A DNA stretch of 64,000 nt, from the IMG/VR virus record IMGVR_UViG_3300003322_000571, positions 1-64,000 of that record; one strand, given 5' to 3'. The notes beneath the pieces were generated by a model, which searched no databases, was not told the DNA's origin, and saw only the letters and a program-made list of their open reading frames with translations. How positions within the stretch are numbered: the first letter of the stretch is position 1; every line of letters begins with the position of its first letter. Made by a program: the position numbers and the translations under genes. Below are positions 1-64,000 of the stretch, piece by piece.

Positions 1-36
1 AGCAGTGGGTCGGGGGTTCGAATCCCTCCACTCCGA
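1..36 (+). tRNA. 3' half of a tRNA truncated by the window edge (anticodon not visible)
   Basis: T-arm GGGGG-TTCGAAT-CCCTC followed by an acceptor 3' strand. Confidence 0.8.
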
Positions 37-88
37 CAAACTTTCTGGTGATTGAGTGGGTAATCAACTTTTAACCAAGGAGATTACT

Positions 89-307
89 ATGAAAGTGTTT
101 GTATGGAATCGTTTGTCTAACGTGTCTGATAATTACCATTCCGGTGGTGGATTAGTAGTATTCGCGGATAACGAGGAACGTGCATGTCAACTGGCAACAG
201 AACATGGTGTTGTATTCAGTGAAGGTGAAACTGTGGCAGATGACGTTCGCGTCGTCGACGGTGGATTCGAAGCTGTCTACATCATGCCAGACGCTGGCTG
301 TTGTTGA
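89..307 (+). CDS. hypothetical phage protein
   Basis: AAGGAG RBS before ATG at 89; ORF MKVFVWNRLS. Confidence 0.7.
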   Translation: MKVFVWNRLSNVSDNYHSGGGLVVFADNEERACQLATEHGVVFSEGETVADDVRVVDGGFEAVYIMPDAGCC

Positions 308-425
308 TCTAAAGGCGTCTGAAGGTGTGGCCACGCCGGATGACGTATCGTGGGTGTAAGGCGAGGGGCTTTACATTCAAGCACACAGGGCTGTAGGCAT
401 ATGGTCCGGGAAAGTGTGCACCCTT

Positions 426-496
426 CAGGATATAGTGTAGTGGTAACATACAACCTTCGGAGCGTTGTGTTGCTGGTTCGATTCCAGCTATCCTGA
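426..496 (+). tRNA. tRNA-Pro(CGG)
   Basis: CAGGATA/TATCCTG acceptor, loop TT-CGG-AG, GGTTCGATTCC T-arm. Confidence 0.85.
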
Positions 497-498
497 CT

Positions 499-743
499 AA
501 GTTGTTGCGTGGGTAGAGACGTTCATCATTTGTTCGACTCAAATATTTCCCGCAATGTACATTTAAGAGACCATCTTGCATGGTGCTGCGATAATCGCCT
601 AAGTGGCTTGGGATGTTGGTTAGTACTCCCTTGAACGACGATCTTGCAGTTAGGACTAATCTGCACGTGTACATTGCGGGAAATCGGGCCTGGTGGCCCA
701 TGGCGGTGTGAAAACCGTAGTTTCTCCGACTTTAACTCAACTT
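499..743 (+). ncRNA. Y RNA-like (YrlA-type) RNA 1: permuted tRNA-like domain with a large insert
   Basis: Shared terminal motif GTTGTTGCGTGG...GTTCATC / TTTAACTCAAC; T-arm ATTTG-TTCGACT-CAAAT, 17-bp stem ATTTCCCGCAATGTACA/TGTACATTGCGGGAAAT, then D-like arm GGGC-CTGGTG-GCCC. Confidence 0.65.
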
Positions 744-747
744 AAAT

Positions 748-856
748 GCGGGCGCTGGTAGCCTCGCTTGGCGACGGCCATAGTAACCAGAAGAGACTCC
801 GGATCTCTATTGTCTGGCGAATGCGAGTATTGGTTCGATTCCAATAAACCTGCACA
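748..856 (+). ncRNA. tRNA-like RNA with an elongated anticodon arm (CCG loop)
   Basis: GCGGG/CCTGC ends, T-arm ATTGG-TTCGATT-CCAAT, distal hairpin AGAGA-CTCCGGA-TCTCT. Confidence 0.55.
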
Positions 857-931
857 GAATTTAGTAAAGCCCTCTGCGAAAGCATTGACACTAAGTTCTG
901 CTACAAGGTTACTTGTAGCAACCAACTGATT

Positions 932-1081
932 ACTGTTGCGAAGTGCAGAATTCCTTCAGAAACTGTCGAGTGTAAACTCTTGGAGGTTCGAATCCTCCCC
1001 AATGGCCATATCGAAAGTGCTGGCAGGTGGCGAAACTGGTAGACGCGAAAGTCCAAAAAGTCTGTACAACTTAATCTCAGT
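932..1081 (+). ncRNA. Y RNA-like RNA 2: circularly permuted tRNA-Leu(CAG)-like domain
   Basis: CTGTTGCGAAG-TGCAGA-ATTCCTTC ... TCTGTAC-AAC-TTAATCTCAG; inside, the variable arm and T-arm come before the D-arm (GGCGAAACTGGTAGACGC). Confidence 0.75.
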
Positions 1082-1089
1082 GTCAAATT

Positions 1090-1174
1090 GGATGACTTAC
1101 TTCCTAGGTGGAAGCACAGCCTCGAAAGCTGATGATCTCGGAAACGGGATGGGGGTCGGTACCTCAGTCATCCG
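1090..1174 (+). tRNA. tRNA-Ser(CGA), non-canonical (probable 8/4 fold)
   Basis: GGATGACT/AGTCATCC acceptor, CAGC-CTCGAAA-GCTG, long variable arm, G73. Confidence 0.75.
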
Positions 1175-1177
1175 CAA

Positions 1178-1320
1178 ATGTGTTGTTGCGTAGTGTAGGA
1201 TTTCTTCATATCCCACGCCGTGTACGTAGGTTCGATTCCTACCTGCCGAGATTCTTGGCAGTCGTCTAGTGGTAGGACAATGGCTTCAAAAAGTGCCTGT
1301 ACGAATTTGACTCAACATAT
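1178..1320 (+). ncRNA. Y RNA-like RNA 3: circularly permuted tRNA domain
   Basis: TGTTGTTGCGTAG-TGTAGG-ATTTCTTC ... CCTGTAC-GAA-TTTGACTCAACA; T-arm GTAGG-TTCGATT-CCTAC, acceptor closed by a loop, then D-arm GTCTAGTGGTAGGAC. Confidence 0.8.
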
Positions 1321-1323
1321 CTT

Positions 1324-1413
1324 GGAACGTAGCGTGCTGAGGATGCACAACGAGCTTTGAACACTCGGGCTGTCGGTGAAGAGCCGGCAATGGTTCGACT
1401 CCATTACGTTCCT
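1324..1413 (+). tRNA. tRNA-Ser(TGA), divergent
   Basis: GGAACGT/ACGTTCC, loop TT-TGA-AC, long variable arm, T-arm. Confidence 0.75.
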
Positions 1414-1427
1414 CTTATAGGTGACAT

Positions 1428-1580
1428 ATGAAATTGATTGAATTGATTGTTACATTGCTTGGTGGACTAATCTCCACAGCACTTTGGATTATCCTTTGGT
1501 TTAACCCGTTGTGGTTCAGAGAGGATTTGCTTAATAAGTACTATCGATCGAACTTTTCATATTTCAACCCGTTCCGATAA
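1428..1580 (+). CDS. small membrane protein (50 aa)
   Basis: AGGTGA RBS; hydrophobic N-terminus MKLIELIVTLLGGLISTALWIILW. Confidence 0.55.
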   Translation: MKLIELIVTLLGGLISTALWIILWFNPLWFREDLLNKYYRSNFSYFNPFR

Positions 1581-1585
1581 TTTTT

Positions 1586-1716
1586 GGTAGATTGGTGTAA
1601 CGGTAGCACGCGTAAACTACCACTAATCGATCTTGTCTCGTCTAGCGACGTTGCGTAGAAAAGTGTTACTTCGCTTTCATTCGCGCGCGGTGGGGGTTCG
1701 AATCCCTCGTCTACCT
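1586..1716 (+). ncRNA. Y RNA-like RNA 4: normally ordered tRNA body with the shared stem in place of the anticodon loop
   Basis: GGTAGAT/GTCTACC acceptor with D- and T-arms; insert TTGTCTCGTC-TAGC-GACGTTGCGTAG...TTACTTC. Confidence 0.7.
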
Positions 1717-1722
1717 CAAATT

Positions 1723-1748
1723 AAAGTCGCTTCGGCGACTTTTCCTTT
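1723..1748 (+). terminator. intrinsic terminator
   Basis: AAAGTCGC-TTCG-GCGACTTTT. Confidence 0.7.
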
Positions 1749-1845
1749 TCCGGGCATGGTGCCCAAACTACAGGAAGACAGATATGGCTGTCGATTGGGA
1801 GTTCGAATCCCCCAATTCCTGCAAACTCAAAACTTACCAATAAAA

Positions 1846-2085
1846 ATGAGTTACAATCTGAAAGAAATGGTCCAAGGTGACCGAAAAGTCCACTTCAACT
1901 TCTACCGTAAGGGCGAACTTTGGTATAAGACAGAGTGTGGATTTGAGTTTCCCGTTCCAGTTGCTGATACAGGTGATGGAACGTTCTTGGCATCCGATCG
2001 AGCGATGCTTTTCATGCGGTACATCCGCAAACAGATTGACTCTATCAAGGAAGGAATGAGCGATGTCTCTTCTGCAACGAATTAA
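1846..2085 (+). CDS. conserved-type hypothetical phage protein
   Basis: ORF MSYNLKEMVQGD...LWYKTECGFEFPVP. Confidence 0.7.
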   Translation: MSYNLKEMVQGDRKVHFNFYRKGELWYKTECGFEFPVPVADTGDGTFLASDRAMLFMRYIRKQIDSIKEGMSDVSSATN

Positions 2086-2506
2086 AGATGACCAACTTGC
2101 TGCTCGTAAAGCACGCGACACGCTGAAAGCGACGTTGCTGACGACGTTGATCGGTGAAGCCACTACTGTCAAGCCTGACGGATCCCGTGGTGGCTCGGAT
2201 GCAGAAGTAACTGCACTGATTAAGAAGTTCATCAAAAACACGAATGAAGTACTGAAGGCGCTAGGTTCGATTGAAGGTGGTGCTGCAATGCAACCGCTTG
2301 CTGAACTGGCAATTCTGGAAACGTACCTTCCGAAGCAACTGTCAGAAGCTGAATTGACCGCAGCAGTTGCCGAAATCGTTGGCCATTTCCGCGAAAAGAC
2401 GAATCCTGTCACGATGGGAATGGTGATGGGTGCACTGAAGGCTGGGTTCGAAGGCCAGTATGACGGTAAGATGGCGAGTGCAGTTGTAAAGGCAGCTGTG
2501 GCGTGA
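2063..2506 (+). CDS. GatB/YqeY domain protein
   Basis: MSLLQRIKDDQLAARKARD; ELAILETYLPKQLSEAEL; MGMVMGALK; DGK motifs. Confidence 0.9.
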   Translation: MSLLQRIKDDQLAARKARDTLKATLLTTLIGEATTVKPDGSRGGSDAEVTALIKKFIKNTNEVLKALGSIEGGAAMQPLAELAILETYLPKQLSEAELTAAVAEIVGHFREKTNPVTMGMVMGALKAGFEGQYDGKMASAVVKAAVA

Positions 2507-2538
2507 CATTTCACGAGACCTAAAGTTGGACAGACCTT

Positions 2539-2916
2539 ATGATTGTTGAACAAATCTTCCTGTTCCTGACGCTGATTACGATTAAGCACTTCATTGCTGA
2601 CTTCCTCTATCAGCCACCGTATCAGTGGATGAACAAAGGTACGTACGGTCACTGGGGTGGAATTGTCCACTCAGGACAACACGCTGTACTGACTGCGATC
2701 ATTCTTGCATTCTTCGTAGATAGTCCTGTTGACATTGGCTTGATTGCACTTCTTGAGTTTGTCATCCACTATCATACTGACTGGGCGAAGATGAACCTGA
2801 ACAAGAAGATGGGATGGGGTGCTACGACGCACAACGAGTTTTGGATCTTGCTTGGTGTTGACCAATTGATTCATTCGTTGACTTATCTTCTGATCGGGTA
2901 TATCGTATTCATGTAA
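2539..2916 (+). CDS. DUF3307-type membrane protein
   Basis: HFIADFLYQ, HYHTD, GVDQLIH motifs. Confidence 0.8.
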   Translation: MIVEQIFLFLTLITIKHFIADFLYQPPYQWMNKGTYGHWGGIVHSGQHAVLTAIILAFFVDSPVDIGLIALLEFVIHYHTDWAKMNLNKKMGWGATTHNEFWILLGVDQLIHSLTYLLIGYIVFM

Positions 2917-2923
2917 ATACAAA

Positions 2924-2997
2924 TGCGGGGTGGTGTAGCCCGGTAGCACACCAGGCTCATAACCTGGAGGTCAGACGTTCAAATCGTCTCCCCGCAT
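2924..2997 (+). tRNA. tRNA-Met(CAT), initiator-like T-loop
   Basis: CCAGG-CTCATAA-CCTGG; TTCAAAT loop. Confidence 0.9.
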
Positions 2998-3286
2998 CAA
3001 AGTGAGCTTTGAAGGTTAGTAACCGAGACACCCTTCTTTATGACACTTAAACTGCTGACAAAGTCGATAAATTCCTTCTCAGGATGTGCAGTTGTCAAGG
3101 TTCACCCCCAAACAGTCTCAGTCCTGCTAATGACTGAGTGGTGGAGGCCGTAACTGTGAAATCAGTTTGCGCCCTACGGTTGCAGAGGACGTCTTTCTCT
3201 GAAAGTCACTGGAAAGAGCTTGCTCGCCGGTTAAAGTGACATACGTCGTGATAACCTATTCGACGAACAATTTAAAGGGGTTTGAT

Positions 3287-3535
3287 ATGTGGAATTTGTA
3301 CTTGTGGATCTGTGGACTGATCGCGTTGTGGGCTTTTGGCTCAGGGATCGTTCAAGACGTCCGTCAAGTATTCCATACGCCAGACCTTGATTTCGATGAG
3401 GACGACGAGACGTACTACAATACGACCGATCCGTTCTTCTGGATGTTTGGTTTTCTGGTCAGTTTCCCCGTCGTAAACTTGATCATCTTGGGATTGATTA
3501 TTTTGTCGGTCGTGTTCAGAAAAGAGACGGTGTAA
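3287..3535 (+). CDS. hypothetical membrane protein
   Basis: Two hydrophobic segments; RBS. Confidence 0.6.
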   Translation: MWNLYLWICGLIALWAFGSGIVQDVRQVFHTPDLDFDEDDETYYNTTDPFFWMFGFLVSFPVVNLIILGLIILSVVFRKETV

Positions 3536-3719
3536 TACAAATGAAAAATCTAGCAGAAATACAACAGATGTTTGAACAACTGGTGCCGTCAGCGCCGTTT
3601 AAACTAGACCTGTCGAAGACAGACGATAAGTATACAGATCCTCAGACACAACGTTGCTTTCAGCAATTTGCTGAAGGTTACTTTGATGGATACGTTGAAG
3701 CTGATCTGGTGTAATGTAA

Positions 3720-3790
3720 GCGGGCATGGTATAGTGGTTGTGCCTCAGCCTTCCAAGCTGATGAGACCGGTTCGATCCCGGTTGCCCGCT
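3720..3790 (+). tRNA. tRNA-Gly(TCC)
   Basis: GCGGGCA/TGCCCGC, TCAGC-CTTCCAA-GCTGA. Confidence 0.95.
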
Positions 3791-3814
3791 CAAATATAAC
3801 ATAAGGTTGCATAT

Positions 3815-4081
3815 ATGATCGGTGACAATTTTGTCCAGCACAAAGATGGTGGTTTGTATTCGATTCTCGCTGTAGGGAAAAGTACTGTTGATCAATCGGA
3901 ACACATCATTTACGTTCACTTGTATCCATTTGAACGTCAAGTGTGGATTCGTCCGATCGAAGAATTCACCGAAGAACGTTTTACGGTTCTAACGCAGGAG
4001 CAAGGCGTTGCGGTGTTGAACCGCGACCGAGAACAGTTCCAAGCAGAAATTACTGCGAACAAGAAAGCTCGTAAGGGCTAA
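3815..4081 (+). CDS. DUF1653-like protein
   Basis: HKDGGLY...IIYVHL...VWIRPIEEF. Confidence 0.65.
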   Translation: MIGDNFVQHKDGGLYSILAVGKSTVDQSEHIIYVHLYPFERQVWIRPIEEFTEERFTVLTQEQGVAVLNRDREQFQAEITANKKARKG

Positions 4082-4093
4082 ATAGGTTTAATT

Positions 4094-4176
4094 GCGGGTA
4101 TAGCTCAGTTGGTAGAGCACCGGTCTTCCAAACCGGAGGCGAATAGTTAACGCAGGTTCGAATCCTGTTGCCCGCT
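4094..4176 (+). tRNA. tRNA-Gly(TCC) with an enlarged variable loop
   Basis: CCGGT-CTTCCAA-ACCGG; variable region of about 15 nt. Confidence 0.85.
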
Positions 4177-4191
4177 CAAATGGAGAAATCC

Positions 4192-4620
4192 ATGATGGAA
4201 TTTGCGCATAACGGTACTGGCATTGTTCGGTACGATCCTCATCGCGGCACGATGAAGTCTAACACGAAGAATTGGTGCGTAATTGACGTTGATCGCGAGA
4301 TCACTCGGTACAACCGGTTCTGGCTTCAACGTGAGAAGCACATCATTCTGCAGCAGCCTGCTTGGGACGCTCACATCTCGGTTGTTCGAGGTGAAAGGCT
4401 TAGCCCCAAAGCACAAAAGCTGTGGAAGAAGTACGAAGGGAAGCGTGTTCCTATTCGGTATGAGCATGGTGATATCCAAATGTCCAAGGACCAAGATCAG
4501 CCTGGTTGGTTCTATTGGATTCGTGTTGACTGCCCGTTCGTGGACGAAATTCGTCAAGAGTTGGGGTTGATCACGAGTTGGAAGTATCATCATATTACGA
4601 TCGGTAGAACTTACTACTGA
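4192..4620 (+). CDS. putative 2H phosphoesterase
   Basis: Two Hx(S/T) motifs: AHISVV and HHITIG. Confidence 0.5.
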   Translation: MMEFAHNGTGIVRYDPHRGTMKSNTKNWCVIDVDREITRYNRFWLQREKHIILQQPAWDAHISVVRGERLSPKAQKLWKKYEGKRVPIRYEHGDIQMSKDQDQPGWFYWIRVDCPFVDEIRQELGLITSWKYHHITIGRTYY

Positions 4621-4631
4621 AGGAGTGGTTC

Positions 4632-4835
4632 ATGAAAGTGGTCACAGATCCTAAAACAGGGAAGCTGCATACTGTTGATAGTCCGTCCGAAGAAAGTATC
4701 AGGCGGAAATTGGCAGAACAGCGTCGTGAACTGCGGGAAATGCTCGCAGGTAACGTTCCTTTTCATGAAGATCAGTGGTCAAAGAAAGAACCACCTGAGT
4801 CTCCTCCCGAAGATCGTTGGGAAGATGACGAATAA
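4632..4835 (+). CDS. hypothetical protein
   Basis: AGGAG RBS; ORF. Confidence 0.6.
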   Translation: MKVVTDPKTGKLHTVDSPSEESIRRKLAEQRRELREMLAGNVPFHEDQWSKKEPPESPPEDRWEDDE

Positions 4836-4836
4836 A

Positions 4837-4938
4837 AGGTCCATGGTGTAACGGCAGCATTCCGGTCTCCTAAGTGCTTGCTCTAATGAGCATTTAGGAA
4901 AACCGTCGGTCGCGGTTCGAATCCGTGTGGACCTGCCA
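4837..4938 (+). tRNA. tRNA-Trp(CCA) with a 28-nt hairpin insertion in the anticodon (4871-4898)
   Basis: AGGTCCA/TGGACCT-G-CCA; removing the insert restores CGGT-CT-CCA-AA-ACCG. Confidence 0.8.
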
Positions 4939-4963
4939 TAACTATAACTATAACAAGGCTCTA

Positions 4964-5206
4964 ATGACAGCTACTGCCAAGAAGATTGTGTTCGCTCCAG
5001 GCGTCCTCGAACAACTCGAATCTGATTTCCAAGGTGAGGAACTCCAACAAGTCCTCGATGAAATTGCACAACTTGCAAATGACCCAACGCAGGGTAAAGC
5101 TGTTAACATGACACAGCTAATGCAAGAAGATCCAGCTTTGTATGCACAGCTGATTACGCAGCTGGAAAGCATTGAAGATAACACTGTAGCACCAACTATT
5201 CAATAA
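4964..5206 (+). CDS. hypothetical protein
   Basis: ORF in operon context. Confidence 0.6.
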   Translation: MTATAKKIVFAPGVLEQLESDFQGEELQQVLDEIAQLANDPTQGKAVNMTQLMQEDPALYAQLITQLESIEDNTVAPTIQ

Positions 5207-5214
5207 GGTGGTAT

Positions 5215-5469
5215 ATGGAAGGCCGTGAACTCGTCAAACTAGCTGCAGACTTTTCTGCAGGTACCGTGACTGCTGCTTATATCAAGCAAACGTTCGGTGA
5301 AGGTGTGTTCTCAACTGTCGCAGCACTAGCAGCTGGTGGAGTTGCCGGCCTTGTTACTGATGCTTTGGTTGAAACTGTGGACCAACACACGGGTGTTGTT
5401 TCTGCAGCGGGTAAAGTAGTAGACTCCGGGATCGGAGCTGTAACTTCTCTGTGGAATGATTGGTTCTGA
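5215..5469 (+). CDS. hypothetical Ala/Gly-rich protein
   Basis: AGGTGG RBS; ORF. Confidence 0.65.
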   Translation: MEGRELVKLAADFSAGTVTAAYIKQTFGEGVFSTVAALAAGGVAGLVTDALVETVDQHTGVVSAAGKVVDSGIGAVTSLWNDWF

Positions 5470-5470
5470 T

Positions 5471-5638
5471 ATGTGGTACGAACAAGAAGATGCAATCTTT
5501 CCACCACGTGTGGCAATTCTACTAGAAGGTAGTATTGTCCAAGTTGGCAATCGTTGTTACGTTAAAAACGATCGTTGGTCAAACGCCCGTGCGGTAACAA
5601 ATTCGCTTGAACAAGCGTTTTTGATTGCTGGATTTTAA
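5471..5638 (+). CDS. hypothetical protein
   Basis: Abuts the upstream gene. Confidence 0.5.
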   Translation: MWYEQEDAIFPPRVAILLEGSIVQVGNRCYVKNDRWSNARAVTNSLEQAFLIAGF

Positions 5639-5658
5639 TTAGACTAAATAGAAAGTAT

Positions 5659-5733
5659 GCCTCGTTAGCTCAGCGGTAGAGCGGCGTCTTTACACGGCGC
5701 GGGTCGGCGGTTCGAACCCGTCACGAGGTACCA
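5659..5733 (+). tRNA. tRNA-Val(TAC)
   Basis: Canonical cloverleaf; encoded CCA. Confidence 0.95.
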
Positions 5734-5740
5734 TATTCAC

Positions 5741-6268
5741 ATGCAACATAACATTGACACGATTGCGTACGACGCAATCAAGAAGATTGGCGAAGAGGAC
5801 CTTCGCATCATTTCTGGTCAAGACCAAACCAGTAATCGTGTCTGGTTTGACATTGCTGTGACGCGCTGGATCCGCAACGAATACGGTCTGTGGCATGATA
5901 GTCCTCTGACTGCTGTTTGGCGCGATAATCCAGACACCCGACGCATTATCGATGGTGTGGATCATAGTTACTGGCATCCAGACGCAGTATCCAACCGCAT
6001 CTACAAGTTCATGCAACAATACTTGAGCTACTACCCTGGACGTAAAGTTCATGTGTATACGTACGGAGTATTTGGACGTCAAGTTGAAGGCGAATACGAA
6101 GTCGTCAAGCGTACAAAGAGTGGTTTGATTGAAGTTTGTCACCCCGTGTACAAGAAAGTACGGCAAACAGTTCACCCTGATCGTATTGCTTTTGTTGATC
6201 AGCCTGTTGAACAACAATACAATAGCAACATTGAAATCATTACTCATGTATGGAAGTATCCTGAGTAA
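5741..6268 (+). CDS. hypothetical protein (N-terminus DUF6794-like)
   Basis: WIRNEYGLW...HPDAVS motif. Confidence 0.65.
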   Translation: MQHNIDTIAYDAIKKIGEEDLRIISGQDQTSNRVWFDIAVTRWIRNEYGLWHDSPLTAVWRDNPDTRRIIDGVDHSYWHPDAVSNRIYKFMQQYLSYYPGRKVHVYTYGVFGRQVEGEYEVVKRTKSGLIEVCHPVYKKVRQTVHPDRIAFVDQPVEQQYNSNIEIITHVWKYPE

Positions 6269-6276
6269 GTGAGTTT

Positions 6277-6366
6277 GGAAGCGTGGTAGAGCGGTTTATT
6301 GCAGAAGTCTTGAAAACTTCCGGTCCTTAACCGGGCCCGTGGGTTCGAATCCCACCGCTTCCTCCA
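6277..6366 (+). tRNA. tRNA-Ser(TGA)
   Basis: GAAGT-CTTGAAA-ACTTC, long variable arm, CCA. Confidence 0.95.
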
Positions 6367-6383
6367 AATACAAACGAGAATAT

Positions 6384-6590
6384 ATGTCAAAGTACGGACA
6401 ACTAGCGAAACAGCTGTGTGGTGGTGTTCGACTAGAGAATCAAATTCTGCAAAGTGCAGCTGGATACTACATCGGAACTTACGATGCAGAAGGTCCTGTT
6501 AGTCGCGAATCTCTAGAATACTGGCCAACACGTAAACTTGCTGAAGAAGCATATGTGACAGGTAACTGGACACAACGAGATCACCCATAA
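6384..6590 (+). CDS. conserved-type hypothetical protein
   Basis: LQSAAGYYIGT...GPVSRESLEYW. Confidence 0.7.
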   Translation: MSKYGQLAKQLCGGVRLENQILQSAAGYYIGTYDAEGPVSRESLEYWPTRKLAEEAYVTGNWTQRDHP

Positions 6591-6601
6591 CTACAACGAA
6601 T

Positions 6602-6805
6602 ATGCCAATCTACGGATACACATGCCAGGAGTGCAATCACTCCGAAGACTATCTTGTCAAATCTTCTGAATCTGCCGTTCCAGCCTGCAAAAGCTGCGGA
6701 AGTGTCAACCAAGAAAAGCAATTGAACACTGGAACAGCGTTCTTGCTGATGGGATACGGATGGTCGAAGAACGGAATGAATTCGAGGAAAGTTGGTAACA
6801 ACTAA
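6602..6805 (+). CDS. FmdB-family zinc-ribbon protein
   Basis: MPIYGYTCQEC...CKSCGS...GYGW. Confidence 0.85.
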   Translation: MPIYGYTCQECNHSEDYLVKSSESAVPACKSCGSVNQEKQLNTGTAFLLMGYGWSKNGMNSRKVGNN

Positions 6806-6811
6806 CACCCT

Positions 6812-6896
6812 GCCCGGGTGGCGGAATTGGTAGTCGCAGCAGGTTTAGGTCCTGCCGCTCATTGCGAGCGTAGGGGTTCGAGTCCCCTCCCGGGTA
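6812..6896 (+). tRNA. tRNA-Leu(TAG)
   Basis: GCAGG-TTTAGGT-CCTGC; long variable arm. Confidence 0.95.
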
Positions 6897-7014
6897 CATA
6901 TGATTCAATTTGAAAGTCCACTTCCATATCCAGTAATTTGGACACCGGAAGATGAAGCGCGACTCGACGCAGCGATCGCCATGATCCGTGAAAAGCGTCA
7001 ACAGAAAGCCCAAC

Positions 7015-7341
7015 ATGACAAAGCCAACGTACTACAGCACAGAGAGGTGCCTCGACAACCTGTCGACGGGCAATCCTGAAACTGTCAAGAACTATGTGAT
7101 CTACGTTCTGTGGGAATGTTCTACGGAGTTCATGGTCAATAACGGAATGCCGACGGATCCTGAAGTCGAAAAGTGGATCGAAGTGCTTGAAAGTCGTGAA
7201 GACAAAAACAATCAGTATATTCAGTCTGCAATTGGTGCTTGCCGCGAGTACATCAAACCTACTCCAACGCCAATGCCACCGTACTCTGGTGAACCGACAA
7301 TTGTCAGTGTTAAGCAAGTCAAGTTGAAACTGAAGAAGTGA
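7015..7341 (+). CDS. hypothetical protein
   Basis: ORF. Confidence 0.55.
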   Translation: MTKPTYYSTERCLDNLSTGNPETVKNYVIYVLWECSTEFMVNNGMPTDPEVEKWIEVLESREDKNNQYIQSAIGACREYIKPTPTPMPPYSGEPTIVSVKQVKLKLKK

Positions 7342-7390
7342 GTGTTATTCCCTGCAGTTGCACATAAATATGCGATTACAGGAGAATCTC

Positions 7391-7621
7391 ATGAAACTGA
7401 ATGAATTGTTTGACCGCGGCGATCACGAACTTCAACAAAGTGTTGCTAATCGCCAACGCGAACTGAACCAGAAAGATCAGGCCACGAAAGGTATTTGGTG
7501 GGTTGATGGAGCTGGAAAGAAACTAGCTGGTCCTTTTGCTGATCAAGAAAAGGCTGACAGCTTCAAGAAGAATCGTCCTGATCGTGTGCCGAAGGGTGCT
7601 AAGGCGATCACGATTCGTTAA
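7391..7621 (+). CDS. hypothetical late (possibly virion) protein
   Basis: TAAATA upstream; MKLNELF N-terminus. Confidence 0.6.
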   Translation: MKLNELFDRGDHELQQSVANRQRELNQKDQATKGIWWVDGAGKKLAGPFADQEKADSFKKNRPDRVPKGAKAITIR

Positions 7622-7626
7622 ACAAT

Positions 7627-7824
7627 GCGGGATGTAGCTCAGGGGTACTAACCTTGCTGTATTGTGAGTGATCATTAACTTGCAGTAAAGGCGTAGGTAG
7701 ACGTTGCATAGGGTGATGTAGAAATCGAAGTAGCTATCCGCTTTCTCGTCCAATACTTTCAATGTCTGCTTAGAGCGGCCGGTATCTAACCGGAGGGTCG
7801 GGGGTTCGATTCCCTCCAACCGTA
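7627..7824 (+). tRNA. tRNA-Arg(TCT)-like gene with a ~125-nt structured insertion in the D-loop
   Basis: TAGCTCAGGGGTA-[7648-7772]-GAGC; CCGG-TATCTAA-CCGG; T-arm; imperfect acceptor. Confidence 0.6.
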
Positions 7825-7830
7825 CTAACT

Positions 7831-7861
7831 GCCCACATGGCTTAGGTAAATCGGTACAGCC
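7831..7861 (+). pseudogene. remnant 5' end of a tRNA-Leu displaced by an HNH gene
   Basis: Starts GCCCACATGGCT with a D-arm-like segment; same first 6 nt as the tRNA at 8364. Confidence 0.5.
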
Positions 7862-7901
7862 ACCACCTAGTCATAAATATAGCTGTTCCGGGGAAAGCTA
7901 T

Positions 7902-8378
7902 ATGGCAGACAAAATTACCAAAGAGAAGATTGAAGCAGTTGTATCCGATTGCCAATCTTTTAGAGAGTTAACGATCAAACTTGGCCGAGCGCCGTTAGGC
8001 GGAAACATCTCAGAGATGAAACGCAGGTGTATCAAACTGGGAATCGACACGTCCCATATGCTTGGGAAATCTCATGCTAAGGGAAGTACATCTAACAAAA
8101 GACGAACACCCGCTGAGATATTGGTGGAACGTGATCGATTGCAAGGACGTGCACCTATTGAACAGTTACGTAGAGCACTAAAAGAAAGTGGTGTACAGTA
8201 TCAATGTCAAGTATGTTCGTTAAAAGATTGGAACGGTAAGCCGTTAACTTTACACATCGATCACATAGATGGCCAATACTGGAACTGTAGATTGACGAAT
8301 TTGAGGTACATTTGTCCTAATTGTCATTCGCAGACACCCACGTATTGTGGCAAAAACGTTAATGCCCACGTATGCTAA
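7902..8378 (+). CDS. HNH homing endonuclease
   Basis: CQVC...LHIDHIDG...NLRYICPNCHSQT. Confidence 0.9.
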   Translation: MADKITKEKIEAVVSDCQSFRELTIKLGRAPLGGNISEMKRRCIKLGIDTSHMLGKSHAKGSTSNKRRTPAEILVERDRLQGRAPIEQLRRALKESGVQYQCQVCSLKDWNGKPLTLHIDHIDGQYWNCRLTNLRYICPNCHSQTPTYCGKNVNAHVC

Positions 8379-8437
8379 TTGGTAACGCAGATGGATTTAA
8401 AATCCGTTGACTGTCGGTTCGAGTCCGACTGTGGGTA
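8364..8437 (+). tRNA. tRNA-Leu(TAA) with a short variable arm, overlapping the HNH 3' end
   Basis: GCCCACG/TGTGGGT; ATGGA-TTTAAAA-TCCGT. Confidence 0.85.
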
Positions 8438-8456
8438 CATATCATAGGAGACGTAC

Positions 8457-8780
8457 ATGATTAATGCAGATGTTGCAGCGTTTGATGCTGCAGTTGCGGC
8501 TGGGAAGCCGGTTGTTGTTGACTTTTGGGCACCTTGGTGCGGGCCTTGCAAGATGGTCGGTCCGGTGTTTGAAGAAATCGCTGGTGAGCGTTCTGAACAG
8601 GCAACGTTCTTGAAGGTCAACGTTGATGCTGAGCCTGAACTCGCTCAGAAGTTCAAGGTCCGTGGCATTCCGACGATTGTCGTTGCAAAGGACGGTGAGA
8701 CAGTTGCCTCGATTACTGGTGCACAGCCAAAGGCGAAGCTCGATCAGTTCATTGCTCAAAACCTTGGACCTGTTGCTTAA
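8457..8780 (+). CDS. trxA: thioredoxin
   Basis: VVVDFWAPWCGPCK. Confidence 0.95.
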   Translation: MINADVAAFDAAVAAGKPVVVDFWAPWCGPCKMVGPVFEEIAGERSEQATFLKVNVDAEPELAQKFKVRGIPTIVVAKDGETVASITGAQPKAKLDQFIAQNLGPVA

Positions 8781-8837
8781 CAGAATCGAAACAAGGTATA
8801 TTCCTAATTGATCTTAAGGTCATTTTGGGAAAAGCCT

Positions 8838-9011
8838 ATGAAATTCGATTTCGACGAATGGATGGAGCTTGCTCGGAAAAATCCAAATGAATTCGAAAGG
8901 CGGCGCCAAAGAATTCTGAAGGAAGAAGAGTTAGTTCCGTTTGAAGTGCAGTTTGTTGTAGCTGCCGAACAGAACGCTGTTCAACTTGAACTTGCCAAGA
9001 AAACCAAGTAA
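8838..9011 (+). CDS. hypothetical protein (DUF3135-like)
   Basis: FDEWMELARKNPNEFERRR. Confidence 0.55.
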   Translation: MKFDFDEWMELARKNPNEFERRRQRILKEEELVPFEVQFVVAAEQNAVQLELAKKTK

Positions 9012-9061
9012 GAAACGGACACTTCGTCCGTTTCTTTCATTAGACTCGGAGGAATACTTCG

Positions 9062-9883
9062 TTGCGTGCAGATTTGAATAAGCAGTTGTGTGAAGAAGAA
9101 CGACACAACTCAAGCGATTGCTACGGCAATTATCGCCATGATCGTCGGGCGAATGAAAAGTACGACGACATGTACGATCTCGACAACGAAGATCGTGAAG
9201 ACGCTTACCAGATGAGCGGTGCTCGTGAGAGCATGAAGCAGCGATACAAGATGCACTGGCATGAGAAGGAGTTCGGTGAACACTTGAACCCCTTGTACGG
9301 TCAGATCCGAAAGGCTGTTGGTCGCAAGTGGGATGACTTCTACAGTGAACTGTCGAAGGTATTCGATACTCGCTCTGTGATTAACCGTCACATTCTGCTT
9401 CACTTGTACGATCATATCGACGTTGACGGTGTATTCGTTGGTGACGACGGAGAACTGTATAGTCGCAATAAGTACAACCAACAGGCGTACCAGATCGGTG
9501 AAGATACGTCTCAGTACTACGTTGATCCTCGTGACGGAATCATCAAGATTAACCGTAAGTACAAACACTACCGTACACAACGTCGTCAGAGGGATGCTGA
9601 GTACGTCACTGAACAACAAAAAGTTCGACGTGTTGTTGACGATACGACAGAGCTTCACAACTTGAACGGCGTGTGGTTTGAAATCAAATTCCGCGTATTC
9701 AAGCCACAAATCAACGTCGTGTGGAAGAACATGACTGGTCCTGGCTATCGATATGCGTACAACGAATACGTGTATCCGTATTTGTACGATGTCCTCAAGA
9801 AGGAAACCGTGTCTTCCAATAAGGTTGCTGTTTCAAAACGTACCCTATCTCATAAAGAGTTGAAGAAACACGGTTTGGTTTGA
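9062..9883 (+). CDS. conserved-type hypothetical protein
   Basis: VGRKWDDFYSEL...YYVDPRDGII. Confidence 0.75.
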   Translation: MRADLNKQLCEEERHNSSDCYGNYRHDRRANEKYDDMYDLDNEDREDAYQMSGARESMKQRYKMHWHEKEFGEHLNPLYGQIRKAVGRKWDDFYSELSKVFDTRSVINRHILLHLYDHIDVDGVFVGDDGELYSRNKYNQQAYQIGEDTSQYYVDPRDGIIKINRKYKHYRTQRRQRDAEYVTEQQKVRRVVDDTTELHNLNGVWFEIKFRVFKPQINVVWKNMTGPGYRYAYNEYVYPYLYDVLKKETVSSNKVAVSKRTLSHKELKKHGLV

Positions 9884-9889
9884 TAAGAT

Positions 9890-9961
9890 ACCTCTTTAGT
9901 TCAGTGGAAAGAACGCGGTCTTCCGAAGTCCGAGGCACAAGTTCGATTCTTGTAAGAGGTA
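9890..9961 (+). tRNA. tRNA-Arg(CCG)
   Basis: ACCTCTT/AAGAGGT; loop TT-CCG-AA. Confidence 0.9.
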
Positions 9962-9965
9962 CAAA

Positions 9966-10196
9966 ATGGCATGTCAAAAATGTGGTAGTACTCGCGTCAT
10001 GAGCTTTAGTGGGAAGTGCAGTGACTGTTTTGGCGGGAGTATCGGATCGAAAGATTTCGATGGATATGTTCCCCATGACATGGGAATTGGTGGCGGTGAC
10101 TACGTCGAGGGCAAATTGTGCCTCGACTGTGGTCAGATGCAAGGTGAGTGGCCACTGCCGTTGTCGGAGATTGAATCCCCTGACGAAGACGAGTAA
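9966..10196 (+). CDS. small Cys-rich protein
   Basis: Three CxxC pairs. Confidence 0.7.
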   Translation: MACQKCGSTRVMSFSGKCSDCFGGSIGSKDFDGYVPHDMGIGGGDYVEGKLCLDCGQMQGEWPLPLSEIESPDEDE

Positions 10197-10203
10197 ATAA
10201 CAT

Positions 10204-10278
10204 ACCGCCTTAGTACAGTGGAAAGTACGAGGTCCTCCTAAGACTTAGACACAGGTTCGATTCCTGTAGGCGGTACCA
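10204..10278 (+). tRNA. tRNA-Arg(CCT)
   Basis: Loop CT-CCT-AA; CCA. Confidence 0.9.
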
Positions 10279-10280
10279 AG

Positions 10281-10310
10281 TTGACACACTAAGGGTAAGC
10301 GATATATACT
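10281..10310 (+). promoter_or_regulatory. sigma70-type promoter
   Basis: TTGACA-N18-TATACT. Confidence 0.65.
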
Positions 10311-10323
10311 TTGCTTATCAGTC

Positions 10324-10397
10324 GCCCCGTTAGCATGAAGGTCGTGCAGTTGCCTTGTAAGCATCAGGTGATGGTTCGATTCCGTCACGGGGCACCA
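10324..10397 (+). tRNA. tRNA-Thr(TGT)
   Basis: Loop CT-TGT-AA; CCA. Confidence 0.9.
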
Positions 10398-10416
10398 CTA
10401 TAATTCCAGGTGACAT

Positions 10417-11076
10417 ATGCCTGCACCCATCACAGACGTTATCTTCGTTGACGTCGACGGCCCAATGATTCCTCAACGGGCTGCATATCTCCCCTTCCAA
10501 TCCAAACGTTACGATGCATTCGATCCTTGTGCATCGTCGCTGCTGCTTCGTCTAATTGAAGACGCACAAGAAGCTGACCGTGTGATCAAGATCGTTGTGT
10601 CTAGCACGTGGCGAAAGCTTGGACGTGCTGCTTGCGATCAACTGTTTGAACAGAATGGAATTGATCCGTCGCATTTCCATGATGACTGGGCTACACCGAC
10701 AAAAATGTCGGCAACACGGACAGACGAAATTCTGTTGTGGCTGCGAGATCATCCAGAAGTGACAACATGGGTTGCACTCGATGATGAACACCTTAGCTGG
10801 GAACATCTGCCGAACGCAATTCAATGCGACTTGTATGATGGTTTCACGTGGCGAAACTACATCGAGTGTCGACTGCTTCTCAATCTTGATGACCCTTCAG
10901 CTCCGTTGAATCAACCATACAACCGTGAGAAATTGGCGTCTCAAGTTGATTTCTTCAAACGTCGTGAGATCACTAGGACGAAACGACGTAGTGAGCCAGG
11001 CTATTATCAGCTGTCTCAGTTTGCCGAACAAGTGTTTCCAATCGTGCGACCTGCACAAGATAAGGACGAGCAATGA
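10417..11076 (+). CDS. HAD-domain protein (Swiss-Army-knife RNA-repair type)
   Basis: IFVDVDG, IVVSSTWR, WVALDD. Confidence 0.8.
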   Translation: MPAPITDVIFVDVDGPMIPQRAAYLPFQSKRYDAFDPCASSLLLRLIEDAQEADRVIKIVVSSTWRKLGRAACDQLFEQNGIDPSHFHDDWATPTKMSATRTDEILLWLRDHPEVTTWVALDDEHLSWEHLPNAIQCDLYDGFTWRNYIECRLLLNLDDPSAPLNQPYNREKLASQVDFFKRREITRTKRRSEPGYYQLSQFAEQVFPIVRPAQDKDEQ

Positions 11077-11576
11077 TCAAGTATGTCGAGTGCCCTGAAT
11101 ACCATCTGGAATCGAAGATTTCGGAGTATACGGTGTTCCTGGCTGGTGGGATTTCGAACTGCCACAATTGGCAGGCTGACATCGTTGATATGTTCGAGGA
11201 CACGTACAAGCCTGAAGACTACGACCTCGATCTGATTCTGATCAATCCTCGTCGTGCCAACTTTGATATTGAAGATCCGGACATGAGCCGTGAACAGATC
11301 GAATGGGAGTTCGAGCATCTTCATGCTGTTGACCTGACACTGTTCTGGTTCCCTCCGGAGACGCTGTGCCCGATCACTCTGTTCGAGCTTGGAGCGGCTG
11401 CGTCTGATCCTAATCGTCAGATCGTCGTTGGTTGTCATCCTGACTATGCACGCAAGTTTGATGTTGAAGTCCAACTTGCGTTACAACGTCCTGGAGCGAA
11501 GGTTGTTGTCCATACCTCGCTTGATGGACTGGTCAAGGAAGTCAACGACACACTGCATCTGTTGAACAATTTTTGA
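11073..11576 (+). CDS. nucleoside 2-deoxyribosyltransferase-like protein
   Basis: VFLAGGI, NPRR, QIEWE, PITLFELG. Confidence 0.85.
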   Translation: MIKYVECPEYHLESKISEYTVFLAGGISNCHNWQADIVDMFEDTYKPEDYDLDLILINPRRANFDIEDPDMSREQIEWEFEHLHAVDLTLFWFPPETLCPITLFELGAAASDPNRQIVVGCHPDYARKFDVEVQLALQRPGAKVVVHTSLDGLVKEVNDTLHLLNNF

Positions 11577-11988
11577 GTAAGGTCTAGTCTACCGCTAGCG
11601 AAAGCTAGAGGAAGTTCGGGGCTGCAAAGAGCAAAGGGTGATCGCTCTGTGGGAGGTCTCGTGTGCGTTTAGGACGCCCTTGCGAGTATCGGACAACCGG
11701 GTTGGTGGGAAGACTTGATGGCGTTAGCCTTGGAAATCTCATCATTAGGCACGTATGACCGCTTGTACCACAACGATTCTGCAGCAAGCCAAACAGTTCT
11801 CGATGACTCTGCTCGACGAGGGAACGGGTTGGTGCACCTATGACCTGGTTTGAAAGCCAGCGAGGATAGGATGGTCATGATGGAAATATCCGCGTAACTG
11901 CAGTGAACACTCCGCATGATTGCCTATAGATGAATGGTAGACACAGTGATTTACGTCACTGCACATAACCCCGGCTATTGACCTTACT
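11576..11988 (+). ncRNA. rnpB: RNase P RNA
   Basis: P1 AGTAAGGTC/GACCTTACT; CR-I-like GAGGAAGTTCGGGGCT pairing with CR-V-like ACATAACCCCGGCTA; AGATGAATG. Confidence 0.85.
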
Positions 11989-12350
11989 CAACTTCTACTA
12001 GCCTTAAGATACTGGACAGCGTTCAACAAAATCTGTTCATTATCTTTGGCTAATCCAAGCAGCAGGTTGCATTCGCGGCAAAGGATACCACGAATGTTGC
12101 CCGTTGTATGGCAGTGATCAACTGCATACGTAGACGGATAGTTTGGATCAAGTGCCTTACAACAGATTCCGCACATGCACGACTGAGCAACAGTCATCTG
12201 TTGCTTCTCGTCCAGTGTGATTCCGTATGTTCGAACTAGATGGTCATTAGGTGAAACCTTGACCTTTGGCTTGAACTTGAGAGGTGCAGGTTCCCCGTCA
12301 AGCAGATGGTCTAGTTCTCGATCTTCCTTACGTCGCTTGTAAATACTCAT
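11988..12350 (-). CDS. endonuclease VII-family endonuclease
   Basis: CGIC...VDHCHTTGNIRGILCRECN. Confidence 0.9.
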   Translation of the reverse strand: MSIYKRRKEDRELDHLLDGEPAPLKFKPKVKVSPNDHLVRTYGITLDEKQQMTVAQSCMCGICCKALDPNYPSTYAVDHCHTTGNIRGILCRECNLLLGLAKDNEQILLNAVQYLKASRS

Positions 12351-12386
12351 GCACGTATTTAACGTAGCAATCTAAGGAGATACATT

Positions 12387-12503
12387 ATGGACTTTCTTAT
12401 TGGTGCTATTGCTGGTCTTGCTGTCGGCGCTTGGTTCTCAGAGCCAACGAAGAAGTATCTGACCAAAGCTTGGGATTGGATTAAGGGTTTCTTCACCCCC
12501 TAA
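12387..12503 (+). CDS. small membrane protein
   Basis: AAGGAG RBS; MDFLIGAIAGLAVGAWF. Confidence 0.6.
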   Translation: MDFLIGAIAGLAVGAWFSEPTKKYLTKAWDWIKGFFTP

Positions 12504-12682
12504 AGCAGACGAGTAATGTCTAAGTAACGACTAGCGTTACTAAATAACCATGTTGACAATGAGAGCGGGTTGCTCATATCATTGTCAACATGTAGTAAAC
12601 AGAGCTTAACTGTACAAAAAGCAATCAACTACAACCAACCAGATAGACTGGTTGCGTACTATTCGCAAAGGAGTTTTGCACC

Positions 12683-14170
12683 ATGAATATTCGTCAATCC
12701 GAAGACATCATCCGTCGCCGCGCTGAACTGTGGGCTGAGCTGGAAGCTCTGGAAGATCCCCGCACAATCACGTCGCTTGCCGACAACCCCATCCTCGATA
12801 CTGACAGCTACAAGCTGTGCCACCAGGCAATGTACAACATTCTTGGTGTGACCAAGTCGTTCTCGTACATCGAGCCTCGAATTCACGACAAGACGATGTT
12901 CTTCGCAGGCCTTCAGATGTATCTGAAGCGTATGAAGCCGATCACGCACAAGATGGTTGATCAGGCGAAGGAATTCTTCGGCAAGCACATCATCGGTGGT
13001 GCTGAGATGTTCCCGGAAGCTGACTGGCGCCGTGTCGTCGATGAATTCGGTGGTTATCCTCCGATCAAGATTCGTGCACTGCCGGAAGGTACTGTGATCA
13101 AGTCGCGTAACGCGCTGGTCACGATCGAATGTGACGTTCCTGGCCTCAGCTGGCTCGCTGCGTACTACGAAACTGCGATCCTTCGCGCTGTGTGGTATCC
13201 GACGACCGTCGCTTCGAAGAGCTACGACATTCGTCAAATGCTTCGCAAGTTCGCTGAACAGACGAGCGATCTGTCTGTCGAAGAAGTCGTCATGTTCATG
13301 TACCATGACTTCGGTGCGCGTGGTGTGTCGAGTTTCGAATCTGCCGGCCTCGGTGGCGCAGCCCACATTCTTGCAGGGTCGTGGGGTACTGACACGATCA
13401 CAGGTGCGATCTTCGCCAACGAACTGTACGGCTCTGACATGAGCGCGTTCAGTGTGTTTGCTACGGAACACAGCATCATGACGATGCGTGGCCGTGAAGG
13501 TGAACTGCAGACGGTTCGTGACATCATCAAGACGTACAACAAGGGTCCTGGGACGATCGTGTCGATCGTTTCTGACGGGTACGACATCTTCAATCTTGCT
13601 GACCATTACTGCACGACGCTGAAGCAGGAAATCATCGACGCAGGTATTCGCCTTGTTGTTCGTCCTGACTCTGGTGATGCTGTTGACGTAATCTGCAAGC
13701 TGCTGCTGAAGTTCGAAGCAGCTTACGGCGTGACGGTCAACAGCAAGGGATACAAGGTGTTGAACACCGTTCGTATCCTGCAAGGTGACGGCCTGTCGAC
13801 GGTCGAAGATTTCGCCAAGATCGTTGGTGCGGTCATCGCTCTGGGATTCGGCATTGAGAACCTCGTGTTCGGTATGGGTGGTGGTCTCTTGCAGATCGTC
13901 AACCGTGACCTGTACAAGTTTGCGATGAAGACTTGTGCTGCGGAAGTCAACGGTCAGTGGATCGATGTGTTCAAGGATCCTGTTACTGACCAAGGAAAGC
14001 GCTCGAAGAAGGGTCGTCTGACGGTCGTCAAGCGCAACGATGAAGCGATCACCGTTCGCTTGGAAGAAGTACTGCCGACTGATGTCGAACTGATGCAAGA
14101 CGTGTGGTATGCCGGTACTCTGTACAAGAGCTACAACGTCGAACAGGTTCGTGCAAACAGCCGTGCATAA
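12683..14170 (+). CDS. nadV: nicotinamide phosphoribosyltransferase
   Basis: DTDSYK, HDFGARG, ATEHS, RPDSGD, QGDG, FGMGG, FAMK motifs. Confidence 0.95.
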   Translation: MNIRQSEDIIRRRAELWAELEALEDPRTITSLADNPILDTDSYKLCHQAMYNILGVTKSFSYIEPRIHDKTMFFAGLQMYLKRMKPITHKMVDQAKEFFGKHIIGGAEMFPEADWRRVVDEFGGYPPIKIRALPEGTVIKSRNALVTIECDVPGLSWLAAYYETAILRAVWYPTTVASKSYDIRQMLRKFAEQTSDLSVEEVVMFMYHDFGARGVSSFESAGLGGAAHILAGSWGTDTITGAIFANELYGSDMSAFSVFATEHSIMTMRGREGELQTVRDIIKTYNKGPGTIVSIVSDGYDIFNLADHYCTTLKQEIIDAGIRLVVRPDSGDAVDVICKLLLKFEAAYGVTVNSKGYKVLNTVRILQGDGLSTVEDFAKIVGAVIALGFGIENLVFGMGGGLLQIVNRDLYKFAMKTCAAEVNGQWIDVFKDPVTDQGKRSKKGRLTVVKRNDEAITVRLEEVLPTDVELMQDVWYAGTLYKSYNVEQVRANSRA

Positions 14171-14241
14171 AGTTGCCCACTTCCAGGGTAACCTAGAATA
14201 TAGAGGGGTCAAAAGACCCCTCTTTTTATTTGGAGAATCAA

Positions 14242-14481
14242 ATGGATATTTTCAACAAGCTGACTGCTCACCTGGACGTTGAACAGCTCCGTGAATTGGT
14301 CAAAGCTGCTGCTGAGAAAGAGTCTGACCGTCCCGTCGAATCGATCACTTTTAATGTCGAGAGTCGCTGTGAGGGATACGGAATGAATGAACGAATGGTT
14401 CAAGTGTTCACCGGTGCAACGATCGTGTTTGGTAAACAAACAGAGCAGTCGGTCACTTTTACTCGTGTTCAGAAGAAATGA
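14242..14481 (+). CDS. hypothetical protein
   Basis: GGAG RBS. Confidence 0.6.
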   Translation: MDIFNKLTAHLDVEQLRELVKAAAEKESDRPVESITFNVESRCEGYGMNERMVQVFTGATIVFGKQTEQSVTFTRVQKK

Positions 14482-14563
14482 CCAAATAAATGAACTGTTG
14501 TTAACCTAATTATTTTAGGTTACTATGTTCTACCTTTAATTGCTCTTTAGGAGGAGGTTTTTT

Positions 14564-15220
14564 ATGAAGGCTTTGATTTCTCTTGCGCTCGCACTGGCGG
14601 CAAGCACAGCAGCTGTTGCTGCACCGGTCACTTCGAACGTGACCGTTGACGGTTTCGCGTACGGTTCTCGTTCTGTCGAATATGACACGAACAAGGCTGA
14701 CGGGCTTGCAGCGGCTGGTGGGTTCAACATCACGTCCGGCAACCAGTCGTTCCTGGCGTACTGCATCGAACTGACGCAAAATACGTACTTCGGTGCGATC
14801 AATACGTACACGTCGCTTTCGCCGTCGTCGTACTTCAGCAGCTCGAAGGTGTCGACTGATCTCGGTCGCCTGTTCGGTACGTTCGGCTCGTCGATTAACA
14901 CGACCGACGAGTCTGCTGCTTTCCAGATGGCAGTCTGGGAAATTGTGTACGAGAACGGCAATGGCAACAACAAGTACGATGTGACGAAGGGGTCTGCGCA
15001 GTTCAACAGCTTCTCCGCTGTTGAGACGCAAGCGAACTACTACCTGTCGCATCTCGGCAACACGTCGTCTTCGCTGACCGTGTTCTCGAACGGTAAATAC
15101 CAGGATCTGATCGCCGCCGTCGTGCCGACCAGCCCGGTTCCGGAACCTTCGTCGATCGCTTTGATCGGCGCTGGTCTCGCTGCTCTCGGCTTCGTTGCCC
15201 GCCGTAAGAAGGCAAACTAA
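14564..15220 (+). CDS. PEP-CTERM sorting-domain secreted protein
   Basis: Signal peptide; AYCIEL, AAFQMAVWEI; C-terminal VPEPSSIALIGAGLAALGFVARRK. Confidence 0.92.
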   Translation: MKALISLALALAASTAAVAAPVTSNVTVDGFAYGSRSVEYDTNKADGLAAAGGFNITSGNQSFLAYCIELTQNTYFGAINTYTSLSPSSYFSSSKVSTDLGRLFGTFGSSINTTDESAAFQMAVWEIVYENGNGNNKYDVTKGSAQFNSFSAVETQANYYLSHLGNTSSSLTVFSNGKYQDLIAAVVPTSPVPEPSSIALIGAGLAALGFVARRKKAN

Positions 15221-15247
15221 GTCTGACCTCAACAAGTAGGAGTGTAT

Positions 15248-16069
15248 ATGTACAAGTGCATGTTTGCGTTTGTCGCTCTGATCTTCAGTGCGTCGACGTT
15301 TGCTGCTGCACCGCAGGTCGTTCCTACTTGTTCGTGGGATCAACCTGGACAAAACCGCTTCACCGGTAACGTCATTGCAGCAGTCGACAACTACAAGGAC
15401 ATCCCTGTAGAGACGCGCGAAAAGCTCAAAAAGCGGCTCGCCAATCCAAAGAATTACGACGACAACGTCGTAATCAAGCGTAACGGAATCGTAGGCTCTA
15501 AGCAATACGATTCTGAACTGTCGCAGATGCATTTCGGTGCAAACAAAGTGTGCCAATCGGTCACACGTGACAAGTGGAAGGAAGACCAAGAAGAACGCGG
15601 TCTTGTGTTCTGTGAAGATGGTTACTGCGTCGTGTTGCCGACTGTATGTGGCAATTTGTCGCGTGTCAATCGTCGTGGATCACTTGGCGGTGGAGCTCCT
15701 GGTGAACACGGTGGTGCCCCGTACGAAGAACTTGCTTACATGCCAGCTCTTCCACCGGAATTGACAACGTTTGCAAATCCGCAAGATCCGTTCGAACCTT
15801 TGCCGGTGTTGAATCCACCACTCCTGCCAACTGATCCATTGTTTGGACCAGGACCTGGAGGTGGTTGGAATGGTGGCTGGTACAATCCACCGGCTGTTGT
15901 GTTCTTCCCGCCGGTCATCTTGCCGCCTGGTAAACCACCGTTCGTTGGACCACCAACTCCACCTGTGATCAATCCACCGACTACACCAGTTCCTGAGCCT
16001 GAAACCTGGGCACTGATGATTATCGGAATCGTAGCACTCGTAGCTGCGAAGAAACTGAAGGGCCGCTAA
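15248..16069 (+). CDS. MHFG-family PEP-CTERM protein
   Basis: CSWDQPG, MHFG, ERGLVFC, PTVCGNLSR; C-terminal VPEPETWALMIIG. Confidence 0.88.
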   Translation: MYKCMFAFVALIFSASTFAAAPQVVPTCSWDQPGQNRFTGNVIAAVDNYKDIPVETREKLKKRLANPKNYDDNVVIKRNGIVGSKQYDSELSQMHFGANKVCQSVTRDKWKEDQEERGLVFCEDGYCVVLPTVCGNLSRVNRRGSLGGGAPGEHGGAPYEELAYMPALPPELTTFANPQDPFEPLPVLNPPLLPTDPLFGPGPGGGWNGGWYNPPAVVFFPPVILPPGKPPFVGPPTPPVINPPTTPVPEPETWALMIIGIVALVAAKKLKGR

Positions 16070-16140
16070 GGCCCTTTTTCTTTGCTTGTTGAATTGAATT
16101 ACGGGTCATTCTATACTGGACGTTACTTTCTGGAGATTCC

Positions 16141-16983
16141 ATGTTTGCCAACATCGTCGCTGTTCCGAAGCTGAATGCACCCGATTCACGAGATGTGCTC
16201 GGATTGGTCAGCCATTCCAAACTAGCTGCACACGAACTGGGAATCAACTGCGAAGTATACGATCCGCAAAAGTCCTACGAAGGTACTACACTGTACCTGG
16301 CACTGGGCGGCGATGGCACAATGATCCATGCAATGAAGCTCGCGACCCAACATGGTGATGATGGATATGCGTACGGGATCAACCTTGGTAATGTTGGATT
16401 CTTGACGGAGCTCGGCTTGCGTGAGTTCCCGTACTTTGAACTGTACGACACGTTGATCGATCTGTTTAAGTTCGACAGTATGTACTACGAAGAGAGGATC
16501 GTCATTGAGACGACCGAACCGTATTCGTTGTCGGTCAACGAAGTTTCAATTTCTCAGCTGTATGCTGACGCAATGATTACGTACAGTCTTCGTGTTGATG
16601 GCCAAGATGCAGGCATTCACAAAGCGAACAGTCTTCTGATCGCTACTTCAACTGGTTCCACTGCCTATGCATTGTCGGCGGGTGGCGCTTTGATGACACC
16701 GACGCTGAAAGCGCTTCAGCTTGTTCCCGTCGCTCCAATTAAACTGACAGCTCGTCCGATCATTGTTCCGCACGATGCAAAGATTCAGGTTGAGGTGTGG
16801 GGCGAAGGTATTGCTGTCCGCACTGATGGCCAAGTGTTGATGCGGAGTTCTGATGTGTGGACAGAAAGCAATCCGTTCAAACTGACGCTGACGTCACACA
16901 ACAAGTTCGCCAAGGTTCTGCACAAGAATGGTTGGAATTTCTTTGATGTTCTCGCGGAGAAACTCGGATGGATGAAGAAGTGA
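16141..16983 (+). CDS. nadK: NAD+ kinase
   Basis: LGGDGT, GINLGNVGFL, NE, TSTGSTAYALSAGG. Confidence 0.92.
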   Translation: MFANIVAVPKLNAPDSRDVLGLVSHSKLAAHELGINCEVYDPQKSYEGTTLYLALGGDGTMIHAMKLATQHGDDGYAYGINLGNVGFLTELGLREFPYFELYDTLIDLFKFDSMYYEERIVIETTEPYSLSVNEVSISQLYADAMITYSLRVDGQDAGIHKANSLLIATSTGSTAYALSAGGALMTPTLKALQLVPVAPIKLTARPIIVPHDAKIQVEVWGEGIAVRTDGQVLMRSSDVWTESNPFKLTLTSHNKFAKVLHKNGWNFFDVLAEKLGWMKK

Positions 16984-17576
16984 AGTACGATTGGGAGAAA
17001 CTGCGGGACGAATTCAGTAAACACACAGTTAGGCATCCGACACTGATAGCAGTGATGCCACTTGTAGACCCACCTCGAGTGTTGAGTAGCCAAACTCCAG
17101 GCATTTATCCTGACAGAGACTACAGTCTCAAACGTATGTTGGACGCACCGATTATTGAGTTCAAGGACAAATACCATTTCCTGTCAAACTTCCACACTTC
17201 GGAGTTTGAATGGAGAGGAATTGTTTGGCCTAACGCAGAAGCTGCATACCAATCCGCGAAATCGGATAATCCGGCAGATTGGGAACGGTTCTCGAAGTTC
17301 ACCAATCCTGTTGTAGCAAAACGCGCCGGTAAGCAACTGAACCTTCGTTCAGATTGGGAGAAGGTCAAGATCCGGATTATGCTTGAAATTGTCCTGGCGA
17401 AATTCAGTCAGAACGATGAGTTGAAGCAACTATTGCTTGATACAGGTGACGCTCATCTTGAAGAAGGTAATTACTGGGGCGATAGGATTTGGGGTGTTAG
17501 CCCCGCGGGTTCAGGCCGAGGTCATAACTACCTCGGTCAAATTTTGATGCAAGTGAGGTCATATCTTCGTGGCTGA
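16968..17576 (+). CDS. NADAR (YbiA) family protein
   Basis: FLSNF, EAAYQSAK, KFSQN, WGDRIWG, NYLGQILM. Confidence 0.92.
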   Translation: MDEEVKYDWEKLRDEFSKHTVRHPTLIAVMPLVDPPRVLSSQTPGIYPDRDYSLKRMLDAPIIEFKDKYHFLSNFHTSEFEWRGIVWPNAEAAYQSAKSDNPADWERFSKFTNPVVAKRAGKQLNLRSDWEKVKIRIMLEIVLAKFSQNDELKQLLLDTGDAHLEEGNYWGDRIWGVSPAGSGRGHNYLGQILMQVRSYLRG

Positions 17577-17604
17577 TAAATGGTATGCTGGAATTGGCCG
17601 CTAA
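17569..17604 (+). pseudogene. orphaned original N-terminus of the SLOG/DprA-like gene (MADKWYAGIGR*)
   Basis: Matches WYAGVGS at the start of ORF 18170; has its own GAGGT RBS. Confidence 0.7.
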
Positions 17605-17624
17605 ATACCCGCATAGGAGGGTAT

Positions 17625-18209
17625 ATGGGACATACGCGATCTAGCACACCACGAGAACTCGAAATTCGTACAGAAAATAGGTACACTTTACATCCGCAGG
17701 ATAAGAAACGATGTACTAAGTGTGAGATGTTATATGTTGGTATAGCTGCTAACTTTGATATTCACCACAAGAAAGTTGATGGTACGGTAGTATACGCAGG
17801 TCAATGTAGAACCTGTTTAGCATCTGTAAGAGCAGAACGGACACATCGGTACAAGCAAGATATTAACTTGTACGTTCGGAGATTCCTACCAGCTGTTCGT
17901 TGCAGGGCGAAAGAAGAAGCATTACAATTTGATTTAGATGCAGAATGGTTAGTTGAGATATGGGCTCGTCAAGACGGAAGATGTTACTACACCAATGATC
18001 TGTTAGATCTATCAGCAACTACGGAAAAAGGTAGTCATCCACATCTCAATTTTCCTTCGTTGGACAGACGTATTCCCGCGGAAGGGTACGTTAAGGAAAA
18101 TGTAGTGTGGACGTCGTACGGTGTAAACCGCATGAAAAATAACTTGACTGACACACAGTTCATAGAATTATGCAAGACAGTAACGTTAAACGTTGGTACG
18201 CAGGAGTAG
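17625..18209 (+). CDS. putative homing endonuclease (zinc-finger plus HNH-like)
   Basis: CTKC, CRTC, QDGRCYYT, PSLDR, GYVKENVVW..VNRMK. Confidence 0.8.
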   Translation: MGHTRSSTPRELEIRTENRYTLHPQDKKRCTKCEMLYVGIAANFDIHHKKVDGTVVYAGQCRTCLASVRAERTHRYKQDINLYVRRFLPAVRCRAKEEALQFDLDAEWLVEIWARQDGRCYYTNDLLDLSATTEKGSHPHLNFPSLDRRIPAEGYVKENVVWTSYGVNRMKNNLTDTQFIELCKTVTLNVGTQE

Positions 18210-18721
18210 GAAGTAGGTCTACACCCGATTCCGTATTAGAATTGATGCGTGAGTTTGCCTTTCAAGCAGCTTACACATATGACTGGGGTCTTCGTTCGGG
18301 AGCAGCACCAGGCGCTGATAGCGCATTTGAAGTTGGTGCAGTTGATGCGGTCGGAGATTGTGAAATCTTCCTGCCGTGGAAAGGGTTTGCGGGACATACG
18401 TCGCAGCTGACCACGTCACTTCCGAATGCACACAAGATCGCTGCAGCAATCCATCCCGTGTGGTTCAAGCTAAAACCAGCTGCTCGTGAGCTGGTTGCTC
18501 GGAACATGCACCAGATTCTTGGTCCTAACCTCGATAACCCTGTCAAGTTTGTCGTTTGCTGGACCAAGGATGGTTGTGAAACAATCGAAGATTATTCGAT
18601 TACGACGGGTGGGACAGGAACAGCAATCGCTTGTGCTTCCGCACGAAACATCCCCGTTTTCAACTTGAAGAACCGCGGACGACTGGAAGCAGCGTACGCA
18701 TTTATGAAAGGATCGGTATGA
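18170..18721 (+). CDS. SLOG/DprA-like nucleotide-processing protein
   Basis: YAGVGSRSTP, LRSGAAPGADSAFE, ARN, GGTGTA. Confidence 0.8.
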   Translation: MQDSNVKRWYAGVGSRSTPDSVLELMREFAFQAAYTYDWGLRSGAAPGADSAFEVGAVDAVGDCEIFLPWKGFAGHTSQLTTSLPNAHKIAAAIHPVWFKLKPAARELVARNMHQILGPNLDNPVKFVVCWTKDGCETIEDYSITTGGTGTAIACASARNIPVFNLKNRGRLEAAYAFMKGSV

Positions 18722-19431
18722 TCATTATTGGTATTATTGCAGCGTTGTTGATCGTTGATTTGTTCTTGCTCGTGCGAGAACGGTTCTACTGGGCTCTCAC
18801 GTTGTACATTGCAGCAATTGCTGTTGCTGTTCACAAAATTGACGGCGTCCAGGAATTCATTCTCAGCAATGGTATCTGGGGTATTGTCAGCGCAGCTGGT
18901 GTATATCTGGCAATCGGTGGTCTCGTGTCAATTCTGAAGTGGTATCAACGTATTCGCAAGTACGGCGTCAAGCTGAAAGCAACAGTTGAGAAGTTCAATA
19001 CATCGTACAAGAATCCTGAACCAAAGCCCGGCGTTGAAAAGACTGTTGATGAGCCAGTTGCAGGTATTCCGATCAAGACGAAGCAGACGCAACCTAAGCA
19101 GTTTACTACCGAAGAATTGACGATCGCACGTCGCAAGGCATTGTATGACAAGCTGTATTCAGCTGGCCTATTGAAAGACGCAGACATTTCTCTTGCGCCG
19201 AGCGAAAAAGTTCTGCTCGACGAACAACTGTTCAAAGATGCAATCACTCCTCGTGCAAGCTGCAACAAGGAACGCATCACGATGTGGATTCTGTTGTGGC
19301 CGTTCGTCGCCGTTACATTCTTCGTGGAAGACTTCCTCGGCAACCTCGCTACATGGATGATGGAGCTGCTTAACGGCGTGTACAGCAAGATCGCCCGTAA
19401 CGCTGTCGACCAAAACATTGGAGAGATCTAA
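18718..19431 (+). CDS. membrane protein
   Basis: Several transmembrane segments. Confidence 0.7.
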   Translation: MIIIGIIAALLIVDLFLLVRERFYWALTLYIAAIAVAVHKIDGVQEFILSNGIWGIVSAAGVYLAIGGLVSILKWYQRIRKYGVKLKATVEKFNTSYKNPEPKPGVEKTVDEPVAGIPIKTKQTQPKQFTTEELTIARRKALYDKLYSAGLLKDADISLAPSEKVLLDEQLFKDAITPRASCNKERITMWILLWPFVAVTFFVEDFLGNLATWMMELLNGVYSKIARNAVDQNIGEI

Positions 19432-19943
19432 TGAGCACAGCACAAGAAGTTGTGCTGGTTGAACAAACAATTCCGGAGGCCGTCAAACAAGATACTGATG
19501 CTGCCCTCCGTGTAATTGACGAAGCCCGTGCACACGGTTTTGTTATCTACCTCGGTGGTTCACGCAGAATGGCCGAGCGTTCCCCTGAATTAGTTTTGAT
19601 CAATCAGGAAACTGATTATGATTTCTACGTTCAGAATAGCCCTGAAATCGAACACTTTTTGATCGACAAAGGGTTTCAGTATAGTGATCGTACGAGGAAG
19701 GTCCAGCAAGGACTACAATCGTATGATTTCGATACGAGCACGGTTCTTGTTTTGAAACAAGGTCGTGTAGAGATTTCACTCCGTAAGGACGTTAATCTGT
19801 ACAGGACAGTGTTTGAAAACATAGATCCGTATGTTTACCAAACGGTGTTGTGGAAATCCTCTCCGCACCAACCGAACCGTGAACTGATTCAACCCATCTT
19901 TAACACTTTTCTTTCTATCGCAAGCGCTGCGAAAGGTCTTTGA
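19431..19943 (+). CDS. putative nucleotidyltransferase-fold protein
   Basis: LGGSR...TDYDF. Confidence 0.5.
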   Translation: MSTAQEVVLVEQTIPEAVKQDTDAALRVIDEARAHGFVIYLGGSRRMAERSPELVLINQETDYDFYVQNSPEIEHFLIDKGFQYSDRTRKVQQGLQSYDFDTSTVLVLKQGRVEISLRKDVNLYRTVFENIDPYVYQTVLWKSSPHQPNRELIQPIFNTFLSIASAAKGL

Positions 19944-19945
19944 TT

Positions 19946-20221
19946 ATGCTGTACATTGCTGCCGACAAGCGCAACCTGTTTGATAATGCCATCCACACTA
20001 CTCTCCAAGCTCTTCGTGAGGCAGAGTGTGATTTCGATGACAAGGATTATGAATCAAACGTTGGTTATCTGATTCTCCACCTGCTGAAGACGACTCACTC
20101 TGCTGACAAGAGTTCTGACGATGTGATTCGTGCACTAGGTGTTCTCGAGACGGTCAAGATGGAATACATGCGCACAATCGGTATTCCAGTAGCAAAACAA
20201 CAACAGTACGACGTCGAATAA
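19946..20221 (+). CDS. hypothetical protein
   Basis: ORF. Confidence 0.65.
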   Translation: MLYIAADKRNLFDNAIHTTLQALREAECDFDDKDYESNVGYLILHLLKTTHSADKSSDDVIRALGVLETVKMEYMRTIGIPVAKQQQYDVE

Positions 20222-20301
20222 CTCGCTGAAGTTCTGTTAAGGAACCCCTTGTTGGTCGTTGCATATATAACGTATGTAACCATCAACAAGGGGTTTTTCT
20301 T

Positions 20302-20481
20302 ATGTTTACTGAAGTTCAACAGACGCTTTATTCGATTCGCGTTAATGGCCGCGTTGTTGCCAGCAATCTCCCTTCACGTCAACTTGCAGAAGCACAGCTG
20401 CTCACGTTGCCAGCAGAGCAACGTGCTCTCGCAGAAATCGTGCCTGTAACCGCTGACGGTCGTTCTCTCCTTCTCGGGTAA
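20302..20481 (+). CDS. hypothetical protein (59 aa, below the ORF-track cutoff)
   Basis: MFTEVQQTLYSIRVNG...DGRSLLLG. Confidence 0.6.
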   Translation: MFTEVQQTLYSIRVNGRVVASNLPSRQLAEAQLLTLPAEQRALAEIVPVTADGRSLLLG

Positions 20482-20549
20482 TTTTTGCCGAACATGGGGC
20501 ACTTTTTGTAAATAGGAACGGATTTTCTGACCTATAAAGAAAGTGCTCG

Positions 20550-20705
20550 ATGGACATCCTTACTACTACCGATCTACTCGAAACCATCAACGAAGTTATT
20601 CGTACGTTGGAGGCAGACGAGAGTGTGTTTTATATCGCTTTGGACGTCGCTCATCAACTGAGAGATGAGGTTCAACAAGCTTTGGCTGAATGCAGCGAAG
20701 ACTGA
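20550..20705 (+). CDS. small acidic hypothetical protein
   Basis: ORF MDILTTTDLLETINE. Confidence 0.45.
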   Translation: MDILTTTDLLETINEVIRTLEADESVFYIALDVAHQLRDEVQQALAECSED

Positions 20706-20729
20706 TAAATACTCCATACGGAGAAAATT

Positions 20730-20957
20730 ATGCGCTTCCTGCGAGAACTACTTCAAGAAATTCATGACAAGCGTGGCGACAATGCCGATAACGCTGTTGA
20801 GGACATCGTCTGCGTTCCAGACGATGAAGCTGTTCCTGCAAACGGCACAAAGACTACTGATGTGCAATCTAAGAGGAAGGTTACCACTCAAGTCGACAGG
20901 GCTACAGACTCGTTGATTAAGACGTTGTGGTACTACAACGATGCAGATGCGAGTTAA
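20730..20957 (+). CDS. hypothetical late protein
   Basis: TAAATA plus GGAG upstream. Confidence 0.6.
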   Translation: MRFLRELLQEIHDKRGDNADNAVEDIVCVPDDEAVPANGTKTTDVQSKRKVTTQVDRATDSLIKTLWYYNDADAS

Positions 20958-20962
20958 TCAAT

Positions 20963-21409
20963 ATGGACGAACTACGTAAACAACTAAAAGAAACACTGGC
21001 CTCGGTGTTTGCCTTCTATCTCAAAGTGCACAATTGTCACTGGAATGTCGAAGGTCCTGAATTCTATGAATATCACAAGATGTTCCAGAAGATTTACGAG
21101 GATGTTTATGATTCTGTCGATGCGCTAGCAGAACACATTCGTACTGTTGGCACGTATGCTCCAGGTGGCCTTAAGCGTTATCAAGAATTGTCGTTGATTG
21201 ACGATGCAACAGAAGTAATGACATCATCTCAGATGATCGAAGTACTGATGCAGGACAACGGTGTGATCATCCAGTCGCTGAATGACGCATTCAAACAGGC
21301 GCAAAAGCAAAATCTCCAAGGGCTAATGAACTATCTAGCGGATCGAATCGATCAACACCAGAAATGGGGCTGGTTCCTCCGCGCGTCATCAAAGAAACGA
21401 GGCGAATAA
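20963..21409 (+). CDS. dps: Dps / ferritin-like protein
   Basis: HWNVEGPEFYEYHKMF, DALAEHIR, HQKWGWFL. Confidence 0.93.
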   Translation: MDELRKQLKETLASVFAFYLKVHNCHWNVEGPEFYEYHKMFQKIYEDVYDSVDALAEHIRTVGTYAPGGLKRYQELSLIDDATEVMTSSQMIEVLMQDNGVIIQSLNDAFKQAQKQNLQGLMNYLADRIDQHQKWGWFLRASSKKRGE

Positions 21410-21410
21410 C

Positions 21411-21569
21411 ATGGAATTCCTAAAGCAATTGCTTGCCGAGAGCAAGGAAGAGAAAAAGAAGAAGGGCATCAAGTCTAAAGCAGCTGATGTCTATCACCGC
21501 GACTATATGAAGACGCGCAACAAGCCGTATCGTAAGTACGACGCTCAAGAGCGTTCAAAGGACGAATAA
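21411..21569 (+). CDS. small basic hypothetical protein
   Basis: ORF MEFLKQLLAES. Confidence 0.55.
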   Translation: MEFLKQLLAESKEEKKKKGIKSKAADVYHRDYMKTRNKPYRKYDAQERSKDE

Positions 21570-22363
21570 TGACATTCAAAAAAGTCTCTCGCCTCGATGA
21601 AGGTCCTCTTGACTTTGCTCGCGGATTCGGACGCGAAGGTGTTCGCCAAGTAAAGAATTCTGGAATTGGCCGTGCTGTAGGTAACATGGTTCAAGCGGGA
21701 CGTGATGCATCTGCAGAGGCTGATGCAAAGGCAGTCCAGACGCAATTGATTCAGTCTGTTCAACAGCTTGGTCAGCTCGTTGCAAAGTACAATCAGCTGA
21801 CAGGTCAAGTTCCCGACGAAGTACCGCAGGGTGATGATCTTCCTGACAACCCACGTCCTGCTGATAATGGTCAACAGCCACATCAGCAACAGAAAGACAA
21901 TGTCAAGATGGGTGTTCCAGATGCTTTCCGCACCACGCAGAAGCCTAAAGGTCGTATCGGTCAGCACGGATTTGAATACACGTTTGACTCATACCTTCGT
22001 CAAGTGTATGGCACAGAAGAACAACTCGACGAAGGATTCTGGGATTTCTTGAAGGGTGCAGGTAAAGAAGGTGCTCGCGCAGGTGTTGAAAAGATTAAGA
22101 CGGCGTTGAACCCTGAGAAGTCAACTCTTGCTAAGATGTACCGTGCTGGCCGTCAAGCATCACATGATGGAAATGTCCGTAACATTCAAGCAAAGATGCA
22201 GCAGGTCGCGGCACAGATTGCTGCACTAGCAGAGAAGGTTCCTCAGAAGGAAGCTGCGATCCGTAGTGCAATTGCACAAGTGCCACAACCCCTACAACGT
22301 GCTACGATGTACTTTATTCGTCAAGCGATTGAAAGCAATGGACGTCAAGATCCAACTGTGTAA
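21569..22363 (+). CDS. hypothetical (possible internal virion) protein
   Basis: Two LDEG motifs, resembling prohead-protease cleavage sites. Confidence 0.65.
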   Translation: MTFKKVSRLDEGPLDFARGFGREGVRQVKNSGIGRAVGNMVQAGRDASAEADAKAVQTQLIQSVQQLGQLVAKYNQLTGQVPDEVPQGDDLPDNPRPADNGQQPHQQQKDNVKMGVPDAFRTTQKPKGRIGQHGFEYTFDSYLRQVYGTEEQLDEGFWDFLKGAGKEGARAGVEKIKTALNPEKSTLAKMYRAGRQASHDGNVRNIQAKMQQVAAQIAALAEKVPQKEAAIRSAIAQVPQPLQRATMYFIRQAIESNGRQDPTV

Positions 22364-22427
22364 TTGTTGACTTATTTCTCTTACCTAATTAAGCTCCAGT
22401 ACCTAAAAATACTGGAGCTTTTTTATT

Positions 22428-22736
22428 ATGGTCTGGAAGCTGTTCCTCGACGACGAGCGTTACCCATCTCAAGAAGGTTGGTTCATTGCACGGAGTTCAC
22501 AAGAAGCAATTGAACTGGTTGAGAAAATTGGAATGCCGTGCGAGATCGCTTTCGATCATGACCTTGGCGGTGACGATACGTCGATCAAGTTTATCTGGTG
22601 GGTAATTGATCAACATTACGACAACGGATTGGAGATTGGTGATCTCCAATATTCGATTCATTCACAGAATCCGATCGGCGCTGCCAACATCAAAGGTTTG
22701 ATGGAGGGGTTCCTCAACGATATCCGGAGTAACTAA
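22428..22736 (+). CDS. cyclic-phosphate-processing receiver domain protein
   Basis: LFLDDER, FDHDLG, HSQNPIG. Confidence 0.85.
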   Translation: MVWKLFLDDERYPSQEGWFIARSSQEAIELVEKIGMPCEIAFDHDLGGDDTSIKFIWWVIDQHYDNGLEIGDLQYSIHSQNPIGAANIKGLMEGFLNDIRSN

Positions 22737-22951
22737 TGGAACTAAAGGTACGAGCAATTGTCCGTGTTAAGCGAGCAAACGTCGAGTTTGCTCCAGGACT
22801 TGGAATTGGTGTCCTTGCAACACAAGAGTTCAAAGTTCAAGTGCCGTTGGGTCGAACTGTGACCGATCACAGAGTTTCAGCTTGCATTCATGATGTTGGA
22901 CAAGCATTGCTTGACGATAGTGTAGAAGTAATCTACGAGGAAGTGAAATGA
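22736..22951 (+). CDS. hypothetical protein
   Basis: Translationally coupled ORF. Confidence 0.6.
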
Positions 22952-24021
22952 AAATCTACCTTGTCGGCGGTGCAGTTCGCGATATCCTTCTTGGTCTTGA
23001 GCCGAAGGATCGTGACTACGTCGTTGTTGGTGCAACTCCTGAAGATATGCTCGCTAAGGGCTTTTCGAAAGTTGGTGCATCGTTTCCTGTGTTCCTTCAT
23101 CCTGAAACTGGTGAAGAGTACGCTCTTGCACGTACCGAACGGAAGACGGGCGTTGGTTACAACGGGTTTGACGTGACGTTCGATACGTCTATCACTCTGG
23201 AAGATGACCTTCGTCGTCGTGATCTGACGATCAATTCAATGGCAATGGACCTCGAAACGAACGAGATCATTGATCCGTTCGGTGGTCAAAGTGATCTCAA
23301 GCGAAAGATCCTCCGTCATACAAGTGAAGCGTTTGCTGAGGATCCGGTTCGTGTTCTTCGTACTGCTCGGTTCGCAGCTCGGTACGGGTTTGATGTGTCA
23401 GAAACGACACTGGAGCTGATGGAACAGGTCGCTCCAGAACTTGACCATGTTCCTGCGGAACGAATCTTCGCCGAGTTCCAGAAGGGCTTGATGGAGAAAG
23501 CTCCGTACAGGATGCTTGGTGTACTGGTACAGTGCTACGCTGACAACGTTAAGTCGGTTGAACCATTTCTTCGTGGTGATCATGATCTGTGGCAACGTCT
23601 GCACCTTGTTCGAGATGATACGCCGTTGCATGTTCGGTTTGCTCTGATCGCTCGTCGCTTCCACCCGGAAGATTACGAAGCGTGCAAGATTCCTACAGAC
23701 CTTGCACGAGTGGCGAAAGCAGTTCAGTCGCACTTCTATCAATGGAAGGGACTTCGTACTTGCTCTGATGAACGGTTCGTTAAGATGTGTGACAGATACC
23801 GTGCTTTCAGCAACCCGGACTTCTTCCAGCAAGTGCTCGATGTATTTGAATTCATTGAACATCCGTACGCGATCAAAGGTGTATGGCGTGAACCTATCAA
23901 CGAACGTCTGGCGTTGGCAACGAGCATCGATGCTGCAACAATTGTTGCTAGTCTGCCGATTAAAGACGGCAAGTTGATTCAGGCGAAGATTCACGAAGCA
24001 CGTCTTGCCGCAATGAAGTAA
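22948..24021 (+). CDS. cca: tRNA nucleotidyltransferase (CCA-adding enzyme)
   Basis: [40 protein letters not shown]. Confidence 0.95.
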
Positions 24022-24084
24022 CAGACTATTCTGGTCTGACATAAAGGGCGCAGGTAAATACTGCGCCCTTTTCTTTTGCTCAAA

Positions 24085-24405
24085 ATGATCAACGTAACAC
24101 AACCAGCTCGCCAACAAATCTTGAAATCCTTAGCTAAGCGTGGCAAAGGACTTGGAATTCGTATTGGAATCAAAACGACGGGATGTTCAGGCTTGTCATA
24201 CGTGCTTGAATACGCAGATCAAATCAACGATGACGACTACATCGTCATGTATGACGGTTTTGGGATTTTTGTAGATCGAAAACACACGGTGTACGTCAAA
24301 GAAATGACGATTGACTATGTTTGTAAGGGATTGAATGAAGGGTTTGAGTTCATTAATCCTTTAGAGAAAAGTCGCTGCGGTTGTGGAGAGTCTTTCCGCG
24401 TGTGA
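24085..24405 (+). CDS. iscA: Fe-S cluster assembly protein, IscA/HesB family
   Basis: TTGCSGLSY, CGCGESF. Confidence 0.93.
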   Translation: MINVTQPARQQILKSLAKRGKGLGIRIGIKTTGCSGLSYVLEYADQINDDDYIVMYDGFGIFVDRKHTVYVKEMTIDYVCKGLNEGFEFINPLEKSRCGCGESFRV

Positions 24406-24468
24406 CGTCAGTGTAAACCAGTGCAGTTCCATAAATATGTACACTAATGTTTGTACAAAGGAATTGCG

Positions 24469-24714
24469 ATGCCTACACTGGATTATCAATTTGACACGGG
24501 CCAAACGGTCTACAACATCGACCCGGATGACGGCATTCGTGATGCTGTTGTGAAGAAGATCGAGGCGACGATTCAGTACGGGAGTACTGCGTTGCAATAC
24601 ACGATTGCGTTCAAAAAGACTGCAGAAGGATTTGCTACAGTCGACGAATCGACACTATTCCCAACTGCTGAATCTGCTTGGGAAGCATACAGGGCCAAGT
24701 ACTTGGATAACTAA
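24469..24714 (+). CDS. hypothetical late protein
   Basis: TAAATA upstream. Confidence 0.6.
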   Translation: MPTLDYQFDTGQTVYNIDPDDGIRDAVVKKIEATIQYGSTALQYTIAFKKTAEGFATVDESTLFPTAESAWEAYRAKYLDN

Positions 24715-24716
24715 TC

Positions 24717-25226
24717 ATGGCAGCAGCTAATCAAGTCATTCGCGTAAAGCGTTCGACGGTACCTGGTCGTGTACCGTCTGTAGGTGACTTGCTGACCGGT
24801 GAAATTGCTATCAACCTTCCTGATGGAAAGATGTATTTCCTGAAGGACAACGGTACACCTCAAGTAGTTGAAGTATCAACATCGGGTGGTTCCGGGGGTT
24901 CGTCTGTTTATACAGAGTTCCAACAGAACTTTGCTTTTTCTTCTGCTGGCATCATTTCACTTGCCGCAATCCCTGCGAACAAAGTTGTAGTTGAAGTGAC
25001 CGTAACGGTGTTAACACCGTTTGATGGTACACCAACTTTGTCTGTAGGCGATAGCGTAAATCAATCATCACTCGTAGCAACCAACGAAAATAATCTAGCT
25101 GTTGCTGCAACATTCGCATTGCATCCGAACGTTTCATACTCGTCTGCTGACGTAGCTAACATCTACTTTACACAAGGTGGAGCTACGCAAGGAACGGGAT
25201 TTGTGACGATCAAAATGCAACAGTAA
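24717..25226 (+). CDS. virion/tail-fibre-associated protein
   Basis: IRVKRSTVPGRVP...GEIAIN..DGK fibre N-terminal motif. Confidence 0.75.
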   Translation: MAAANQVIRVKRSTVPGRVPSVGDLLTGEIAINLPDGKMYFLKDNGTPQVVEVSTSGGSGGSSVYTEFQQNFAFSSAGIISLAAIPANKVVVEVTVTVLTPFDGTPTLSVGDSVNQSSLVATNENNLAVAATFALHPNVSYSSADVANIYFTQGGATQGTGFVTIKMQQ

Positions 25227-25259
25227 CCTAAATATCTTGGGTAAAAAATTGGAGGCCTT

Positions 25260-26189
25260 ATGAGCATGTTTTCCGATCTGTTGGGTACAATTAAGCAGTC
25301 GTTTGCGGTCGGTATCCGCGGCGTGCTGCTTAAGAACAAGAGTGGTACTTCTGCTGGCAGTGAAGTATTGCAAGTCCGTAATGCAACTGATGCAGCATTT
25401 GCTGCTGTTGAAGTTGGTGACGTAACTGCAAATGCGGTTGGCGCTGCTTCTGTTAGCACAACCGGTGGTGTTACCGTTGGCAACGCCCTGACCGTTTCTG
25501 CTGGCGGTGCTAACGTCACCGGTGCTGGTACGTTCTCTGGCGCATTGCAGGGTACAGGTGTAACTGCTACAACTGGTAACATCACAGCAACTGCAGGTAA
25601 CATTTCAGCGACAGCTGGTTCCGTTGCTGCAGGTACGACTGTTACAGCTGGTACTAACCTCGTTGCTACAAGCAGCGTTGTTGTTGGTTCAGGTGCTAAC
25701 CAAGCGACTTTGTCTGCTCCAGCTTCGGGCGGTGCAACAACGTTGACGTTGCCAGTTGGTGGTGGTGCGAGCGGTTATGTTTTGTCGACAAACGGCGCTG
25801 GTGTATTGTCTTGGGTTGACCCAGGTTCTCCTACAACGAATGCAGCACGTTGGACGGCAGCTTCAACGACAATTGCTTTCAACAGTGGTGCTACGGTTGC
25901 AGGTGACGCAATTCCTTCCGGCTCTGTGATCGACAACGTTCAAGTGATTATTGATACACCGTTTGATGCAACAGGTGCAGCTTTGTCGGTAGGTATTACA
26001 GGTACACCTACAAAGTATATGGCTACGACAGACAGTGCTTTGAACTTTGCCGCAGCAACGGTGTTTGCAGTTCATCCAGGACTGCCGGCTGAAGGTTCTG
26101 CAACAGCAGTATCGATCGCCTTCACGGCAGGTACAGGTGGTACAGCAGGTTCTGCGCGAGTAATTGTAACGTACGCAGCTCCTCTCTAA
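25260..26189 (+). CDS. Gly/Ala/Thr-rich virion fibre protein
   Basis: Composition; late promoter; C-terminus similar to the preceding gene. Confidence 0.7.
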   Translation: MSMFSDLLGTIKQSFAVGIRGVLLKNKSGTSAGSEVLQVRNATDAAFAAVEVGDVTANAVGAASVSTTGGVTVGNALTVSAGGANVTGAGTFSGALQGTGVTATTGNITATAGNISATAGSVAAGTTVTAGTNLVATSSVVVGSGANQATLSAPASGGATTLTLPVGGGASGYVLSTNGAGVLSWVDPGSPTTNAARWTAASTTIAFNSGATVAGDAIPSGSVIDNVQVIIDTPFDATGAALSVGITGTPTKYMATTDSALNFAAATVFAVHPGLPAEGSATAVSIAFTAGTGGTAGSARVIVTYAAPL

Positions 26190-26209
26190 TCGTTATTCGC
26201 TTAGATAAC

Positions 26210-26234
26210 AAACCTCGCTTCGGCGAGGTTTTTC
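26210..26234 (+). terminator. intrinsic terminator
   Basis: AAACCTCGC-TTCG-GCGAGGTTTTT. Confidence 0.8.
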
Positions 26235-26279
26235 GTTTGGTCGATAAATATTGCCATCACCTTAAATGGAGTTAAAACA

Positions 26280-26750
26280 ATGGCTGTTCCAGCATACATT
26301 ACTAATGAACACGTTTTCTACAGTGACGTGACAACTGAGGCAGCATTGCTTCTCGATGGTTCACCGCAGTGGCTGTTGCCATGGCAATCTCTCGTCGATC
26401 AGCGCTCTCAAGACGACCTCGATGTACTTGTTCAAGCAAACGGTGGTTCTCTCCCTTTGTCGGATGTCAATATTGCTAAGACGACGATCCTTGATAATGG
26501 CCAATCGTGGTACGATACATATATCGGCGCTACGAAGTATGTTGTATTGGCTGACCTATTCACATACGCCGTATTCCACAACCCATATTCAAGCGGCGGT
26601 GGAGGCGGGGGTGGTAGTTATGTATTGCCACCAGCGACACAATCAGTACTCGGCGGTGTAAGTGTTCCAGCTGATGGTGGGCTTGTTGTCGACGGATCCG
26701 GCGCAATTGCGGTAGATCCAAACGGTAGTGTGGACGGCGGCGACTTCTGA
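26280..26750 (+). CDS. virion protein with a head-fibre-like motif
   Basis: YVLPPATQSVLGGV; terminal DGGDF. Confidence 0.65.
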   Translation: MAVPAYITNEHVFYSDVTTEAALLLDGSPQWLLPWQSLVDQRSQDDLDVLVQANGGSLPLSDVNIAKTTILDNGQSWYDTYIGATKYVVLADLFTYAVFHNPYSSGGGGGGGSYVLPPATQSVLGGVSVPADGGLVVDGSGAIAVDPNGSVDGGDF

Positions 26751-26893
26751 AATTTGTGACTTGAGATAACGAAAAGTTATCAACCTACAAAAGGCCCTGG
26801 AAAATCTTCAGGGCCTTTGTTTTTAGCATTGTTTGTCAAGGGAAAGACAGTAAATATAGACATGTAACGTCTGACGACAAAGGTACACGAATT

Positions 26894-29800
26894 ATGTCAC
26901 AAACAATCAAGATCAAGCGTTCCTCTGACCCAGGTAAGGTTCCTGCTTCATCGGAACTCGAACTTGGCGAATTGGCCATTAACACTTATGACGGTAAAAT
27001 CTTCTTCAAGAGGGATGATGGCACTGAAAGTATCGTCAACGTAACTGGCGAAACAGGCAATACTGGTCAACCAGCTGGTTCCTTGTACAACATTCAGATG
27101 AATGGTGGTGGTAATTCCTTCGCTGCTATTCCTAACGGCACTGACGGTTATATCCTGACGGCTCATGGCAATGCTACTCCAACATGGGAACCAGCACCTG
27201 CCACGGGCGTTACATCGGTTGCTGTTTCCGGTGGTACAACAGGTCTGACAACATCTGGTGGTCCAATTACTGGCGCTGGTACAATCACACTTGGTGGCAC
27301 ACTTGCTATTGCTAACGGTGGTACAGGTGCTACAACGGCAGGTGCTGCTCTGACAGCATTGTTGCCTTCACAAACGGGTAACAACGGTCGTGTCCTCTCC
27401 ACGGACGGCACAACGGCTTCTTGGATTGCTCCTCCTGCAGCAGGCGTGACATCTGTGCAGGCTTCGGGCGGTACGACCGGCATGACATTCTCAGGCGGTC
27501 CAATCACGTCGTCAGGTACATTGACGATGGCTGGTACTTTGGCAATCGCTAATGGTGGTACAGGTGCAACGACAGCTGCTAACGCCATCAATGCTCTCGT
27601 CCCTTCACAGACAGGTAACAGTGGTCGTTATTTGACGACAAACGGTACAGTTGTTTCGTGGTCGGCAGCTGCTCCTGGTACAGTTACATCGGTTCAAGGT
27701 TCAGGTGGCACAACAGGTCTGACGTTCTCCGGCGGTCCAATTACTACTACCGGTACGTTGACACTTGGTGGCACGTTGGCTGTTGCTAACGGTGGTACTG
27801 GTTCGACAACGCAATCGGGTGCTATTAACAATCTGTTGCCAGCACAATCTGGTCAAGGTGGTAAGGTTCTTACGACTGATGGTTCTGCTGTATCATGGAC
27901 GACTGCATCTGCTGGAACGGTCACGTCTGTTGCTATTGATCCAAGCACAACGGGTCTGACTTTTGCTGGTGGCCCAATTACTTCGTCTGGTACATTCACA
28001 GTTGGTGGTACGCTTGCTGTTGCTAACGGCGGTACAGGTGCTACAACTGCCAACAGTGCTTTGAATGCCCTCTTGCCTTCGCAGACGGGTAACTCTGGCC
28101 GCGTGTTGTCTACAAACGGTACTGACGCTTCTTGGATTGCTGCAGCTACGGGTACAGTTACATCGGTCGCTGTTTCCGGTGGTACAACTGGTTTGACGAC
28201 TTCCGGTGGTCCAGTCACAACTTCCGGTACAATCACTCTTGCAGGTACTCTTGCCTTGGCAAACGGTGGTACAGGTGCAACGACACAAGCTGGCGCTGCT
28301 AACGCTGTATTGCCATCACAGACGGGTAACTCCGGTCGCTACTTGACAACAAACGGCACGAACGTTTCTTGGTCAGCTGCTGCACCAGGCACTGTTACGT
28401 CTGTTCAGGCATCTGGCGGTACGACGGGATTGACATTTAGCGGTGGTCCAGTTACGACATCTGGTACGTTGACGCTGTCGGGTACATTGGCACTCGCTAA
28501 TGGTGGTACAGGTGCTACAACGCAAGCTGGTGCAGCTAACGCTGTTCTGCCATCTCAATCGACTTTCGCTGGTCAATTCTTGACGACTGACGGCACGAAC
28601 GTGTCGTGGGCAATGCCTTCGGCATCTGCCACATCGTTGAATGGTATCGGTACGACACCACGTAGTGCTACAACGGCTGGTGTATATGCTGGTATTGATG
28701 GCGGTTCCGATCCGATCGTTACATTGTCTAACCCTGCTGCAGGTGTTGACGGCGGCGTGTTCCAGATGTATGTTATCGATAACGGTTCGTTGAACCTCGG
28801 TTTCTCGAACGATGCATACAACCAAACGAACTTCTTGACGGTTACGCGTCCTGCAGCAAGCAGCACTGCATCGAACATCACGTTCGCAGCAACTGCAATG
28901 CAGATCAACGCTCCTGTAACTGCAACGTCGTTCTCTGGTGTTGGCACGAACTTGACAGCGTTGAACGCTTCGAACGTCAGCTCCGGTACGCTCGCTATCG
29001 CCAACGGCGGTACAGGTCAGACGACGGCATCTGGTGCAATCAACGCTCTGGTTCCATCGCAAACGGGTAACTCTGGTCGTGTTCTCGGTACGAACGGTAC
29101 AGCAGTATCTTGGGTTGCTGCATCGGCAGGTACGGTAACTTCGGTTGCAGCATCTGGCGGTACAACTGGTTTGACGTTCAGCGGTTCGCCAATCACAACG
29201 TCGGGTACTTTGACATTGTCGGGTACTTTGGCTTTGGCAAATGGTGGTACAGGTGCTACAACGCAGGCGGGTGCAGCTAACGCTGTATTGCCATCGCAGA
29301 CAAGCGCTGCTGGTCAGTTCTTGACAACGAACGGTACAAACGTATCGTGGGCAACTGTTTCTGCTACAACGTTGGGCGCGACAGGTATTTCGCCACGCGC
29401 TGCTAGCGGTTCGACGTCTGGTATCTACGCTGGTATTGACACGGCTCCTAACAACGACCCAACGTTCACGATGGTGAGCGGTGATGCTACAACTGGTAAC
29501 AAGGTTTCTCAGTTGTATATCGTTGACAGCGGTCAAATCAACTGGGGCTTCTGCGCTGATAACTTCAGCGGTCAAACAAACTTCTTGACGGTTGGCCGTT
29601 CGTCGGGTACGAACAACGCAAGCACGATCACGTTGACAAGCACAGCGTTCCAAGTTAACGCTGCGTTGACAGCAACGTCGTTGGCTGGTTCTGGTACAGG
29701 TATCACGGCACTGAGTGCTTCGAACATCTCTACTGGTGTTATCCAGGATCCATTGCGATTGGCAACGACGGGTACACCAAGCTCGTCGACGTATCTGCGT

Positions 29801-30358
29801 GGTGACTTGTCTTGGCAGCCAATTTCGTCTGCTGGTACTGTTACTTCGGTACAGGTTGCTGGTGGTACGACTGGTTTGACGTTCTCAGGTGGTCCTATCA
29901 CTACGAGCGGTACGATCACGATGGCTGGTACGCTTGCTATCGCCAACGGCGGTACAGGTCAGACGACAGCTTCTGGTGCAATTAACGCATTGGTTCCGTC
30001 TCAGACTGGTAACGCTGGTTTGTACTTGACAACGAACGGTACTTCTGTCTCTTGGGCTGCTGCATCTGCTACTGCTTCTAATATCCCACGTGTAACAACG
30101 TTCGATATTAACGCTCGTGGTGCTCGTGTTGCATTGACAGCTGACGTCACGGTTAACAGTGGCGTGTTTGCAGTTGGTGATGTTATCAGCTTCTACAACA
30201 CAACAGCTTCTACGCTCCAGTTGATCCAAGGTTCAGGTATGACGGGACGTTTGGATGGTACAGCTAACACAGGTACACGTACAATTCAGCCTTTCGGTGT
30301 GTGCTACATCTGGTTCAACACAACAACGGAATACATCGTTTCCGGTAGCGTTTTGTAA
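26894..30358 (+). CDS. long tail fibre with ~80-aa tandem repeats
   Basis: IKIKRSS...GELAINTYDGK; repeated GTVTSV..SGGTTGLT.SGGPITTSGT...ANGGTG...LPSQTGN. Confidence 0.85.
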   Translation: MSQTIKIKRSSDPGKVPASSELELGELAINTYDGKIFFKRDDGTESIVNVTGETGNTGQPAGSLYNIQMNGGGNSFAAIPNGTDGYILTAHGNATPTWEPAPATGVTSVAVSGGTTGLTTSGGPITGAGTITLGGTLAIANGGTGATTAGAALTALLPSQTGNNGRVLSTDGTTASWIAPPAAGVTSVQASGGTTGMTFSGGPITSSGTLTMAGTLAIANGGTGATTAANAINALVPSQTGNSGRYLTTNGTVVSWSAAAPGTVTSVQGSGGTTGLTFSGGPITTTGTLTLGGTLAVANGGTGSTTQSGAINNLLPAQSGQGGKVLTTDGSAVSWTTASAGTVTSVAIDPSTTGLTFAGGPITSSGTFTVGGTLAVANGGTGATTANSALNALLPSQTGNSGRVLSTNGTDASWIAAATGTVTSVAVSGGTTGLTTSGGPVTTSGTITLAGTLALANGGTGATTQAGAANAVLPSQTGNSGRYLTTNGTNVSWSAAAPGTVTSVQASGGTTGLTFSGGPVTTSGTLTLSGTLALANGGTGATTQAGAANAVLPSQSTFAGQFLTTDGTNVSWAMPSASATSLNGIGTTPRSATTAGVYAGIDGGSDPIVTLSNPAAGVDGGVFQMYVIDNGSLNLGFSNDAYNQTNFLTVTRPAASSTASNITFAATAMQINAPVTATSFSGVGTNLTALNASNVSSGTLAIANGGTGQTTASGAINALVPSQTGNSGRVLGTNGTAVSWVAASAGTVTSVAASGGTTGLTFSGSPITTSGTLTLSGTLALANGGTGATTQAGAANAVLPSQTSAAGQFLTTNGTNVSWATVSATTLGATGISPRAASGSTSGIYAGIDTAPNNDPTFTMVSGDATTGNKVSQLYIVDSGQINWGFCADNFSGQTNFLTVGRSSGTNNASTITLTSTAFQVNAALTATSLAGSGTGITALSASNISTGVIQDPLRLATTGTPSSSTYLRGDLSWQPISSAGTVTSVQVAGGTTGLTFSGGPITTSGTITMAGTLAIANGGTGQTTASGAINALVPSQTGNAGLYLTTNGTSVSWAAASATASNIPRVTTFDINARGARVALTADVTVNSGVFAVGDVISFYNTTASTLQLIQGSGMTGRLDGTANTGTRTIQPFGVCYIWFNTTTEYIVSGSVL

Positions 30359-30367
30359 GGATAACTA

Positions 30368-32458
30368 ATGAGCTTTCTTGCTGGTATGGTTAACGGAACA
30401 ACAGGCCGCTCAGGCCTTGTTGTTCCAACGACCTTTACGTTGAAAACTTCGTCGACTAATAACCAAACGTCGACGAGTAGTATTACTGCCGTTGACAATA
30501 ACTCAGGAACTAACACAGTTCCTGTGACAGTAGTCAACCCAACTCTTGGTTCTGTTTCTTCATTCACACCGTTCTGCAGTCCTCAGGGGTATTGGAGTTA
30601 TTCAGCCAACGCAACAATTGGTGATGGATCAACGATTTATCCTACTAATGCTGCATTGGTGACAAGCACAGGTGACTTTACGTGGGAAGCATATATCACA
30701 CGTAACACGACATCGTCTGCTGTTATGTGCTTGGCTAACACGAGCACAGCTGGACAGGCTATTCTTCGTGTTACAGGTGACACTGCAGCCAACATTCTTG
30801 GTTTGTTCTCGTACACAGGATCTGCTTTTGCAACAGCACTTAAGGGTGGTCAGTGGGCTCACTTTGCTATCGTCCGTGCTTCTAGTACAATCTCTGTTTA
30901 CTTGAACGGTAGGTTGTTGATGCCGCCTGTAACAGGTAACAATACGTCGTTCTCGTTTACAGGATCTGGAGCTTTGATTGGTGGTGCTAACAACAGCGTT
31001 ACAAACCAAGAATGGATTGGTAACATTAGCAACCTCCGTATCACGATCGGTACTGCTGTATACACAGGTCAATTCATTCCATCGAACGCACCACTAACAA
31101 CATTGGCTAACACAAAGCTATTGATGTTCTGCGGTCCATCACACCTTGACTACTCTGGTTCTGGTACGACGTTCACATATTCGACGACTGCGACGTACTC
31201 TGCACGCATCAGCCAAGCTAATCCATTCACAACAACGCAAAGTTTTGTGCCTGCAAGTGATATTGGATCTTTAGCAAACATTAGTCGAGCGGGTGCTGCT
31301 ACGACTATGACTTACATTACGTTGAATTCTGCACCTGCAGCTATCGGAGCTTCTGATTGGACGGCAGAAGGTTGGTTTTACTTTACGTCAAACGTCGCGG
31401 CAGCATCATTTATGAGTTGCTGGATCAACGGAAATAACGGTGCTTCGTCATGGGCTCTTAGTCAAGGTGGAGGCGGTGCCGGTTCAAGTGCGGGCGATCA
31501 GACAAAGCTTCGTATTGTTACGAACGCTGGTGGTGTTAGTGACGTCAACTTCGGTGCACAAGGCACGCTACCTTTAAACAGTTGGGTTCACGTTGCTGTA
31601 TGTCGTTCTGGTGGTACTCTCCGTTTGTACTCTAACGGGGTACAGGTGTTTACCACATCAGGAGGTCCAGGAACTGGAACGTATGCAAACAACCCAACAT
31701 TGACGCTGTTTAACTACAGTAACGCTGGAAGTAACCAATGTAACGGCTATGCGTATAACGTCCGCTATATGATTGGTACAGCTGCTTATACAGGTACAAC
31801 ATACACGATCCCGACGGGGCCACTGGCTGCTACAGGATCAACTGCTATGTTCAACTTCCGCAACCCGGGATTGTATGACGGCACAGGAAATGCGGGAATT
31901 ATTACAGCTGGTGATACTACCCGTTTGACTACAGCTACAGCTGCTTACGGAACGACTTCTGTTAGTTTGCCTAACGCTGGTGACTATCTGTTGCTGACAA
32001 ATCCCCGTGCAGCTTTCCAATTTGGCAACGGTGACTTCACTGTTGAAGGTTGGATTAACTGGACGAATGCTGATTCAACATTGTTCTACATTATCGACGG
32101 TCGCAACCCTTCACAGACGTCGGGTTGGAACTTGTCGCGTAGTGCAGCCAACAAACTGGTATGGTCAAACGGTACTGGTACAGCAGGAGCAATCCTAACG
32201 TCCACAGCAAACCTTGATGTCATGAACACATGGACTCACGTTGCGTACTGCCGTACAGCTGGTGTCGGTCGTTTGTTCATTAACGGTGTTCTCGATTCGT
32301 CGGTTACTGATACGACGGTATATGACATCTCTTCGTACTACGCATACATCGGTGCTGGATCGAACGCTGTGTCTCAAATGAACGGTAACGTTCAAGGTTT
32401 CCGCGTATCAAAGTTTGGTAGGTACACAGCAAACTTCACGCCACCAACAAACATCTAA
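30368..32458 (+). CDS. LamG/concanavalin-like triple-domain adhesin
   Basis: Three D(F/W)TxE(G/A) ... WxH(V/F)A..R ... NG repeats. Confidence 0.85.
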   Translation: MSFLAGMVNGTTGRSGLVVPTTFTLKTSSTNNQTSTSSITAVDNNSGTNTVPVTVVNPTLGSVSSFTPFCSPQGYWSYSANATIGDGSTIYPTNAALVTSTGDFTWEAYITRNTTSSAVMCLANTSTAGQAILRVTGDTAANILGLFSYTGSAFATALKGGQWAHFAIVRASSTISVYLNGRLLMPPVTGNNTSFSFTGSGALIGGANNSVTNQEWIGNISNLRITIGTAVYTGQFIPSNAPLTTLANTKLLMFCGPSHLDYSGSGTTFTYSTTATYSARISQANPFTTTQSFVPASDIGSLANISRAGAATTMTYITLNSAPAAIGASDWTAEGWFYFTSNVAAASFMSCWINGNNGASSWALSQGGGGAGSSAGDQTKLRIVTNAGGVSDVNFGAQGTLPLNSWVHVAVCRSGGTLRLYSNGVQVFTTSGGPGTGTYANNPTLTLFNYSNAGSNQCNGYAYNVRYMIGTAAYTGTTYTIPTGPLAATGSTAMFNFRNPGLYDGTGNAGIITAGDTTRLTTATAAYGTTSVSLPNAGDYLLLTNPRAAFQFGNGDFTVEGWINWTNADSTLFYIIDGRNPSQTSGWNLSRSAANKLVWSNGTGTAGAILTSTANLDVMNTWTHVAYCRTAGVGRLFINGVLDSSVTDTTVYDISSYYAYIGAGSNAVSQMNGNVQGFRVSKFGRYTANFTPPTNI

Positions 32459-32461
32459 CAC

Positions 32462-32485
32462 AGGACCCTTCGGGGTCCTTTTTTA
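32462..32485 (+). terminator. intrinsic terminator
   Basis: AGGACCC-TTCG-GGGTCCTTTTTT. Confidence 0.85.
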
Positions 32486-32616
32486 TACCCTGTTGACTTG
32501 GTCTAAATATTGAGAGAAAGTTTACTTCATCGATTGATTGCTTAGGTAGCTTTTGCTGCACTAAGCATAAATAAAAGGACACGCCACTCTTGGCACAATT
32601 TTTGGAAGCAAACGAA

Positions 32617-32758
32617 ATGTTCAACCACAATGTGATTACCGTCAAGGCAGCCACAAATGCGATTAAAAATTCGCAGGGGGTTCTTCGTAGCTAAAGAAAA
32701 TGCGCAAGCACAGCTAACACAAGAGCCCTGGCAGATGAAAATCACCAGGGCTTTTTTG
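32617..32758 (+). promoter_or_regulatory. putative leader-peptide attenuator upstream of tRNA array 2
   Basis: 25-aa ORF 32617-32694; terminator AAGAGCCCTGG...CCAGGGCTTTTTT; GGGGTTCTT in the ORF can pair with the terminator 5' arm. Confidence 0.65.
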
Positions 32759-32854
32759 TTAACTGTTGTTCTGAGAGTACCGCGAGACCATGCATGAAAA
32801 CTGCTGGCCGGCCTTAGTAGCAACAATCGTTCTTTCACAATTTAGATGTACTTT

Positions 32855-32927
32855 CTTCCGTTGGTGTAATTGGCAGCACACCAGACTTTTAATCTGGCAG
32901 GTCCGGGATCGTTGCCCGGGCGGAGGA
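32855..32927 (+). tRNA. tRNA-Lys(TTT)
   Basis: CCAGA-CTTTTAA-TCTGG. Confidence 0.85.
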
Positions 32928-32944
32928 CAATATGTGTACAAAGC

Positions 32945-33027
32945 TCCACAGTAAGCATAATTGGTACTGCAACGCACTGTTAATGCGTCTTCCTTGAGTC
33001 TTGCTGGTTCGAGTCCAGCCTGTGGAG
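32945..33027 (+). tRNA. tRNA-Asn(GTT) with an enlarged variable loop, nested in an inverted repeat
   Basis: ACGCA-CTGTTAA-TGCGT. Confidence 0.85.
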
Positions 33028-33041
33028 CTTTGTACACATAT

Positions 33042-33119
33042 TCCGGGAGAGGCGCCGTGGTGGCAACCGCTTGACTGTTAATCAAGATTAGACTGGTTCG
33101 ACTCCAGTTCCCGGAGCCA
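33042..33119 (+). tRNA. tRNA-Asn(GTT)
   Basis: CTTGA-CTGTTAA-TCAAG; GCCA end. Confidence 0.9.
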
Positions 33120-33129
33120 AAATAAGGAG

Positions 33130-33516
33130 ATGCATATGAAGCACGTTGCAATTATCGTTGGGGGTTACCATGATTTCGATTATAATGACTACAATTCTGT
33201 TACTAAGCTGATCGCTTCTTCGATCACTGAATGGACAGAAGTGTCCGATGAACAGTTCGAACTGTTGAAGCGTGCTCAATCATATGATTATCACAATCGT
33301 TTTACCTTGATTGAACGTCCTGTTGACGAACCAGCATATGTTCGTAAGACAGTTGACGATTATGTCAAGTGGGCTAAGGCTGAAGAAGACAAGAAAGCTA
33401 AAGAAAAGCAAAAGGCCGCTGAGGCAGCCCTAGCTAAGAAGCTCAAGCGTGAAGCGAAGACGCTTGCTGATAAGCGAAAGCTACTCGACAAGCTAAAGGA
33501 AGAGCTTGGCGAATAA
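33130..33516 (+). CDS. hypothetical protein with a Lys-rich coiled coil
   Basis: AAGGAG RBS. Confidence 0.7.
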   Translation: MHMKHVAIIVGGYHDFDYNDYNSVTKLIASSITEWTEVSDEQFELLKRAQSYDYHNRFTLIERPVDEPAYVRKTVDDYVKWAKAEEDKKAKEKQKAAEAALAKKLKREAKTLADKRKLLDKLKEELGE

Positions 33517-33520
33517 ACAA

Positions 33521-33599
33521 GGGTTCTGTGTTGATGCTGGTTGACTGCTTGCCTTCGGGGGCAGTCAACGCCCGGGTACAAGTCCTGGAGAATCCACCA
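33521..33599 (+). ncRNA. tmRNA tRNA-like-domain mimic (G3:U70, A73, UUCG-capped stem)
   Basis: GGGTTCT/AGAATCC-ACCA; no D-stem; long GTTGACTGC/GCAGTCAAC helix; T-arm CCGGG-TACAAGT-CCTGG. Confidence 0.7.
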
Positions 33600-33603
33600 A
33601 ATT

Positions 33604-33675
33604 GGGACGTTGGCAGAATGGTTATGCACCGGACTCTTAATCCGACTTATCCGAGTTCGATCCTCGGGCGTCCTA
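33604..33675 (+). tRNA. tRNA-Lys(CTT)
   Basis: CGGA-CTCTTAA-TCCG. Confidence 0.9.
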
Positions 33676-33699
33676 CAGTTTAAGGTAATATTGTTTTAT

Positions 33700-33774
33700 G
33701 GGAGTATGGCGTAGCTGGAAACGTACTAGGCTCTTACCCTTGTGTCCACGGTTCGAATCCGTGTGCTCCCACCA
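33700..33774 (+). tRNA. tRNA-Lys(CTT), variant
   Basis: AGG-CTCTTAC-CCT; CCA. Confidence 0.85.
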
Positions 33775-33790
33775 ACTTTGAAAGGATTAG

Positions 33791-34024
33791 ATGACTCTAC
33801 CTTCAACATATCAGATCGGTGACGTAGTACTATACCTTCCGTACGAGATGCGTGAGGATGATCACGTGATTCATATTCGCGCTACGATCGTTGCTGTAAC
33901 GTTTACAAAAGCGAAAGTGTTCTATGACATTGTATTTGAGTTGGAAGGTACAGAGTATCTGAAGCAACGAGTAGATTCAGCTTTTGTGCTGAATGACAGC
34001 ACAAATGTTCGTGTGGTTCATTAA
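33791..34024 (+). CDS. hypothetical protein
   Basis: AAGGA RBS. Confidence 0.65.
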   Translation: MTLPSTYQIGDVVLYLPYEMREDDHVIHIRATIVAVTFTKAKVFYDIVFELEGTEYLKQRVDSAFVLNDSTNVRVVH

Positions 34025-34127
34025 CCTAATCGGTTGACGATAAGTTGTGTGCTGAACTGAATAAATGCGTTGTTGTAAGGTACACGATCGACTACTATCA
34101 ACGGTAGTATACTCTAGAGATTAAATT

Positions 34128-34200
34128 GCCCAGCGGTGTGGCTGGTGAAACTACCTCTCTTACAAAGAGGATTTGCGGGGTTCGAAACCCTGGCTGGGCA
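34128..34200 (+). tRNA. tRNA-Val(TAC), divergent D-arm
   Basis: CCTCT-CTTACAA-AGAGG. Confidence 0.8.
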
Positions 34201-34256
34201 CAGTAACCTAATACGTTGTGAAACAATTAGGTTAACATTAAAATACTTCAAACAAT

Positions 34257-34330
34257 TCCCGGTTAGTTCAATGGCAGAACATCGTGCTGATAACGCGGAG
34301 ACACAGGATCGTAACCTGTACTGGGAACCA
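34257..34330 (+). tRNA. tRNA-Ile(GAT)
   Basis: Loop CT-GAT-AA; CCA. Confidence 0.85.
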
Positions 34331-34343
34331 ATAGGAGACTGAT

Positions 34344-34820
34344 ATGCCTTGGCCTGATGCAATGGATGGCGACATGGACGATTACTATTATGGTCCTATT
34401 GGGCCTGCTGGTCGAATCGGAGGTGGCGCAGATCAACAGTATGCGGAACGATATTCGCATGACAATTCTGCACGTTCATCGCCTTTGTATCAGTTCAATA
34501 GCTTAGAAGAGCTTGTCACTTCTGAAGTGTTCCAGCAACAGCTAGGAATGGCGCTTGAATGCAAGAACAAGCAAATTGCTGAGCTTCGCCAAGAATTGAT
34601 CGACAAACACCCAGGACATCCTAGTACTGAAGCGGTGTTTGATCAGTGGGAATGGATTCAGCAAAACCAGTCGAAGTCGTTCTGGTCGTTTGGATACAAC
34701 ATGATTCGTAAGAATTATTGTTATAGTGGGTTTGGTACGTACGGATTTGGATTTCCATCGTATTACCACGCATATGCTGCAGCAAACAGGTACGAAGCAC
34801 CTGAAAGTGCTGCAGATTGA
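34344..34820 (+). CDS. hypothetical protein
   Basis: AGGAG RBS. Confidence 0.65.
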   Translation: MPWPDAMDGDMDDYYYGPIGPAGRIGGGADQQYAERYSHDNSARSSPLYQFNSLEELVTSEVFQQQLGMALECKNKQIAELRQELIDKHPGHPSTEAVFDQWEWIQQNQSKSFWSFGYNMIRKNYCYSGFGTYGFGFPSYYHAYAAANRYEAPESAAD

Positions 34821-34826
34821 TAGTCT

Positions 34827-34901
34827 GGTGGGGTAGCTCAGAGGCAGAGCAATCGGTCGATAACCGATAGGTCGAGATTTCGAAATTCTCTCTCACCACC
34901 A
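34827..34901 (+). tRNA. tRNA-Ile(GAT), with an unusual C33
   Basis: ATCGG-TCGATAA-CCGAT; CCA. Confidence 0.85.
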
Positions 34902-34911
34902 AATAGTCACT

Positions 34912-34986
34912 GCTCCGTAAACATTGACGGTGATGCCTGGTTTTGTAGTCCAGTTGAAGGCGGTTCGAATCCGTCACGGAGCACCA
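34912..34986 (+). tRNA. tRNA-Thr(TGT)
   Basis: GCTCCGT/ACGGAGC; loop TT-TGT-AG. Confidence 0.8.
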
Positions 34987-34988
34987 AT

Positions 34989-35067
34989 CCTCGTGTTAAG
35001 CGCCCTTGTGCACAGGGTAGCCAATAGGTATGGACAATGTTACTTTCGACGGTAACCACGGGGGCCA
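34989..35067 (+). ncRNA. D-arm-less tRNA-like RNA
   Basis: CCTCGTG/CACGGGG-GCCA; three internal hairpins including a TTCGA loop. Confidence 0.5.
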
Positions 35068-35085
35068 AATAACAAGGGAGCAACC

Positions 35086-35283
35086 ATGATCACATTTAGC
35101 GAACTGCGTAAATCGTACAAGTATTTCAAGAACGAGCTTCAGACGAACGACAAGGCAAAGATTTTCAATGCGATGGTGACAGATTTCACCGCCAGTGATC
35201 AAATCAACCCGTTCGACTATGCTGAAGTTGGTCACTTCTATGTGCGTGTTTCGCTGTACCGCCTGATCGCCTGGTTGTACTAA
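35086..35283 (+). CDS. hypothetical protein
   Basis: GGAG RBS. Confidence 0.6.
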   Translation: MITFSELRKSYKYFKNELQTNDKAKIFNAMVTDFTASDQINPFDYAEVGHFYVRVSLYRLIAWLY

Positions 35284-35290
35284 CAAGAAT

Positions 35291-35369
35291 TTGCGGCTGC
35301 GTAGCAACACGGTTACTTCTTTGACTCTTAATCAAAACCATAACACCGTTAGCGATTTTATCTCCGCAA
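35291..35369 (+). ncRNA. Y RNA-like RNA 5: minimal, displaying a tRNA-Lys(CTT) anticodon arm
   Basis: GCGGCTGCGTAG...GGTTACTTC-[TTTGA-CTCTTAA-TCAAA]...TTTATCTCCGC. Confidence 0.72.
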
Positions 35370-35388
35370 CTTAATTTCTGGACTGACA

Positions 35389-35856
35389 ATGAATCAGTAT
35401 GTCACTGGCGTTCTTGATAACGACGCTAAAGGAACCACAGGTGTCGGCACTATCTTCTTCGTCGATGTAACACTCGACGGAATTAAGACAAGGCATACGT
35501 GGGGACTGGTTGAACAAATTCAAGGGAAGTTCGATCTAGACGCTGTCGTCGCTCCTGTTCGCGAACGTTTGAAAGCAGCTGCTTCTGCACAGAAGGCAGC
35601 TGAAGAACAAGCGAAGAAGGAAAAGATGGAGCAGCGTGAAGCAAGCGTTGTAGTTGATGACGTACTGGCTTCACTTGTCAAGACAGTACTGAACGATTCG
35701 GGAAGCGCAAAAGCGATTTCTGAGTACAAGTCGGGCAAGGAAAAAGCACTGAATGCACTCGTCGGATCTGTGATCAAGCAGATCAGGACCCAGAAGTTGA
35801 ATGTCAGCTTCGATGCATTCACAATCAACAGAGCTCTGCAAGCACAACTTGCATGA
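35389..35856 (+). CDS. protein with a C-terminal GatB/YqeY tail domain
   Basis: EYKSGKEKALNALVGSVIK. Confidence 0.65.
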   Translation: MNQYVTGVLDNDAKGTTGVGTIFFVDVTLDGIKTRHTWGLVEQIQGKFDLDAVVAPVRERLKAAASAQKAAEEQAKKEKMEQREASVVVDDVLASLVKTVLNDSGSAKAISEYKSGKEKALNALVGSVIKQIRTQKLNVSFDAFTINRALQAQLA

Positions 35857-35862
35857 GTCAAT

Positions 35863-35935
35863 TCCGGTGTAGCTCAGAGGTAGTAGCAACTGACTGTTAA
35901 TCAGTGGGTCGGAGGTTCGATCCCTTCCACCGGAG
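35863..35935 (+). tRNA. tRNA-Asn(GTT)
   Basis: ACTGA-CTGTTAA-TCAGT. Confidence 0.92.
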
Positions 35936-35953
35936 CAAATTTAGGAGTGTCAG

Positions 35954-36145
35954 ATGTTCGCATTGACCAAAGAACAGAGTGAAAAGCTGAACGAATGGGC
36001 CAAGGCCCTGAAGAACGGGCCTACAGGTGCTATCGGTGGTCGCTTCACATACAGTTTCACGCCAACGAGTCTTGGTACAATCGTCAAAGTCAAATGTGGC
36101 TTGACGAATGAAGAAGTTGATCTGACGGATTATCAGGACTGGTAA
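35954..36145 (+). CDS. conserved-type phage hypothetical protein
   Basis: GAIGGRFTYSFTPTSLG. Confidence 0.7.
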   Translation: MFALTKEQSEKLNEWAKALKNGPTGAIGGRFTYSFTPTSLGTIVKVKCGLTNEEVDLTDYQDW

Positions 36146-36146
36146 T

Positions 36147-36644
36147 ATGCTAGACTATCTGTACGACGTTGAAGACCGCATTCACGAACTGTTATCGCAT
36201 CCCGAACTATGGAATGATCTTCTCGTTACTTACGAGAAGCCGACCGTAGAACGTCTGTGGATGCAAGACGGCGAGAACCGAATTTACCTGCACAGGATTC
36301 ACACGTGCAATCCAGGTGAAGCGTACTATCACAAGCATCCGTGGCCTTCCGCAATGCGTGTTGTTTCAGGAACGTACGAGATGCAAGTTGGGCTAATGAT
36401 GCCTGGCAATACGGAGCCAACAACGGCTGCAAAGCTTCGTTTGGATCATGGATCTACATACGAGATGACCAACTCTGAAGCAATGCATTCTGTGCGACCT
36501 CTTGCATACGAAACTTTGTCGCTGATGGTAACTGGTCCTCGCTGGACTATTAGTGATTCAGCCGCAAAGCTTGATAACGGTCGACTGACACAGGATCAAC
36601 GAGATAGGTTGTTTGCAGATTTTCTGGACTACTATCTTTGGTAA
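36147..36644 (+). CDS. cupin-like protein
   Basis: HKHPW, GTYE, HSV. Confidence 0.6.
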   Translation: MLDYLYDVEDRIHELLSHPELWNDLLVTYEKPTVERLWMQDGENRIYLHRIHTCNPGEAYYHKHPWPSAMRVVSGTYEMQVGLMMPGNTEPTTAAKLRLDHGSTYEMTNSEAMHSVRPLAYETLSLMVTGPRWTISDSAAKLDNGRLTQDQRDRLFADFLDYYLW

Positions 36645-36649
36645 AAATT

Positions 36650-36718
36650 GGGCTGCCCGCTGGGGCGGAGGGATCCCTTGCAAGGATCTCGGGACGGGTT
36701 CGATCCCCGTGCGGTCCA
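36650..36718 (+). tRNA. tRNA-Ala(TGC), short D-arm
   Basis: G3:U70; GATCC-CTTGCAA-GGATC. Confidence 0.8.
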
Positions 36719-36723
36719 CATAT

Positions 36724-36783
36724 GAGCTTGATGTTGATGCAACCTGCATGCGGAGAGCGGTACGAGTCCGCATAGGTTCACCA
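36724..36783 (+). ncRNA. mini tRNA-like RNA (G3:U70, ACCA end) related to 33521-33599
   Basis: GAGCTTG/TAGGTTC-ACCA; shared TGTTGATGC and TAC(A/G)AGT T-loop. Confidence 0.55.
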
Positions 36784-36804
36784 CAAACATAGACAGGAAT
36801 TAGA

Positions 36805-37086
36805 ATGTACACAGAAATTGTTGTAGATCATACGCACTATTTCGTCGCTACAAAAGTGATGGAAGGACGAGTATTTGATGTATCAACGCACGCAGGACTA
36901 CACAACCTGTTGGCGATGAGTGATTTTGTAGTTCGAAACCAACAGTTCATCAAATGTCGCCATGATTTGGCGTTTATTGTAAGGACATTCTGTGAAAACC
37001 AACAATCAGAAAGTGCCAAGCGCGCAGACGAAATCTTCGAAGTCGCCAAGTACGGACCAGGATTCTTCGACCTCCATCGATATTGA
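36805..37086 (+). CDS. hypothetical protein
   Basis: ORF with RBS. Confidence 0.5.
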   Translation: MYTEIVVDHTHYFVATKVMEGRVFDVSTHAGLHNLLAMSDFVVRNQQFIKCRHDLAFIVRTFCENQQSESAKRADEIFEVAKYGPGFFDLHRY

Positions 37087-37360
37087 ATCGTCTCCCGATG
37101 AGAAGTTCAAGAAGCAGTGGAAAGAGACGGCAGCGCGTCTTGCTGACTTGCAGAAGTTGATTTACGACTTCTATGAGCTTCACGATACGGACGTAATTGA
37201 CGGCAGCAAGAAAAAGAAGATTCCGCCGAGGAGAGACCTTCAATTGCAACGTCAACTGTACCGTCAAGAAGCTACCAGGTTGCATAACTTGAGGGTCAAG
37301 CTGATCATGTCAGCTTACGATGAAAATCGTCGTCTCCGTACAGAACTGTTTGAGGATTAA
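36992..37360 (+). CDS. hypothetical protein
   Basis: ORF; start uncertain. Confidence 0.5.
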   Translation: MKTNNQKVPSAQTKSSKSPSTDQDSSTSIDIESSPDEKFKKQWKETAARLADLQKLIYDFYELHDTDVIDGSKKKKIPPRRDLQLQRQLYRQEATRLHNLRVKLIMSAYDENRRLRTELFED

Positions 37361-37362
37361 TT

Positions 37363-37608
37363 ATGTACGATGCGCTCGAGCGATACATGCGAGCTTGCGA
37401 GGTAGTATTCAACATCATCTCAGCGCCGTTCAAGTTGAGTAAGGATGGCACGCTGGTGTATTACTTCCTGTTTACGTTTGTCGGCGTGCCGTCACTAGCA
37501 GTATCTTTGGTACTTGCTGTATTTGGTTGGTTGACTTGGTGGACAACAGTTGGTGTTATTGTTGTTAACTTGGCTGTAGTTTGGTATTGGTTCATTTACA
37601 AGAAGTGA
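37363..37608 (+). CDS. membrane protein
   Basis: Two transmembrane segments; GAGG RBS. Confidence 0.65.
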   Translation: MYDALERYMRACEVVFNIISAPFKLSKDGTLVYYFLFTFVGVPSLAVSLVLAVFGWLTWWTTVGVIVVNLAVVWYWFIYKK

Positions 37609-37613
37609 ACGCT

Positions 37614-37684
37614 GGGATGCAAACTTTAAGGTGAAGTACCTGGCTTTTAACCAGGAAAACAGGGGTCAGTACCCTGGCGTCCTA
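37614..37684 (+). tRNA. tRNA-Lys(TTT), atypical T-loop
   Basis: CCTGG-CTTTTAA-CCAGG. Confidence 0.8.
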
Positions 37685-37701
37685 CTAACGGGAAGACAGA
37701 C

Positions 37702-38118
37702 ATGACTGAAGACGAAGTAACAGTGATGAAGCAGATCTGGTCGTTGATGATCCATGAAGGTCGTCCGACAGATCCTAATGCTGACTGGTCAATCTACTGC
37801 GGTGATTTTAATGATTACTGGCAGCTTACCAGCACAGGCTGGGATGGATTGAAGAAGCAAAAGGATGCGTTCATCGAACAAATCAAAGAGGTAGGTGTTA
37901 ACATCTACCGCTGCGACGTTCCTGAGTACAATTGTTATGGTCACTTCTGTGATTCCAACTCACCATGCGATCAAGTCCATGTGTGGACAGGGAACATGCT
38001 GTTGAATGATGGGACAAAGATTTTTGTGTCCGCAAAGGATATTGATCTTCGTCCGCTTGTTAATCGATTGACAAGCAAACAAGACCAAGTAGACTTGGTC
38101 AAACTATATTTTGGTTGA
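37702..38118 (+). CDS. hypothetical protein
   Basis: ORF. Confidence 0.65.
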   Translation: MTEDEVTVMKQIWSLMIHEGRPTDPNADWSIYCGDFNDYWQLTSTGWDGLKKQKDAFIEQIKEVGVNIYRCDVPEYNCYGHFCDSNSPCDQVHVWTGNMLLNDGTKIFVSAKDIDLRPLVNRLTSKQDQVDLVKLYFG

Positions 38119-38222
38119 TTTAGCACATACAAGGAGGATGCTATGACACCGCTAAACGCATCGAGCGAACCAATGGAGTTCCGCGTAACAGTGTAAACGG
38201 AATATCGAACAAGTTCAAGAGG

Positions 38223-38513
38223 ATGGCCGAGATCTACAGGATCTTTGCTAAAGACTGGGAACACGTACTCGACTTTTCCGATGACGCTTTATTGCAGTTG
38301 TATAACCACGAATCGTACGGTGGGCGTATTGATTCGAACAATGGTTATGCGCACGGCAAAAAGTATCTTAATTTGCACGTTACGATGTGGAAAGAAGATA
38401 TCGCAAAGGGCTTGCTTTTCAAGCATGAGCTATACGAAGACAACGTCTTCCCTCACTGGTGGCTAGACAACATCTTGAAAGATGTGTACAACAACTATGC
38501 TACCTGGAAATAA
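38223..38513 (+). CDS. hypothetical protein
   Basis: ORF. Confidence 0.65.
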   Translation: MAEIYRIFAKDWEHVLDFSDDALLQLYNHESYGGRIDSNNGYAHGKKYLNLHVTMWKEDIAKGLLFKHELYEDNVFPHWWLDNILKDVYNNYATWK

Positions 38514-38530
38514 TCACAAGAACACATCCT

Positions 38531-38872
38531 ATGAACACGCATTCTGTCCCTCAAGACGTCCTACAAAAATTCTTCACGAACACAGACGACACAGGTCGCT
38601 TTGTGTATACGTCGAAGCGAACAGGCCGCACATACTTTGTCGAGCCTATTGAAACCGCTCACACACCTAAATGGGGTTCTGTTGATCCTGCGACAGGCAA
38701 CCTCATGCATAAGAAGGGCGACGGTAAGTACCGTGGTGGTATCTCTCCTAGCGAATCGTTGATCACGCCGGAGAATGGTTTCAAGAATATTCAGGTGCTA
38801 GACCGCGGTACAAGTCCTTTGCTTGCAATCGACTATATCGATTCAAAGTACCCTGATAAAGTTGACACTTAA
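38531..38872 (+). CDS. conserved-type hypothetical protein
   Basis: TGRF..S.RTGRTYFVEPI, WGSVDPATG, ESLITPENGF. Confidence 0.75.
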   Translation: MNTHSVPQDVLQKFFTNTDDTGRFVYTSKRTGRTYFVEPIETAHTPKWGSVDPATGNLMHKKGDGKYRGGISPSESLITPENGFKNIQVLDRGTSPLLAIDYIDSKYPDKVDT

Positions 38873-39005
38873 ACGGGTTAACTTGACACTGAGCGCGATT
38901 GAGTCTCCTCGCTCATAAAACATACGAAGAGATCCGCGTAGCGCGATCCAGCGCCATCCTGTAAAGGGCAAGTACTGGAAGGTCAGGCAGCGGCTGACCA
39001 ATCAT

Positions 39006-39079
39006 GGGGGCGGAGTGTTTACGGGATAGCACGTTACTCTTGCACGGTTTCAGATCGAGTTCAAGCCTCGACGCCTCCA
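39006..39079 (+). tRNA. tRNA-Ala(TGC), divergent
   Basis: GGGGGCG/CGCCTCC with G3:U70; loop CT-TGC-AC. Confidence 0.75.
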
Positions 39080-39102
39080 CAAACTTCTAGACGAGAATAG
39101 AC

Positions 39103-39543
39103 ATGAAAGTCCGCAAGATCGCTAAGGCGAAACTCTTCACTTATGCACAACGCCAAGCGTTTTACACCGCGCGTTGGTTCAGTCTGCGATTCAGTGCATG
39201 GGGGAGCGACGTACGTCGTGCAGCTCGCCATTTGAAGGTCGGTACAATCATTGAGACGTGTGGCCTTGACGTTGCTGAAATCGTTAACGTTGATTGGCAA
39301 GATGACAGTATCAAATACAAGTCACTGACACGTCCTGACCAAGGGTTTGGATACTGCAGTATTCGTAATTGTGGACCTCTGCCTCTTCGTCCTTACGCTG
39401 TTGAGCGCCGTCTTGACCTGTTTAACAAGTACGGAAAAGACGGTCTGTCTCTGCGTTATTACGTCGAAGATTGCCGGATGCCAATCGAAGAAGCTAAGAA
39501 GCAGCTTGACGCTTTTAAGGCGGAGTGGAATGCGAAAGAATGA
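39103..39543 (+). CDS. hypothetical protein
   Basis: ORF. Confidence 0.65.
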   Translation: MKVRKIAKAKLFTYAQRQAFYTARWFSLRFSAWGSDVRRAARHLKVGTIIETCGLDVAEIVNVDWQDDSIKYKSLTRPDQGFGYCSIRNCGPLPLRPYAVERRLDLFNKYGKDGLSLRYYVEDCRMPIEEAKKQLDAFKAEWNAKE

Positions 39544-39892
39544 TCTGATCAAGATGCTACAGGACCTACCTGGTAATCCTGAAGTTGTGTTCTGGAACGG
39601 ATTTGTCAATGACTACCATCATATTGATCGTAACGTTGAGACGGTGACACTGGTCAAAGAAACACGAGAGTTTGTTCGTCATTGCTTGACGCTTGCTTCG
39701 GGTGGGGTTCCTCCTACGGAGCAAACGTTGGATGCTGCAATGAAACGTCGTGAATGGGAACGTCCGAACGAATTTGTTGATCCTAATGAACATCAACAGT
39801 GGTACGGCACGAAGAAGAAAAAGTTGTACGTGCTACAAGGATTGCCGCGCGGTAAGACTATGTGGGATCGTATGGGTGACATGGAATACTAA
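39530..39892 (+). CDS. hypothetical protein
   Basis: GGAG RBS; MRKNDLIKMLQDLPGNPEV. Confidence 0.7.
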   Translation: MRKNDLIKMLQDLPGNPEVVFWNGFVNDYHHIDRNVETVTLVKETREFVRHCLTLASGGVPPTEQTLDAAMKRREWERPNEFVDPNEHQQWYGTKKKKLYVLQGLPRGKTMWDRMGDMEY

Positions 39893-40075
39893 ATGGCAAC
39901 AACCACAAATCAAAAGGCGATGGCACTGCTTGATTTATGTGAGAAGTTCGTTAACGACCAAAGGATTTCTTGCCCCGAAGCTGTTTACCAAACAGATAGG
40001 GTCATTGAAAATGCATATGACTTCATTACAGAAGTGTGTGAAATCGTAGGCTATTACGAATACCCGGAGGAATGA
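39893..40075 (+). CDS. hypothetical protein
   Basis: Coupled ORF. Confidence 0.65.
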   Translation: MATTTNQKAMALLDLCEKFVNDQRISCPEAVYQTDRVIENAYDFITEVCEIVGYYEYPEE

Positions 40076-40269
40076 TGGGAACTTTGATTTGGTTGGTGTT
40101 CACGACCGTCGTTGGCGGTCTGATCGGCAAGTATGTCCCTGCTGAATCGCAAGCGTTCATCGGTGCTGTGATCGGCTTTGTTGTCGGTCTGGTTCTTCGA
40201 CTGATTGTTGCGGGCGGTGGCGAAGGTCTCGATGATCTTGCTGACGGTATCGGCGACATGATCGACTGA
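40072..40269 (+). CDS. small membrane protein
   Basis: Two transmembrane segments. Confidence 0.65.
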   Translation: MMGTLIWLVFTTVVGGLIGKYVPAESQAFIGAVIGFVVGLVLRLIVAGGGEGLDDLADGIGDMID

Positions 40270-40276
40270 TGGTATT

Positions 40277-40349
40277 GGGGGATTAGCTCAGCTGGGAGAG
40301 CGACGGATTTGCAATTCGTAGGTCAGGAGTTCGATCCTCCTATCCTCCA
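40277..40349 (+). tRNA. tRNA-Ala(TGC)
   Basis: Canonical; G3:U70. Confidence 0.93.
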
Positions 40350-40541
40350 CAAAGAAAGTAACGTATGGTACTGACATTTACATTGGCGTGGTGGATGATT
40401 CCACTAGCGGTTGCAGTAATCGGAACGTTGTTCATGCCAACAGGTTCAGGTGGCTTTGTAGTAGGGCTACTGTGCTGGTTTGCAGCGATTTGTATCGTAT
40501 TAGGTCGTTATGTCGGCCTGTGGTTCGGTTGAACATTTTAT

Positions 40542-40612
40542 ACCTCGTTAGCTCAAAGGTAGAGCGCTGCATTGACATTGCAGATACGGCGGATCGTTAC
40601 CGTCACGAGGTA
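40542..40612 (+). tRNA. tRNA-Val(GAC)
   Basis: CTGCA-TTGACAT-TGCAG. Confidence 0.88.
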
Positions 40613-40633
40613 CAAAGATACGTTATAACGTTT

Positions 40634-40704
40634 GCTCTCATAGTACAGTGGCAGTACACGACCTTGGTACGGTTGAGACATGGGTTCAATTCCCGTTGAG
40701 AGCA
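40634..40704 (+). tRNA. tRNA-Thr(GGT)
   Basis: Loop TT-GGT-AC. Confidence 0.88.
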
Positions 40705-40708
40705 CAAA

Positions 40709-40906
40709 ATGATTGTTTGTATTTGTCATTTTGTCCGTTCCCAAGACATTGAAAAATGTATTGAAGACGGATGTGATTTGGAAGGCATCCAAAAGCGAAC
40801 ACGTGCATGTACATCATGTATGCGCTGCAGAGATGTCATTGAAGACTTGTTACAGAAGGGAACTAGTGATGCTAGGCTATCCAGTGAGGATGACGGGACG
40901 AGATAG
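40709..40906 (+). CDS. Bfd-like (2Fe-2S) protein
   Basis: MIVCIC...CTSC. Confidence 0.75.
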   Translation: MIVCICHFVRSQDIEKCIEDGCDLEGIQKRTRACTSCMRCRDVIEDLLQKGTSDARLSSEDDGTR

Positions 40907-41138
40907 TTGGTCCGGTCCTGAAGATAACGGTTACTACGTGTTCAACAGCGATGCTGCACGTAAGGCGTATATCAACGACCAGATGAAGGATCGACGTGGT
41001 GCTGCTCCGGAATACTACGTTGAGTACACTTCCGAACAACCGTTCGAGCTGTTGCCTGAAAGCGTCAACAAGTTCGACGAAGATGGCAAGTTCTTTGCTG
41101 AAAAGATCAGCAAGACTGTCAAAATCAACTTGGTGTGA
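40869..41138 (+). CDS. hypothetical protein
   Basis: ORF. Confidence 0.6.
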   Translation: MLGYPVRMTGRDSWSGPEDNGYYVFNSDAARKAYINDQMKDRRGAAPEYYVEYTSEQPFELLPESVNKFDEDGKFFAEKISKTVKINLV

Positions 41139-41350
41139 ACATGAAACTGGTTGAAGTCACCGGAACTATCCCTGCAGGCTCGTATCCAGCTGTATGCAGC
41201 GGATACGTGTCTGAGTTCAAAGTGAACGGTCAAACATACCGTGCGAAATTCAAGATTGGAGTTCGCGGTATCAACATTCAAGACACCGTGACGGTTACCC
41301 CTGAAGGGATTACGTCGCAGCATCTTGGCGCCAACGGTATTATCGTTTAA
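41135..41350 (+). CDS. hypothetical protein
   Basis: Coupled ORF. Confidence 0.6.
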   Translation: MNMKLVEVTGTIPAGSYPAVCSGYVSEFKVNGQTYRAKFKIGVRGINIQDTVTVTPEGITSQHLGANGIIV

Positions 41351-41763
41351 TGTCGTACGCAAAAAAGACGATCACTTGTATCTATTGCGGTTGTACCAAA
41401 GATCAAAGCCGGCATTCTGCCAAAGGTAAGTACTGTTCCAATAAATGTCAACAGGACTTCCAATATCAACAATACGTCACTCAATGGAAATCAGGCGAGG
41501 TGACTGGTCTCGTTGGTAAGACAGGTATTAGTTACCATGTTCGCAGATATGTGTTTGCGAAATATAACAACAAGTGCTGTATTTGTGGCTGGCGTGAACA
41601 GCATCCCACAGATGGTTCAATCCCTCTAGAAATTGATCATATTGATGGCGATTGGACTAACACCATTGAGAGTAATCTTCGGTTGCTATGTCCCAACTGT
41701 CATAGTTTGACCCCTACATATAAAAGTAGGAATCGTGGTAAGAGTTCACGAACGTATAAATAA
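41350..41763 (+). CDS. HNH endonuclease
   Basis: YCSNKC, LEIDHIDG, NLRLLCPNCH. Confidence 0.9.
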   Translation: MSYAKKTITCIYCGCTKDQSRHSAKGKYCSNKCQQDFQYQQYVTQWKSGEVTGLVGKTGISYHVRRYVFAKYNNKCCICGWREQHPTDGSIPLEIDHIDGDWTNTIESNLRLLCPNCHSLTPTYKSRNRGKSSRTYK

Positions 41764-41770
41764 CTCCATT

Positions 41771-41841
41771 GCCCTTGTAGTATATTGGTATTACAATTGC
41801 CTTGTAAGCATTAGAAGACGGTTCGATTCCGTACTGGGGCA
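41771..41841 (+). tRNA. tRNA-Thr(TGT)
   Basis: Loop CT-TGT-AA. Confidence 0.85.
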
Positions 41842-42041
41842 CAGTCCGAATGTGGTAGCACGGCCGTAAAGGTATAGTCGACCAGCATTTCCGCAGTCGT
41901 AAGCGGATTCATCGAAGCTAGAAAGGCGTACTAGCGCTCGAAAGAGAGATGAGGAAAAAGAAGGCCTTGCAGGTTCTTACCTGGACAAGGGGACTGACCG
42001 TAGGTCAGAAGCCGGTTCTTCTGCCGTCCTTCGATGTTTTT

Positions 42042-42112
42042 GCTCTGTTAGTATAGTGGTATTATGCGACACTCGTAACGTTGAGACTGCAGTTCGATTC
42101 TGCAACGGAGCA
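42042..42112 (+). tRNA. tRNA-Thr(CGT)
   Basis: Loop CT-CGT-AA. Confidence 0.85.
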
Positions 42113-42304
42113 CAAAGCAAGTAGCATTAAGGTCGGTTGTTACAGTTCAGCCCGAATAGATGCGCATCAAGTGACAAACAAGCAACTGTATGCTGTCGCA
42201 TGAGCTTGCCTCCCCTTAAACAAGTACATCTAAATTGGTCTTTTGACCCGTTTTCTTTAATTGCGAACCCTCCTATAGTTGCTGAAACTTAGGAGGGTTT
42301 CCCT

Positions 42305-42706
42305 ATGCAATACAGGATCACCGTGACGGCTGTTCCGTCCGATCTTGCACGCGGTAACAATAAGCCGTACATTGACTGGATTCGTCAGCTGACCGGTGAT
42401 GCACTTGCTGATGGCCATCGCAAGTTCTGTGCGATCCGTGATGGCATGCCGTTGTCATACGTGACGTGGTATCGTCCGACCAAGCCTGCTCCTCTTGGAT
42501 TGTCAGTCGAAGTTGAGGAAATCCTGACGGAGCAGGAACTGAAAGACCGTGAAGCTGCGCAGCTCCGTGAGTTCATGGTCGAAAAGTTCCAAAACCTGCT
42601 CAAAGAGGGCGCTGAGGGATTCAGCGGCTCCGCTGTCGAAGCATGCCGCATGCTGATCAAAGATCCGACACTGATCGGTCACAAGTACATCGCAGCGGGT
42701 GGTTGA
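42305..42706 (+). CDS. hypothetical protein
   Basis: AGGAGG RBS. Confidence 0.65.
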   Translation: MQYRITVTAVPSDLARGNNKPYIDWIRQLTGDALADGHRKFCAIRDGMPLSYVTWYRPTKPAPLGLSVEVEEILTEQELKDREAAQLREFMVEKFQNLLKEGAEGFSGSAVEACRMLIKDPTLIGHKYIAAGG

Positions 42707-43205
42707 TATGGATCGATATACACCATTCGTCATTGCTGGCGTTCTTGCGTTTGGATCGGTCGCTGTACTACGCACCTGTTCCCCGAGTTACCGTGAGGTG
42801 GTTGACAAGCCTGCGGTTTCGATCACCGTCAATCACACGAAGGCTCCGTACCAATGGAAAGTGATCCGTGTGCTCGACGGTGATACCGTTGAAGTCGATG
42901 CAAAGTTCTTCCCCGAAGAGCTCGGCAACATCCGCGTGCGGATTGAAGGAATCGATACACCCGAATCAGGTGGCCGAGCAAAATGTGACGACGAACGTGA
43001 CCGTGCGAAAGTCGCAAAGAAGTTCGCCAAGGACACTCTGGAAGGCAAAGTGATCGAAGTCCGTCAAGTGAAGACAGACAAGTACGGTGGTCGTATCGTC
43101 GGTGACATCTACATCGATGGCAAACCCTATCGCCAGCTGTTGCTTGAAAAGGGACTTGCGAAGTCGTATGATGGTGGTACAAAATCATCATGGTGTCGCC
43201 TATGA
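42699..43205 (+). CDS. thermonuclease (SNase) family protein
   Basis: RVLDGDT, RIEGIDTPE, DKYGGR, GLAKSY. Confidence 0.9.
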   Translation: MVDMDRYTPFVIAGVLAFGSVAVLRTCSPSYREVVDKPAVSITVNHTKAPYQWKVIRVLDGDTVEVDAKFFPEELGNIRVRIEGIDTPESGGRAKCDDERDRAKVAKKFAKDTLEGKVIEVRQVKTDKYGGRIVGDIYIDGKPYRQLLLEKGLAKSYDGGTKSSWCRL

Positions 43206-43362
43206 AAAAGCTATTCACTTACGTCCCTCAGAAACTAAGCAAATTCTTCGGTCAAGACCGGTACACACTGTTTGCGTTGTACGGGTTCTGGTGGACATTC
43301 TTGTCTGAAATTGTCCTCTTGATTTTGATCTCCGGCTTGGCGCTGTTCTACTGGCTGTTCGA

Positions 43363-43563
43363 ATGAAAGTCAATGTAGGCCATAAGCCATACTCTGCAGG
43401 GATGCGTCTGATGCTGTCTCATGCAGTACGGCAGCATTTTCAGGACTGGACTTCTGTTGTTGTCGTGCATCATTACACTGATAATAGCGATAAACTTCAA
43501 CTTGAAGTAGAGCGCCGTCATCAAGACGGGACAATCACATTTGAACGGTTGATTTTCAAATGA
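43363..43563 (+). CDS. hypothetical protein
   Basis: Coupled ORF. Confidence 0.5.
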   Translation: MKVNVGHKPYSAGMRLMLSHAVRQHFQDWTSVVVVHHYTDNSDKLQLEVERRHQDGTITFERLIFK

Positions 43564-43940
43564 AAACGCGAATCACGAAACAACATGAGCTGATGTCCGA
43601 AGAACGTTTCGACGACATCAAGAACAAGCTTCGCCATCTGTTGATTGACGGCGTGATCCTGTATTTCGACGACAGCACGCAAGTGCGTTGGCTCGACGCC
43701 GGCCAAACGTACGAAGCAGGCGACTACATTTACAAGGCGATGGAAAGTGGTGTGTTCATCCTGTGGCCTGGAAATGATGAACACCACTGGATGTATCACG
43801 GTTCGTTCAAGATGTACGAATCTGCTCTGTTCGACGGAATCCTCGAGAGCGCCGAAAAGGCATATGAACTCGAAGGATGGTTCACTGGCGTTCTTGCCAG
43901 TAAGGTGCTGACTGACATGCGCCGCGAAAGGAAAATCTAA
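43560..43940 (+). CDS. hypothetical protein
   Basis: Coupled ORF. Confidence 0.65.
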   Translation: MKTRITKQHELMSEERFDDIKNKLRHLLIDGVILYFDDSTQVRWLDAGQTYEAGDYIYKAMESGVFILWPGNDEHHWMYHGSFKMYESALFDGILESAEKAYELEGWFTGVLASKVLTDMRRERKI

Positions 43941-44797
43941 TGCTGCCCCATCGCCTTAACAAGGATGCTGAATCGTATGAAGATGTTTTTCAGTACTTTC
44001 AGACACGTGCTCTCCAACTGACGCCGTACGGCGTACGGTGGAATCGACGTCTCGAAAAAGTCGATGGCGGCTATACGACTGTGCTGACTTACCTCGGACG
44101 GAACTATAGCTCGTTCTATACTGTTCTGTCTGAACGTGGTAAGGGCAAGACTGAAAAGATGGCAAGGGCACTGCCGTACGAAGTGTTGACTGTTCCTGAC
44201 TGTCATATCGCAGGATTCCTTGACTACCACAAGATTCCGTACGACATGTTCTCGGGAATTATTTCGAATACTGTTGAGTACGAAAAGATCGAGCAGTACT
44301 ACGGTACACGTCAGCCGAATCGCGCTCCTGTTTACTTCATGAATCACGTCGACGAAGGGATGTATATCCTCGACAAGATTGGTGCTAGTGATGCGGCAAT
44401 GCGGGCATTTGCGCTCCATCCGATCATCCAAGATGACAAGGACATGCCTGTCAACTACAAGTCGTTGCTTGATTGCAACCCTGAAGCGTTGATTTTGGCT
44501 GTAGAATATCGGAATATTGCCAATCAGTACCTGTCCAATAAGGTAACTGTGTCTGGTGATACGTTCGATTACCACGGAGGTCCGGTGCTCGGTCCTGTCA
44601 AGGCTGTCAACGACATGTTGATTGCTGACAAGATTCAGAACTACAAGGACTTCCTGCTGTATCACCACAAGACGCACCCCCGGTCCCGGGAACTGGAAGC
44701 GTATTTCAAGGTCTGGCTTGAAGCGCTTGGGATCACGAACTTCAAGGATTGGTTCGATGAATTGAACGAACTCAATCCGCCACACAATATGCGATGA
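43940..44797 (+). CDS. conserved-type hypothetical protein (possible HD-like)
   Basis: MNHVDEG, LHPIIQ, MLIADKIQN. Confidence 0.7.
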   Translation: MLPHRLNKDAESYEDVFQYFQTRALQLTPYGVRWNRRLEKVDGGYTTVLTYLGRNYSSFYTVLSERGKGKTEKMARALPYEVLTVPDCHIAGFLDYHKIPYDMFSGIISNTVEYEKIEQYYGTRQPNRAPVYFMNHVDEGMYILDKIGASDAAMRAFALHPIIQDDKDMPVNYKSLLDCNPEALILAVEYRNIANQYLSNKVTVSGDTFDYHGGPVLGPVKAVNDMLIADKIQNYKDFLLYHHKTHPRSRELEAYFKVWLEALGITNFKDWFDELNELNPPHNMR

Positions 44798-45393
44798 CAT
44801 CAATTAAACACTTTGGGATTCCTGGATTTGGCTCAGGAATTCTCCAACCGAAACTCTCGCGGAACTTCCGCGTTCGATTCCTTGACACGGACGGTAATCC
44901 ACTACCGTACTCTGAACACCTGTCAAAGCAGGTAACAACGACTGATCCAATTCCGGTGTGGACCTTGCGTAGTCGCACATCTCAGTGGGGAACTCTCGTT
45001 GGTCAAGAGGAGTTCACGATCGTCTTCGAAGACGACGTCCAGGACCTCGTTGCTAGTAGCTTGCTGAAACTGCAGCAGGAGCTGACGTTCACTGTAGCGA
45101 TCGACTACCTCGACGGGAATGACACTGTCATTCGAACAATCAGTTTGACGACCGCAAACGTGGAGAAGCTGTTGTTTGACAGCTTGAGCTACGCGAGTAA
45201 GAGTGCGGTAAGTACGTTCGACGCTAAGTACAGTACAGATATCAGTGATAATGAGTCTGACATTGCGTTGGCCTTGAACGACCTCAAGTCGACGACTACG
45301 ATGTACAATTGCCGTGAATCAGACGTACTGTCGATCTTTGTGACGATCAACTACACTGACGTCAAATTTCAATTCAACAATCCAAACCTCTAA
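44794..45393 (+). CDS. tail-tube (gp19-like) paralog
   Basis: ILQPKL...FRVRF, TIVFEDD, LDGN, LSYAS pattern. Confidence 0.55.
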   Translation: MTSIKHFGIPGFGSGILQPKLSRNFRVRFLDTDGNPLPYSEHLSKQVTTTDPIPVWTLRSRTSQWGTLVGQEEFTIVFEDDVQDLVASSLLKLQQELTFTVAIDYLDGNDTVIRTISLTTANVEKLLFDSLSYASKSAVSTFDAKYSTDISDNESDIALALNDLKSTTTMYNCRESDVLSIFVTINYTDVKFQFNNPNL

Positions 45394-45403
45394 AGGACGA
45401 ATC

Positions 45404-45661
45404 ATGCAATAGGTTTTCGAAAACACCGCTATCGTTTTTCACTTCAACAAGGGACACCTCGCTGACCCTACGATCCCTATGTGGGTGTTGAAGATTAAGG
45501 GTGAGTCACATTACGTCACTCATGTTACCGTCAAACCTGGTATTGGCTTTAGTACTAAGGAAACGCCTGATAATGCTCACACCAAAGGTGCGATCAAGTT
45601 CAAAGGCAGTGCACGGATCTTTACTAACGATGCGGGAGAACCTGAAGCAGAGATTTACTGA
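45404..45661 (+). CDS. hypothetical protein with an in-frame TAG at codon 3 (read-through or pseudogene)
   Basis: AAGGA-N6-ATG CAA TAG GTT... is in frame with ORF 45479. Confidence 0.5.
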
Positions 45662-45662
45662 T

Positions 45663-45869
45663 ATGACTAACCCACTGTTCCCTGTGCCTGATCCTTCTGA
45701 ATTGAAATCGTTCATGATCAACGTCAAGATTCCTGGGTCGACGCGCCTTGTTCCATACAAGGCGAAGCAATACCTCGTCGACCAAGGAACACTGCTCGTA
45801 GAGCTAGCGACTGGTAAGCGTGTTGTTTACGCACAAGGACAGTGGCTGATGGTTACGGAACCGGAGTAA
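45663..45869 (+). CDS. hypothetical protein
   Basis: ORF. Confidence 0.6.
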   Translation: MTNPLFPVPDPSELKSFMINVKIPGSTRLVPYKAKQYLVDQGTLLVELATGKRVVYAQGQWLMVTEPE

Positions 45870-45871
45870 GT

Positions 45872-46456
45872 ATGCCAATTAAGTTCGTTGAACGCGACGA
45901 TAAGGTTGAAGAGATTTACGGTGGTGATCTGTTCCTTGGTGAAGTGGGCGGATACGTCCGCTCTTTGCCCGACAACCCTTTTGAAGTGTATAACCTCGAA
46001 CAAGAGTACAAGTATCATTTCAACCTTGCGTGGGTGGATCAAAATACTTGGTGGGCTCTTGCAGCGTTGCCTGGGCTGAGTAACGATGCCGTCCGTTATC
46101 TTAACATGGCGGCGCGGTACAAATGCCCGTACACAGACAACTGGTTCACTGTGATCGTCCCGCATACGATTATGTCAAAGCATAATCTGTTTGGCGAAAC
46201 ATACCTTGAAGGAAAAGAACCTTGGTATCTTGAGTACGCTGTCAGAGACGTTAGCGATACCGATGATGAGGAAGAGGAAGAAGAGGATGTGGACTACGAA
46301 GACAATGTCCCTACAATTCAACAGTTCCTTCTCGGCCCTGGGTACTCTCAAATGACTTTGATGTCTGACGGATCGACTTACGTTCGAGAAGTGCTGATTG
46401 ACTTGGATAACGGTGACTTGCTTCGTGCTTGGGTCCACGTTTGGTATAACAAATGA
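45872..46456 (+). CDS. hypothetical acidic protein
   Basis: GGAG RBS. Confidence 0.65.
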   Translation: MPIKFVERDDKVEEIYGGDLFLGEVGGYVRSLPDNPFEVYNLEQEYKYHFNLAWVDQNTWWALAALPGLSNDAVRYLNMAARYKCPYTDNWFTVIVPHTIMSKHNLFGETYLEGKEPWYLEYAVRDVSDTDDEEEEEEDVDYEDNVPTIQQFLLGPGYSQMTLMSDGSTYVREVLIDLDNGDLLRAWVHVWYNK

Positions 46457-46559
46457 AAGCACTGAAATCACCTCTTGCGAGACGAATCCTAGCCAGAGCA
46501 TTTTACGATCGAGTATTCGCTAGGCAGTTTCGCAGTGGATTGTTTCTGTTTGAAGGTAT

Positions 46560-46925
46560 ATGGTACAAACAAAAGAAGAACGACTAATTGATGTACTGCG
46601 GTCGTACGGTTGGAATACAACGATTCCTCTAGTGTTTGATGTTGTTTATGGACCAGTGTTCCTTCATAGTCGTCCTGACGGTAGCAAACAAGCGTGTGAA
46701 GTTCGGTCACGAATGCTAGCTCCTCACCGGTCGAAGACAGAACAGGTGATCGAAGAGATTGAGAACGATATCAGTTGGATGACTGAGCACCAGCTGAAAC
46801 CACACGCGTATACGTTCAATGTATATGTGTTTGGTGACTACAACCTGCTACGGTACAACAAAATTGTCGATGGTAACTTCTCTATGTCACCAATCTGGAC
46901 GTATTACTCGTCTTTAGGACAATAA
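46560..46925 (+). CDS. hypothetical protein
   Basis: AAGGT RBS. Confidence 0.6.
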   Translation: MVQTKEERLIDVLRSYGWNTTIPLVFDVVYGPVFLHSRPDGSKQACEVRSRMLAPHRSKTEQVIEEIENDISWMTEHQLKPHAYTFNVYVFGDYNLLRYNKIVDGNFSMSPIWTYYSSLGQ

Positions 46926-46936
46926 ATAACGTACAT

Positions 46937-47007
46937 GCCTCAGCCGATGGAGCGGCGGGACGCCTTCTAAGCGACCTTTGATGGGGGTTCGAATCCCTCC
47001 TGAGGCA
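46937..47007 (+). tRNA. tRNA-Arg(TCT), short D-arm
   Basis: GCCTCAG/CTGAGGC; loop CT-TCT-AA. Confidence 0.8.
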
Positions 47008-47022
47008 CATAAGGAGATAAAT

Positions 47023-47223
47023 ATGATCAATGAAGTATGGCACATCAAAGTGCCGGGCAAGGCAAAGCTTGTCACAAAACGCGTTGTGGAACAAACAGAA
47101 CTTACTACTGTGCTTGAGGATACGGAAAGTCCTTTGGAACAGTTTGGACTCAATGTATTCGCACGAGAACGTAGTCGTTACTTAACCGATGATCTCAAGT
47201 TTGTTGAACAGGTGTCAGAATAA
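47023..47223 (+). CDS. hypothetical protein
   Basis: AAGGAG RBS. Confidence 0.65.
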   Translation: MINEVWHIKVPGKAKLVTKRVVEQTELTTVLEDTESPLEQFGLNVFARERSRYLTDDLKFVEQVSE

Positions 47224-47238
47224 CCTAGGAGAAGTACG

Positions 47239-47919
47239 ATGAAGTACATCGTTGAAGTTCATGCCGCTGAGGGCGGTGACGATAGCAAGTTGTTCGTGAA
47301 GGACCTTGCGCAAGCATACACGAAGTTGTTCCAGCGTTTTGGCTGAAAGCACCGGGTTGTTGTAGAGAAGGACGGCGAAATTCACATTGAAGTGAGTGGC
47401 TCTGATCTATCACAGCTCAACAATGAACCCGGTGGCCATAGGCTTCAACGAATTCCTCCCACGGAAAAACGTGGAAGAGTTCATACGTCCACTGTTACTG
47501 TCGCTGTAATCGATACAGATAGCTATGCGACACCTGATTTTACTCAGATTGATCCTAGTGATTTCAAGATTGAGTGGTACTCAGGAACAGGTGCAGGTGG
47601 ACAGCACCGTAATAAACATCAGAACAGTATCCGACTTACACACGTACCTACGGGGTTAGTTGAGACGTCTCAGTGCCGGAGCCGGGAGGCTTCTCACAAA
47701 GAGGCGATGAGTCAGATGGTGAAGCGGTTGCAGAGCAATGCAAGTTACCAGCGTGTAGTAGCTCAATCAATTGAGCGTAAGCGTCAAATGGGAACAGGTA
47801 TGCGAGGTGACAAAATTCGTACATATCGCTTCCAAGATGATGTTGCCACAGACAACCGTACAGGTAAGAAGGTCAACCTTTCAAAAGTAATGAACGGACA
47901 ATTCGACCTTCTTTGGTAA
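47239..47919 (+). CDS. class-I release factor (RF1-like PxT motif, lacking domain 1) with an in-frame TGA at codon 36
   Basis: EVHAAEGGDDSKLF...FG*K; EPGGHRLQRIPPTEKRGRVHTS; GAGGQHRNK; KIRTY. Confidence 0.9.
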
Positions 47920-48456
47920 TCATTTGTTCAGTGTTTGTAGAATAGCCTTGACTTTGGCGGAGTTGATCTCTTTCGGATCCTCCGCCTTTTCCTTTGCTGG
48001 ATGCAGAACACTATGAATGATCGATTCAGCGATCTTCTTAGCACCCGATACTGGCTTGACTTCCTCTTCTACGACTGGTTGTTCCGTTTCCTCTTCTGGT
48101 TCAGTTTCACTTTCCGTAATCATCTCTGGCAATGATTCAGAATGGACTTCAACGATTGGTTTACTGTCGTAGCTAATGTCACCCTTTGCAGCTTCGAAGA
48201 AATATCCGTCAACAATCACTTCAATGCGGAATTCGGTCGGCTTGTCTTCCATCTCCTTCAATGCTGCAACATCAACTGTCCATCCCGTTTTTGATGTTGG
48301 TACGCGTTTTGCATGGAACAACGTTTCTGTAAACGTATCACCAACACACAGACGAACTTTCGGAACTTCGAATCCATCGATGTTCATGATGTTGACATCG
48401 AACTCAACCTCTGTCGTTTCGTTCAGATTTAGATTGATTGTCGTTGAATCAGCCAT
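47920..48456 (-). CDS. hypothetical (late/virion) protein
   Basis: Minus-strand operon. Confidence 0.7.
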   Translation of the reverse strand: MADSTTINLNLNETTEVEFDVNIMNIDGFEVPKVRLCVGDTFTETLFHAKRVPTSKTGWTVDVAALKEMEDKPTEFRIEVIVDGYFFEAAKGDISYDSKPIVEVHSESLPEMITESETEPEEETEQPVVEEEVKPVSGAKKIAESIIHSVLHPAKEKAEDPKEINSAKVKAILQTLNK

Positions 48457-48463
48457 ATGCTAC

Positions 48464-48853
48464 TCACTTACGTTTGAAGGTGACGCTCAATGATTCAGCA
48501 ATCTGCGACATCTTGCGTTTGAAACTGTTACCGTACTTCAGCATTTTGACAATGATGTTCGCCTTCTTCTGATCGACAACGAACATCTTACGCCAAGTGC
48601 TGTTTTTTGCCTTAACAGTGATCATTACGACCTTTTGGTTCGGCAACATCATCTTATTCGATACCGGGGTATATGCTTGGTTGACGAACACAGGCGTAAC
48701 AGCATATCCACCAGTTGCTTGACGAGGTGGTTGAGGAGGAACGTAGATTGTGCACTTGAACAAACCAAACCCCATCGTCAACATGCCGCAGCATGCATCC
48801 ATTCCGAGGCCTTTCGTGATCAAGCCACTATACGTGTTCTTAAACAGTGCCAT
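48464..48853 (-). CDS. hypothetical (late/virion) protein
   Basis: Coupled to the upstream gene. Confidence 0.65.
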   Translation of the reverse strand: MALFKNTYSGLITKGLGMDACCGMLTMGFGLFKCTIYVPPQPPRQATGGYAVTPVFVNQAYTPVSNKMMLPNQKVVMITVKAKNSTWRKMFVVDQKKANIIVKMLKYGNSFKRKMSQIAESLSVTFKRK

Positions 48854-49434
48854 CAGCAATTACCACCACGTGGAACGCGTTCACACACTTCCTGAACGCT
48901 TGGCATACCGTGGAAGTCTTTAAGATCAAACACCGTCAGAGGCGTTGTGCAGTCATCATCGTAGATTGTCAACGTCGCATTTGCTACGTCAATTTCTGTA
49001 CGGTTGCGTTCGTACTTAAGCAATGTCTCTAGTAACGTTACGATCATTACTTCTGTAATCATCATTGAAGCGACATTAGCACTAATTTGATTCAACTCGA
49101 GACCTGCTGATCCTGGTATAGTATGTTCGACAGCTTGTTCATCCCACACAGCTGGAGCAATGTCCTCTACGTAACTATCATTCCCGCCGTATTTGTACCT
49201 GTCATTCTCGTCGAGTGTGACTCCACCATCAAACGTAAACACGTAACTGGTCAGTGGATTATACGTAGAGAAGTTATAGCGATACCAACCATTACCAATT
49301 TCAGCTACCGGAGCATCTACGACAATTGGGTCATTACTGTTGGTGTTCAACTGATAAATGGTGATCGTTGGAGTCAAACCAGGTTGCGGGACTCCGTCGT
49401 TGGTGAAGAACGCTGTGATGATTTTGGTAGCCAT
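48853..49434 (-). CDS. putative virion protein
   Basis: TAAATA upstream on the minus strand; EIGNGWYRY, TIYDDD.TTPL..FDL. Confidence 0.7.
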   Translation of the reverse strand: MATKIITAFFTNDGVPQPGLTPTITIYQLNTNSNDPIVVDAPVAEIGNGWYRYNFSTYNPLTSYVFTFDGGVTLDENDRYKYGGNDSYVEDIAPAVWDEQAVEHTIPGSAGLELNQISANVASMMITEVMIVTLLETLLKYERNRTEIDVANATLTIYDDDCTTPLTVFDLKDFHGMPSVQEVCERVPRGGNC

Positions 49435-49516
49435 TGAAAGACCCTCATGAGCATCGTATTTATTTTCAGCTGGTTAGCAGGAAGGAAATAAATACCGTTA
49501 CAATTAGGAGTCATCG

Positions 49517-50587
49517 ATGAGCGTCATTGTAGCGAAGTCGAACAGAAAGGTTTGCTCAACACCAACGTACAATTGTTTTCCAGCTGTCACAGAACAAGTA
49601 ATTGTTCCTGCCGGCGCAACTGTATTCATTGATGGTTTGTTGACAGACAAGTTCGCCGCTGGCAAATGGTTCATCACATTAGCTACTTCTGATGATCGTC
49701 TTCAAGGGTATGAGCTCTACGCTACCCACCGTAATGGTACTTCACCAACACACGTAATCTACGGTGAAGTTGGCTCACTGATCAATCACACAACGAATGT
49801 TGTGATCAATGCGTCACGTTTGACGTTGACTATCGAAAACAACGAATCGATTGATTTGCTTGTTTGTTTCACACGCGTTGCTGTTCCAAAGGTTCTCAAT
49901 TACGTTGAGACACTCGATGTTGTTGAAGTTGGTAATTTGAACGGCTTTGTTCCAGCAAACACTTCAGGTTCTGTTGATTTCATCGGCAACCAACAAGCAA
50001 TCGGTGTTAAATGGGTTGTTGCTGTTACAACGTCTACAGGTGAGCGTAGTTCTGCTCAAGTGTATGCATCGCTCGGTACAACTGTCCAGGCAGTAACGTA
50101 CGGATTCATTGGTGATCAACTAGCGTATTCAATTGACGTCGAACAGGTAGCCGGCTTTGGATATAATCTCGTTGTGTCGAATCTGACGAGTAATCCGATC
50201 CGCGTAGATATCACACGTGTTCCTATTCAGTTGACCACAGGCGTGTCATATTGTGGTCCTAGCGCAGGTCTTGACCTGTGGATTCCACAACCTGTCACGG
50301 TTCAGCCAACACAGACGACAACTGTCGACACATTGTCAACGACGCAGGCATATGCTGCTGCGAAATGGCTTGCGGTGTTGTCAAATACGACAAATCAAAC
50401 AATGGCTTTTGAAGTTGCATCTGTTGAATCGGGTGTTACTTCAGACACTATGTACGCAATTATCTCCGACTACTTTGATGTAGACGTAGAGACCGTTGTA
50501 TCAGGTCAGACCGTACAACTTAACGTCACTAATAATCAACCTGATGCAATTACTGTTCGAATGCTGCGCATTCCGGTAGCCTTGTAA
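49517..50587 (+). CDS. virion protein with three internal repeats
   Basis: Three (A/V/G)KW...Y(G/A) beta-rich repeats. Confidence 0.7.
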   Translation: MSVIVAKSNRKVCSTPTYNCFPAVTEQVIVPAGATVFIDGLLTDKFAAGKWFITLATSDDRLQGYELYATHRNGTSPTHVIYGEVGSLINHTTNVVINASRLTLTIENNESIDLLVCFTRVAVPKVLNYVETLDVVEVGNLNGFVPANTSGSVDFIGNQQAIGVKWVVAVTTSTGERSSAQVYASLGTTVQAVTYGFIGDQLAYSIDVEQVAGFGYNLVVSNLTSNPIRVDITRVPIQLTTGVSYCGPSAGLDLWIPQPVTVQPTQTTTVDTLSTTQAYAAAKWLAVLSNTTNQTMAFEVASVESGVTSDTMYAIISDYFDVDVETVVSGQTVQLNVTNNQPDAITVRMLRIPVAL

Positions 50588-50607
50588 GCATCGAAGTGTG
50601 AGTTAAT

Positions 50608-51396
50608 ATGGCAATTGAACTATTCAGGATCAGGAAAGGTATTGAGATTGACAACTCCGTGTGTATTCTGTACGGAGATGGTCCACCCGGCTCTTCACAA
50701 GATACTGATGATGCAGGCGTAGGTTCGATGTACCTTGACGCTACGAATGGTGATTCGTACTCAAAGATCAATCCAAGCGCAGGATCGAACTCTTGGCAGC
50801 GCATCGCTGCTGAAGGTCAAAACTTATACCGTGAGCATCCTGTTACACCAGCACCTGGTCTGGCAGCTGGTCCTAATTCGATGGCTTTCGGTCAAGCTGC
50901 TCAAACAGCTCCTGAGGCGCACGATGCTGTAGCTATTGGTCCTCAGTCGTATGCACGTCTTCCAGGTTTGGTTCAAGCGTCGGGTCGTTTTGGAAGTTCG
51001 GGCGATGCACAAGCTGGTCGTTACATTTTGCGAACAGTTTCCGTTAATCAGTTTGCAACAACGATGTTCTTCGACGGAACCAACGGAACAGAACGGTTGA
51101 CATTGCCTGATGACTGCACATGGAGGTTCAAAGCGACAATCGTAGGACACCGTATTGATGCAGAAGGCCACGCAGGTTATACGATTGAAGGTTTAGCATA
51201 TCGATTGGCAGGCCCTGGTACGACAAGTATCTTGGGATCGACAATCAAAAATATCATAGCAGAGAGCGATCCAGCATGGGATGTTGAAGTAGTCGCTGAT
51301 ACAGTTAATGGTAGTTTGAACATTAACGTCACAGGTGAGTCTGGAAAGACGATTCGTTGGGTCGCCATCGTTGAAACGGTAGAAGTGACCAACTGA
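50608..51396 (+). CDS. fibre-associated virion protein
   Basis: YadA-like A(I/F)G motifs; C-terminal domain shared with 51453. Confidence 0.7.
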   Translation: MAIELFRIRKGIEIDNSVCILYGDGPPGSSQDTDDAGVGSMYLDATNGDSYSKINPSAGSNSWQRIAAEGQNLYREHPVTPAPGLAAGPNSMAFGQAAQTAPEAHDAVAIGPQSYARLPGLVQASGRFGSSGDAQAGRYILRTVSVNQFATTMFFDGTNGTERLTLPDDCTWRFKATIVGHRIDAEGHAGYTIEGLAYRLAGPGTTSILGSTIKNIIAESDPAWDVEVVADTVNGSLNINVTGESGKTIRWVAIVETVEVTN

Positions 51397-51452
51397 AAGG
51401 AATAATGCATTTAGGGTAAATACACCTACACGTCCAACATTGGAGAAATTCT

Positions 51453-54173
51453 GTGAATTTTAACCACGACACTGGCTTAGTCGATAGCCTTCTTACAATC
51501 GACACAACAGTTGCGCCACCACTTGGTGGTTTGACGAACACTCTTGCTATCACAGGCACAGGTTCGCTGGTTCTTCCTCATGGTTCAACAGCTGAGCGTC
51601 CGGGTACGCCTGTTGAGGCTATGATTCGCTACAACAACAGCACACAGGATCTTGAATTCTACGACGGCACAAGTTGGGTTGAAGTTTCTTCTTCCGTAGG
51701 TACTGTGACATCTGTGACTGTGACAACATCAACAGGTATGACAGTATCTGGTGGTGTTACACAAACAGTTACTGACAACGGAACGTTCGCTCTTGTATTG
51801 TCACCAGAACTGCAAGGATTGTCGGCACTTGCTGTAACTGGTATTGTTACACGTACAGCAGCTGGTACATATGTATCACGCACGATCGCTGGTACAGCTG
51901 GTGATATCGTTGTTGCGAACGGTGATGGCGTATCTGGGAATCCAACATTGTCGCTTGCTACAGTCGGTACTCCTGTATCGAATGGCTTCCTTAAAATCAC
52001 TACAGATACGAAGGGTCGTGTAACAGGTACAACAGCAGTTACAACTGCGGATGTTACGACACTTGTTGATGGAACATACGTCAACATTTCTGGTGATACA
52101 ATGGCGTCAGGTGCAAACTTGACGTTTACGGGCGGTGGTGAAATTCTAGGTTTGCCTGCGATGCCGTCAGATCCAACATCTGCCGCTTCAAAGGCGTACG
52201 TTGATGCTACTGCTCAAGGTTTGGCGACTAAAGATTCCGTCCGTGTTGCTACAACAGGCCCGGGTACACTTTCTTCGTCGTTTGCAAACGGTCAAACAGT
52301 TGACGGTATTGTTCTTGTAACAGGCGACCGTATCCTGATCAAAAACCAGACGAGCCAAGCCGAAAACGGTATCTATGTTGTACAAGCAGCAGGTACGCCT
52401 GTCCGTGCTGTCGACATGGACATTTGGGCGGAAGTTCCTGGCGCTTACTGCTTTGTAAGCGGAGGTACATTAAATCACGATACTGGTTGGGTGTGTACAT
52501 CTCAACCTGGCGGTACAATCAACGTTAACCCAATCACGTTCACGCAGTTCTTTGGTGCTGGTGCTTACACAGCTGGCGTTGGTTTGACGCTGAACGGTAC
52601 TGAATTCTCGTTAACGTCTCCTGTTGCAACAACGCTTGGTGGTACTGGTTTGACGACTGTAGGTGGTGCTAACACTGTTCTTGGTGTCAATGCTGCTGGT
52701 ACAGCTTATCAAGCTAAGACTATTGCTGCTGGTACGGGTGTTTCTGTAACGCACAGCACAGGTACGATTACGCTCGCTAACACAGGTGTTACTTCCGTCG
52801 CTGGTACAGCTGGTCGTGTTACGGTTTCTGGTTCGACAGGTGATGTTACAATCAGCTTGCCTAACGATGTTTCCGTCGCTTCTGTTACTGCTACAGGTTT
52901 GACACCGAACGGTGCTTTGTTTGCAAGTGCTGGTGGTCTCGTAAGCTCAACAACAGCAATGACGAACGGTCAGTTGTTGATCGGTAATACAGGCACAACA
53001 CCATCAGTTGCTACACTTGCCACAGGTACGGGTATTTCTGTAACAAACGGTGCTGGTACAATCACGCTTGCTAACACGGGCGTTACATCCCTGACTGCTG
53101 GTACAGGTATCAGCTTGTCTGGTGCAACAGGTGCGATCACTGTTACGAACACAGGTGTGACATCAGTTAACGCTTCAGGCGGTACAACAGGTTTGTCGTT
53201 CAGTGGTGGTCCAGTTACAACGACAGGTACGTTGACGCTCGGTGGTACTCTTGCTCCATCGAACGGTGGTACGGGGTTGACAGCACTTGGTGTTGCTAAC
53301 TCTGTTCTAGGTGTCAACGCTGCTGCGTCGTCAGCAGAATACAAGACTGTTGAAGCTGGCACAGGTATTTCCGTAACACACAGCGCAGGTCAAATTACAG
53401 TTGCTAACACAGGTGTAACATCGGTTGGTCTTGCTGCGCCAAGCATCTTTACGGTTGCCGGCACGCCTGTTACAACAACAGGTACGTTGACACTCAGTCT
53501 TGCAACACAAACTGCAAATACAGTATTTGCAGGTCCTACTTCAGGCGGTTCTGCAGCACCAACGTTCCGTTCGCTGGTATACAACGACTTGCCAATCGCA
53601 TTGTACAAGGAAAATCCATCGACGCCTACAGCGCCTGTAGCTTCTGGTACAAACGCAATTGCTATTGGTAGCGGCTCGTCAGCTACTGCACAAGGTGGTT
53701 TGGCTCTCGGTATTGGTTCTGCAGCTCGTGTATACGGTCAAGTTGCTGTTGCTAACGGTCAATTCACTTCTGTCGGTGATGCACAACAAGGTACATACAT
53801 CTTCCGCAACATCACCACTAACGCAACGCAAACGGAATTGTTCCTTGATGGTGTCACAGGTACACAGCGTCTTGTAATGCCTAACAACAGTGCAATGACG
53901 TTCTCGATCCTGGTAACAGGTCGTCGTACCGATGCTGTAGGTGGTGGCGCTGGTTACCGTATCGACGGCGTTGCTCGTAAGGATGCAACAGCTGCTTCTG
54001 CAACAATCATTGGTGCTGTTGTTAAGTCGGTCCTTGGTGAAACAAATGCGGCATGGGATGTAACGGTTGACGCTGACACAACAAACGGTTCGCTCCGTGT
54101 TCGTGTAACAGGTGAAGCTGCTAAAACAATTCGTTGGGTTGCTGTTGCAACGACTGCGGAAGTAACAAACTAA
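51453..54173 (+). CDS. tail fibre protein
   Basis: GSTAERP..MIRYN, SVRVATT, GDRILIKNQT..ENGIY, NTGVTS repeats. Confidence 0.85.
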   Translation: MNFNHDTGLVDSLLTIDTTVAPPLGGLTNTLAITGTGSLVLPHGSTAERPGTPVEAMIRYNNSTQDLEFYDGTSWVEVSSSVGTVTSVTVTTSTGMTVSGGVTQTVTDNGTFALVLSPELQGLSALAVTGIVTRTAAGTYVSRTIAGTAGDIVVANGDGVSGNPTLSLATVGTPVSNGFLKITTDTKGRVTGTTAVTTADVTTLVDGTYVNISGDTMASGANLTFTGGGEILGLPAMPSDPTSAASKAYVDATAQGLATKDSVRVATTGPGTLSSSFANGQTVDGIVLVTGDRILIKNQTSQAENGIYVVQAAGTPVRAVDMDIWAEVPGAYCFVSGGTLNHDTGWVCTSQPGGTINVNPITFTQFFGAGAYTAGVGLTLNGTEFSLTSPVATTLGGTGLTTVGGANTVLGVNAAGTAYQAKTIAAGTGVSVTHSTGTITLANTGVTSVAGTAGRVTVSGSTGDVTISLPNDVSVASVTATGLTPNGALFASAGGLVSSTTAMTNGQLLIGNTGTTPSVATLATGTGISVTNGAGTITLANTGVTSLTAGTGISLSGATGAITVTNTGVTSVNASGGTTGLSFSGGPVTTTGTLTLGGTLAPSNGGTGLTALGVANSVLGVNAAASSAEYKTVEAGTGISVTHSAGQITVANTGVTSVGLAAPSIFTVAGTPVTTTGTLTLSLATQTANTVFAGPTSGGSAAPTFRSLVYNDLPIALYKENPSTPTAPVASGTNAIAIGSGSSATAQGGLALGIGSAARVYGQVAVANGQFTSVGDAQQGTYIFRNITTNATQTELFLDGVTGTQRLVMPNNSAMTFSILVTGRRTDAVGGGAGYRIDGVARKDATAASATIIGAVVKSVLGETNAAWDVTVDADTTNGSLRVRVTGEAAKTIRWVAVATTAEVTN

Positions 54174-54189
54174 AACTATAAGGTGATAT

Positions 54190-56289
54190 ATGGAGTTTGA
54201 CTACAGCTTAGAGACGATTAGTCCTACGCTAACTCCTACTCTCACGATTGGTGGTACAGGCAGTCTGACGATTCCAGTAGGAACGTCAGCTGCTGAACCA
54301 ACTGGTGTGACGGGTACGATGCGATACGATACGGATCTCAACAAGTTCCGTTTCTACACAACTAGTTGGAATAACATTGCGACAGAAGGATACGTTGCGT
54401 CAAACTTCCAACCACTTGATTCCGACTTGACAGCACTGGCTAATACGTCAACAACAGGATTGTATGTTGTGACAGGTGCTGGTACATCTACCACCCGAAC
54501 ACTGACAGCACCTGCAGCTGGTATTACCGTTTCAAACGGTAACGGTGTTGCGGGTAACCCCACTCTGTCTCTTGCTAATGACTTGAGTGCTCTTGAAGCT
54601 CTCGCAAGTACAGGATATGCGGTACGTACAGCAACTGATACATGGGCACAACGTTCAATCGTTGCCGGTTCCTCTAAGTTGTCCGTAACAAATGGTGACG
54701 GCGTTGCGGGTAATACATCTGTCGACGTAGTTGAAGCAAACCTGACGTTAAACAACATTGGCGGTACTCTTAGCATTGCCAAAGGCGGCACGGGATTGAC
54801 TGGTGCAGGTACAGCAAACCAGATGTTTGGCATGAATGCTGCAGCAACAGCTCCCGAATACAAAACGCTTGTTGCTGGTACAGGGTTGTCTATTCTTCAT
54901 GCACCTGGACAAATTACATTTGCAAATACTGGTGTAACATCAGTCGCTGCAACAGTTCCCGCTGCAGGTATTACTGTTAGCGGAAGTCCGATCACAACAA
55001 CTGGTACACTTGCATTCAATCTTGCCAACGATCTCGCTGCTTTGGAAGGTCTTGCAAGCACGGGATTTGCAACTCGTACTGCAACTGATATCTGGGCGCA
55101 ACGTACTCTGACATCTGGCTCTTCCAAGTTGTCGTTGACGAATGGTGACGGTGTTGCTGGCAATCCTACATTCGATGTTGTTGAAGGAAACTTGACACTA
55201 AACAATATCGGCGGGACGCTTGGTATTGCTAAAGGCGGTACAAACTTGACGACACTTGGAACAGCGAACCAAGTACTTGGTGTCAATGCAGCTGCTACAT
55301 CACTTGAATACAAATCGCTTGTTGCGGGTACGGGCATTAGTATTGGACAAGGTGCTGGTGCGGTGACGATCAACAACACAGGTGTAACGTCAGTAGCAGC
55401 TTCTGCACCAAGCGCTGGTTTTACGATTACGGGTAGTCCGATCACAACGACAGGTACGTTGACGTTTACATTGGCAAATGACTTGGCAGCTGTTGAAGGA
55501 TTGGCAGGAACAGGATATGCGGTACGTACTGCAGCTGATACATGGGCTCAACGTTCGTTTGCAGCTGCCTCTTCCAAAGTTGCTATCACGAATGGCGATG
55601 GCGTTTCGGGAAACACTACGGTTGATGTAGTTGAAGCGAACCTATCATTGAACAACATTGGCGGCACGCTCAGTGTTGCAAAGGGCGGTACAAACCTGAC
55701 AGCGGTTGGATCTGCAAATCAGGTGATGGGTGTTAATGCTGCTGGTACAGCTCTTGAATACAAAACGATTGCAGCTGGTACAGGTATTACTGTAGCACAC
55801 ACAGCAAATACGGTAACGATCACAAACAACTCGAAGTCGATTGCGCAGTTGATTCCAAGTGCAATTACAGCAGCAACTGGCTCAACAACAATCCCCGTAG
55901 ACAACACTCCTCCGTTGAATACGGAAGGTACGCAAGTGTGGTCAGGTACTATTACACCAACAGCAACAACTTCGACGGTACGAATTGAAGTTTGTACTAA
56001 CGTAGGTGTTGACGCAAACCAAGCATTTGTTACAGTTGCATTGTTCCGTGGTACGACTTGTATTGCTGTTAAATCTGCCGCGGCTATTGGTGCTGGACTA
56101 GCGTCAGCTGTTCAACAAGCTGCTTCGTTGAACCTGTGTTTCTATGATACCCCTGCTACTACATCAGCTGTGACATACTCTGTACGTGTGGGTTCTAGTA
56201 CAGGCAACTGGTATTTTGGACGAAGTGCTGTTGCTACATATAACGGATTAGCATCAGGACAAGTAGTATTAACAGAGTTCCGCGCATAA
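54190..56289 (+). CDS. tail fibre protein with three ~150-aa repeats
   Basis: Three copies of LANDL.A.E.LA.TG.A.RTA.D.WAQR. Confidence 0.85.
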   Translation: MEFDYSLETISPTLTPTLTIGGTGSLTIPVGTSAAEPTGVTGTMRYDTDLNKFRFYTTSWNNIATEGYVASNFQPLDSDLTALANTSTTGLYVVTGAGTSTTRTLTAPAAGITVSNGNGVAGNPTLSLANDLSALEALASTGYAVRTATDTWAQRSIVAGSSKLSVTNGDGVAGNTSVDVVEANLTLNNIGGTLSIAKGGTGLTGAGTANQMFGMNAAATAPEYKTLVAGTGLSILHAPGQITFANTGVTSVAATVPAAGITVSGSPITTTGTLAFNLANDLAALEGLASTGFATRTATDIWAQRTLTSGSSKLSLTNGDGVAGNPTFDVVEGNLTLNNIGGTLGIAKGGTNLTTLGTANQVLGVNAAATSLEYKSLVAGTGISIGQGAGAVTINNTGVTSVAASAPSAGFTITGSPITTTGTLTFTLANDLAAVEGLAGTGYAVRTAADTWAQRSFAAASSKVAITNGDGVSGNTTVDVVEANLSLNNIGGTLSVAKGGTNLTAVGSANQVMGVNAAGTALEYKTIAAGTGITVAHTANTVTITNNSKSIAQLIPSAITAATGSTTIPVDNTPPLNTEGTQVWSGTITPTATTSTVRIEVCTNVGVDANQAFVTVALFRGTTCIAVKSAAAIGAGLASAVQQAASLNLCFYDTPATTSAVTYSVRVGSSTGNWYFGRSAVATYNGLASGQVVLTEFRA

Positions 56290-56291
56290 AG

Positions 56292-56318
56292 AAAAAGCCC
56301 ACCTAGGTGGGCTTTTTT
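56292..56318. terminator. bidirectional intrinsic terminator
   Basis: AAAAGCCCACC-TA-GGTGGGCTTTTT between convergent genes. Confidence 0.8.
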
Positions 56319-56319
56319 A

Positions 56320-56688
56320 TTAGTGAATCGACTGAGCGTCCTGTTGTCCCATTCCGCCTGGTTGACCCTGCGGAGCTGTTTGACGTACAGGAGGTGTTGC
56401 TTTTTGCTGACCACCTTGGCCGCCTTCTTCTGCAGCGATACGGCGTTGTAGAGCGCCGCGAATCTTGTTCAAGTTAACGAATACTGCAGAACGCCAGCGC
56501 TTACGGAGAGCTGGATTAGGTTCTTTGTTTACGAGCTTGAGAGCGCGGCTGCATGCAGCAAGACGTTCGCTCAAGTCCTCATCAGACATGTCGTCAGACA
56601 ATTGAACTACCTCCTGGAGATAAGCGAGATTTTTGTCAGCTTCATTGAGCTTCATACCTGCGAGCTGTTTGATACGTGTGGAATCCAT
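56320..56688 (-). CDS. hypothetical late protein
   Basis: RIKQLAG N-terminus; TAAATA upstream. Confidence 0.7.
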   Translation of the reverse strand: MDSTRIKQLAGMKLNEADKNLAYLQEVVQLSDDMSDEDLSERLAACSRALKLVNKEPNPALRKRWRSAVFVNLNKIRGALQRRIAAEEGGQGGQQKATPPVRQTAPQGQPGGMGQQDAQSIH

Positions 56689-56863
56689 AAATTACCCCTG
56701 TTTTAAGGTTGTTGTGTATTTATGTACGTCATGTGATAGTGCACATAACTATTACCGGAGATCTGAAATGCTGTTCAAGTTCGTTTTCAAGTGACGTTGA
56801 TCTACTCGATCGAAATCTCAGTGCTGTGAGAGCACTAACTACGTCTATTTGAAAAGGAACTAT

Positions 56864-57472
56864 ATGTTGCAGTATCCCTCTATTGTCGGCTGGAAAAAAG
56901 CACCTATTGGCAAACCGTGTATCGCATTTAACAAGTACGATGGATCAAACCTTCGTTGGGAGTATTCACCCAAACGTGGTTGGAATAAAATGGGTACACG
57001 TCGTTGCATGTTTGATGCAAACACTCCCCTGTATAACCAAGCAATCGAACTGTTTCACGACAGTGGAATGGCTCAGACGATCGTTGATACGACGAATCAT
57101 GCGTTCGGTCGTAAAGTTGAACGTATCACAGCGTTCACGGAGTTCTTCGGTCCGTCGAGTTTTGCAGGTTATCACAAACACGATGAAGCAAAGCAATTGA
57201 AGCTGTTTGATGTGTTTGTGTTCAAGAAGGGGTTCATTCCACCTAAGCAATTTGTCAAGTTGTTCGGTAAACAAGAATGGGCTGCGGAAGTTGTTTACCA
57301 AGGCAATATGAACCAAGAGTTCATTGAAGATGTCCGTAACGGGAAGTATCCTGTGTATGAAGGCGTCATCTGCAAAGGTGAGGACTGGAATGCAAAAATC
57401 AAGACGATTCAATTCCTTGAACGTCTGAAGAACACTCATGCAGATTTGTATGAGGAGGAAAAGAACGAATGA
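56864..57472 (+). CDS. putative ATP-dependent RNA ligase-family protein
   Basis: KYDGSN (motif I), EFFG, LFDV, EGVICK, KIK. Confidence 0.7.
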   Translation: MLQYPSIVGWKKAPIGKPCIAFNKYDGSNLRWEYSPKRGWNKMGTRRCMFDANTPLYNQAIELFHDSGMAQTIVDTTNHAFGRKVERITAFTEFFGPSSFAGYHKHDEAKQLKLFDVFVFKKGFIPPKQFVKLFGKQEWAAEVVYQGNMNQEFIEDVRNGKYPVYEGVICKGEDWNAKIKTIQFLERLKNTHADLYEEEKNE

Positions 57473-57669
57473 CAGCGAACGAAGTCGCAGCAAGGTTCGG
57501 AGAGGACCTTGTTGAATTGAATGCACGCATTGCAATTACCCACGCGAAGTATTTGTTTGACAGTTACTCTGAACGTGGGTATCACAGTCATGCGGAACAT
57601 GCTCAAATGATTGTTCAATCCCTCGAACAACTACTCGAATTCTACCTAAACCATAAGGAAAACAAATGA
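57469..57669 (+). CDS. hypothetical protein
   Basis: Coupled ORF. Confidence 0.6.
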   Translation: MTANEVAARFGEDLVELNARIAITHAKYLFDSYSERGYHSHAEHAQMIVQSLEQLLEFYLNHKENK

Positions 57670-57962
57670 CCGAAACACAAATTGAATGGTTCTCCCAACA
57701 ATTCAGCGCAATCTTGGTGACGTTCGCCTTCGACCCGAATGACAACGACACGCGACAGAATGTTCACAATGCCTTCTTCAACTTTCTGAGTGAACAACCA
57801 GAGGTGTATGATTTTGCCGTCGTTTGTAATGAAACCAACAACGCTGGAGACCGACCTACAAAGTTGCGTGCTGACATCTGCTTGAAGGTTGAAGAAGACG
57901 GTCCGTTTTTCTATTTCCCGTTGACACTCGATTTAGTGGAGACGACAGATGTGGTCGCTTGA
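57666..57962 (+). CDS. stand-alone tail-sheath C-terminal-like domain
   Basis: FAFDPNDNDTR, YDFAVVCNETNN, LRADI.LK. Confidence 0.7.
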   Translation: MTETQIEWFSQQFSAILVTFAFDPNDNDTRQNVHNAFFNFLSEQPEVYDFAVVCNETNNAGDRPTKLRADICLKVEEDGPFFYFPLTLDLVETTDVVA

Positions 57963-58275
57963 GTTCTGGGGCATTACATGCTTCGTGTTTGTCGCTCTGT
58001 TTACTTTCAGAGCGTACAAACTTGAACCAGGCAAAGGACAATCACCGCGTAGCTCGATCATTGAAGCTTGGGTCAACATCGTCATTGGTTTCACTATCAG
58101 TTACGGTGCGAACTTCCTAATTTTCCCTCTAATTGGCTCGCATCTAACCGCTGGACAGAACTTTTGGATTGGCTGGATTTACACAGCAATTTCAATTGTT
58201 CGTCAGTATACAATTAGGCGTTGGTTCAACGACCACGTCCACAATATGGCACTGCGCTTGGCAGGAGACAAATGA
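57949..58275 (+). CDS. membrane protein
   Basis: QSPRSSIIEAWVN...SIVRQYTIRRWFN. Confidence 0.7.
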   Translation: MWSLEFWGITCFVFVALFTFRAYKLEPGKGQSPRSSIIEAWVNIVIGFTISYGANFLIFPLIGSHLTAGQNFWIGWIYTAISIVRQYTIRRWFNDHVHNMALRLAGDK

Positions 58276-58823
58276 TTTACTTGTTTTTAGATACGGAGTT
58301 CACCTCGTTTGAACAACCAGAGCTGATCTCCATTGGCATCGTTTCGGAAGACGGTCAACATGAATTCTACCGTGAAGTGTCCGACCACAATGCGTATAAA
58401 CGTAGCCAGTTCGTCAAGGACGTCGTCATCCCGTTGTTGTTCAACGACTACGCAACAAGCATGATTCGTGAGTACGTTGCTATGGATCTCAACAAGTGGA
58501 TCGATAGCCTCCCAACCGATCAAGTGACAATTGTTGTTGATTATCCTGGTGACTGGCATCTCGTTAAGCCATTGCTTGATAAGGTGTCTGAGCGACGCGT
58601 TAAGATCAATGCTGAGATGCGTAATCACTCGTTCCTTGCTGCTGCACGGTACCGAGCTGTTGATGTCTCGCCTGAAAAGACATTGGAAGCAATGTTCGTG
58701 ATGGAGGAGTCTGAAGAGGCTTACTTCAAGACAGATCCTCGTCAACATCACGCTTTGGTCGATGCACGAGCAATGCGTGCTGGATGGATTGCAGCTTTGG
58801 AGGTTCTCAATGGACAGCAATAA
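58272..58823 (+). CDS. DEDDh 3'-5' exonuclease
   Basis: FLDTEF, LISIGIV, HHALVDA. Confidence 0.88.
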   Translation: MIYLFLDTEFTSFEQPELISIGIVSEDGQHEFYREVSDHNAYKRSQFVKDVVIPLLFNDYATSMIREYVAMDLNKWIDSLPTDQVTIVVDYPGDWHLVKPLLDKVSERRVKINAEMRNHSFLAAARYRAVDVSPEKTLEAMFVMEESEEAYFKTDPRQHHALVDARAMRAGWIAALEVLNGQQ

Positions 58824-59766
58824 ACTACTAGGAGGCTTTTATGGCCTCGTTCTTGGTGATGCTGTTGGTGTTCCGTTTGAATTTCAACAGCCGCGCCAAC
58901 TACCGCCGCTGTCAAAAATCGACATTGTGATGGCTGATGTTCCCAAGTTCACCAAAACATATCCGCAAGTCCCGTACGGTACCTGGTCCGATGACACAGC
59001 ATTGTCATTGTGTCTTCTTGATGCGTTGCTTGATTTTACCGAGCCGGAGATGTGGCACGGCGACTTTGTCGAGAATATGCAAAATTGGCGATTCCATGGC
59101 AAATTTACTCCGTATAACGAGAAGAAATTTGACATTGGGTTGCAGACTGCCATGGCATTGACTGAACTGGAAGACGGATTGAGTATTCAGGCGCGTGTGG
59201 ACGGCCCAGATCGTTGTGGAAACGGTGCTTTGATGCGTAGCCTTCCAGTTGCCCTCGTGTATGCTTACGTACCAGACCACGACGTTCGTGCAAACTTAAT
59301 TGCCAATGTTACACTCGATCACGTCAATGCTACCCACGCGAACATGATGAGCAAGATTGTCAGTTTGGCGTATACGTTGCTGGCATCATATCTTCTCGAT
59401 GGAGTGTATTGGTTCGATGCCATTGATCTGGCGCTTGATAAGACCGAACAACTTCTTGGTGAAGCTTATAAGGATGACATGTTGAAGTTCCGAGCTTATG
59501 AGCATCGTGAACCAACAGGAACAGGCTACTCTGTTGATACATTCTGGTCTGCGATTTATGCATTGAAGGCTGGTTCAGACTTCCGTACAACGATTCAGCA
59601 TGCTATTTCACTTGGCAACGATACAGACACAACTGCATGCGTTGCTGGTGGACTCGCGGGGATTATCTACGGGTTTGATCGTCTTCCTGTTGATTGGCTT
59701 GCACATCTTCGCGATAAGCAACAAATTGATCAATATGCTCAGCGACTACTAATTATCTCACTATGA
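58810..59766 (+). CDS. ADP-ribosylglycohydrolase
   Basis: GDAVGVPFEF, WSDDT, GNGALMR, GNDTDT. Confidence 0.93.
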   Translation: MDSNKLLGGFYGLVLGDAVGVPFEFQQPRQLPPLSKIDIVMADVPKFTKTYPQVPYGTWSDDTALSLCLLDALLDFTEPEMWHGDFVENMQNWRFHGKFTPYNEKKFDIGLQTAMALTELEDGLSIQARVDGPDRCGNGALMRSLPVALVYAYVPDHDVRANLIANVTLDHVNATHANMMSKIVSLAYTLLASYLLDGVYWFDAIDLALDKTEQLLGEAYKDDMLKFRAYEHREPTGTGYSVDTFWSAIYALKAGSDFRTTIQHAISLGNDTDTTACVAGGLAGIIYGFDRLPVDWLAHLRDKQQIDQYAQRLLIISL

Positions 59767-59957
59767 AAGACAAAATAGGTCAGAAACTAGCTGTACATGA
59801 CCGCGTAGCGACGACGTTGTATGGTGCTTTGTGCGTTGGAGTTATTACAAAGTTGACAAAGGCGTATGTCTACGTACTAGCCCTTGACGAGACGGCGATG
59901 TTAGCGACCTTTAAGACGACTTCCAGCAACGTGATTAAGATTGGAAACACAGAATGA
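59763..59957 (+). CDS. hypothetical protein
   Basis: Coupled ORF. Confidence 0.55.
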   Translation: MKDKIGQKLAVHDRVATTLYGALCVGVITKLTKAYVYVLALDETAMLATFKTTSSNVIKIGNTE

Positions 59958-60382
59958 TTCTAAAAGAAAAGACACTAATGAGGGTAGATGCCCCTAATCG
60001 TAATATGCGTCAATATCCACGCGAGGTCGTTGAAGCTGCTCTTGCAACGAAAACGACGATGTACGGATTGCTAGGCGAACCGGCAATTGTTGGTGATGAC
60101 GAGGGAACGTTTAAAATTGATGTCCCAACTGCCGAGAACGCTGCTTTTGTTGCTTCCAACTTCAAGTTTGATGGTGACTACGTTGTCTGCGATGTTGAAA
60201 CACTTGATACTCATACAGGACGAATTTTCGAGCAATTGACAACTTTGCCTAAAGGTTGTGGATTCTATCCAGTTCTGACCGTCGGTGGCTATATTGGATC
60301 AACGATGAGTGATGGTGTTCAATTAGTCACGGAGTGGGATTTTATCGTTCCGTACGCAACTGTTATTCCTATGTGGGATTAA
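59954..60382 (+). CDS. degenerate prohead protease (T4 gp21-like) paralog
   Basis: PNRNMRQYPREV, LLGE, LDT.TGR; catalytic His not evident. Confidence 0.55.
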   Translation: MILKEKTLMRVDAPNRNMRQYPREVVEAALATKTTMYGLLGEPAIVGDDEGTFKIDVPTAENAAFVASNFKFDGDYVVCDVETLDTHTGRIFEQLTTLPKGCGFYPVLTVGGYIGSTMSDGVQLVTEWDFIVPYATVIPMWD

Positions 60383-60383
60383 A

Positions 60384-60425
60384 ATGAGTCATCCTAAACA
60401 AGTTATTGTGATGCGCAAAGCATAA
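60384..60425 (+). pseudogene. orphaned original N-terminus of Pth2 (MSHPKQVIVMRKA*)
   Basis: Duplicates PKQVIVMR of ORF 61142. Confidence 0.85.
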
Positions 60426-60449
60426 ATACCTTCCAAAGAAGGTATTTGA

Positions 60450-61172
60450 ATGTACATCATCTACAAACACACTTGTACTGCCACTGGTAAAAGTTATGTT
60501 GGACAAACCAAAGAACTAACTAAGCGTACAAACGCACACAAGAGTTCAAGGTCGGGGTGCGTTGCGTTCAGGAACGCCATTAGCTGCTACGGGTGGGAGT
60601 CATTTGTCACGGTTGAGTTGGCTTGTTGCACGACGGTTGGAGACGCCAACGTTGTAGAGAGCTTGTTGATATCCGAATACAACACCATAGCACCCAGTGG
60701 ATATAACTTAACAAGTGGTGGCAAAGCATGTCAGATCAGCGAATTGACCAAGCGGAAAATTTCTGAGTCACTGAAAGGTAGGCCGAAGCCTCCCCGGACA
60801 TCATCTCACATAGAAAATCTGGCTGCACGGCGTCGAGGAAAGTCGTATGAGGAGTTATACGGCGTTGAACGAGCCAAAGAGTTAAAGAAAAACAAAGGGC
60901 ACGCGTTTGATGAGTACCATTCACAGCGACGAGGAAAAGGGTTTAACGACTTGTTTGGTGAAGACAAAGCCGCAGAGATACGCGCAAAGATGTCGAGGAC
61001 TAGGTTGACCAAAATTCCCGAATCAACCCAAGTGTTGATAGAAACAACATACGATCGTGACAAGTGTGTGACAAAAACGTTTGCGGAATCAATCGGGTTG
61101 ACAGTATACATTGTAGTTAGATATTTGAAGGACATCGGTAAATGGAATCCAAAGCAGCTCCCAAGCAGGTAA
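60450..61172 (+). CDS. GIY-YIG homing endonuclease
   Basis: IIY..T...GKSYVGQT, GYNLTSGG, NUMOD3-like repeat. Confidence 0.9.
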   Translation: MYIIYKHTCTATGKSYVGQTKELTKRTNAHKSSRSGCVAFRNAISCYGWESFVTVELACCTTVGDANVVESLLISEYNTIAPSGYNLTSGGKACQISELTKRKISESLKGRPKPPRTSSHIENLAARRRGKSYEELYGVERAKELKKNKGHAFDEYHSQRRGKGFNDLFGEDKAAEIRAKMSRTRLTKIPESTQVLIETTYDRDKCVTKTFAESIGLTVYIVVRYLKDIGKWNPKQLPSR

Positions 61173-61558
61173 TCGTAATGAGACGCGATCTGAAGATGCC
61201 GCGAGGAAAGATTGCGGCACAGGCAGCACATGCTTCAATGGCAGGCCTTCTCAACCATGTTACCTTCCGTCTTGAGGAAGACACGATGGAGGGATGGGCG
61301 TTGTCGATGCCGAAGAATGGTGCGATGTCACAGTGGTTGCGTGGCGCTTTCACCAAGGTTTGCGTTTGCGTTGAGAGTGAAGCTGAACTTGAGGCTGTGT
61401 ACAAGCAAGCTCAATTGGCTGGCCTCAACGTGTCAAAGATTGTCGATAACGGTTTGACTGTATTCGACAACGTTCCCACTTGGACGTGCATCGGTGTGGG
61501 GCCGGACTTCCCTGAGCGAATTGATCCAATCACTGGCCATTTGAAACTATACAATTGA
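61142..61558 (+). CDS. pth2: peptidyl-tRNA hydrolase Pth2
   Basis: KQVIVMRRDLKM..GKIAAQAAHA, IVDNGLT, IGVGP, ITGHLKLY. Confidence 0.93.
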   Translation: MESKAAPKQVIVMRRDLKMPRGKIAAQAAHASMAGLLNHVTFRLEEDTMEGWALSMPKNGAMSQWLRGAFTKVCVCVESEAELEAVYKQAQLAGLNVSKIVDNGLTVFDNVPTWTCIGVGPDFPERIDPITGHLKLYN

Positions 61559-62183
61559 CATAATACCAGTCTGTAACAGTTGGACTGTTGAGTTTAGCCA
61601 TTATTGACGAACGATGCATGTTGAGCGTACGAATAGCATCTCCTATTGAGTTGTACTTAACGCCAGCACATACCACTGGTTTTAATCGAGCTTGATTAGA
61701 AGAACGAAGTTTCACCTTTTGCTCTTCTGTCATTGGCACTCCTTTGTTGGATGCTGTTCTTCCGGTAAGCTTTTCGCGTTGTTCCAATGTCCATGGCTTT
61801 CCTTTGTTGGGCGCAGGTCGTCCCTTCAAAGATTCGGAGATCATCCGCTTGGAAAGTTCCGTGTGTGTTTTTCCGATGAATGTGCCGGATGTATTTCCGT
61901 TAGGATTTCCCTTTCCACCAACAGTTATATTCAAGCATAGTGGATCTCGTAACAACTCAGTGGTAACCAGTTCACTCTCAATCACCAACGCTTCTGCGCG
62001 TGTAGAGCAGATGCGAAGAACTTCACGCTTGAACAGCGATCGTCCGTATTTCCTGACGCTAGCTCTGATACGATTACCCGAACCTAAATAGTCATCTGTG
62101 CTCGCATTCTCCCCTGAATGTACGCCAATGTAAAATTGGTTTGTGTCAATGTTGACGGTCTTGTAAACAATGTGCTCTCTCAT
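61530..62183 (-). CDS. GIY-YIG (Seg-like) homing endonuclease
   Basis: IVYKTVN...FYIGVH, YLGSG, NUMOD3/NUMOD1 repeats. Confidence 0.9.
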   Translation of the reverse strand: MREHIVYKTVNIDTNQFYIGVHSGENASTDDYLGSGNRIRASVRKYGRSLFKREVLRICSTRAEALVIESELVTTELLRDPLCLNITVGGKGNPNGNTSGTFIGKTHTELSKRMISESLKGRPAPNKGKPWTLEQREKLTGRTASNKGVPMTEEQKVKLRSSNQARLKPVVCAGVKYNSIGDAIRTLNMHRSSIMAKLNSPTVTDWYYVNCIVSNGQ

Positions 62184-62206
62184 GATACCCCTCCAACGCT
62201 TATTTA

Positions 62207-62284
62207 TGGACTTGCATTGCGATTGGTCCAGACTTCCCTGAGAAGATCGATCCGATCACTCGTCAACTCAAGTTGTACAACTAA
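62207..62284 (+). pseudogene. orphaned original C-terminus of Pth2
   Basis: WTCIAIGPDFPEKIDPITRQLKLYN* versus WTCIGVGPDFPERIDPITGHLKLYN*. Confidence 0.9.
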
Positions 62285-62292
62285 GTACACCT

Positions 62293-62390
62293 GCCAGCGT
62301 TTCTAATATTGGCCTTAGGGGTGCCCTTATAAAGCACTAAGACCCGTCTAGATCAGGCGGTTAATGTGGGTTCGATTCCCATCGCTGGTA
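62293..62390 (+). tRNA. tRNA-Ile(TAT)-like with a long variable arm
   Basis: GCCAGCG/CGCTGGT; loop CT-TAT-AA; extra arm of about 28 nt. Confidence 0.7.
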
Positions 62391-62446
62391 CACACAACCC
62401 TAATATTTCTGTTGGGGTAACGTACTCAACCATATATACTTTCTTC

Positions 62447-62513
62447 AGCTGTTGCGTAGTTCAAGGGTTACTTCTTTTGGTGAAACTATCCCCTTGACGT
62501 TTTAATCTCAGCT
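62447..62513 (+). ncRNA. Y RNA-like RNA 6: minimal
   Basis: AGCTGTTGCGTAG-TTCAAGGG-TTACTTC...CCCTTGAC-GTT-TTAATCTCAGCT; TATACT -10 box just upstream. Confidence 0.75.
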
Positions 62514-62526
62514 TTAACATATGTAC

Positions 62527-62588
62527 GCACGTGGGTGCAAGGTTAACTGTTCCCGTCTCATGACCGGACGTTAGTCTCCACGCTGCCA
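62527..62588 (+). ncRNA. CCA-ended hairpin displaying a Met(CAT)-like anticodon loop
   Basis: Paired ends GCA-CGTGG/CCACG-C-TGC-CA; apical loop CTCATGA. Confidence 0.4.
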
Positions 62589-62600
62589 ACTTTTGGTTGA

Positions 62601-62635
62601 AGCCCTGGTATGCAACACTGCTACCAGGGCTTTTC
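62601..62635 (+). terminator. intrinsic terminator
   Basis: AGCCCTGGTA...TACCAGGGCTTTT. Confidence 0.7.
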
Positions 62636-62652
62636 CTTTTTGGAGAAAATAA

Positions 62653-63057
62653 ATGTCGCTAGGTACAATTAAAGATGTCGTAATTGCTACGGTGGATGTC
62701 GCTAATCTCAACAATCGCGTTTACCCAAAGAACGTGATTGAAGAAGCTGTTCGTCAGCGTGTTCATCCGATTTTCGGCCGAGTCGGTATGCCGGAAGCAG
62801 GATCGTCTTGTGAGGTCGACCTTCGTGATGTATCACATCAAGTTACCGATCTCCGAATCACCGAAGATGGTAACTTGACTGGCACAGTTGTCGTCCTTGA
62901 CACGCCTCCCGGTAGGTTGCTGACATCATTGTTGACAGAGAACCTCGACATCACCTTCCGCATGGCAGGATATGGTGATCTAATTGATAAGGATGGATAC
63001 ACAGAAGTGACCAACTTTCGTCTATCATCGATCAATGCTGTCGCAGACGGTGCTTGA
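62653..63057 (+). CDS. degenerate prohead protease (gp21-like) paralog
   Basis: NLNNRVYP, VSHQVT, VLDTPPGR. Confidence 0.65.
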   Translation: MSLGTIKDVVIATVDVANLNNRVYPKNVIEEAVRQRVHPIFGRVGMPEAGSSCEVDLRDVSHQVTDLRITEDGNLTGTVVVLDTPPGRLLTSLLTENLDITFRMAGYGDLIDKDGYTEVTNFRLSSINAVADGA

Positions 63058-63075
63058 TCTCATTAAGGGTCAACC

Positions 63076-63375
63076 ATGAAACTCCTCGAAGAACTTGAAG
63101 CACAGTTTACTGATGGTCGTCAACTGTCTTCTGAACTGTTTGGTTACATCTTGCGTTGGTATCAAACAGGTGAGATCGACAAAGTTGATGAGCTGCTGAA
63201 GTCGATCGAGTTCAAGCCCACGATGCTGCATGTTGCTGCTGGCGTGATCCGTATCACAGCAGGCTGGCGACACCTTCTTCCGTCTTGGGAAGAAGCAAAG
63301 GATCGGGCGGTGTTGGCGATCACGGAAAGTGGTCATGATCCTCACAAGCTGTTAATGGGAGTTCGTCCGTTATGA
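63076..63375 (+). CDS. hypothetical protein
   Basis: ORF. Confidence 0.6.
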   Translation: MKLLEELEAQFTDGRQLSSELFGYILRWYQTGEIDKVDELLKSIEFKPTMLHVAAGVIRITAGWRHLLPSWEEAKDRAVLAITESGHDPHKLLMGVRPL

Positions 63376-63560
63376 AACGTGACATCAAAGATCATCCGTT
63401 ATTGAAAACGATGACGGCTGAGCAACTGTTGCAAATGCTCGTTGATGTTCGAGAAGTTGCATGGGTCGAAGGCCAAGATGGACGAACGAAAGAAGATTTT
63501 TACAACGCTTTAACGCAAATTTGTCGCATCACACGTGATGTTGACAACTACCATTTTTAA
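63372..63560 (+). CDS. hypothetical protein
   Basis: Coupled ORF. Confidence 0.55.
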   Translation: MKRDIKDHPLLKTMTAEQLLQMLVDVREVAWVEGQDGRTKEDFYNALTQICRITRDVDNYHF

Positions 63561-63573
63561 CTGGAGAAACGAT

Positions 63574-64000
63574 ATGTCAAAACTCAATCCAACTGGTCGT
63601 AACGTTACGACAAACATTGTTGCGGTTGCTGCGAACCGTGGTGAACAGCTTGCTGTTTCTGCGAATGGCAACTTGCAATTCAAGAAGGACTCCTACCAGA
63701 CGTTGTACGAAACAACTGTTTCGACGATGCTTGGCAAGGGCAACCAACTGAATTCTGCTGATGCGCTTGTGCAAAAGCTGAAGGCGTCCGTTCGTTCTGT
63801 TGTTGCTGATGGCGCCAGCTCATTCGACTTCATTGCGAACCTCGCAATCCACGCACGTACGGAGATGAACGTCCGTACGATCCCAATCGTTCTTGTGGTT
63901 GAATTTGCGAAGGCGCTCGCCGATCAGCGTCAACCGTTGGTTGCACGTGTTGATGCGATTGAACAAGAACTGACTACAGCTCGTAAGGCTAAGCGTGCGA
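63574..64000 (+). CDS. Ro60/Rsr-like TROVE-domain protein (N-terminal part; runs off the window)
   Basis: GGAG RBS; open to the window end; DFIANLAIHARTEMNVRTIPIVLVVE resembles the TROVE F.A.LA.YAR..M.LR..P helix. Confidence 0.72.
   Translation, partial: MSKLNPTGRNVTTNIVAVAANRGEQLAVSANGNLQFKKDSYQTLYETTVSTMLGKGNQLNSADALVQKLKASVRSVVADGASSFDFIANLAIHARTEMNVRTIPIVLVVEFAKALADQRQPLVARVDAIEQELTTARKAKRA

Follow-up and report, generated by a model that had tools for sequence, protein, structure and literature searches.

RNase P is an RNA enzyme that matures the 5' ends of pre-tRNAs endonucleolytically and works with the protein subunit RnpA in vivo. Bacterial class A RNase P RNA (Rfam RF00010) is typified by E. 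coli M1 RNA and T. maritima P RNA. Its P4 helix is formed by CR-I and CR-V and carries a bulged U and flanking J3/4 and J2/4 motifs, while its specificity (S) domain is built from a P7-P8-P9-P10 four-way junction, P11-P12(-P13-P14) and CR-II/CR-III. In the catalytic (C) domain, the GGU motif of L15 pairs with the 3' RCCA of tRNA (PMC4919922). Shortened forms are also known. Archaeal type T RNase P RNA from Thermoproteaceae (PMC3579882) has a near-complete catalytic domain and a truncated specificity domain, and both type T RNAs and engineered C-domain-only ribozymes (PMC5839562) are catalytic. The divergent RNase P RNAs of CPR bacteria (PMC8172020) are found only by lowering Infernal thresholds below the curated cut-offs, and lack helices such as P12-P14 and P16-P18. 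These are the sole cellular rnpB genes, and some have lost the L15 GGU/UGG motif. Class B RNase P RNA (Bacillus) has a P15.1 hairpin between P15 and P18 and a P19 between P2 and P4.

Huge phages encode translation-related RNAs, including tRNA arrays and tmRNA (PMC7162821), but the full text of that study does not mention RNase P. Literature searches, within the papers that could be searched, turned up none describing a phage-encoded RNase P RNA. Here, a 64,000-nucleotide stretch (hereafter the window), covering positions 1 to 64,000 of the 350-kb IMG/VR contig IMGVR_UViG_3300003322_000571, was analyzed. An earlier note had proposed that positions 11576-12350 hold a phage-encoded RNase P RNA with a divergent core, abutted by an antisense EndoVII gene. 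This observation was confirmed, although the range merges two features, the RNA on the plus strand and the open reading frame (ORF) on the minus strand.

A divergent class A RNase P RNA

A covariance-model search, which the note had set as a check, matched RF00010 at 11575-11993 over model positions 1-367 with 53.6 bits (E 1.9e-15 in a 1-kb search). The match is far beyond chance but lies below Rfam's gathering cut-off of 100 bits, and therefore the default scan of the window showed only tRNAs. The RNA is a full-length but divergent member of class A, in which P1-P7, P10/P11, P15-P19, the bulged U of P4 and the L15 GGU motif are all present. Its parts and the relevant neighboring genes are as follows.

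11573-11992 (+): whole RNase P RNA gene, class A-derived, about 420 nt
11573-11584 (+): P1 5' strand TTGAGTAAGGTC, paired with GACCTTACTCAA at 11980-11991 (12 bp); overlaps the TGA stop (11574-11576) of the upstream ORF
11587-11593 (+): P2 5' strand GTCTACC, paired with GGTAGAC at 11936-11942 (7 bp)
11595-11608 (+): P3 hairpin CTAGC-GAAA-GCTAG (5 bp, GAAA loop)
11608-11623 (+): CR-I, J3/4 plus the P4 5' strand, GAGGAAGTTCGGGGCT; P4 is AGT(T)CGGGG at 11613-11621 (bulged U at 11616), paired with CCCCGGCT at 11969-11976
11622-11625 (+): P5 5' strand CTGC, paired with GCAG at 11781-11784
11629-11632 (+): P6 pseudoknot 5' strand GAGC (in J5/7), paired with GCTC at 11811-11814 in the P17 loop
11640-11644 (+): P7 5' strand GATCG, paired with CGATT at 11774-11778
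11645-11771 (+): reduced S-domain, with a CTCT linker, P10-like GTGG (11649-52)/CCAC (11768-71), P11-like GGTC (11655-58)/GACC (11757-60), a conserved bulge GCTTGTA (11761-67) and an unalignable distal part (11659-11756); no P8 or P9
11785-11833 (+): J5/15 CAA, P15 (GCC 11788-90/GGT 11831-33), P16 (11797-801/11820-24), P17 (11808-16) and L15 with the GGU motif at 11827-29
11845-11866 (+): extra conserved hairpin between P15 and P18, CTGG-TTTGAAAG-CCAG, followed by the conserved CGAGGA
11866-11927 (+): P18, unusually long (62 nt)
11928-11977 (+): J18/2 AGATGAATG (11928-36), P2 3' strand, P19-like hairpin (11944-61) and CR-V ACATAACCCCGGCTA (11963-77), which holds the P4 3' strand
11988-12350 (-): 120-aa endonuclease VII-family gene, convergent with the RNA
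22948-24021 (+): CCA-adding tRNA nucleotidyltransferase gene, context and not part of the RNA

The note had named P1, P3 and a P4 with compensated changes, and every one of these elements is in the sequence. Against the class A consensus (GAGGAAAGUCCGGgCu ... ACAGAACCCGGCUUA), three P4 pairs differ on both strands and still pair (A:U to G:C, G:C to U:G, and C:G to G:C). In the RNA, AGU(U)CGGGG pairs with CCCCGGCU through eight standard pairs and the bulged U is kept. The junction motifs GAGGAA (J3/4), AGCAA, AGAUGAAUG (J18/2) and ACA.AAC...GGCUA are shared with the bacterial RNA, and the 3' region matches the consensus uAGAugAAUG ... ACAGAACCCGGCUUA. The note had found the S-domain unrecognizable by eye, and the covariance model does not recognize it either, skipping 148 model positions against 145 nt of sequence. 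Only CUCU lies between P7 and P10, therefore P8 and P9 are absent, and P12-P14 and CR-II/III are not recognizable. The model also places 90 nt, comprising P18 and the extra hairpin, against 24 model positions, and the hairpin has no counterpart in the RF00010 consensus.

A phage lineage with covarying core helices

Homologous elements were found in 24 unique sequences from viral and metagenome contigs (individual loci are given L numbers below), whose flanks do not align. Covariation was counted by script and by RNAalifold. Across 40 core pairs, 88.8% of cells were paired against 26-51% for slid partners, and 22 pairs had double-sided changes. RNAalifold independently recovered P1, P3, P4, P5, P10 and P15-P18, with 30 of 53 pairs compensatory. 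Conserved G.U pairs (the P4 U.G in 23 of 24, plus P15 and P16) fix the strand. By contrast, the single-sequence folding energy was unremarkable (z -1.46) and the complementary strand scored better (z -3.80); this test was uninformative and was not used as evidence.

The individual helices show the same behavior. The window's P1 duplex has an energy of -19.2 kcal/mol, and P1 forms in nearly all members with unrelated sequences, with 7-9 sequences changed on both sides per pair. P2 forms in all members with different sequences (e.g., GACAACC/GGTTGTC and CTCGTC/GACGAG), and P3 pairs have up to 9 double-sided changes. In P4, 5 of 8 pairs show double-sided changes within the family, such as GGCGC/CGCC in L029 and GCGGC/CCGC in L044, while the bulged U is invariant. 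P5 covaries from G:C to C:G and A:T, and P7 from AUCG/CGAU to ACCG/CGGU. P6 has 4 covarying pairs (GAGC/GCUC, GAGU/ACUC in 9 sequences, and AGGU/ACCU in L020). RNAalifold predicted a competing AGAGC/GCUCU hairpin, which was rejected because it has no double-sided changes and is broken in L020, whereas P6 is compensated there. P15 covaries (GCC/GGU, CAC/GUG, UAC/GUA, GUC/GAU), as do 5 P16 pairs and P17, and the GGU lies in a GGGTTG that is invariant in one family alignment (A1). All 4 pairs of the extra hairpin covary; its loop is TTGAAA-like in most members and the hairpin is absent from L044. The basal pairs of P18 covary, although other members have 12-20 nt hairpins here, often with GNRA or UUCG loops. 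The P19-like hairpin is present in about 9 members.

In the S-domain, P10 covaries (GUGG/CCAC, GUCG/CGAC, GUAG/CUAC) and the P11 stem differs in sequence in every member. The distal region is unalignable even within the family, and ranges from a 23-nt hairpin (L033) to about 200 nt (L001). L033 ends P10 in a small hairpin, exactly as described for type T, and the roughly 250-nt forms L005, L015, and L021 probably do likewise. The RNA of the window is not of this S-domain-less kind, as it keeps P11 plus about 100 nt of distal structure, has a full-length 7-bp P2 and the L15 GGU, and is of bacterial class A rather than archaeal lineage. In comparison with the CPR RNAs, the phage family keeps GGU and P16/P17 and loses P8/P9 instead. 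The extra hairpin and the P19-like hairpin occupy the positions of class B P15.1 and P19, but this similarity is positional only, since the phage RNA keeps the class A hallmarks P6, P16, and P17 and has no P5.1 or P10.1.

The P4 variant marks a phage lineage. Among 185,579 species genomes it was found in no isolate genome and occurs only on two short metagenome-assembled genome (MAG) contigs, one of them binned into an archaeon; a further hit in a Peribacteria MAG (L053) was a chance match with no RNase P. In a 16-mer scan of viral contigs, about 7 of the 26 hits (L003, L004, L006, L008, L012, L013, and L019) match only the 16-17-mer and look like chance matches, while L007, L017, and L026 match 19-21 nt. 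Related phage contigs carry canonical, high-scoring RNase P RNAs inside tRNA arrays, and related contigs also carry tmRNA and GOLLD RNA. Moreover, L022 combines a canonical S-domain with the same P4 variant, which shows a continuum from canonical to reduced forms. In GenBank phages, blastn of the element and megablast of the surrounding 12 kb gave no match, leaving no cultured relative for comparison.

Genomic context and the antisense endonuclease gene

The RNA lies in a tRNA-rich region with about 30 tRNAs. The note had stated that many tRNAs lack an encoded CCA, and this is correct for 19 of 28. The CCA-adding enzyme gene matches Pfam PolyA_pol and PolyA_pol_RNAbd, PHROG tRNA nucleotidyltransferase (2.7e-104), and NCBIfam CCA addition/repair at 1e-95 over the head domain, the last below the curated cut-off. 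A candidate 3'-5' exoribonuclease (58221-58823) and RNA-repair modules are also encoded. The RNA thus shares the genomic niche of the translation-related RNAs of huge phages, a large phage with a big tRNA complement and translation or tRNA-repair genes. No RnpA protein subunit (PF00825) was found in about 60 ORFs of the window, which covers 64 of the 350 kb, or in the flanks of about 70 related loci. An E. coli RnpA query returned only Enterobacterales sequences, and the resulting narrow profile found nothing in 5,757 six-frame ORFs of the window and all loci, which is a weak negative. No promoter or terminator consensus lies next to the RNA gene. The phage tRNAs look like ordinary bacterial RNase P substrates, with U(-1) in 22 of 28, discriminator A in 20 of 28, and C74, as part of N-C(C)A, in 25 of 28.

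The antisense ORF is an intact endonuclease VII-family gene. It matches Pfam Endonuclease_7 (PF02945) at 1.1e-20, with 73.8 bits against a cut-off of 23.6 over 79 of 82 profile positions, and PHROG endonuclease VII at 6e-28. The CxxC...DHCH...CxxCN zinc-binding and catalytic motifs are intact, although at 120 aa it is shorter than T4 gp49. Its stop codon (11988-11990) lies inside the 3' strand of P1, so what the note called abutted is in fact a 4-nt convergent overlap. It is the only minus-strand gene in its neighborhood. A 57%-identical homolog sits in the same antisense position, immediately 3' of the RNA, only in L001/L025 out of about 24 family loci. Like phage homing endonuclease genes, it sits beside a highly conserved gene and is patchily distributed among relatives. 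It is most likely a free-standing homing-type endonuclease that landed there, rather than a functional partner of the RNA, though this role is inferred from position and distribution, and the enzyme may instead resolve junctions for packaging.

Predicted function and significance

The favored explanation, held with fairly high confidence, is that the gene encodes a functional RNase P RNA of a huge phage, descended from bacterial class A. The transcript would probably be cut out of a read-through transcript of the upstream genes, fold into a complete catalytic domain (P1-P6, P15-P19), and most likely assemble with the host's RnpA, dependence on which is the default assumption. The enzyme would cleave the 5' leaders off the roughly 30 phage tRNAs, and probably off host pre-tRNAs too, which would keep tRNA maturation capacity high during infection. 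In this view substrates would be held mainly through C-domain contacts (L15 GGU with the 3' N-C(C)A, J5/15 with U(-1), and the protein with the leader), while the usual elbow-reading S-domain module (P8, P9, CR-II/III) is reduced and reshaped. The active-site and substrate-contact elements, namely the bulged U of P4, J3/4, J18/2, J5/15, and L15 GGU, are all retained (PMC4919922). On the other hand, the two P4 bases that differ from bacteria correspond to the nucleotides whose phosphates bind the catalytic metals (A50/G51 in T. maritima numbering; PMC4919922). The analysis itself establishes homology, conservation of the structure helix by helix with covariation, restriction to a phage lineage, and the signatures on the substrate side; catalysis, expression, use of host RnpA, co-transcription, and the biological benefit are inferred. 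The note's interpretation was therefore only partly supported: its central reading holds on the covariance-model hit, the covariation and the phage context, but its proposals of autonomous tRNA maturation and of adaptation to atypical tRNA-like substrates remain conjectures.

An unlikely alternative is that the RNA is a look-alike rather than a productive enzyme, which would sequester host RnpA and/or pre-tRNAs as a decoy or regulator and thereby shut down or redirect host tRNA maturation. The regions that bind the protein and the acceptor end (P2-P4, J18/2, P15/L15) are the best conserved while the S-domain is degenerate, no phage RnpA was found in the ORFs and flanks searched, and the P4 bases at the metal-binding positions are changed. 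However, the P4 changes are strictly compensated and the bulged U, J3/4, and J18/2 are invariant, a pattern expected for an active site and not for a mere binding platform. Moreover, the metal contacts at those positions are to backbone phosphates (PMC4919922), related phages carry fully canonical copies in the same genomic setting, and a phage with about 30 tRNA genes needs RNase P activity.

A decaying remnant of a host rnpB is less likely still. The low Rfam score, missing S-domain, and long insertions in P18 and the distal S-domain could suggest a pseudogene, and some relatives (L011, L027, L030) look rearranged or invaded by endonuclease genes; the ORF inserted in L011 gave nothing in Pfam but was identified as HNH by PHROGs. 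Nevertheless, 24 unique sequences from unrelated contigs keep every core helix through compensatory changes and keep all junction motifs invariant, indicating purifying selection on structure. The P4 signature is absent from cellular isolate genomes, so this is an old, maintained phage lineage and not a recent capture. An attP-type fragment of a host rnpB was also rejected, because the gene is complete from P1 to P1. Least likely is a bacterial gene on a mis-binned or chimeric contig: despite the metagenomic origin and cellular-type auxiliary genes (NAMPT, NAD kinase, RF1 fragment, PTH2, PEP-CTERM proteins), the window holds T4-like prohead protease homologs, a tail-fiber repeat protein, GIY-YIG, HNH, and EndoVII homing-type genes, and 30 tRNAs with duplicated isoacceptors, with no rRNA and no bacterial core gene, and the P4-variant lineage appears on many viral contigs.

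A more speculative possibility, which is doubtful on present evidence, is that the lineage is an RNase P with re-engineered substrate recognition rather than a spare copy of the host ribozyme. Having dropped the P8/P9 and CR-II/III elbow-reading module and gained a conserved hairpin between P15 and P18, it would rely on acceptor-end contacts. These changes would let it preferentially mature the phage's own precursors, most of which end in N-CA rather than N-CCA, or work when the host enzyme is inactivated or its RNA degraded. The series from canonical (L022) through reduced (the window) to S-domain-less (L033 and the roughly 250-nt forms) would then be a natural minimization experiment on a bacterial ribozyme.

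Rfam's gathering cut-off hides these genes, and standard annotation finds only the canonical phage copies. On the practical side, small self-contained RNase P variants are of interest as tools, and the P4 signature GAGGAAGUUCGGGGCU is a handy marker for phage-derived contigs in bins. The lineage offers naturally occurring bacterial-type RNAs whose S-domains shrink progressively, which can be compared directly with engineered C-domain ribozymes and with archaeal type T. RNase P is treated as a universal, chromosome-encoded housekeeping ribozyme, and classic phage work on T4 tRNAs assumes that the host enzyme does the processing. A whole phage lineage of virus-encoded RNase P RNAs extends the list of translation-apparatus parts that large phages carry to include a ribozyme.

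Identity and genomic setting of the RNA

At gathering thresholds, the default Rfam scan of the 64-kb window reports 28 tRNAs and nothing else. A permissive scan of 11450-12450 gives a single hit, RF00010 (bacterial RNase P class A), at 11575-11993 on the + strand, with a score of 53.6 bits (cut-off 100), an E-value of 1.9e-15 and coverage of model positions 1-367. In the alignment, P1, P2, P3, J3/4, P4, P5, J5/15, P15-P17, L15, J18/2 and CR-V all match the consensus. Conversely, the 148 model positions of the specificity domain are skipped against 145 nt of unrelated sequence, and the 24 positions around P18 are replaced by 90 nt. The P1, P3 (CTAGC-GAAA-GCTAG) and P4 strands described in the earlier note were found exactly where it had placed them, and its remark that the S-domain cannot be recognised is also what the model finds. 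The observation made in that note is confirmed.

The window is phage. The element is 100% identical to IMG/VR contig IMGVR_UViG_3300003322_000571 (350,089 bp), and no nucleotide relative was found among 50,697 GenBank phage records. The window contains 30 tRNA genes by ARAGORN, T4-like prohead-protease homologs, a tail-fibre repeat protein and several HNH, GIY-YIG and EndoVII-type genes. It also holds a dense set of tRNA and translation accessories, including a CCA-adding enzyme (22948-24021), two YqeY/GatB-YqeY proteins, PTH2, an RF1 fragment and RNA-repair domains, together with an NAD salvage set. The RNA-repair and end-processing parts are scattered among the tRNAs (4168-4620, 10417-11076, 22428-22736, 58221-58823) and comprise a 2H-SAK phosphoesterase, a HAD-SAK, a cREC cyclic-phosphate-processing receiver domain just upstream of the CCA enzyme, and a candidate Rv2179c-like 3'-5' exoribonuclease. 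The RF1 fragment is a 175-aa ORF (47392-47919, +) which matches only the C-terminal half of release factor 1 (positions 168-333 of 347, E 1e-45) and lies just downstream of a tRNA-Arg(tct) at 46937-47008; it could be a truncated or split RF1. The NAD-related cluster (12683-17576 and 58762-59766) consists of NAMPT, NAD kinase, a NADAR domain protein and an ADP-ribosylglycohydrolase. Two PEP-CTERM-tailed proteins (14540-15220, 15242-16069) sit between them, which hints at an exosortase-bearing Gram-negative host. Further homing-type endonuclease genes (7902-8378, 41350-41763, 60450-61172, 61530-62183(-); two HNH and two GIY-YIG, one of them with NUMOD3) are interspersed with tRNAs and prohead-protease-like ORFs (59954-60382, 62653-63057).

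The neighbouring ORF 11988-12350 (-) encodes an intact endonuclease VII-family protein. It is the only minus-strand gene in its neighbourhood and overlaps P1 by 4 nt. Among the related loci (designated L followed by a number), a 57%-identical homolog was found in the same antisense position immediately 3' of the RNA in L001/L025 only, and that is a distant family member. In L011 (IMGVR_UViG_3300015608_001197, 2980-3840), an RNase P RNA gene (124 bits) is interrupted or duplicated, with a different nuclease gene inserted into it. Its P1-P4 5' segment occurs twice, flanking a 147-aa HNH endonuclease ORF (3048-3491; HNH, PHROG 5e-23), and the upstream copy pairs better with the 3' P1 and P4 strands. 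These patterns point to homing-type endonucleases exploiting a conserved RNA gene and not to a functional partnership, although a role as the phage's junction resolvase is not excluded.

Covariation and anatomy

To identify relatives, the 16-mer GAGGAAGTTCGGGGCT was searched in viral contigs, and a second pattern, taken from the conserved block 3' of the S-domain and independent of P4, was searched in viral and metagenome contigs. Together these searches gave 24 unique homologous elements, and outside the RNA the loci do not align with the window. On an anchor-based alignment, pair types were counted for 40 proposed pairs in P4, P5, P6, P7, P10, P15, P16 and P17. Of the cells, 88.8% are standard pairs, against 26-51% when the 3' partner is slid by 1-3 columns, and 22 pairs show changes on both sides. 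Examples are found in P4 (GGGGC/CCCC; GGCGC/CGCC in L029; GCGGC/CCGC in L044; GGGAC/UCCC in L031), P6 (GAGC/GCUC; GAGU/ACUC in 9 sequences; AGGU/ACCU in L020), P7 (AUCG/CGAU, ACCG/CGGU), P10 (GUGG/CCAC, GUCG/CGAC, GUAG/CUAC) and P15 (GCC/GGU, CAC/GUG, UAC/GUA, GUC/GAU). Moreover, P1, P2 and P3 form in essentially every member with unrelated sequences.

RNAalifold, which knows nothing of RNase P and cannot draw pseudoknots, independently returned P1, P3, P4, P5, P10, P15, P16, P17, a hairpin after P15, and P18 when applied to 21 full-length sequences. In this prediction 30 of 53 pairs were kept through double-sided changes. Its one extra proposal, an AGAGC/GCUCU hairpin, has no double-sided change and conflicts with the well-supported P6. 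Many conserved G.U pairs (the P4 U.G in 23 of 24 members, plus P15 and P16) would be A.C mismatches on the other strand, which fixes the + strand. Single-sequence thermodynamics does not do so, as z is -1.46 on + and -3.80 on -.

Elements of the RNase P RNA in the window (+ strand)
11573-84 / 11980-91: P1
11587-93 / 11936-42: P2
11595-608: P3
11613-21 (bulged U at 11616) / 11969-76: P4
11622-25 / 11781-84: P5
11629-32 / 11811-14: P6
11640-44 / 11774-78: P7
11645-48: invariant CUCU linker between P7 and P10
11649-52 / 11768-71: P10
11655-58 / 11757-60: P11, with the conserved 3' bulge GCUUGUA
11659-756: idiosyncratic distal region, predicted to form three hairpins
CAA: J5/15
11788-90 / 11831-33: P15
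11797-801 / 11820-24: P16
11808-16: P17
11827-29: L15 GGU
11845-60: conserved extra hairpin (loop UUUGAAAG), followed by CGAGGA
11866-927: P18, 62 nt
11928-36: J18/2
11944-61: P19-like hairpin
11963-77: CR-V

Divergence from class A and a phage-specific lineage

The RNA differs from bacterial class A in four respects. First, relative to the consensus GAGGAAAGUCCGGGCU / ACAGAACCCGGCUUA, three P4 pairs are exchanged with full compensation (A:U to G:C, G:C to U:G, and C:G to G:C). The first two are the nucleotides whose phosphates bind the catalytic metal ions in T. maritima (A50, G51), while the universally conserved bulged U (U52) is kept (PMC4919922). In the universal CR-I and CR-V consensus of Chen and Pace, the changed positions are reportedly the variable ones. 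Second, P8 and P9 are absent. Third, CR-II/III and P12-P14 are not recognisable, and only a recurrent UGAA-like motif is seen in many members. Fourth, a conserved hairpin lies between P15 and P18 and a P19-like hairpin lies before CR-V, which are the positions occupied by P15.1 and P19 in class B. Neither the CUCU linker (11645-11648) nor the conserved UUGAAA-loop hairpin plus CGAGGA (11845-11866) has a counterpart in the Rfam class A consensus.

The P4 variant marks a phage-specific lineage with a gradient of reduction. It also occurs in L022, whose RNA scores 141 bits and has a recognisable P7-P12 and the GGGUGAAA motif, as well as in roughly 250-260-nt forms that still score about 63 bits (L005:1004-1253, L015:12723-12972, L021:7648-7897, L018:809-1068). 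Within the window's own subfamily, L033 (851-1142) reduces everything beyond P10 to a 23-nt hairpin, which is the architecture described for archaeal type T (PMC3579882). These five very short phage RNAs (250-290 nt) keep the C-domain and lose nearly all of the S-domain, and appear to be bacterial-lineage analogues of type T. L044 lacks both P18 and the extra hairpin. Other loci seem to contain tandem or nested partial RNase P RNA copies: in L027/L041, a second 5' half follows the first gene in L027, with a fully compensated P4 (AGU(A)UGCCC / GGGCAGCU), and in L030 a mini-copy sits inside the P15-P18 region.

A scan of one genome from each of 185,579 bacterial and archaeal species for the extended P4 signature found three MAG contigs and no isolate. 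Two of these are real, one being a 3.6-kb contig with a tRNA array and the other a bacterial-type RNA binned into a Nitrososphaerales archaeon, and both look like stray phage fragments. Separately, 12 viral contigs with the ordinary bacterial P4 were found to carry RNase P RNAs of 108-328 bits. Several of these are huge contigs (463, 363, 190, 155 and 101 kb) where the gene sits flush inside a tRNA array. In phages with canonical copies (L070:462-1021, L065:8153-8589, L052:1156-1567, L058:3949-4429), the gene lies 0-10 nt from the flanking tRNA genes, which suggests release of the ribozyme by tRNA-processing cuts. Other structured RNAs accompany the related loci, as a GOLLD RNA (L020:4882-5334, 203 bits) lies about 2 kb from the RNase P RNA of L020 and a tmRNA (L011:8239-8603, 99.8 bits) lies in the tRNA array of L011.

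In a literature search restricted to open-access papers, which leaves room for an earlier description elsewhere, no paper describing a phage-encoded RNase P RNA was found. The huge-phage survey does not mention RNase P in its text (PMC7162821), the 2024 RNase P history review mentions phages only as sources of substrates, and the Bcheck genome survey does not mention phages. The nearest precedent for sub-threshold divergent RNase P RNAs is in CPR bacteria (PMC8172020).

Inferred mechanism and significance

The conserved parts of the RNA are the active site (P4, J3/4, J18/2, CR-V) and the contacts with the acceptor end, where the L15 GGU pairs with 3' RCCA and J5/15 contacts N(-1) (PMC4919922). 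The phage's 28 tRNA genes (e.g. 2924-2997, 9890-9961, 40277-40349) fit this, as 22 of 28 have U(-1) and 20 of 28 have discriminator A. Nine encode CCA, and 16 of the other 19 have CA directly after the discriminator base (P about 2e-16), that is, N-CA rather than N-CCA. The RNA is therefore expected to be a working ribozyme that holds substrates mainly through C-domain contacts plus a protein subunit, with a weakened or altered reading of the tRNA elbow. C-domain-only class A RNA is catalytic at reduced efficiency (PMC5839562). No RnpA was found in about 60 ORFs of the window, which leaves 286 kb of the contig outside the search, nor with a narrow profile in 5,757 ORFs of the window and all loci. 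Use of host RnpA is the simplest assumption.

No promoter-like or terminator-like site was found at the gene. P1 starts inside the stop codon of the upstream nucleoside deoxyribosyltransferase-like ORF, which suggests co-transcription followed by processing. Unlike the canonical phage copies, the window's gene is not flanked by tRNAs that could punctuate its release, with no tRNA within 1.2 kb.

The interpretation in the earlier note is thus supported in part. The identity as an RNase P RNA is supported by the analysis, whereas catalysis, the use of host RnpA and the autonomous tRNA maturation and adaptation to atypical substrates that the note proposed are inferences from sequence alone. The RNA represents a phage lineage within an already known kind of RNA, and it is of real interest to RNase P and phage biologists. 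In view of the copies with the ordinary bacterial P4 on other viral contigs, RNase P RNA genes are a recurrent cargo of large phages, and the window represents the divergent branch that standard thresholds miss.

Follow-up and report, generated by a model that had tools for sequence, protein, structure and literature searches.

A 350-kb jumbo phage genome encodes two PEP-CTERM surface proteins, one with a predicted thioester-domain fold, and no exosortase

A complete jumbo phage genome of 350,089 bp carries two intact tandem genes for surface proteins of a bacterial type that depends on an exosortase for sorting, an enzyme that the phage does not encode. The first protein (ORF A, 218 aa) has the predicted fold of the thioester domain (TED), the "covalent harpoon" of Gram-positive adhesins, and the second (ORF B, 273 aa) is a clear member of the MHFG family of PEP-CTERM proteins. 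At least four distantly related jumbo-phage contigs carry a TED-type gene, an MHFG-type gene or both, and none carries an exosortase. The analysis was centered on the first 64,000 nucleotides of IMG/VR record IMGVR_UViG_3300003322_000571 (the window), to which all coordinates refer. A first-pass annotation of the letters alone had reported, at 14564-16069, two tandem secreted proteins with intact VPEP-transmembrane-basic tails, one of MHFG type, followed by a terminator and without an exosortase in the window, and this observation is confirmed, although the thioester-domain fold of ORF A had gone unnoticed. The locus is laid out as follows.

12683..14170 (+), left flank, the phage NAMPT gene (phrog_448, E 7.5e-136)
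14202..14223 (+), terminator-like hairpin (9 pairs, 6 G-C) with a T-run just after the NAMPT gene, marking the left edge of the cassette
14242..14481 (+), small ORF of about 80 aa with no family match and no signal peptide, inside the same terminator-bracketed unit; three of three differences from the soil relative are synonymous
14498..14526 (+), weak sigma-70-like promoter candidate (TTGTTA, 17 nt, TACTAT; 8 of 12 matches), below the scan threshold, overlapping an A+T-rich hairpin and inferred only
14550..14557 (+), Shine-Dalgarno site GGAGGAGG, 6 nt before the ORF A start codon
14564..15220 (+), ORF A, a TED-fold PEP-CTERM protein (ATG at 14564, stop at 15218-15220): signal peptide, about aa 1-19; TED, about aa 22-188; Cys67 codon at 14762-14764 (YCIE motif); helix motif FQMAVW at aa 120-125; Gln180 codon at 15101-15103 (YQDLI motif); PEP-CTERM tail, aa 191-216
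15238..15242 (+), Shine-Dalgarno site AGGAG, 5 nt before the ORF B start codon
15248..16069 (+), ORF B, an MHFG-family PEP-CTERM protein (ATG at 15248, stop at 16067-16069): signal peptide, about aa 1-21; Cys-rich MHFG domain, aa 26-145 (MHFG codons at 15527-15538); proline-rich disordered linker, aa 146-245; PEP-CTERM tail, aa 247-273
16057..16077 (+), intrinsic-terminator-like hairpin (8 pairs, 5 G-C; -18 kcal/mol, z -2.3) with a T-run, overlapping the ORF B stop codon and marking the right edge of the cassette
16141..17576 (+), right flank, NAD kinase (16141-16983) and an NADAR-domain gene (16968-17576), so that the cassette sits inside an NAD-metabolism cluster

To test the assignment to the PEP-CTERM proteins, as the first-pass annotation had proposed, both translations were compared with the curated models. 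ORF A scores 26 bits against TIGR02595 (cut-off 16) and 29.9 bits against Pfam PF07589 (gathering score 20.7), and ORF B scores 19.4 and 20.9 bits, with both matches ending within 4–8 residues of the C-terminus. As read from the sequence alone, both proteins have a hydrophobic N-terminal signal-like segment ending in small residues (AVA followed by AP in ORF A, TFA followed by AA in ORF B), and both tails have the VPEP motif, a hydrophobic helix and a basic end. Consistent with this, the AF2 models give an N-terminal helix and a terminal helix at 195–217 (ORF A) and 252–272 (ORF B). ORF B further matches NF038119, the MHFG family PEP-CTERM protein equivalog model, at 227.4 bits (cut-off 100; E 3.7e-67) over profile positions 2–257 of 260, and it keeps every invariant residue of 25 bacterial homologues, namely C28, W30, M94–G97, C102, C122, C127 and C134. 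Its 120-aa Cys-rich domain, carried on a proline-rich stalk of roughly 100 aa, matches no solved fold (best Z 3.3), and Foldseek on the PDB, the VIA wide search and the ESM Atlas gave nothing beyond the family itself.

The model of ORF A (pLDDT 87.7) matches 12 listed TED entries with Z scores of 9.9–12.8 over 137–166 aligned residues, whereas the next chain scores 4.0, and the best Foldseek matches are almost all TEDs (probability 1.00, E down to 4.4e-6). Among 36 family members the only invariant residues outside the tail are C67, W125 and Q180, and these fall in the [YFL]C-hydrophobic-hydrophilic, TQxx-hydrophobic-W and hydrophobic-Q-hydrophilic-hydrophobic-hydrophobic motifs defined for TEDs (Walden et al., 2015; PMC4450167). 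The Cys lies in Y66-C67-I-E at the end of strand 61–67 and is the only Cys in the protein, and the Gln lies in Y179-Q180-D-L-I; the two are 113 residues apart, against a median of 117 in 149 top family representatives, of which 99 have exactly one Cys. The sequence-level match is weaker, however, as ORF A scores 14.7 bits against Pfam PF08341, below its gathering score of 22, 22 of the 36 members match this model only weakly (best E 8.5e-4), and a profile of the family finds no PDB sequence. The thioester bond itself is inferred from the fold and the conserved residues.

The carrier is a phage. The record is circularly assembled with a 25-base end overlap, is rated 100% complete by CheckV, and holds 56 tRNAs, baseplate and virion PHROG matches, and NAMPT and tRNA nucleotidyltransferase genes, but no tyrosine integrase. 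The first-pass annotation had named host contamination or misassembly as what would overturn it, and the evidence leaves this reading all but excluded. It is true that the close homologues are all bacterial and that the Logan contigs of the source run break inside the ORF A tail, the two pieces overlapping by only 12 bases at 15182–15193. Nevertheless, in that second assembly one contig joins NAMPT to ORF A and the other runs from the ORF A tail through ORF B to NAD kinase and beyond, at equal depth (9.0 and 8.9), and an independent 2024 soil metagenome holds 95–99% identical fragments that include the intergenic region plus the ORF A start (junction 14486–14755). The genes share strand and spacing with their neighbours 14.5 kb inside a 350-kb contig, and the best identities to bacterial proteins are only 42% and 57%. 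Their GC content of 0.52–0.56 compares with 0.62–0.76 in the bacterial MHFG genes and 0.62–0.68 in three ORF A-family genes, and ORF B has a GC3 of 0.49, against a phage mean of 0.51 and 0.85 (minimum 0.69) in 73 bacterial homologues.

That the two genes are passengers captured from a host, without a role and not yet lost, appears unlikely. In its favour, the GC3 of ORF A (0.70) is in the top 4% of phage genes, so that it may be a later arrival or still adapting, the cassette is bracketed by terminator-like hairpins like a recent insertion, and jumbo phages carry many host-derived genes of unclear use. Against it, ORF B is fully adapted to phage composition, both reading frames are intact and keep all family-invariant residues, and the same two families occur at different positions in at least four other distantly related jumbo-phage contigs. 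Of these, G007 (369 kb, end repeats, 100% complete) has both a TED-type and an MHFG-type gene, G008 has a TED-type gene, and G009 and G010 have MHFG-type genes; a phiKZ-like fragment, G001, has a divergent MHFG-like gene. Ten high-GC IMG/VR contigs with MHFG genes (L106, L108–L113, L115, L117 and L118) were set aside as possible prophage or host flank. No relative with an empty site was found, as NAD kinase is absent from G007–G010, and NAMPT lies about 10 kb and 34 kb from the MHFG gene in G007 and G009. Searches of 50,697 GenBank phage records with both proteins (tblastn) gave no match, and the 8-kb neighbourhood (blastn) matched only short NAMPT pieces.

In phylogenetic analyses, ORF B lies on a very long branch each time, nesting in a Sphaerotilaceae clade in one quick tree and basal in another, and we draw no donor from this unstable placement. 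Keeping all phage MHFG sequences as one clade is not rejected (p-AU 0.56), which is compatible with long vertical retention. Capture of a pre-existing bacterial tandem was rejected, since no ORF A-type domain lies within 6 kb of any of 80 bacterial MHFG loci, and in genomes that hold both families the genes are at separate places.

No exosortase (PF09721) was found in the window, in the whole phage record, in which these two ORFs are the only PEP-CTERM matches, or in the five further viral records tested (G007–G011). By contrast, all five MHFG-bearing bacterial genomes tested as candidate hosts have one to four exosortases, and each has 12–58 matches to the ORF A-family profile, most of them to its PEP-CTERM tail. 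Dependence on the host enzyme is therefore the only way the tails could be processed. The likely hosts, inferred only from the taxonomic range of the gene families, are Sphaerotilaceae (Roseateles/Pelomonas/Rubrivivax).

No RNA run was found to hold the stretch, and no convincing promoter was found. No sigma-70-like site upstream reaches the scan threshold, and the T4-late-like ATAAATA motif that this phage has 29–43 nt upstream of about 30 genes (34 motif–gene pairs) is absent here, with ATAAATG lying 78 nt upstream.

The interpretation given in the first-pass annotation, that the phage uses the host exosortase to remodel the host surface or aggregation or to block superinfection, is partly supported. 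What the data establish is a phage-resident gene pair between NAMPT and NAD kinase, flanked by terminator-like hairpins, encoding two proteins with signal peptides and exosortase-type tails, a compact single domain of TED fold by prediction with the residues that form and support the thioester in Gram-positive adhesins, a full MHFG-family protein, and the recurrence of both protein types in distantly related jumbo phages of about 350–390 kb without an exosortase. Expression, export, sorting, thioester chemistry and every surface function are inferences. We tentatively suggest that, during infection of a Sphaerotilaceae-type host, the proteins would be exported by Sec, and that the host exosortase would cleave their tails and pass them to the cell surface or exopolysaccharide layer, where the TED would react covalently with an amine on the matrix or on a neighbouring cell and the MHFG domain would be held out on its stalk; we do not claim that the two proteins bind each other. 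In our preferred reading this would fix the infected cell inside the floc, biofilm or root-surface matrix, so that progeny are released among dense susceptible hosts, with blocking of further phage adsorption a possible side effect or alternative. This remains a hypothesis, the more so as no phenotype of any MHFG or TED-PEP-CTERM protein is known.

Superinfection exclusion, in which the two proteins would coat or covalently cap the surface or EPS of the infected cell so that other phages or sister virions cannot reach their receptor, any aggregation being incidental, is possible but doubtful. Many phages encode surface or envelope proteins that use host sorting pathways to block receptors, T5 Llp among them, the genes sit in a non-structural, tRNA- and metabolism-rich region without the late-promoter motif, which fits early expression, and as the genome shows no tyrosine integrase any benefit would have to arise within a single infection. 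However, a reactive thioester adhesin and a stalked domain are not what known exclusion proteins look like, no receptor is known, and the bacterial homologues are ordinary chromosomal genes that are not linked to phage defence. The TED fold of ORF A favours an adhesion or cross-linking role over simple receptor masking. Less likely still is that abundant phage-made PEP-CTERM proteins act as decoys that saturate the host exosortase or its export route, lowering display of host surface proteins and weakening the matrix, which would help progeny escape. The phage does supply substrates but no enzyme, both genes have strong ribosome-binding sites, and G007 also carries a 75-aa mini-protein that is little more than a signal peptide and a PEP-CTERM tail. 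A decoy would not need its cargo domains, yet the TED catalytic residues and all MHFG invariant residues are kept after long divergence, shown by tree branches of 1.6–2.3 against medians of 0.05–0.13, and the same two cargo types recur in several phages.

More speculatively, and in our view less likely than not, a lineage of roughly 350–390 kb jumbo phages of floc- and biofilm-forming Burkholderiales may have kept, possibly since a single ancient capture, a two-part surface kit of covalent thioester adhesin and MHFG protein that the host exosortase displays on infected cells, gluing them into the matrix, so that the phage would manipulate host aggregation for its own transmission. The same data suggest that TED plus PEP-CTERM is the Gram-negative counterpart of the Gram-positive TED plus LPXTG adhesins, which would give exosortase-dependent floc formation a covalent chemistry.

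PEP-CTERM/exosortase sorting is widespread in environmental, activated-sludge and root-associated Gram-negative bacteria, but almost none of its substrates has a known function. Phage copies that survived long adaptation to phage codon usage pick out two substrate families as worth keeping, out of the 12–58 PEP-CTERM-tail matches in each candidate host genome, and so give a compact, testable entry point. If ORF A forms a thioester, covalent adhesion extends from Gram-positive pathogens to Gram-negative floc formers and to phages. It would also be an example of a virulent jumbo phage re-dressing its host's surface with a sorting enzyme that it does not encode, which bears on floc stability in wastewater treatment and on phage spread in root biofilms. 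In the literature library searched, we found no paper on phage-encoded exosortase substrates, on the MHFG family, or on TEDs with PEP-CTERM tails.

Among described systems, ORF B is closest to the MHFG proteins (NF038119) of Burkholderiales, mainly Sphaerotilaceae, which it matches over the full length, including signal peptide, invariant Cys, Trp and MHFG residues, proline-rich linker and tail, although it is phage-encoded and only 35–58% identical to the bacterial genes. The latter are single chromosomal copies, in many loci flanked upstream by a small response-regulator gene and downstream by a large conserved gene that is UvrA-like where called, in a neighbourhood clustering made noisy by antisense frames from crude ORF calling in DNA of about 70% GC. 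ORF A shares with the TEDs (PF08341) of SfbI, Cpa, FNE and the TIE proteins the predicted fold, the three motifs, and the layout of an N-terminal domain after a signal peptide with a C-terminal sorting signal. It differs in having a PEP-CTERM/exosortase rather than an LPXTG/sortase signal, in consisting of one minimal domain of about 165 aa without isopeptide-domain stalks, and in its setting in a Gram-negative bacterium or a phage, whereas TEDs were found 'exclusively in Gram-positive bacteria' (Walden et al., 2015; PMC4450167). Phage morons that encode host-sorted surface proteins (lambda Lom and Bor; T5 Llp) are small genes that are not needed for virion building, are bracketed by transcription signals, and have products that rely on the host's envelope-sorting machinery, which the present cassette may resemble, with terminator-like hairpins on both sides but no convincing promoter. 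Here the pathway would be exosortase rather than Lol or BAM, the cargo domains are different, and the carrier is an apparently virulent jumbo phage rather than a temperate one. The flocculation-associated protein PepA of Zoogloea (NF033554), the only PEP-CTERM protein known to us with a demonstrated aggregation phenotype (Gao et al., 2018, cited in PMC12642866), was considered as a relative of ORF A and rejected: ORF A matches its model only weakly (32 bits, cut-off 80), and true PepA members from two candidate host genomes have no Cys and no Q..W helix, so that PepA is not a TED.

Two + strand ORFs lie exactly where the first-pass annotation placed its pair of phage-borne PEP-CTERM surface proteins, and that observation is confirmed and extended here. 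The two ORFs and their surroundings are as follows.

12683-14170: NAMPT gene, upstream neighbour
14202-14223: G+C-rich hairpin with a T-run, following the NAMPT gene
14242-14481: ORF of 80 aa, with no family match and no signal peptide
14550-14557: strong Shine-Dalgarno site of ORF A, GGAGGAGG
14564-15220, + strand: ORF A, 218 aa
15238-15242: strong Shine-Dalgarno site of ORF B, AGGAG
15248-16069, + strand: ORF B, 273 aa
16057-16077: G+C-rich hairpin with a T-run, overlapping the ORF B stop codon
16141-17576: NAD kinase plus an NADAR gene

Each protein begins with a short basic and hydrophobic segment ending in small residues, and each ends with VPEP, a hydrophobic helix and a basic cluster. 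Both tails pass the curated PEP-CTERM cut-offs, with ORF A scoring 26 bits on TIGR02595 (cut-off 16) and 29.9 on PF07589 (20.7), and ORF B scoring 19.4 and 20.9 on the same two models. ORF B also matches NF038119, the MHFG family, at 227.4 bits against a cut-off of 100. The two terminator-like hairpins thus bracket a unit of about 1.85 kb that holds the 80-aa ORF, ORF A and ORF B, and that sits between NAMPT and the NAD kinase and NADAR genes. Together with an ADP-ribosylglycohydrolase at 58762-59766, these neighbours make up an NAD-related gene set, suggesting that the phage rebuilds or protects the NAD pool, possibly against NAD-depleting defences. RNA and DNA repair-type genes are also present at 10417-12350 and 22948-24021, namely an HAD domain of 'Swiss Army Knife' RNA repair proteins, a nucleoside 2-deoxyribosyltransferase-like gene, endonuclease VII (- strand) and tRNA nucleotidyltransferase.

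The carrier is a complete jumbo phage. The window is the first 64 kb of a 350,089-bp virus record (G000) that IMG/VR classes as having direct terminal repeats and that CheckV rates as 100% complete, and we found that its last 25 bases repeat the first 25, which is the signature of a circular assembly. The window has 30 tRNA genes (426-47008), all on the + strand and many in small clusters separated by short ORFs, and the whole genome has 56. PHROG matches include baseplate-wedge and virion proteins, tRNA nucleotidyltransferase, NAMPT and ADP-ribosylglycohydrolase. The GC content of the phage is 0.48, against about 0.62-0.70 for the loci of its presumed hosts. Profile searches of the entire genome identified neither an exosortase (PF09721) nor a tyrosine integrase (PF00589), and the two ORFs are its only PEP-CTERM matches.

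The genes are not the product of host contamination or misassembly, which had been named beforehand as grounds for rejecting the observation. Among 506 crudely called phage ORFs the mean GC3 is 0.508 (sd 0.095); ORF B has a GC3 of 0.491, while ORF A, at 0.702, lies at the 96th percentile. By comparison, 73 bacterial MHFG genes have a mean GC3 of 0.854 and a minimum of 0.687, and three bacterial ORF A-type genes have 0.80-0.94. In Logan's independent contigs of the probable source run, a root metagenome, one 10.9-kb contig runs from NAMPT to position 15193 and a 13.8-kb contig runs from 15182 through ORF B into the NAD kinase region, both being identical to the window and having a depth of about 9. 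The only weak link is that these two pieces overlap by just 12 bases (15182-15193), inside the region encoding the ORF A tail, although the depth is the same on both sides. A nearby 38-base stretch (15392-15429) also matches a 1.3-kb high-GC contig at depth 45, probably a bacterial MHFG gene in the same sample. Further supporting residence in the phage, a 2024 soil metagenome from another study holds fragments 95-99% identical to the window, including 14486-14755 (the intergenic region plus the ORF A start) and 14873-15107, and a groundwater sample holds 14244-14535. Differences from the soil relative are synonymous in NAMPT (12 of 12) and in the small ORF (3 of 3), the latter being conserved with only synonymous changes in the soil and groundwater relatives, whereas in ORF A two are synonymous and one, D29N, is not.

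All close homologues of ORF B (35-58% identity) are bacterial and come from Roseateles, Pelomonas, Mitsuaria, Paucibacter, Rubrivivax, Aquincola and related Burkholderiales, with confirmed matches in 284 species genomes. The phage protein keeps every invariant residue of the family. The AF2 model is confident for residues 35-145, which form a predicted alpha+beta Cys-rich domain, while residues 147-245, the proline-rich linker, are disordered. No solved or Atlas structure resembles the domain, the best Z being 3.3 and the Foldseek E values all being at least 0.25. In bacteria the gene is a single chromosomal copy, and in many loci a small response-regulator gene lies just upstream and a large conserved gene lies downstream; where genes were called, that downstream gene is a UvrA paralogue. 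We found no paper on the family.

ORF A is predicted to adopt a thioester-domain (TED) fold. Its homologues are at most 42% identical and nearly all come from metagenomes, and an alignment of 36 members has only three invariant positions outside the tail: C67, W125 and Q180. The AF2 model has a pLDDT of 87.7, and its best Foldseek matches are almost all thioester domains of Gram-positive adhesins, namely SfbI, Cpa, FNE, the S. aureus, E. faecium and B. anthracis TIE proteins, and a C. perfringens TED, with E values down to 4.4e-6. VIA-align gives Z 9.9-12.8 over 137-166 aligned residues for the 12 TED entries listed, and then drops to 4.0 for the next chain. TEDs are defined by three motifs (Walden et al., 2015; PMC4450167), and ORF A has all three: a Cys in [YFL]C-hydrophobic-hydrophilic (YCIE in ORF A), a helical TQxx-hydrophobic-W motif (FQMAVW in ORF A, inside predicted helix 114-130), and the thioester Gln in hydrophobic-Q-hydrophilic-hydrophobic-hydrophobic (YQDLI in ORF A). 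C67 is the only cysteine in ORF A. Of the 149 best family representatives, 99 have exactly one Cys and 102 carry all three motifs, and the median Cys-to-Gln spacing is 117 residues. The sequence-level link to Pfam TED is weak, with ORF A scoring 14.7 bits against a gathering score of 22 and 22 of 36 relatives giving sub-threshold matches, and formation of the thioester bond itself is inferred from the fold and motifs alone. These single-TED plus PEP-CTERM proteins of about 215-250 aa form a large, unnamed family, with 735 clusters at 50% identity matching the profile at E <= 1e-30; no NCBIfam model covers them above cut-off, the nearest being NF038129 at 34 bits against a cut-off of 65. Walden et al. 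reported TEDs 'exclusively in Gram-positive bacteria', and we found no paper that links TEDs with PEP-CTERM or with Proteobacteria.

The same two protein types recur in other jumbo phages, as listed below.

Table. Other viral records carrying TED-type or MHFG-type genes
G007 (IMGVR_UViG_3300045971_000577); 369,145 bp, terminal repeats, 100% complete; an MHFG protein (205 bits, GC3 0.27) and, at another place, a TED-type PEP-CTERM protein (hhalign to the ORF A family: probability 99.7%, E 3.9e-25, with the Cys, helix and Gln motifs aligned), next to which is a 75-aa mini PEP-CTERM protein; no exosortase
G008; 152.7 kb, 39% complete; a TED-type protein, 39% identical to that of G007
G009; 41.7 kb, 12% complete; an MHFG protein, 228 bits
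G010; 21.7 kb, 6% complete; an MHFG protein, 126 bits
G001; 72 kb, phiKZ-like fragment with RNA-polymerase beta-subunit genes; a divergent MHFG-like PEP-CTERM protein whose motif reads MHWRG (L003:2565-3431; 97.4 bits, just under the family cut-off), next to thymidylate synthase; barely related to G000

The mini protein of G007 (L119:10014-10241, - strand) lies directly downstream of the TED-type gene and is little more than a signal peptide, about 25 residues with two Cys, and a PEPxxWA-type tail (39 bits, cut-off 35). G007-G010 share 1-7 ORFs with G000 per 20 kb fetched, at 25-62% identity, and we read them as distant kin of about 350-390 kb. The positions of the genes are not syntenic among these phages. 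Ten further IMG/VR contigs with MHFG genes have host-like GC and were not counted. In trees of the 118-column MHFG core, the phage sequences sit on very long branches (ORF B 1.6-2.3, against medians of 0.05-0.13) and their placement is unstable. Forcing all phage and phage-like sequences into one clade is not rejected (log-likelihood +1.33, p-AU 0.56), but this group was named after the tree had been seen, and long-branch attraction may be at work.

All five MHFG-bearing bacterial genomes that we tested have 1-4 exosortase genes, and each also gives 12-58 matches to the ORF A-family profile, most of them to its PEP-CTERM tail. Three of the five also have a full-length ORF A-type gene, which is never next to the MHFG gene, and in a sample of 61 genomes from the same family, 9 have ORF A-type genes. 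The tandem arrangement is therefore a phage construct. Sphaerotilaceae are inferred to be the host from the range of the gene families and from the root and soil origin of the samples.

The first-pass annotation had proposed that the phage uses the host exosortase to remodel the host surface or aggregation, or to block superinfection, and this interpretation is supported only in part: the phage setting is supported, and the need for a host exosortase follows from the phage lacking the enzyme, whereas the phenotypes remain hypotheses. What the analysis itself establishes is that intact secreted-protein genes with exosortase sorting signals reside in a phage that lacks the enzyme, that one product has a predicted TED fold with its reactive-pair motifs, and that both types recur in related phages. 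Export by Sec, tail processing by the host exosortase, display on the infected cell or in its EPS layer, and covalent attachment by the TED to an amine-bearing target are, by contrast, inferences. We prefer an adhesion or aggregation role, in which the infected cell would be held in the floc, biofilm or root matrix, as this is what TEDs do elsewhere and as it also explains why the cargo domains, and not only the tails, are conserved. Superinfection exclusion, saturation of the exosortase, and carriage as functionless passengers are the rival explanations. Phage auxiliary (moron-type) surface proteins are already familiar; what differs here is the use of a sorting pathway and a predicted covalent-adhesin fold not described in phages in the sources that we could search.

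No RNA data were found for the cassette, whose expression is likewise inferred. Upstream of ORF A only a sub-threshold sigma-70-like site exists, at 14498-14526, and a T4-late-like ATAAATA motif found elsewhere in the phage is not present. This motif (often C/G-ATAAATA-C/T) lies 29-43 nt upstream of about 30 genes (34 motif-gene pairs), including the gene starts at window positions 7902, 26280, 46978, 48853 (-), 49517 and 56320 (-) and 28 more across G000, and 73% of all copies are intergenic. It resembles the T4 late-promoter element TATAAATA and may mark the late genes of this phage.

Follow-up and report, generated by a model that had tools for sequence, protein, structure and literature searches.

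A putative leader-peptide attenuator in front of phage tRNA gene arrays, with the same layout in three other phage genomes

A leader ORF of 25 codons and an intrinsic terminator were found in front of 18 tRNA genes in a jumbo phage, and a run of 14 consecutive residues in the leader is drawn only from the six amino acids that those tRNAs carry. The same layout was found seven more times in three other phage genomes. We consider it likely, on sequence evidence without expression data, that this is a ribosome-mediated transcription attenuator which couples transcription of the tRNA array to the supply of the cognate charged tRNAs, and we found no prior description of such a switch.

The analysed stretch (the window) is the first 64 kb of the 350,089-bp IMG/VR contig IMGVR_UViG_3300003322_000571. 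It is a jumbo phage, encoding a CCA-adding enzyme (22948-24021), structural proteins and 31 tRNA genes, and it begins inside a further tRNA (1-48). Most of its tRNA genes lack an encoded CCA. Judged from the CCA enzyme, its nearest cultured relatives, RsoM2USA, XacN1 and Vibrio 2.275.O, are only distant. The contig has no terminal repeat that would reveal what lies upstream of array 1. Besides the 18-tRNA array, the window has another array (426-10397) which carries Pro, Ser, Met, Gly, Val, Leu, Arg and Thr, so the phage sorts its tRNAs by amino acid. tRNA-like fragments, or a tRNA with a long insertion, which ARAGORN does not call lie in two long intergenic regions (about 1584-1715 and about 62358-62392).

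The leader ORF runs on the plus strand from ATG at 32617 to TAA at 32692-32694, with a weak Shine-Dalgarno-like GGAAG (32604-32608) 8 nt before the ATG; the phage's genes use GGAG/GGA-type sites at similar spacing. The terminator (32721-32757) consists of AAGAGCCCTGG (32721-31), a 13-nt loop containing an inner 3-bp stem capped by GAAA, CCAGGGC (32745-51) and six T (32752-57). It folds at -24.4 kcal/mol with z = -6.8, and a consensus scan missed it only because its loop exceeds 8 nt. The gap from stop codon to terminator is 26 nt, not 25 as in the sequence-only reading, which otherwise described these elements correctly. GGGGTTCTT (32677-85, codons 21-23, region 2) pairs with AAGAGCCCT (32721-29) over 9 bp, two of them G-U. 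That helix, with a small nested hairpin, is in the minimum-energy fold whenever the transcript ends before the 3' arm of the terminator. Region 3, the terminator's 5' arm (32721-32731), can pair either with region 2 or with region 4, the 3' arm plus the T6 tract (32745-32757). Taken alone the alternative pairing is only modestly better than chance, with -16.2 kcal/mol against -11.5 +/- 2.2 for shuffles, and 3.2% of shuffles are as good.

ARAGORN called 17 tRNAs from 32855 to 42113 on the plus strand, all Lys, Asn, Val, Ile, Thr or Ala, and Rfam added an 18th at 37615-37683 with anticodon UUU (Lys). They were counted as Lys x5, Asn x3, Val x2, Ile x2, Thr x4 and Ala x3, all within six amino acids, and are interspersed with small ORFs. 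Among these are one Pfam-confirmed GatB/YqeY-domain ORF (35389-35856) and an HNH endonuclease inside the array (41350-41763); a second GatB/YqeY look-alike, without Pfam confirmation, lies at 2063-2506 among the tRNAs. Genes with the same anticodon (3 Ala-TGC, 3 Asn-GTT, 2 Lys-CTT, 2 Ile-GAT, 2 Thr-TGT) are only 57-66% identical to each other. They are old, diversified copies, which rules out the array composition as a by-product of recent tandem duplication.

The sequence-only reading had based the match on 16 of 25 residues belonging to the set. This count is weak, because the six amino acids make up 40.3% of the proteome of the window, which gives p = 0.014, and 4% of 25-residue windows in real proteins do as well. 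The arrangement of the residues is much stronger evidence. Residues 5-18 (32629-32670) are 14 consecutive set residues, and 15 of the 16 residues from 3 to 18 are in the set, with all six amino acids represented. This is the longest such run in the six-frame translation of the 64 kb, the next being 12, 10 and 10. None of 20,000 mononucleotide or Markov shuffles of the intergenic region reached 14 (the maximum was 12), and P = 2.3e-5 for a genuine 24-residue peptide with proteome frequencies. The seven-residue tail, which encodes region 2, has only one set residue.

The upstream structural gene (30368-32458) ends with its own perfect terminator at 32462-32485 (+), which isolates the leader unit from upstream transcription. 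The phage has a TAAATA motif resembling the T4 late promoter, and 17 of its 26 plus-strand copies lie 2-50 nt upstream of a gene or tRNA start, against 2.4 expected for random positions. A comparable late motif is reported for Rak2-like jumbo phages (PMC5259590). Strong terminators in this phage are typically followed by this motif and then the next gene. Two copies precede the leader, CTAAATA at 32503-32509 and CATAAATA at 32566-32573, the second being 43 nt before the ATG and the inferred promoter of the leader and array transcript. None lies between the terminator of the leader and the first tRNA, and only one lies inside the array, at 41756. So the only recognisable promoters for 16 of the 18 tRNAs are upstream of the terminator, although this is an argument from a motif and not from a mapped transcription start. 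No sigma-70 promoters in excess of chance were found. The motif also lies only 4-9 nt upstream of six tRNA genes (2913, 4078, 5644, 10193, 41756, 46922), suggesting transcripts that start almost at the mature 5' end of the tRNA. A second strong terminator with the same GCCCTGG stem (62600-62641) directly abuts the ribosome-binding site of gene 62653-63057 with no TAAATA motif between them, and this could be another gene controlled by read-through.

The spacer after the terminator (32758-32837) is poorly conserved and has no TAAATA motif and no sigma-70-type match. It is followed by a conserved box (32838-32853) directly before the first tRNA, which is the left copy of a 16-nt perfect inverted repeat (CAATTTAGATGTACTT) that brackets the whole array. 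The right copy (42222-42237, minus strand) lies 109 nt after the last tRNA, next to a 24-codon minus-strand ORF (42127-42202) with a strong ribosome-binding site. The repeat could serve long-range RNA pairing for processing, or be a protein binding site, a promoter or a recombination site. A promoter in the 96-nt stretch between terminator and array cannot be excluded in this window.

The 128-aa ORF just downstream has a 71%-identical homologue on a 2-kb Logan contig (L009), which begins 7 nt before a homologous leader. The start, the 25-codon length and the stop position are the same. The peptide differs at seven positions, the run is now 15 residues, and the changes H4T, N5T and A12T stay inside the set; the differences in codons 3-5 are most simply explained as a -1/+1 pair of indels that restores the reading frame. 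The terminator is kept, with different bases in its distal helix (GAU:AUC against UCA:UGA) under the same GAAA loop, and the alternative pairing still forms in the truncated transcript. Because MAFFT and RNAalifold misaligned the distal stem, this compensatory change rests on the separate folds. The same kinds of tRNA follow (Lys, Asn, Lys, Ile, Ile, Thr), and the left copy of the inverted repeat is partly conserved. An unusual 84-nt tRNA-Asn(GTT)-like gene with a long extra arm, inside a 23-bp perfect hairpin (32929-33042), is a clean insertion in the window relative to L009, which goes straight from tRNA-Lys to the next tRNA-Asn; it may be a mobile element or a unit processed by RNase III.

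Identity to L009 is 87% in the leader ORF and 72-74% from stop through terminator, but only 57%, with indels, in the spacer, and 75% in the neighbouring protein gene, whose third codon positions are 59% identical. No other ORF on either strand is conserved: minus-strand ORFs of 72 and 98 aa are absent in L009, and the overlapping +1-frame ORF at 32657-32797 changes length. Synonymous sites in the leader are more conserved than in the neighbour (17/18 identical codons against 62/90, p = 0.019). This fits RNA structures overlapping the ORF, but conservation cannot by itself prove translation.

L009 was the only close relative found. Blastn of the region and of the array against 50,697 phage records gave nothing or only isolated tRNAs. 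Scans of IMG/VR and metagenomes with the flanking proteins, with an alignment of the neighbouring ORF, and with conserved leader and tRNA DNA patterns found only the source contig, and a GTDB genome scan and tblastn of the peptide against phages found nothing. The best homologues of the upstream 696-aa protein, whole or C-terminal piece, are 39% identical or less and not syntenic. A 55% homologue of the neighbouring ORF on another contig (L010) sits in a different context without a leader.

To model the switch, a 29-nt ribosome footprint was blocked and the transcript was folded up to the point where the 3' arm emerges. With the A site at codons 3-16, the terminator's 5' arm stays sequestered by region 2, and from codon 18 onward region 2 is unavailable. 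The effect is clearest in L009, where the paired probability falls from 0.86 to about 0.4. The boundary coincides with the end of the regulatory run in both sequences. No convincing 1:2 pause or anti-antiterminator hairpin was found by folding, which showed only weak pairing between the start region and region 2 and a 5-bp hairpin at 32658-75, without covariation data. Naked RNA is therefore predicted to read through, unlike the trp attenuator.

The decisive evidence is the recurrence of the layout in two unrelated jumbo phages. A weak tRNA match led to LR745206.1, an AT-rich, 634,780-bp uncultured phage (coordinates labelled L014 and L016), whose tRNAs are also partitioned. Array A (Asn, Arg, Leu, Val, Ile, Thr, Met) is preceded by a 38-codon ORF at L014:19797-19913, whose first 21 residues all belong to that set. 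A run of that set is the longest in 40 kb of six-frame translation; it counts 24 residues because it extends 3 in-frame codons upstream of the ATG, and the next longest is 14. Array B (Pro, Asp x4, Gln x4) is preceded by an ORF (L014:38800-38895) containing PQPQDQDP, the only run of 5 or more for that set in the locus. Array C (His, Phe, Trp, Lys x4, Arg, Ser) is preceded by an ORF (L016:22381-22476) containing HK-FSKSHKWFS. Each ORF is followed by a strong terminator ending only 15-18 nt before the first tRNA, which leaves no room for a promoter, so the array can only be reached by reading through it. The three leaders share a conserved upstream box (GGTAGA..AAACTTyTATCTATATTTGTA) and a proximal TAATATATAAGAA element (L014:19667-19796, L014:38670-38799, L016:22251-22380). 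The fourth array (Met, Glu, Tyr, Ile, Gly) has only the proximal element (L016:44741-44870) and no leader or terminator, and appears to be unregulated.

The cultured Tunturiibacter phage Tunturi_5 (PP885688.1, labelled L017), which is GC-rich and has an Acidobacteriota host, shows the layout three times. A Leu/Cys/Tyr/Ser array is preceded by an ORF (L017:11682-11780) with a 15-residue L/C/S/Y run (p about 7e-10), and its terminator ends about 1 nt before the tRNA, which leaves no room for a promoter. This first leader ORF is flanked on both sides by the repeat GTCTTAGTA. A Gln/Gly/Thr/Pro/His/Ala/Phe array has a leader (19748-19861) with 23 of 36 residues in its set. A nine-amino-acid array has a leader (32099-32248), annotated in GenBank as the hypothetical protein gp308, with 37 of 48 residues in its set.

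Within each of these two genomes, every leader matches its own array far better than the other arrays, for example 29/37 against 2, 4 and 10, which controls for genome composition. Random 450-nt windows from the same loci reach the observed score essentially only when they contain the leader. In all seven independent leaders the best complement to the terminator's 5' arm lies in the 3' part of the ORF, and in six of seven it lies just after the run; individual p values are 0.002-0.059 and Fisher's combined p is 1.1e-6. The amino-acid partition differs between phages, so leaders and arrays must co-evolve. Phages with mixed, unpartitioned arrays (Vibrio TDDLMA, Pseudomonas FBPa36) gave no signal, as expected because the test has no power there.

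Based on these results, the attenuation proposed by the sequence-only reading is supported, and we suggest the following mechanism. Transcription would start at the late-type TAAATA promoter, with the start inferred near 32580, run through the leader ORF, and meet the strong terminator 97 nt before the first tRNA. If the six charged tRNAs are plentiful, the ribosome moves quickly onto codons 18-25, which contain region 2 (GGGGUUCUU), and keeps it unpaired, so that the terminator hairpin forms and RNA polymerase stops before the array. If any of the six is scarce, the ribosome stalls inside the run, region 2 stays free to pair with AAGAGCCCU (32721-29), the hairpin cannot form, and polymerase reads into the array. 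Translation of the ORF and the dependence of read-through on stalling are inferred. In two leaders, that of array A in LR745206.1 and the first of Tunturi_5, the stop codon lies 9-10 codons beyond region 2, so a ribosome parked at the stop would not cover it and the timing must differ from the textbook model. Because the product is the sensed molecule, the result would be negative feedback that holds the supply of exactly these tRNAs at demand. It would also switch the array on if host tRNAs are degraded or cleaved during infection, as the sequence-only reading had proposed, but this trigger is an inference. PARIS and PrrC cleave tRNA-Lys and phage tRNAs can compensate (PMC11464382, PMC10264068), and tRNA cleavage stalls ribosomes at the cognate codons (PMC13096801).

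It is possible, though unlikely, that leader translation does sense the cognate tRNAs but that the output is Rho-dependent polarity, RNase processing or stability of the precursor, the hairpin serving mainly as a processing or stability element. The distant stop codon in some leaders, the fact that no pause hairpin was found and the long stems suited to RNase III elsewhere in the array speak for it. However, all eight hairpins are followed by U tracts, as intrinsic terminators are, and the mutually exclusive pairing is significant across leaders. Slightly more doubtful is an independent mini-gene or small RNA with its own promoter and terminator, the array being transcribed from an unrecognised promoter in the spacer, for example the box at 32838-53. 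The usual order of gene, terminator, promoter and gene in this phage, the conserved box, and nucleotide conservation exceeding what a peptide needs are matched with this view, but it does not explain the cognate run, its recurrence with different sets in seven leaders, or the position of region 2 in the 3' part of the ORF, and in LR745206.1 and Tunturi_5 array 1 there is no room for a promoter after the terminator. A chance ORF next to a terminator is very unlikely, for although the 16/25 count (chosen post hoc) and the pairing are weak alone, the run statistic, the conservation in L009 and six further independent cases are against it.

Functionally the element is closest to the multivalent thrL and ilvL (ilvGMEDA) leaders of enterobacteria, with trp and his as the textbook cases. 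These appear to have a short leader ORF with a run of regulatory codons and a non-regulatory tail, an intrinsic terminator before the first regulated gene, and an antiterminator strand placed where a fast ribosome masks it, with charged tRNA being sensed (theory in PMC1183508). Here the regulated genes are tRNA genes rather than biosynthetic enzymes, up to nine amino acids would be sensed at once, the element is in a virus, and there is no clear 1:2 hairpin and no sequence homology. T-box riboswitches also choose between terminator and antiterminator according to tRNA status and control translation-related genes, but they bind uncharged tRNA directly, without a ribosome, through Stem I, a specifier codon and the T-box sequence. 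Rfam found no T-box or any other family in 32459-32854 even at E <= 1, and the only matches in 30000-44000 were the tRNAs themselves and two weak antisense chance matches (Plastid-ycf2). In the T4 tRNA gene cluster no leader-peptide control is known, and T4 has one mixed cluster rather than amino-acid-partitioned arrays. Studies of phage tRNAs as replacements for cleaved or depleted host tRNAs, such as T5 tRNA-Lys against PARIS and the hypothesis of anticodon-nuclease evasion (PMC11464382, PMC10264068), concern the tRNAs themselves, and text searches of these two papers turned up no demand-sensing control of their expression. Full-text literature searches, and a search of the Tunturi_5 genome paper for tRNA mentions, found no description of leader-peptide or attenuator control of tRNA genes in phages or bacteria.

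Why phages carry tRNA genes has been debated for decades, between codon supply and escape from tRNA-cleaving defences, while the control of those genes has hardly been addressed. The leaders would be compact codon-specific sensors that could be reused as reporters of tRNA availability, and they give genome annotators a new class of small ORFs to look for. The leader should respond to loss of specific tRNAs, so it bears directly on the idea that phage tRNAs answer host tRNA depletion. It is probable, though not established, that jumbo phages from unrelated lineages split their tRNA genes into amino-acid-specific arrays, each governed by its own attenuator written in the codons that the array decodes. 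This would be an undescribed family of virus-encoded tRNA-supply homeostats, or sensors of host tRNA destruction, that co-evolve with array content. A leader peptide that reads out the very tRNAs it controls would be the first attenuator known to regulate tRNA genes; it would show that phages meter tRNA supply by demand, and would explain why some jumbo phages sort tRNAs into amino-acid-restricted arrays.
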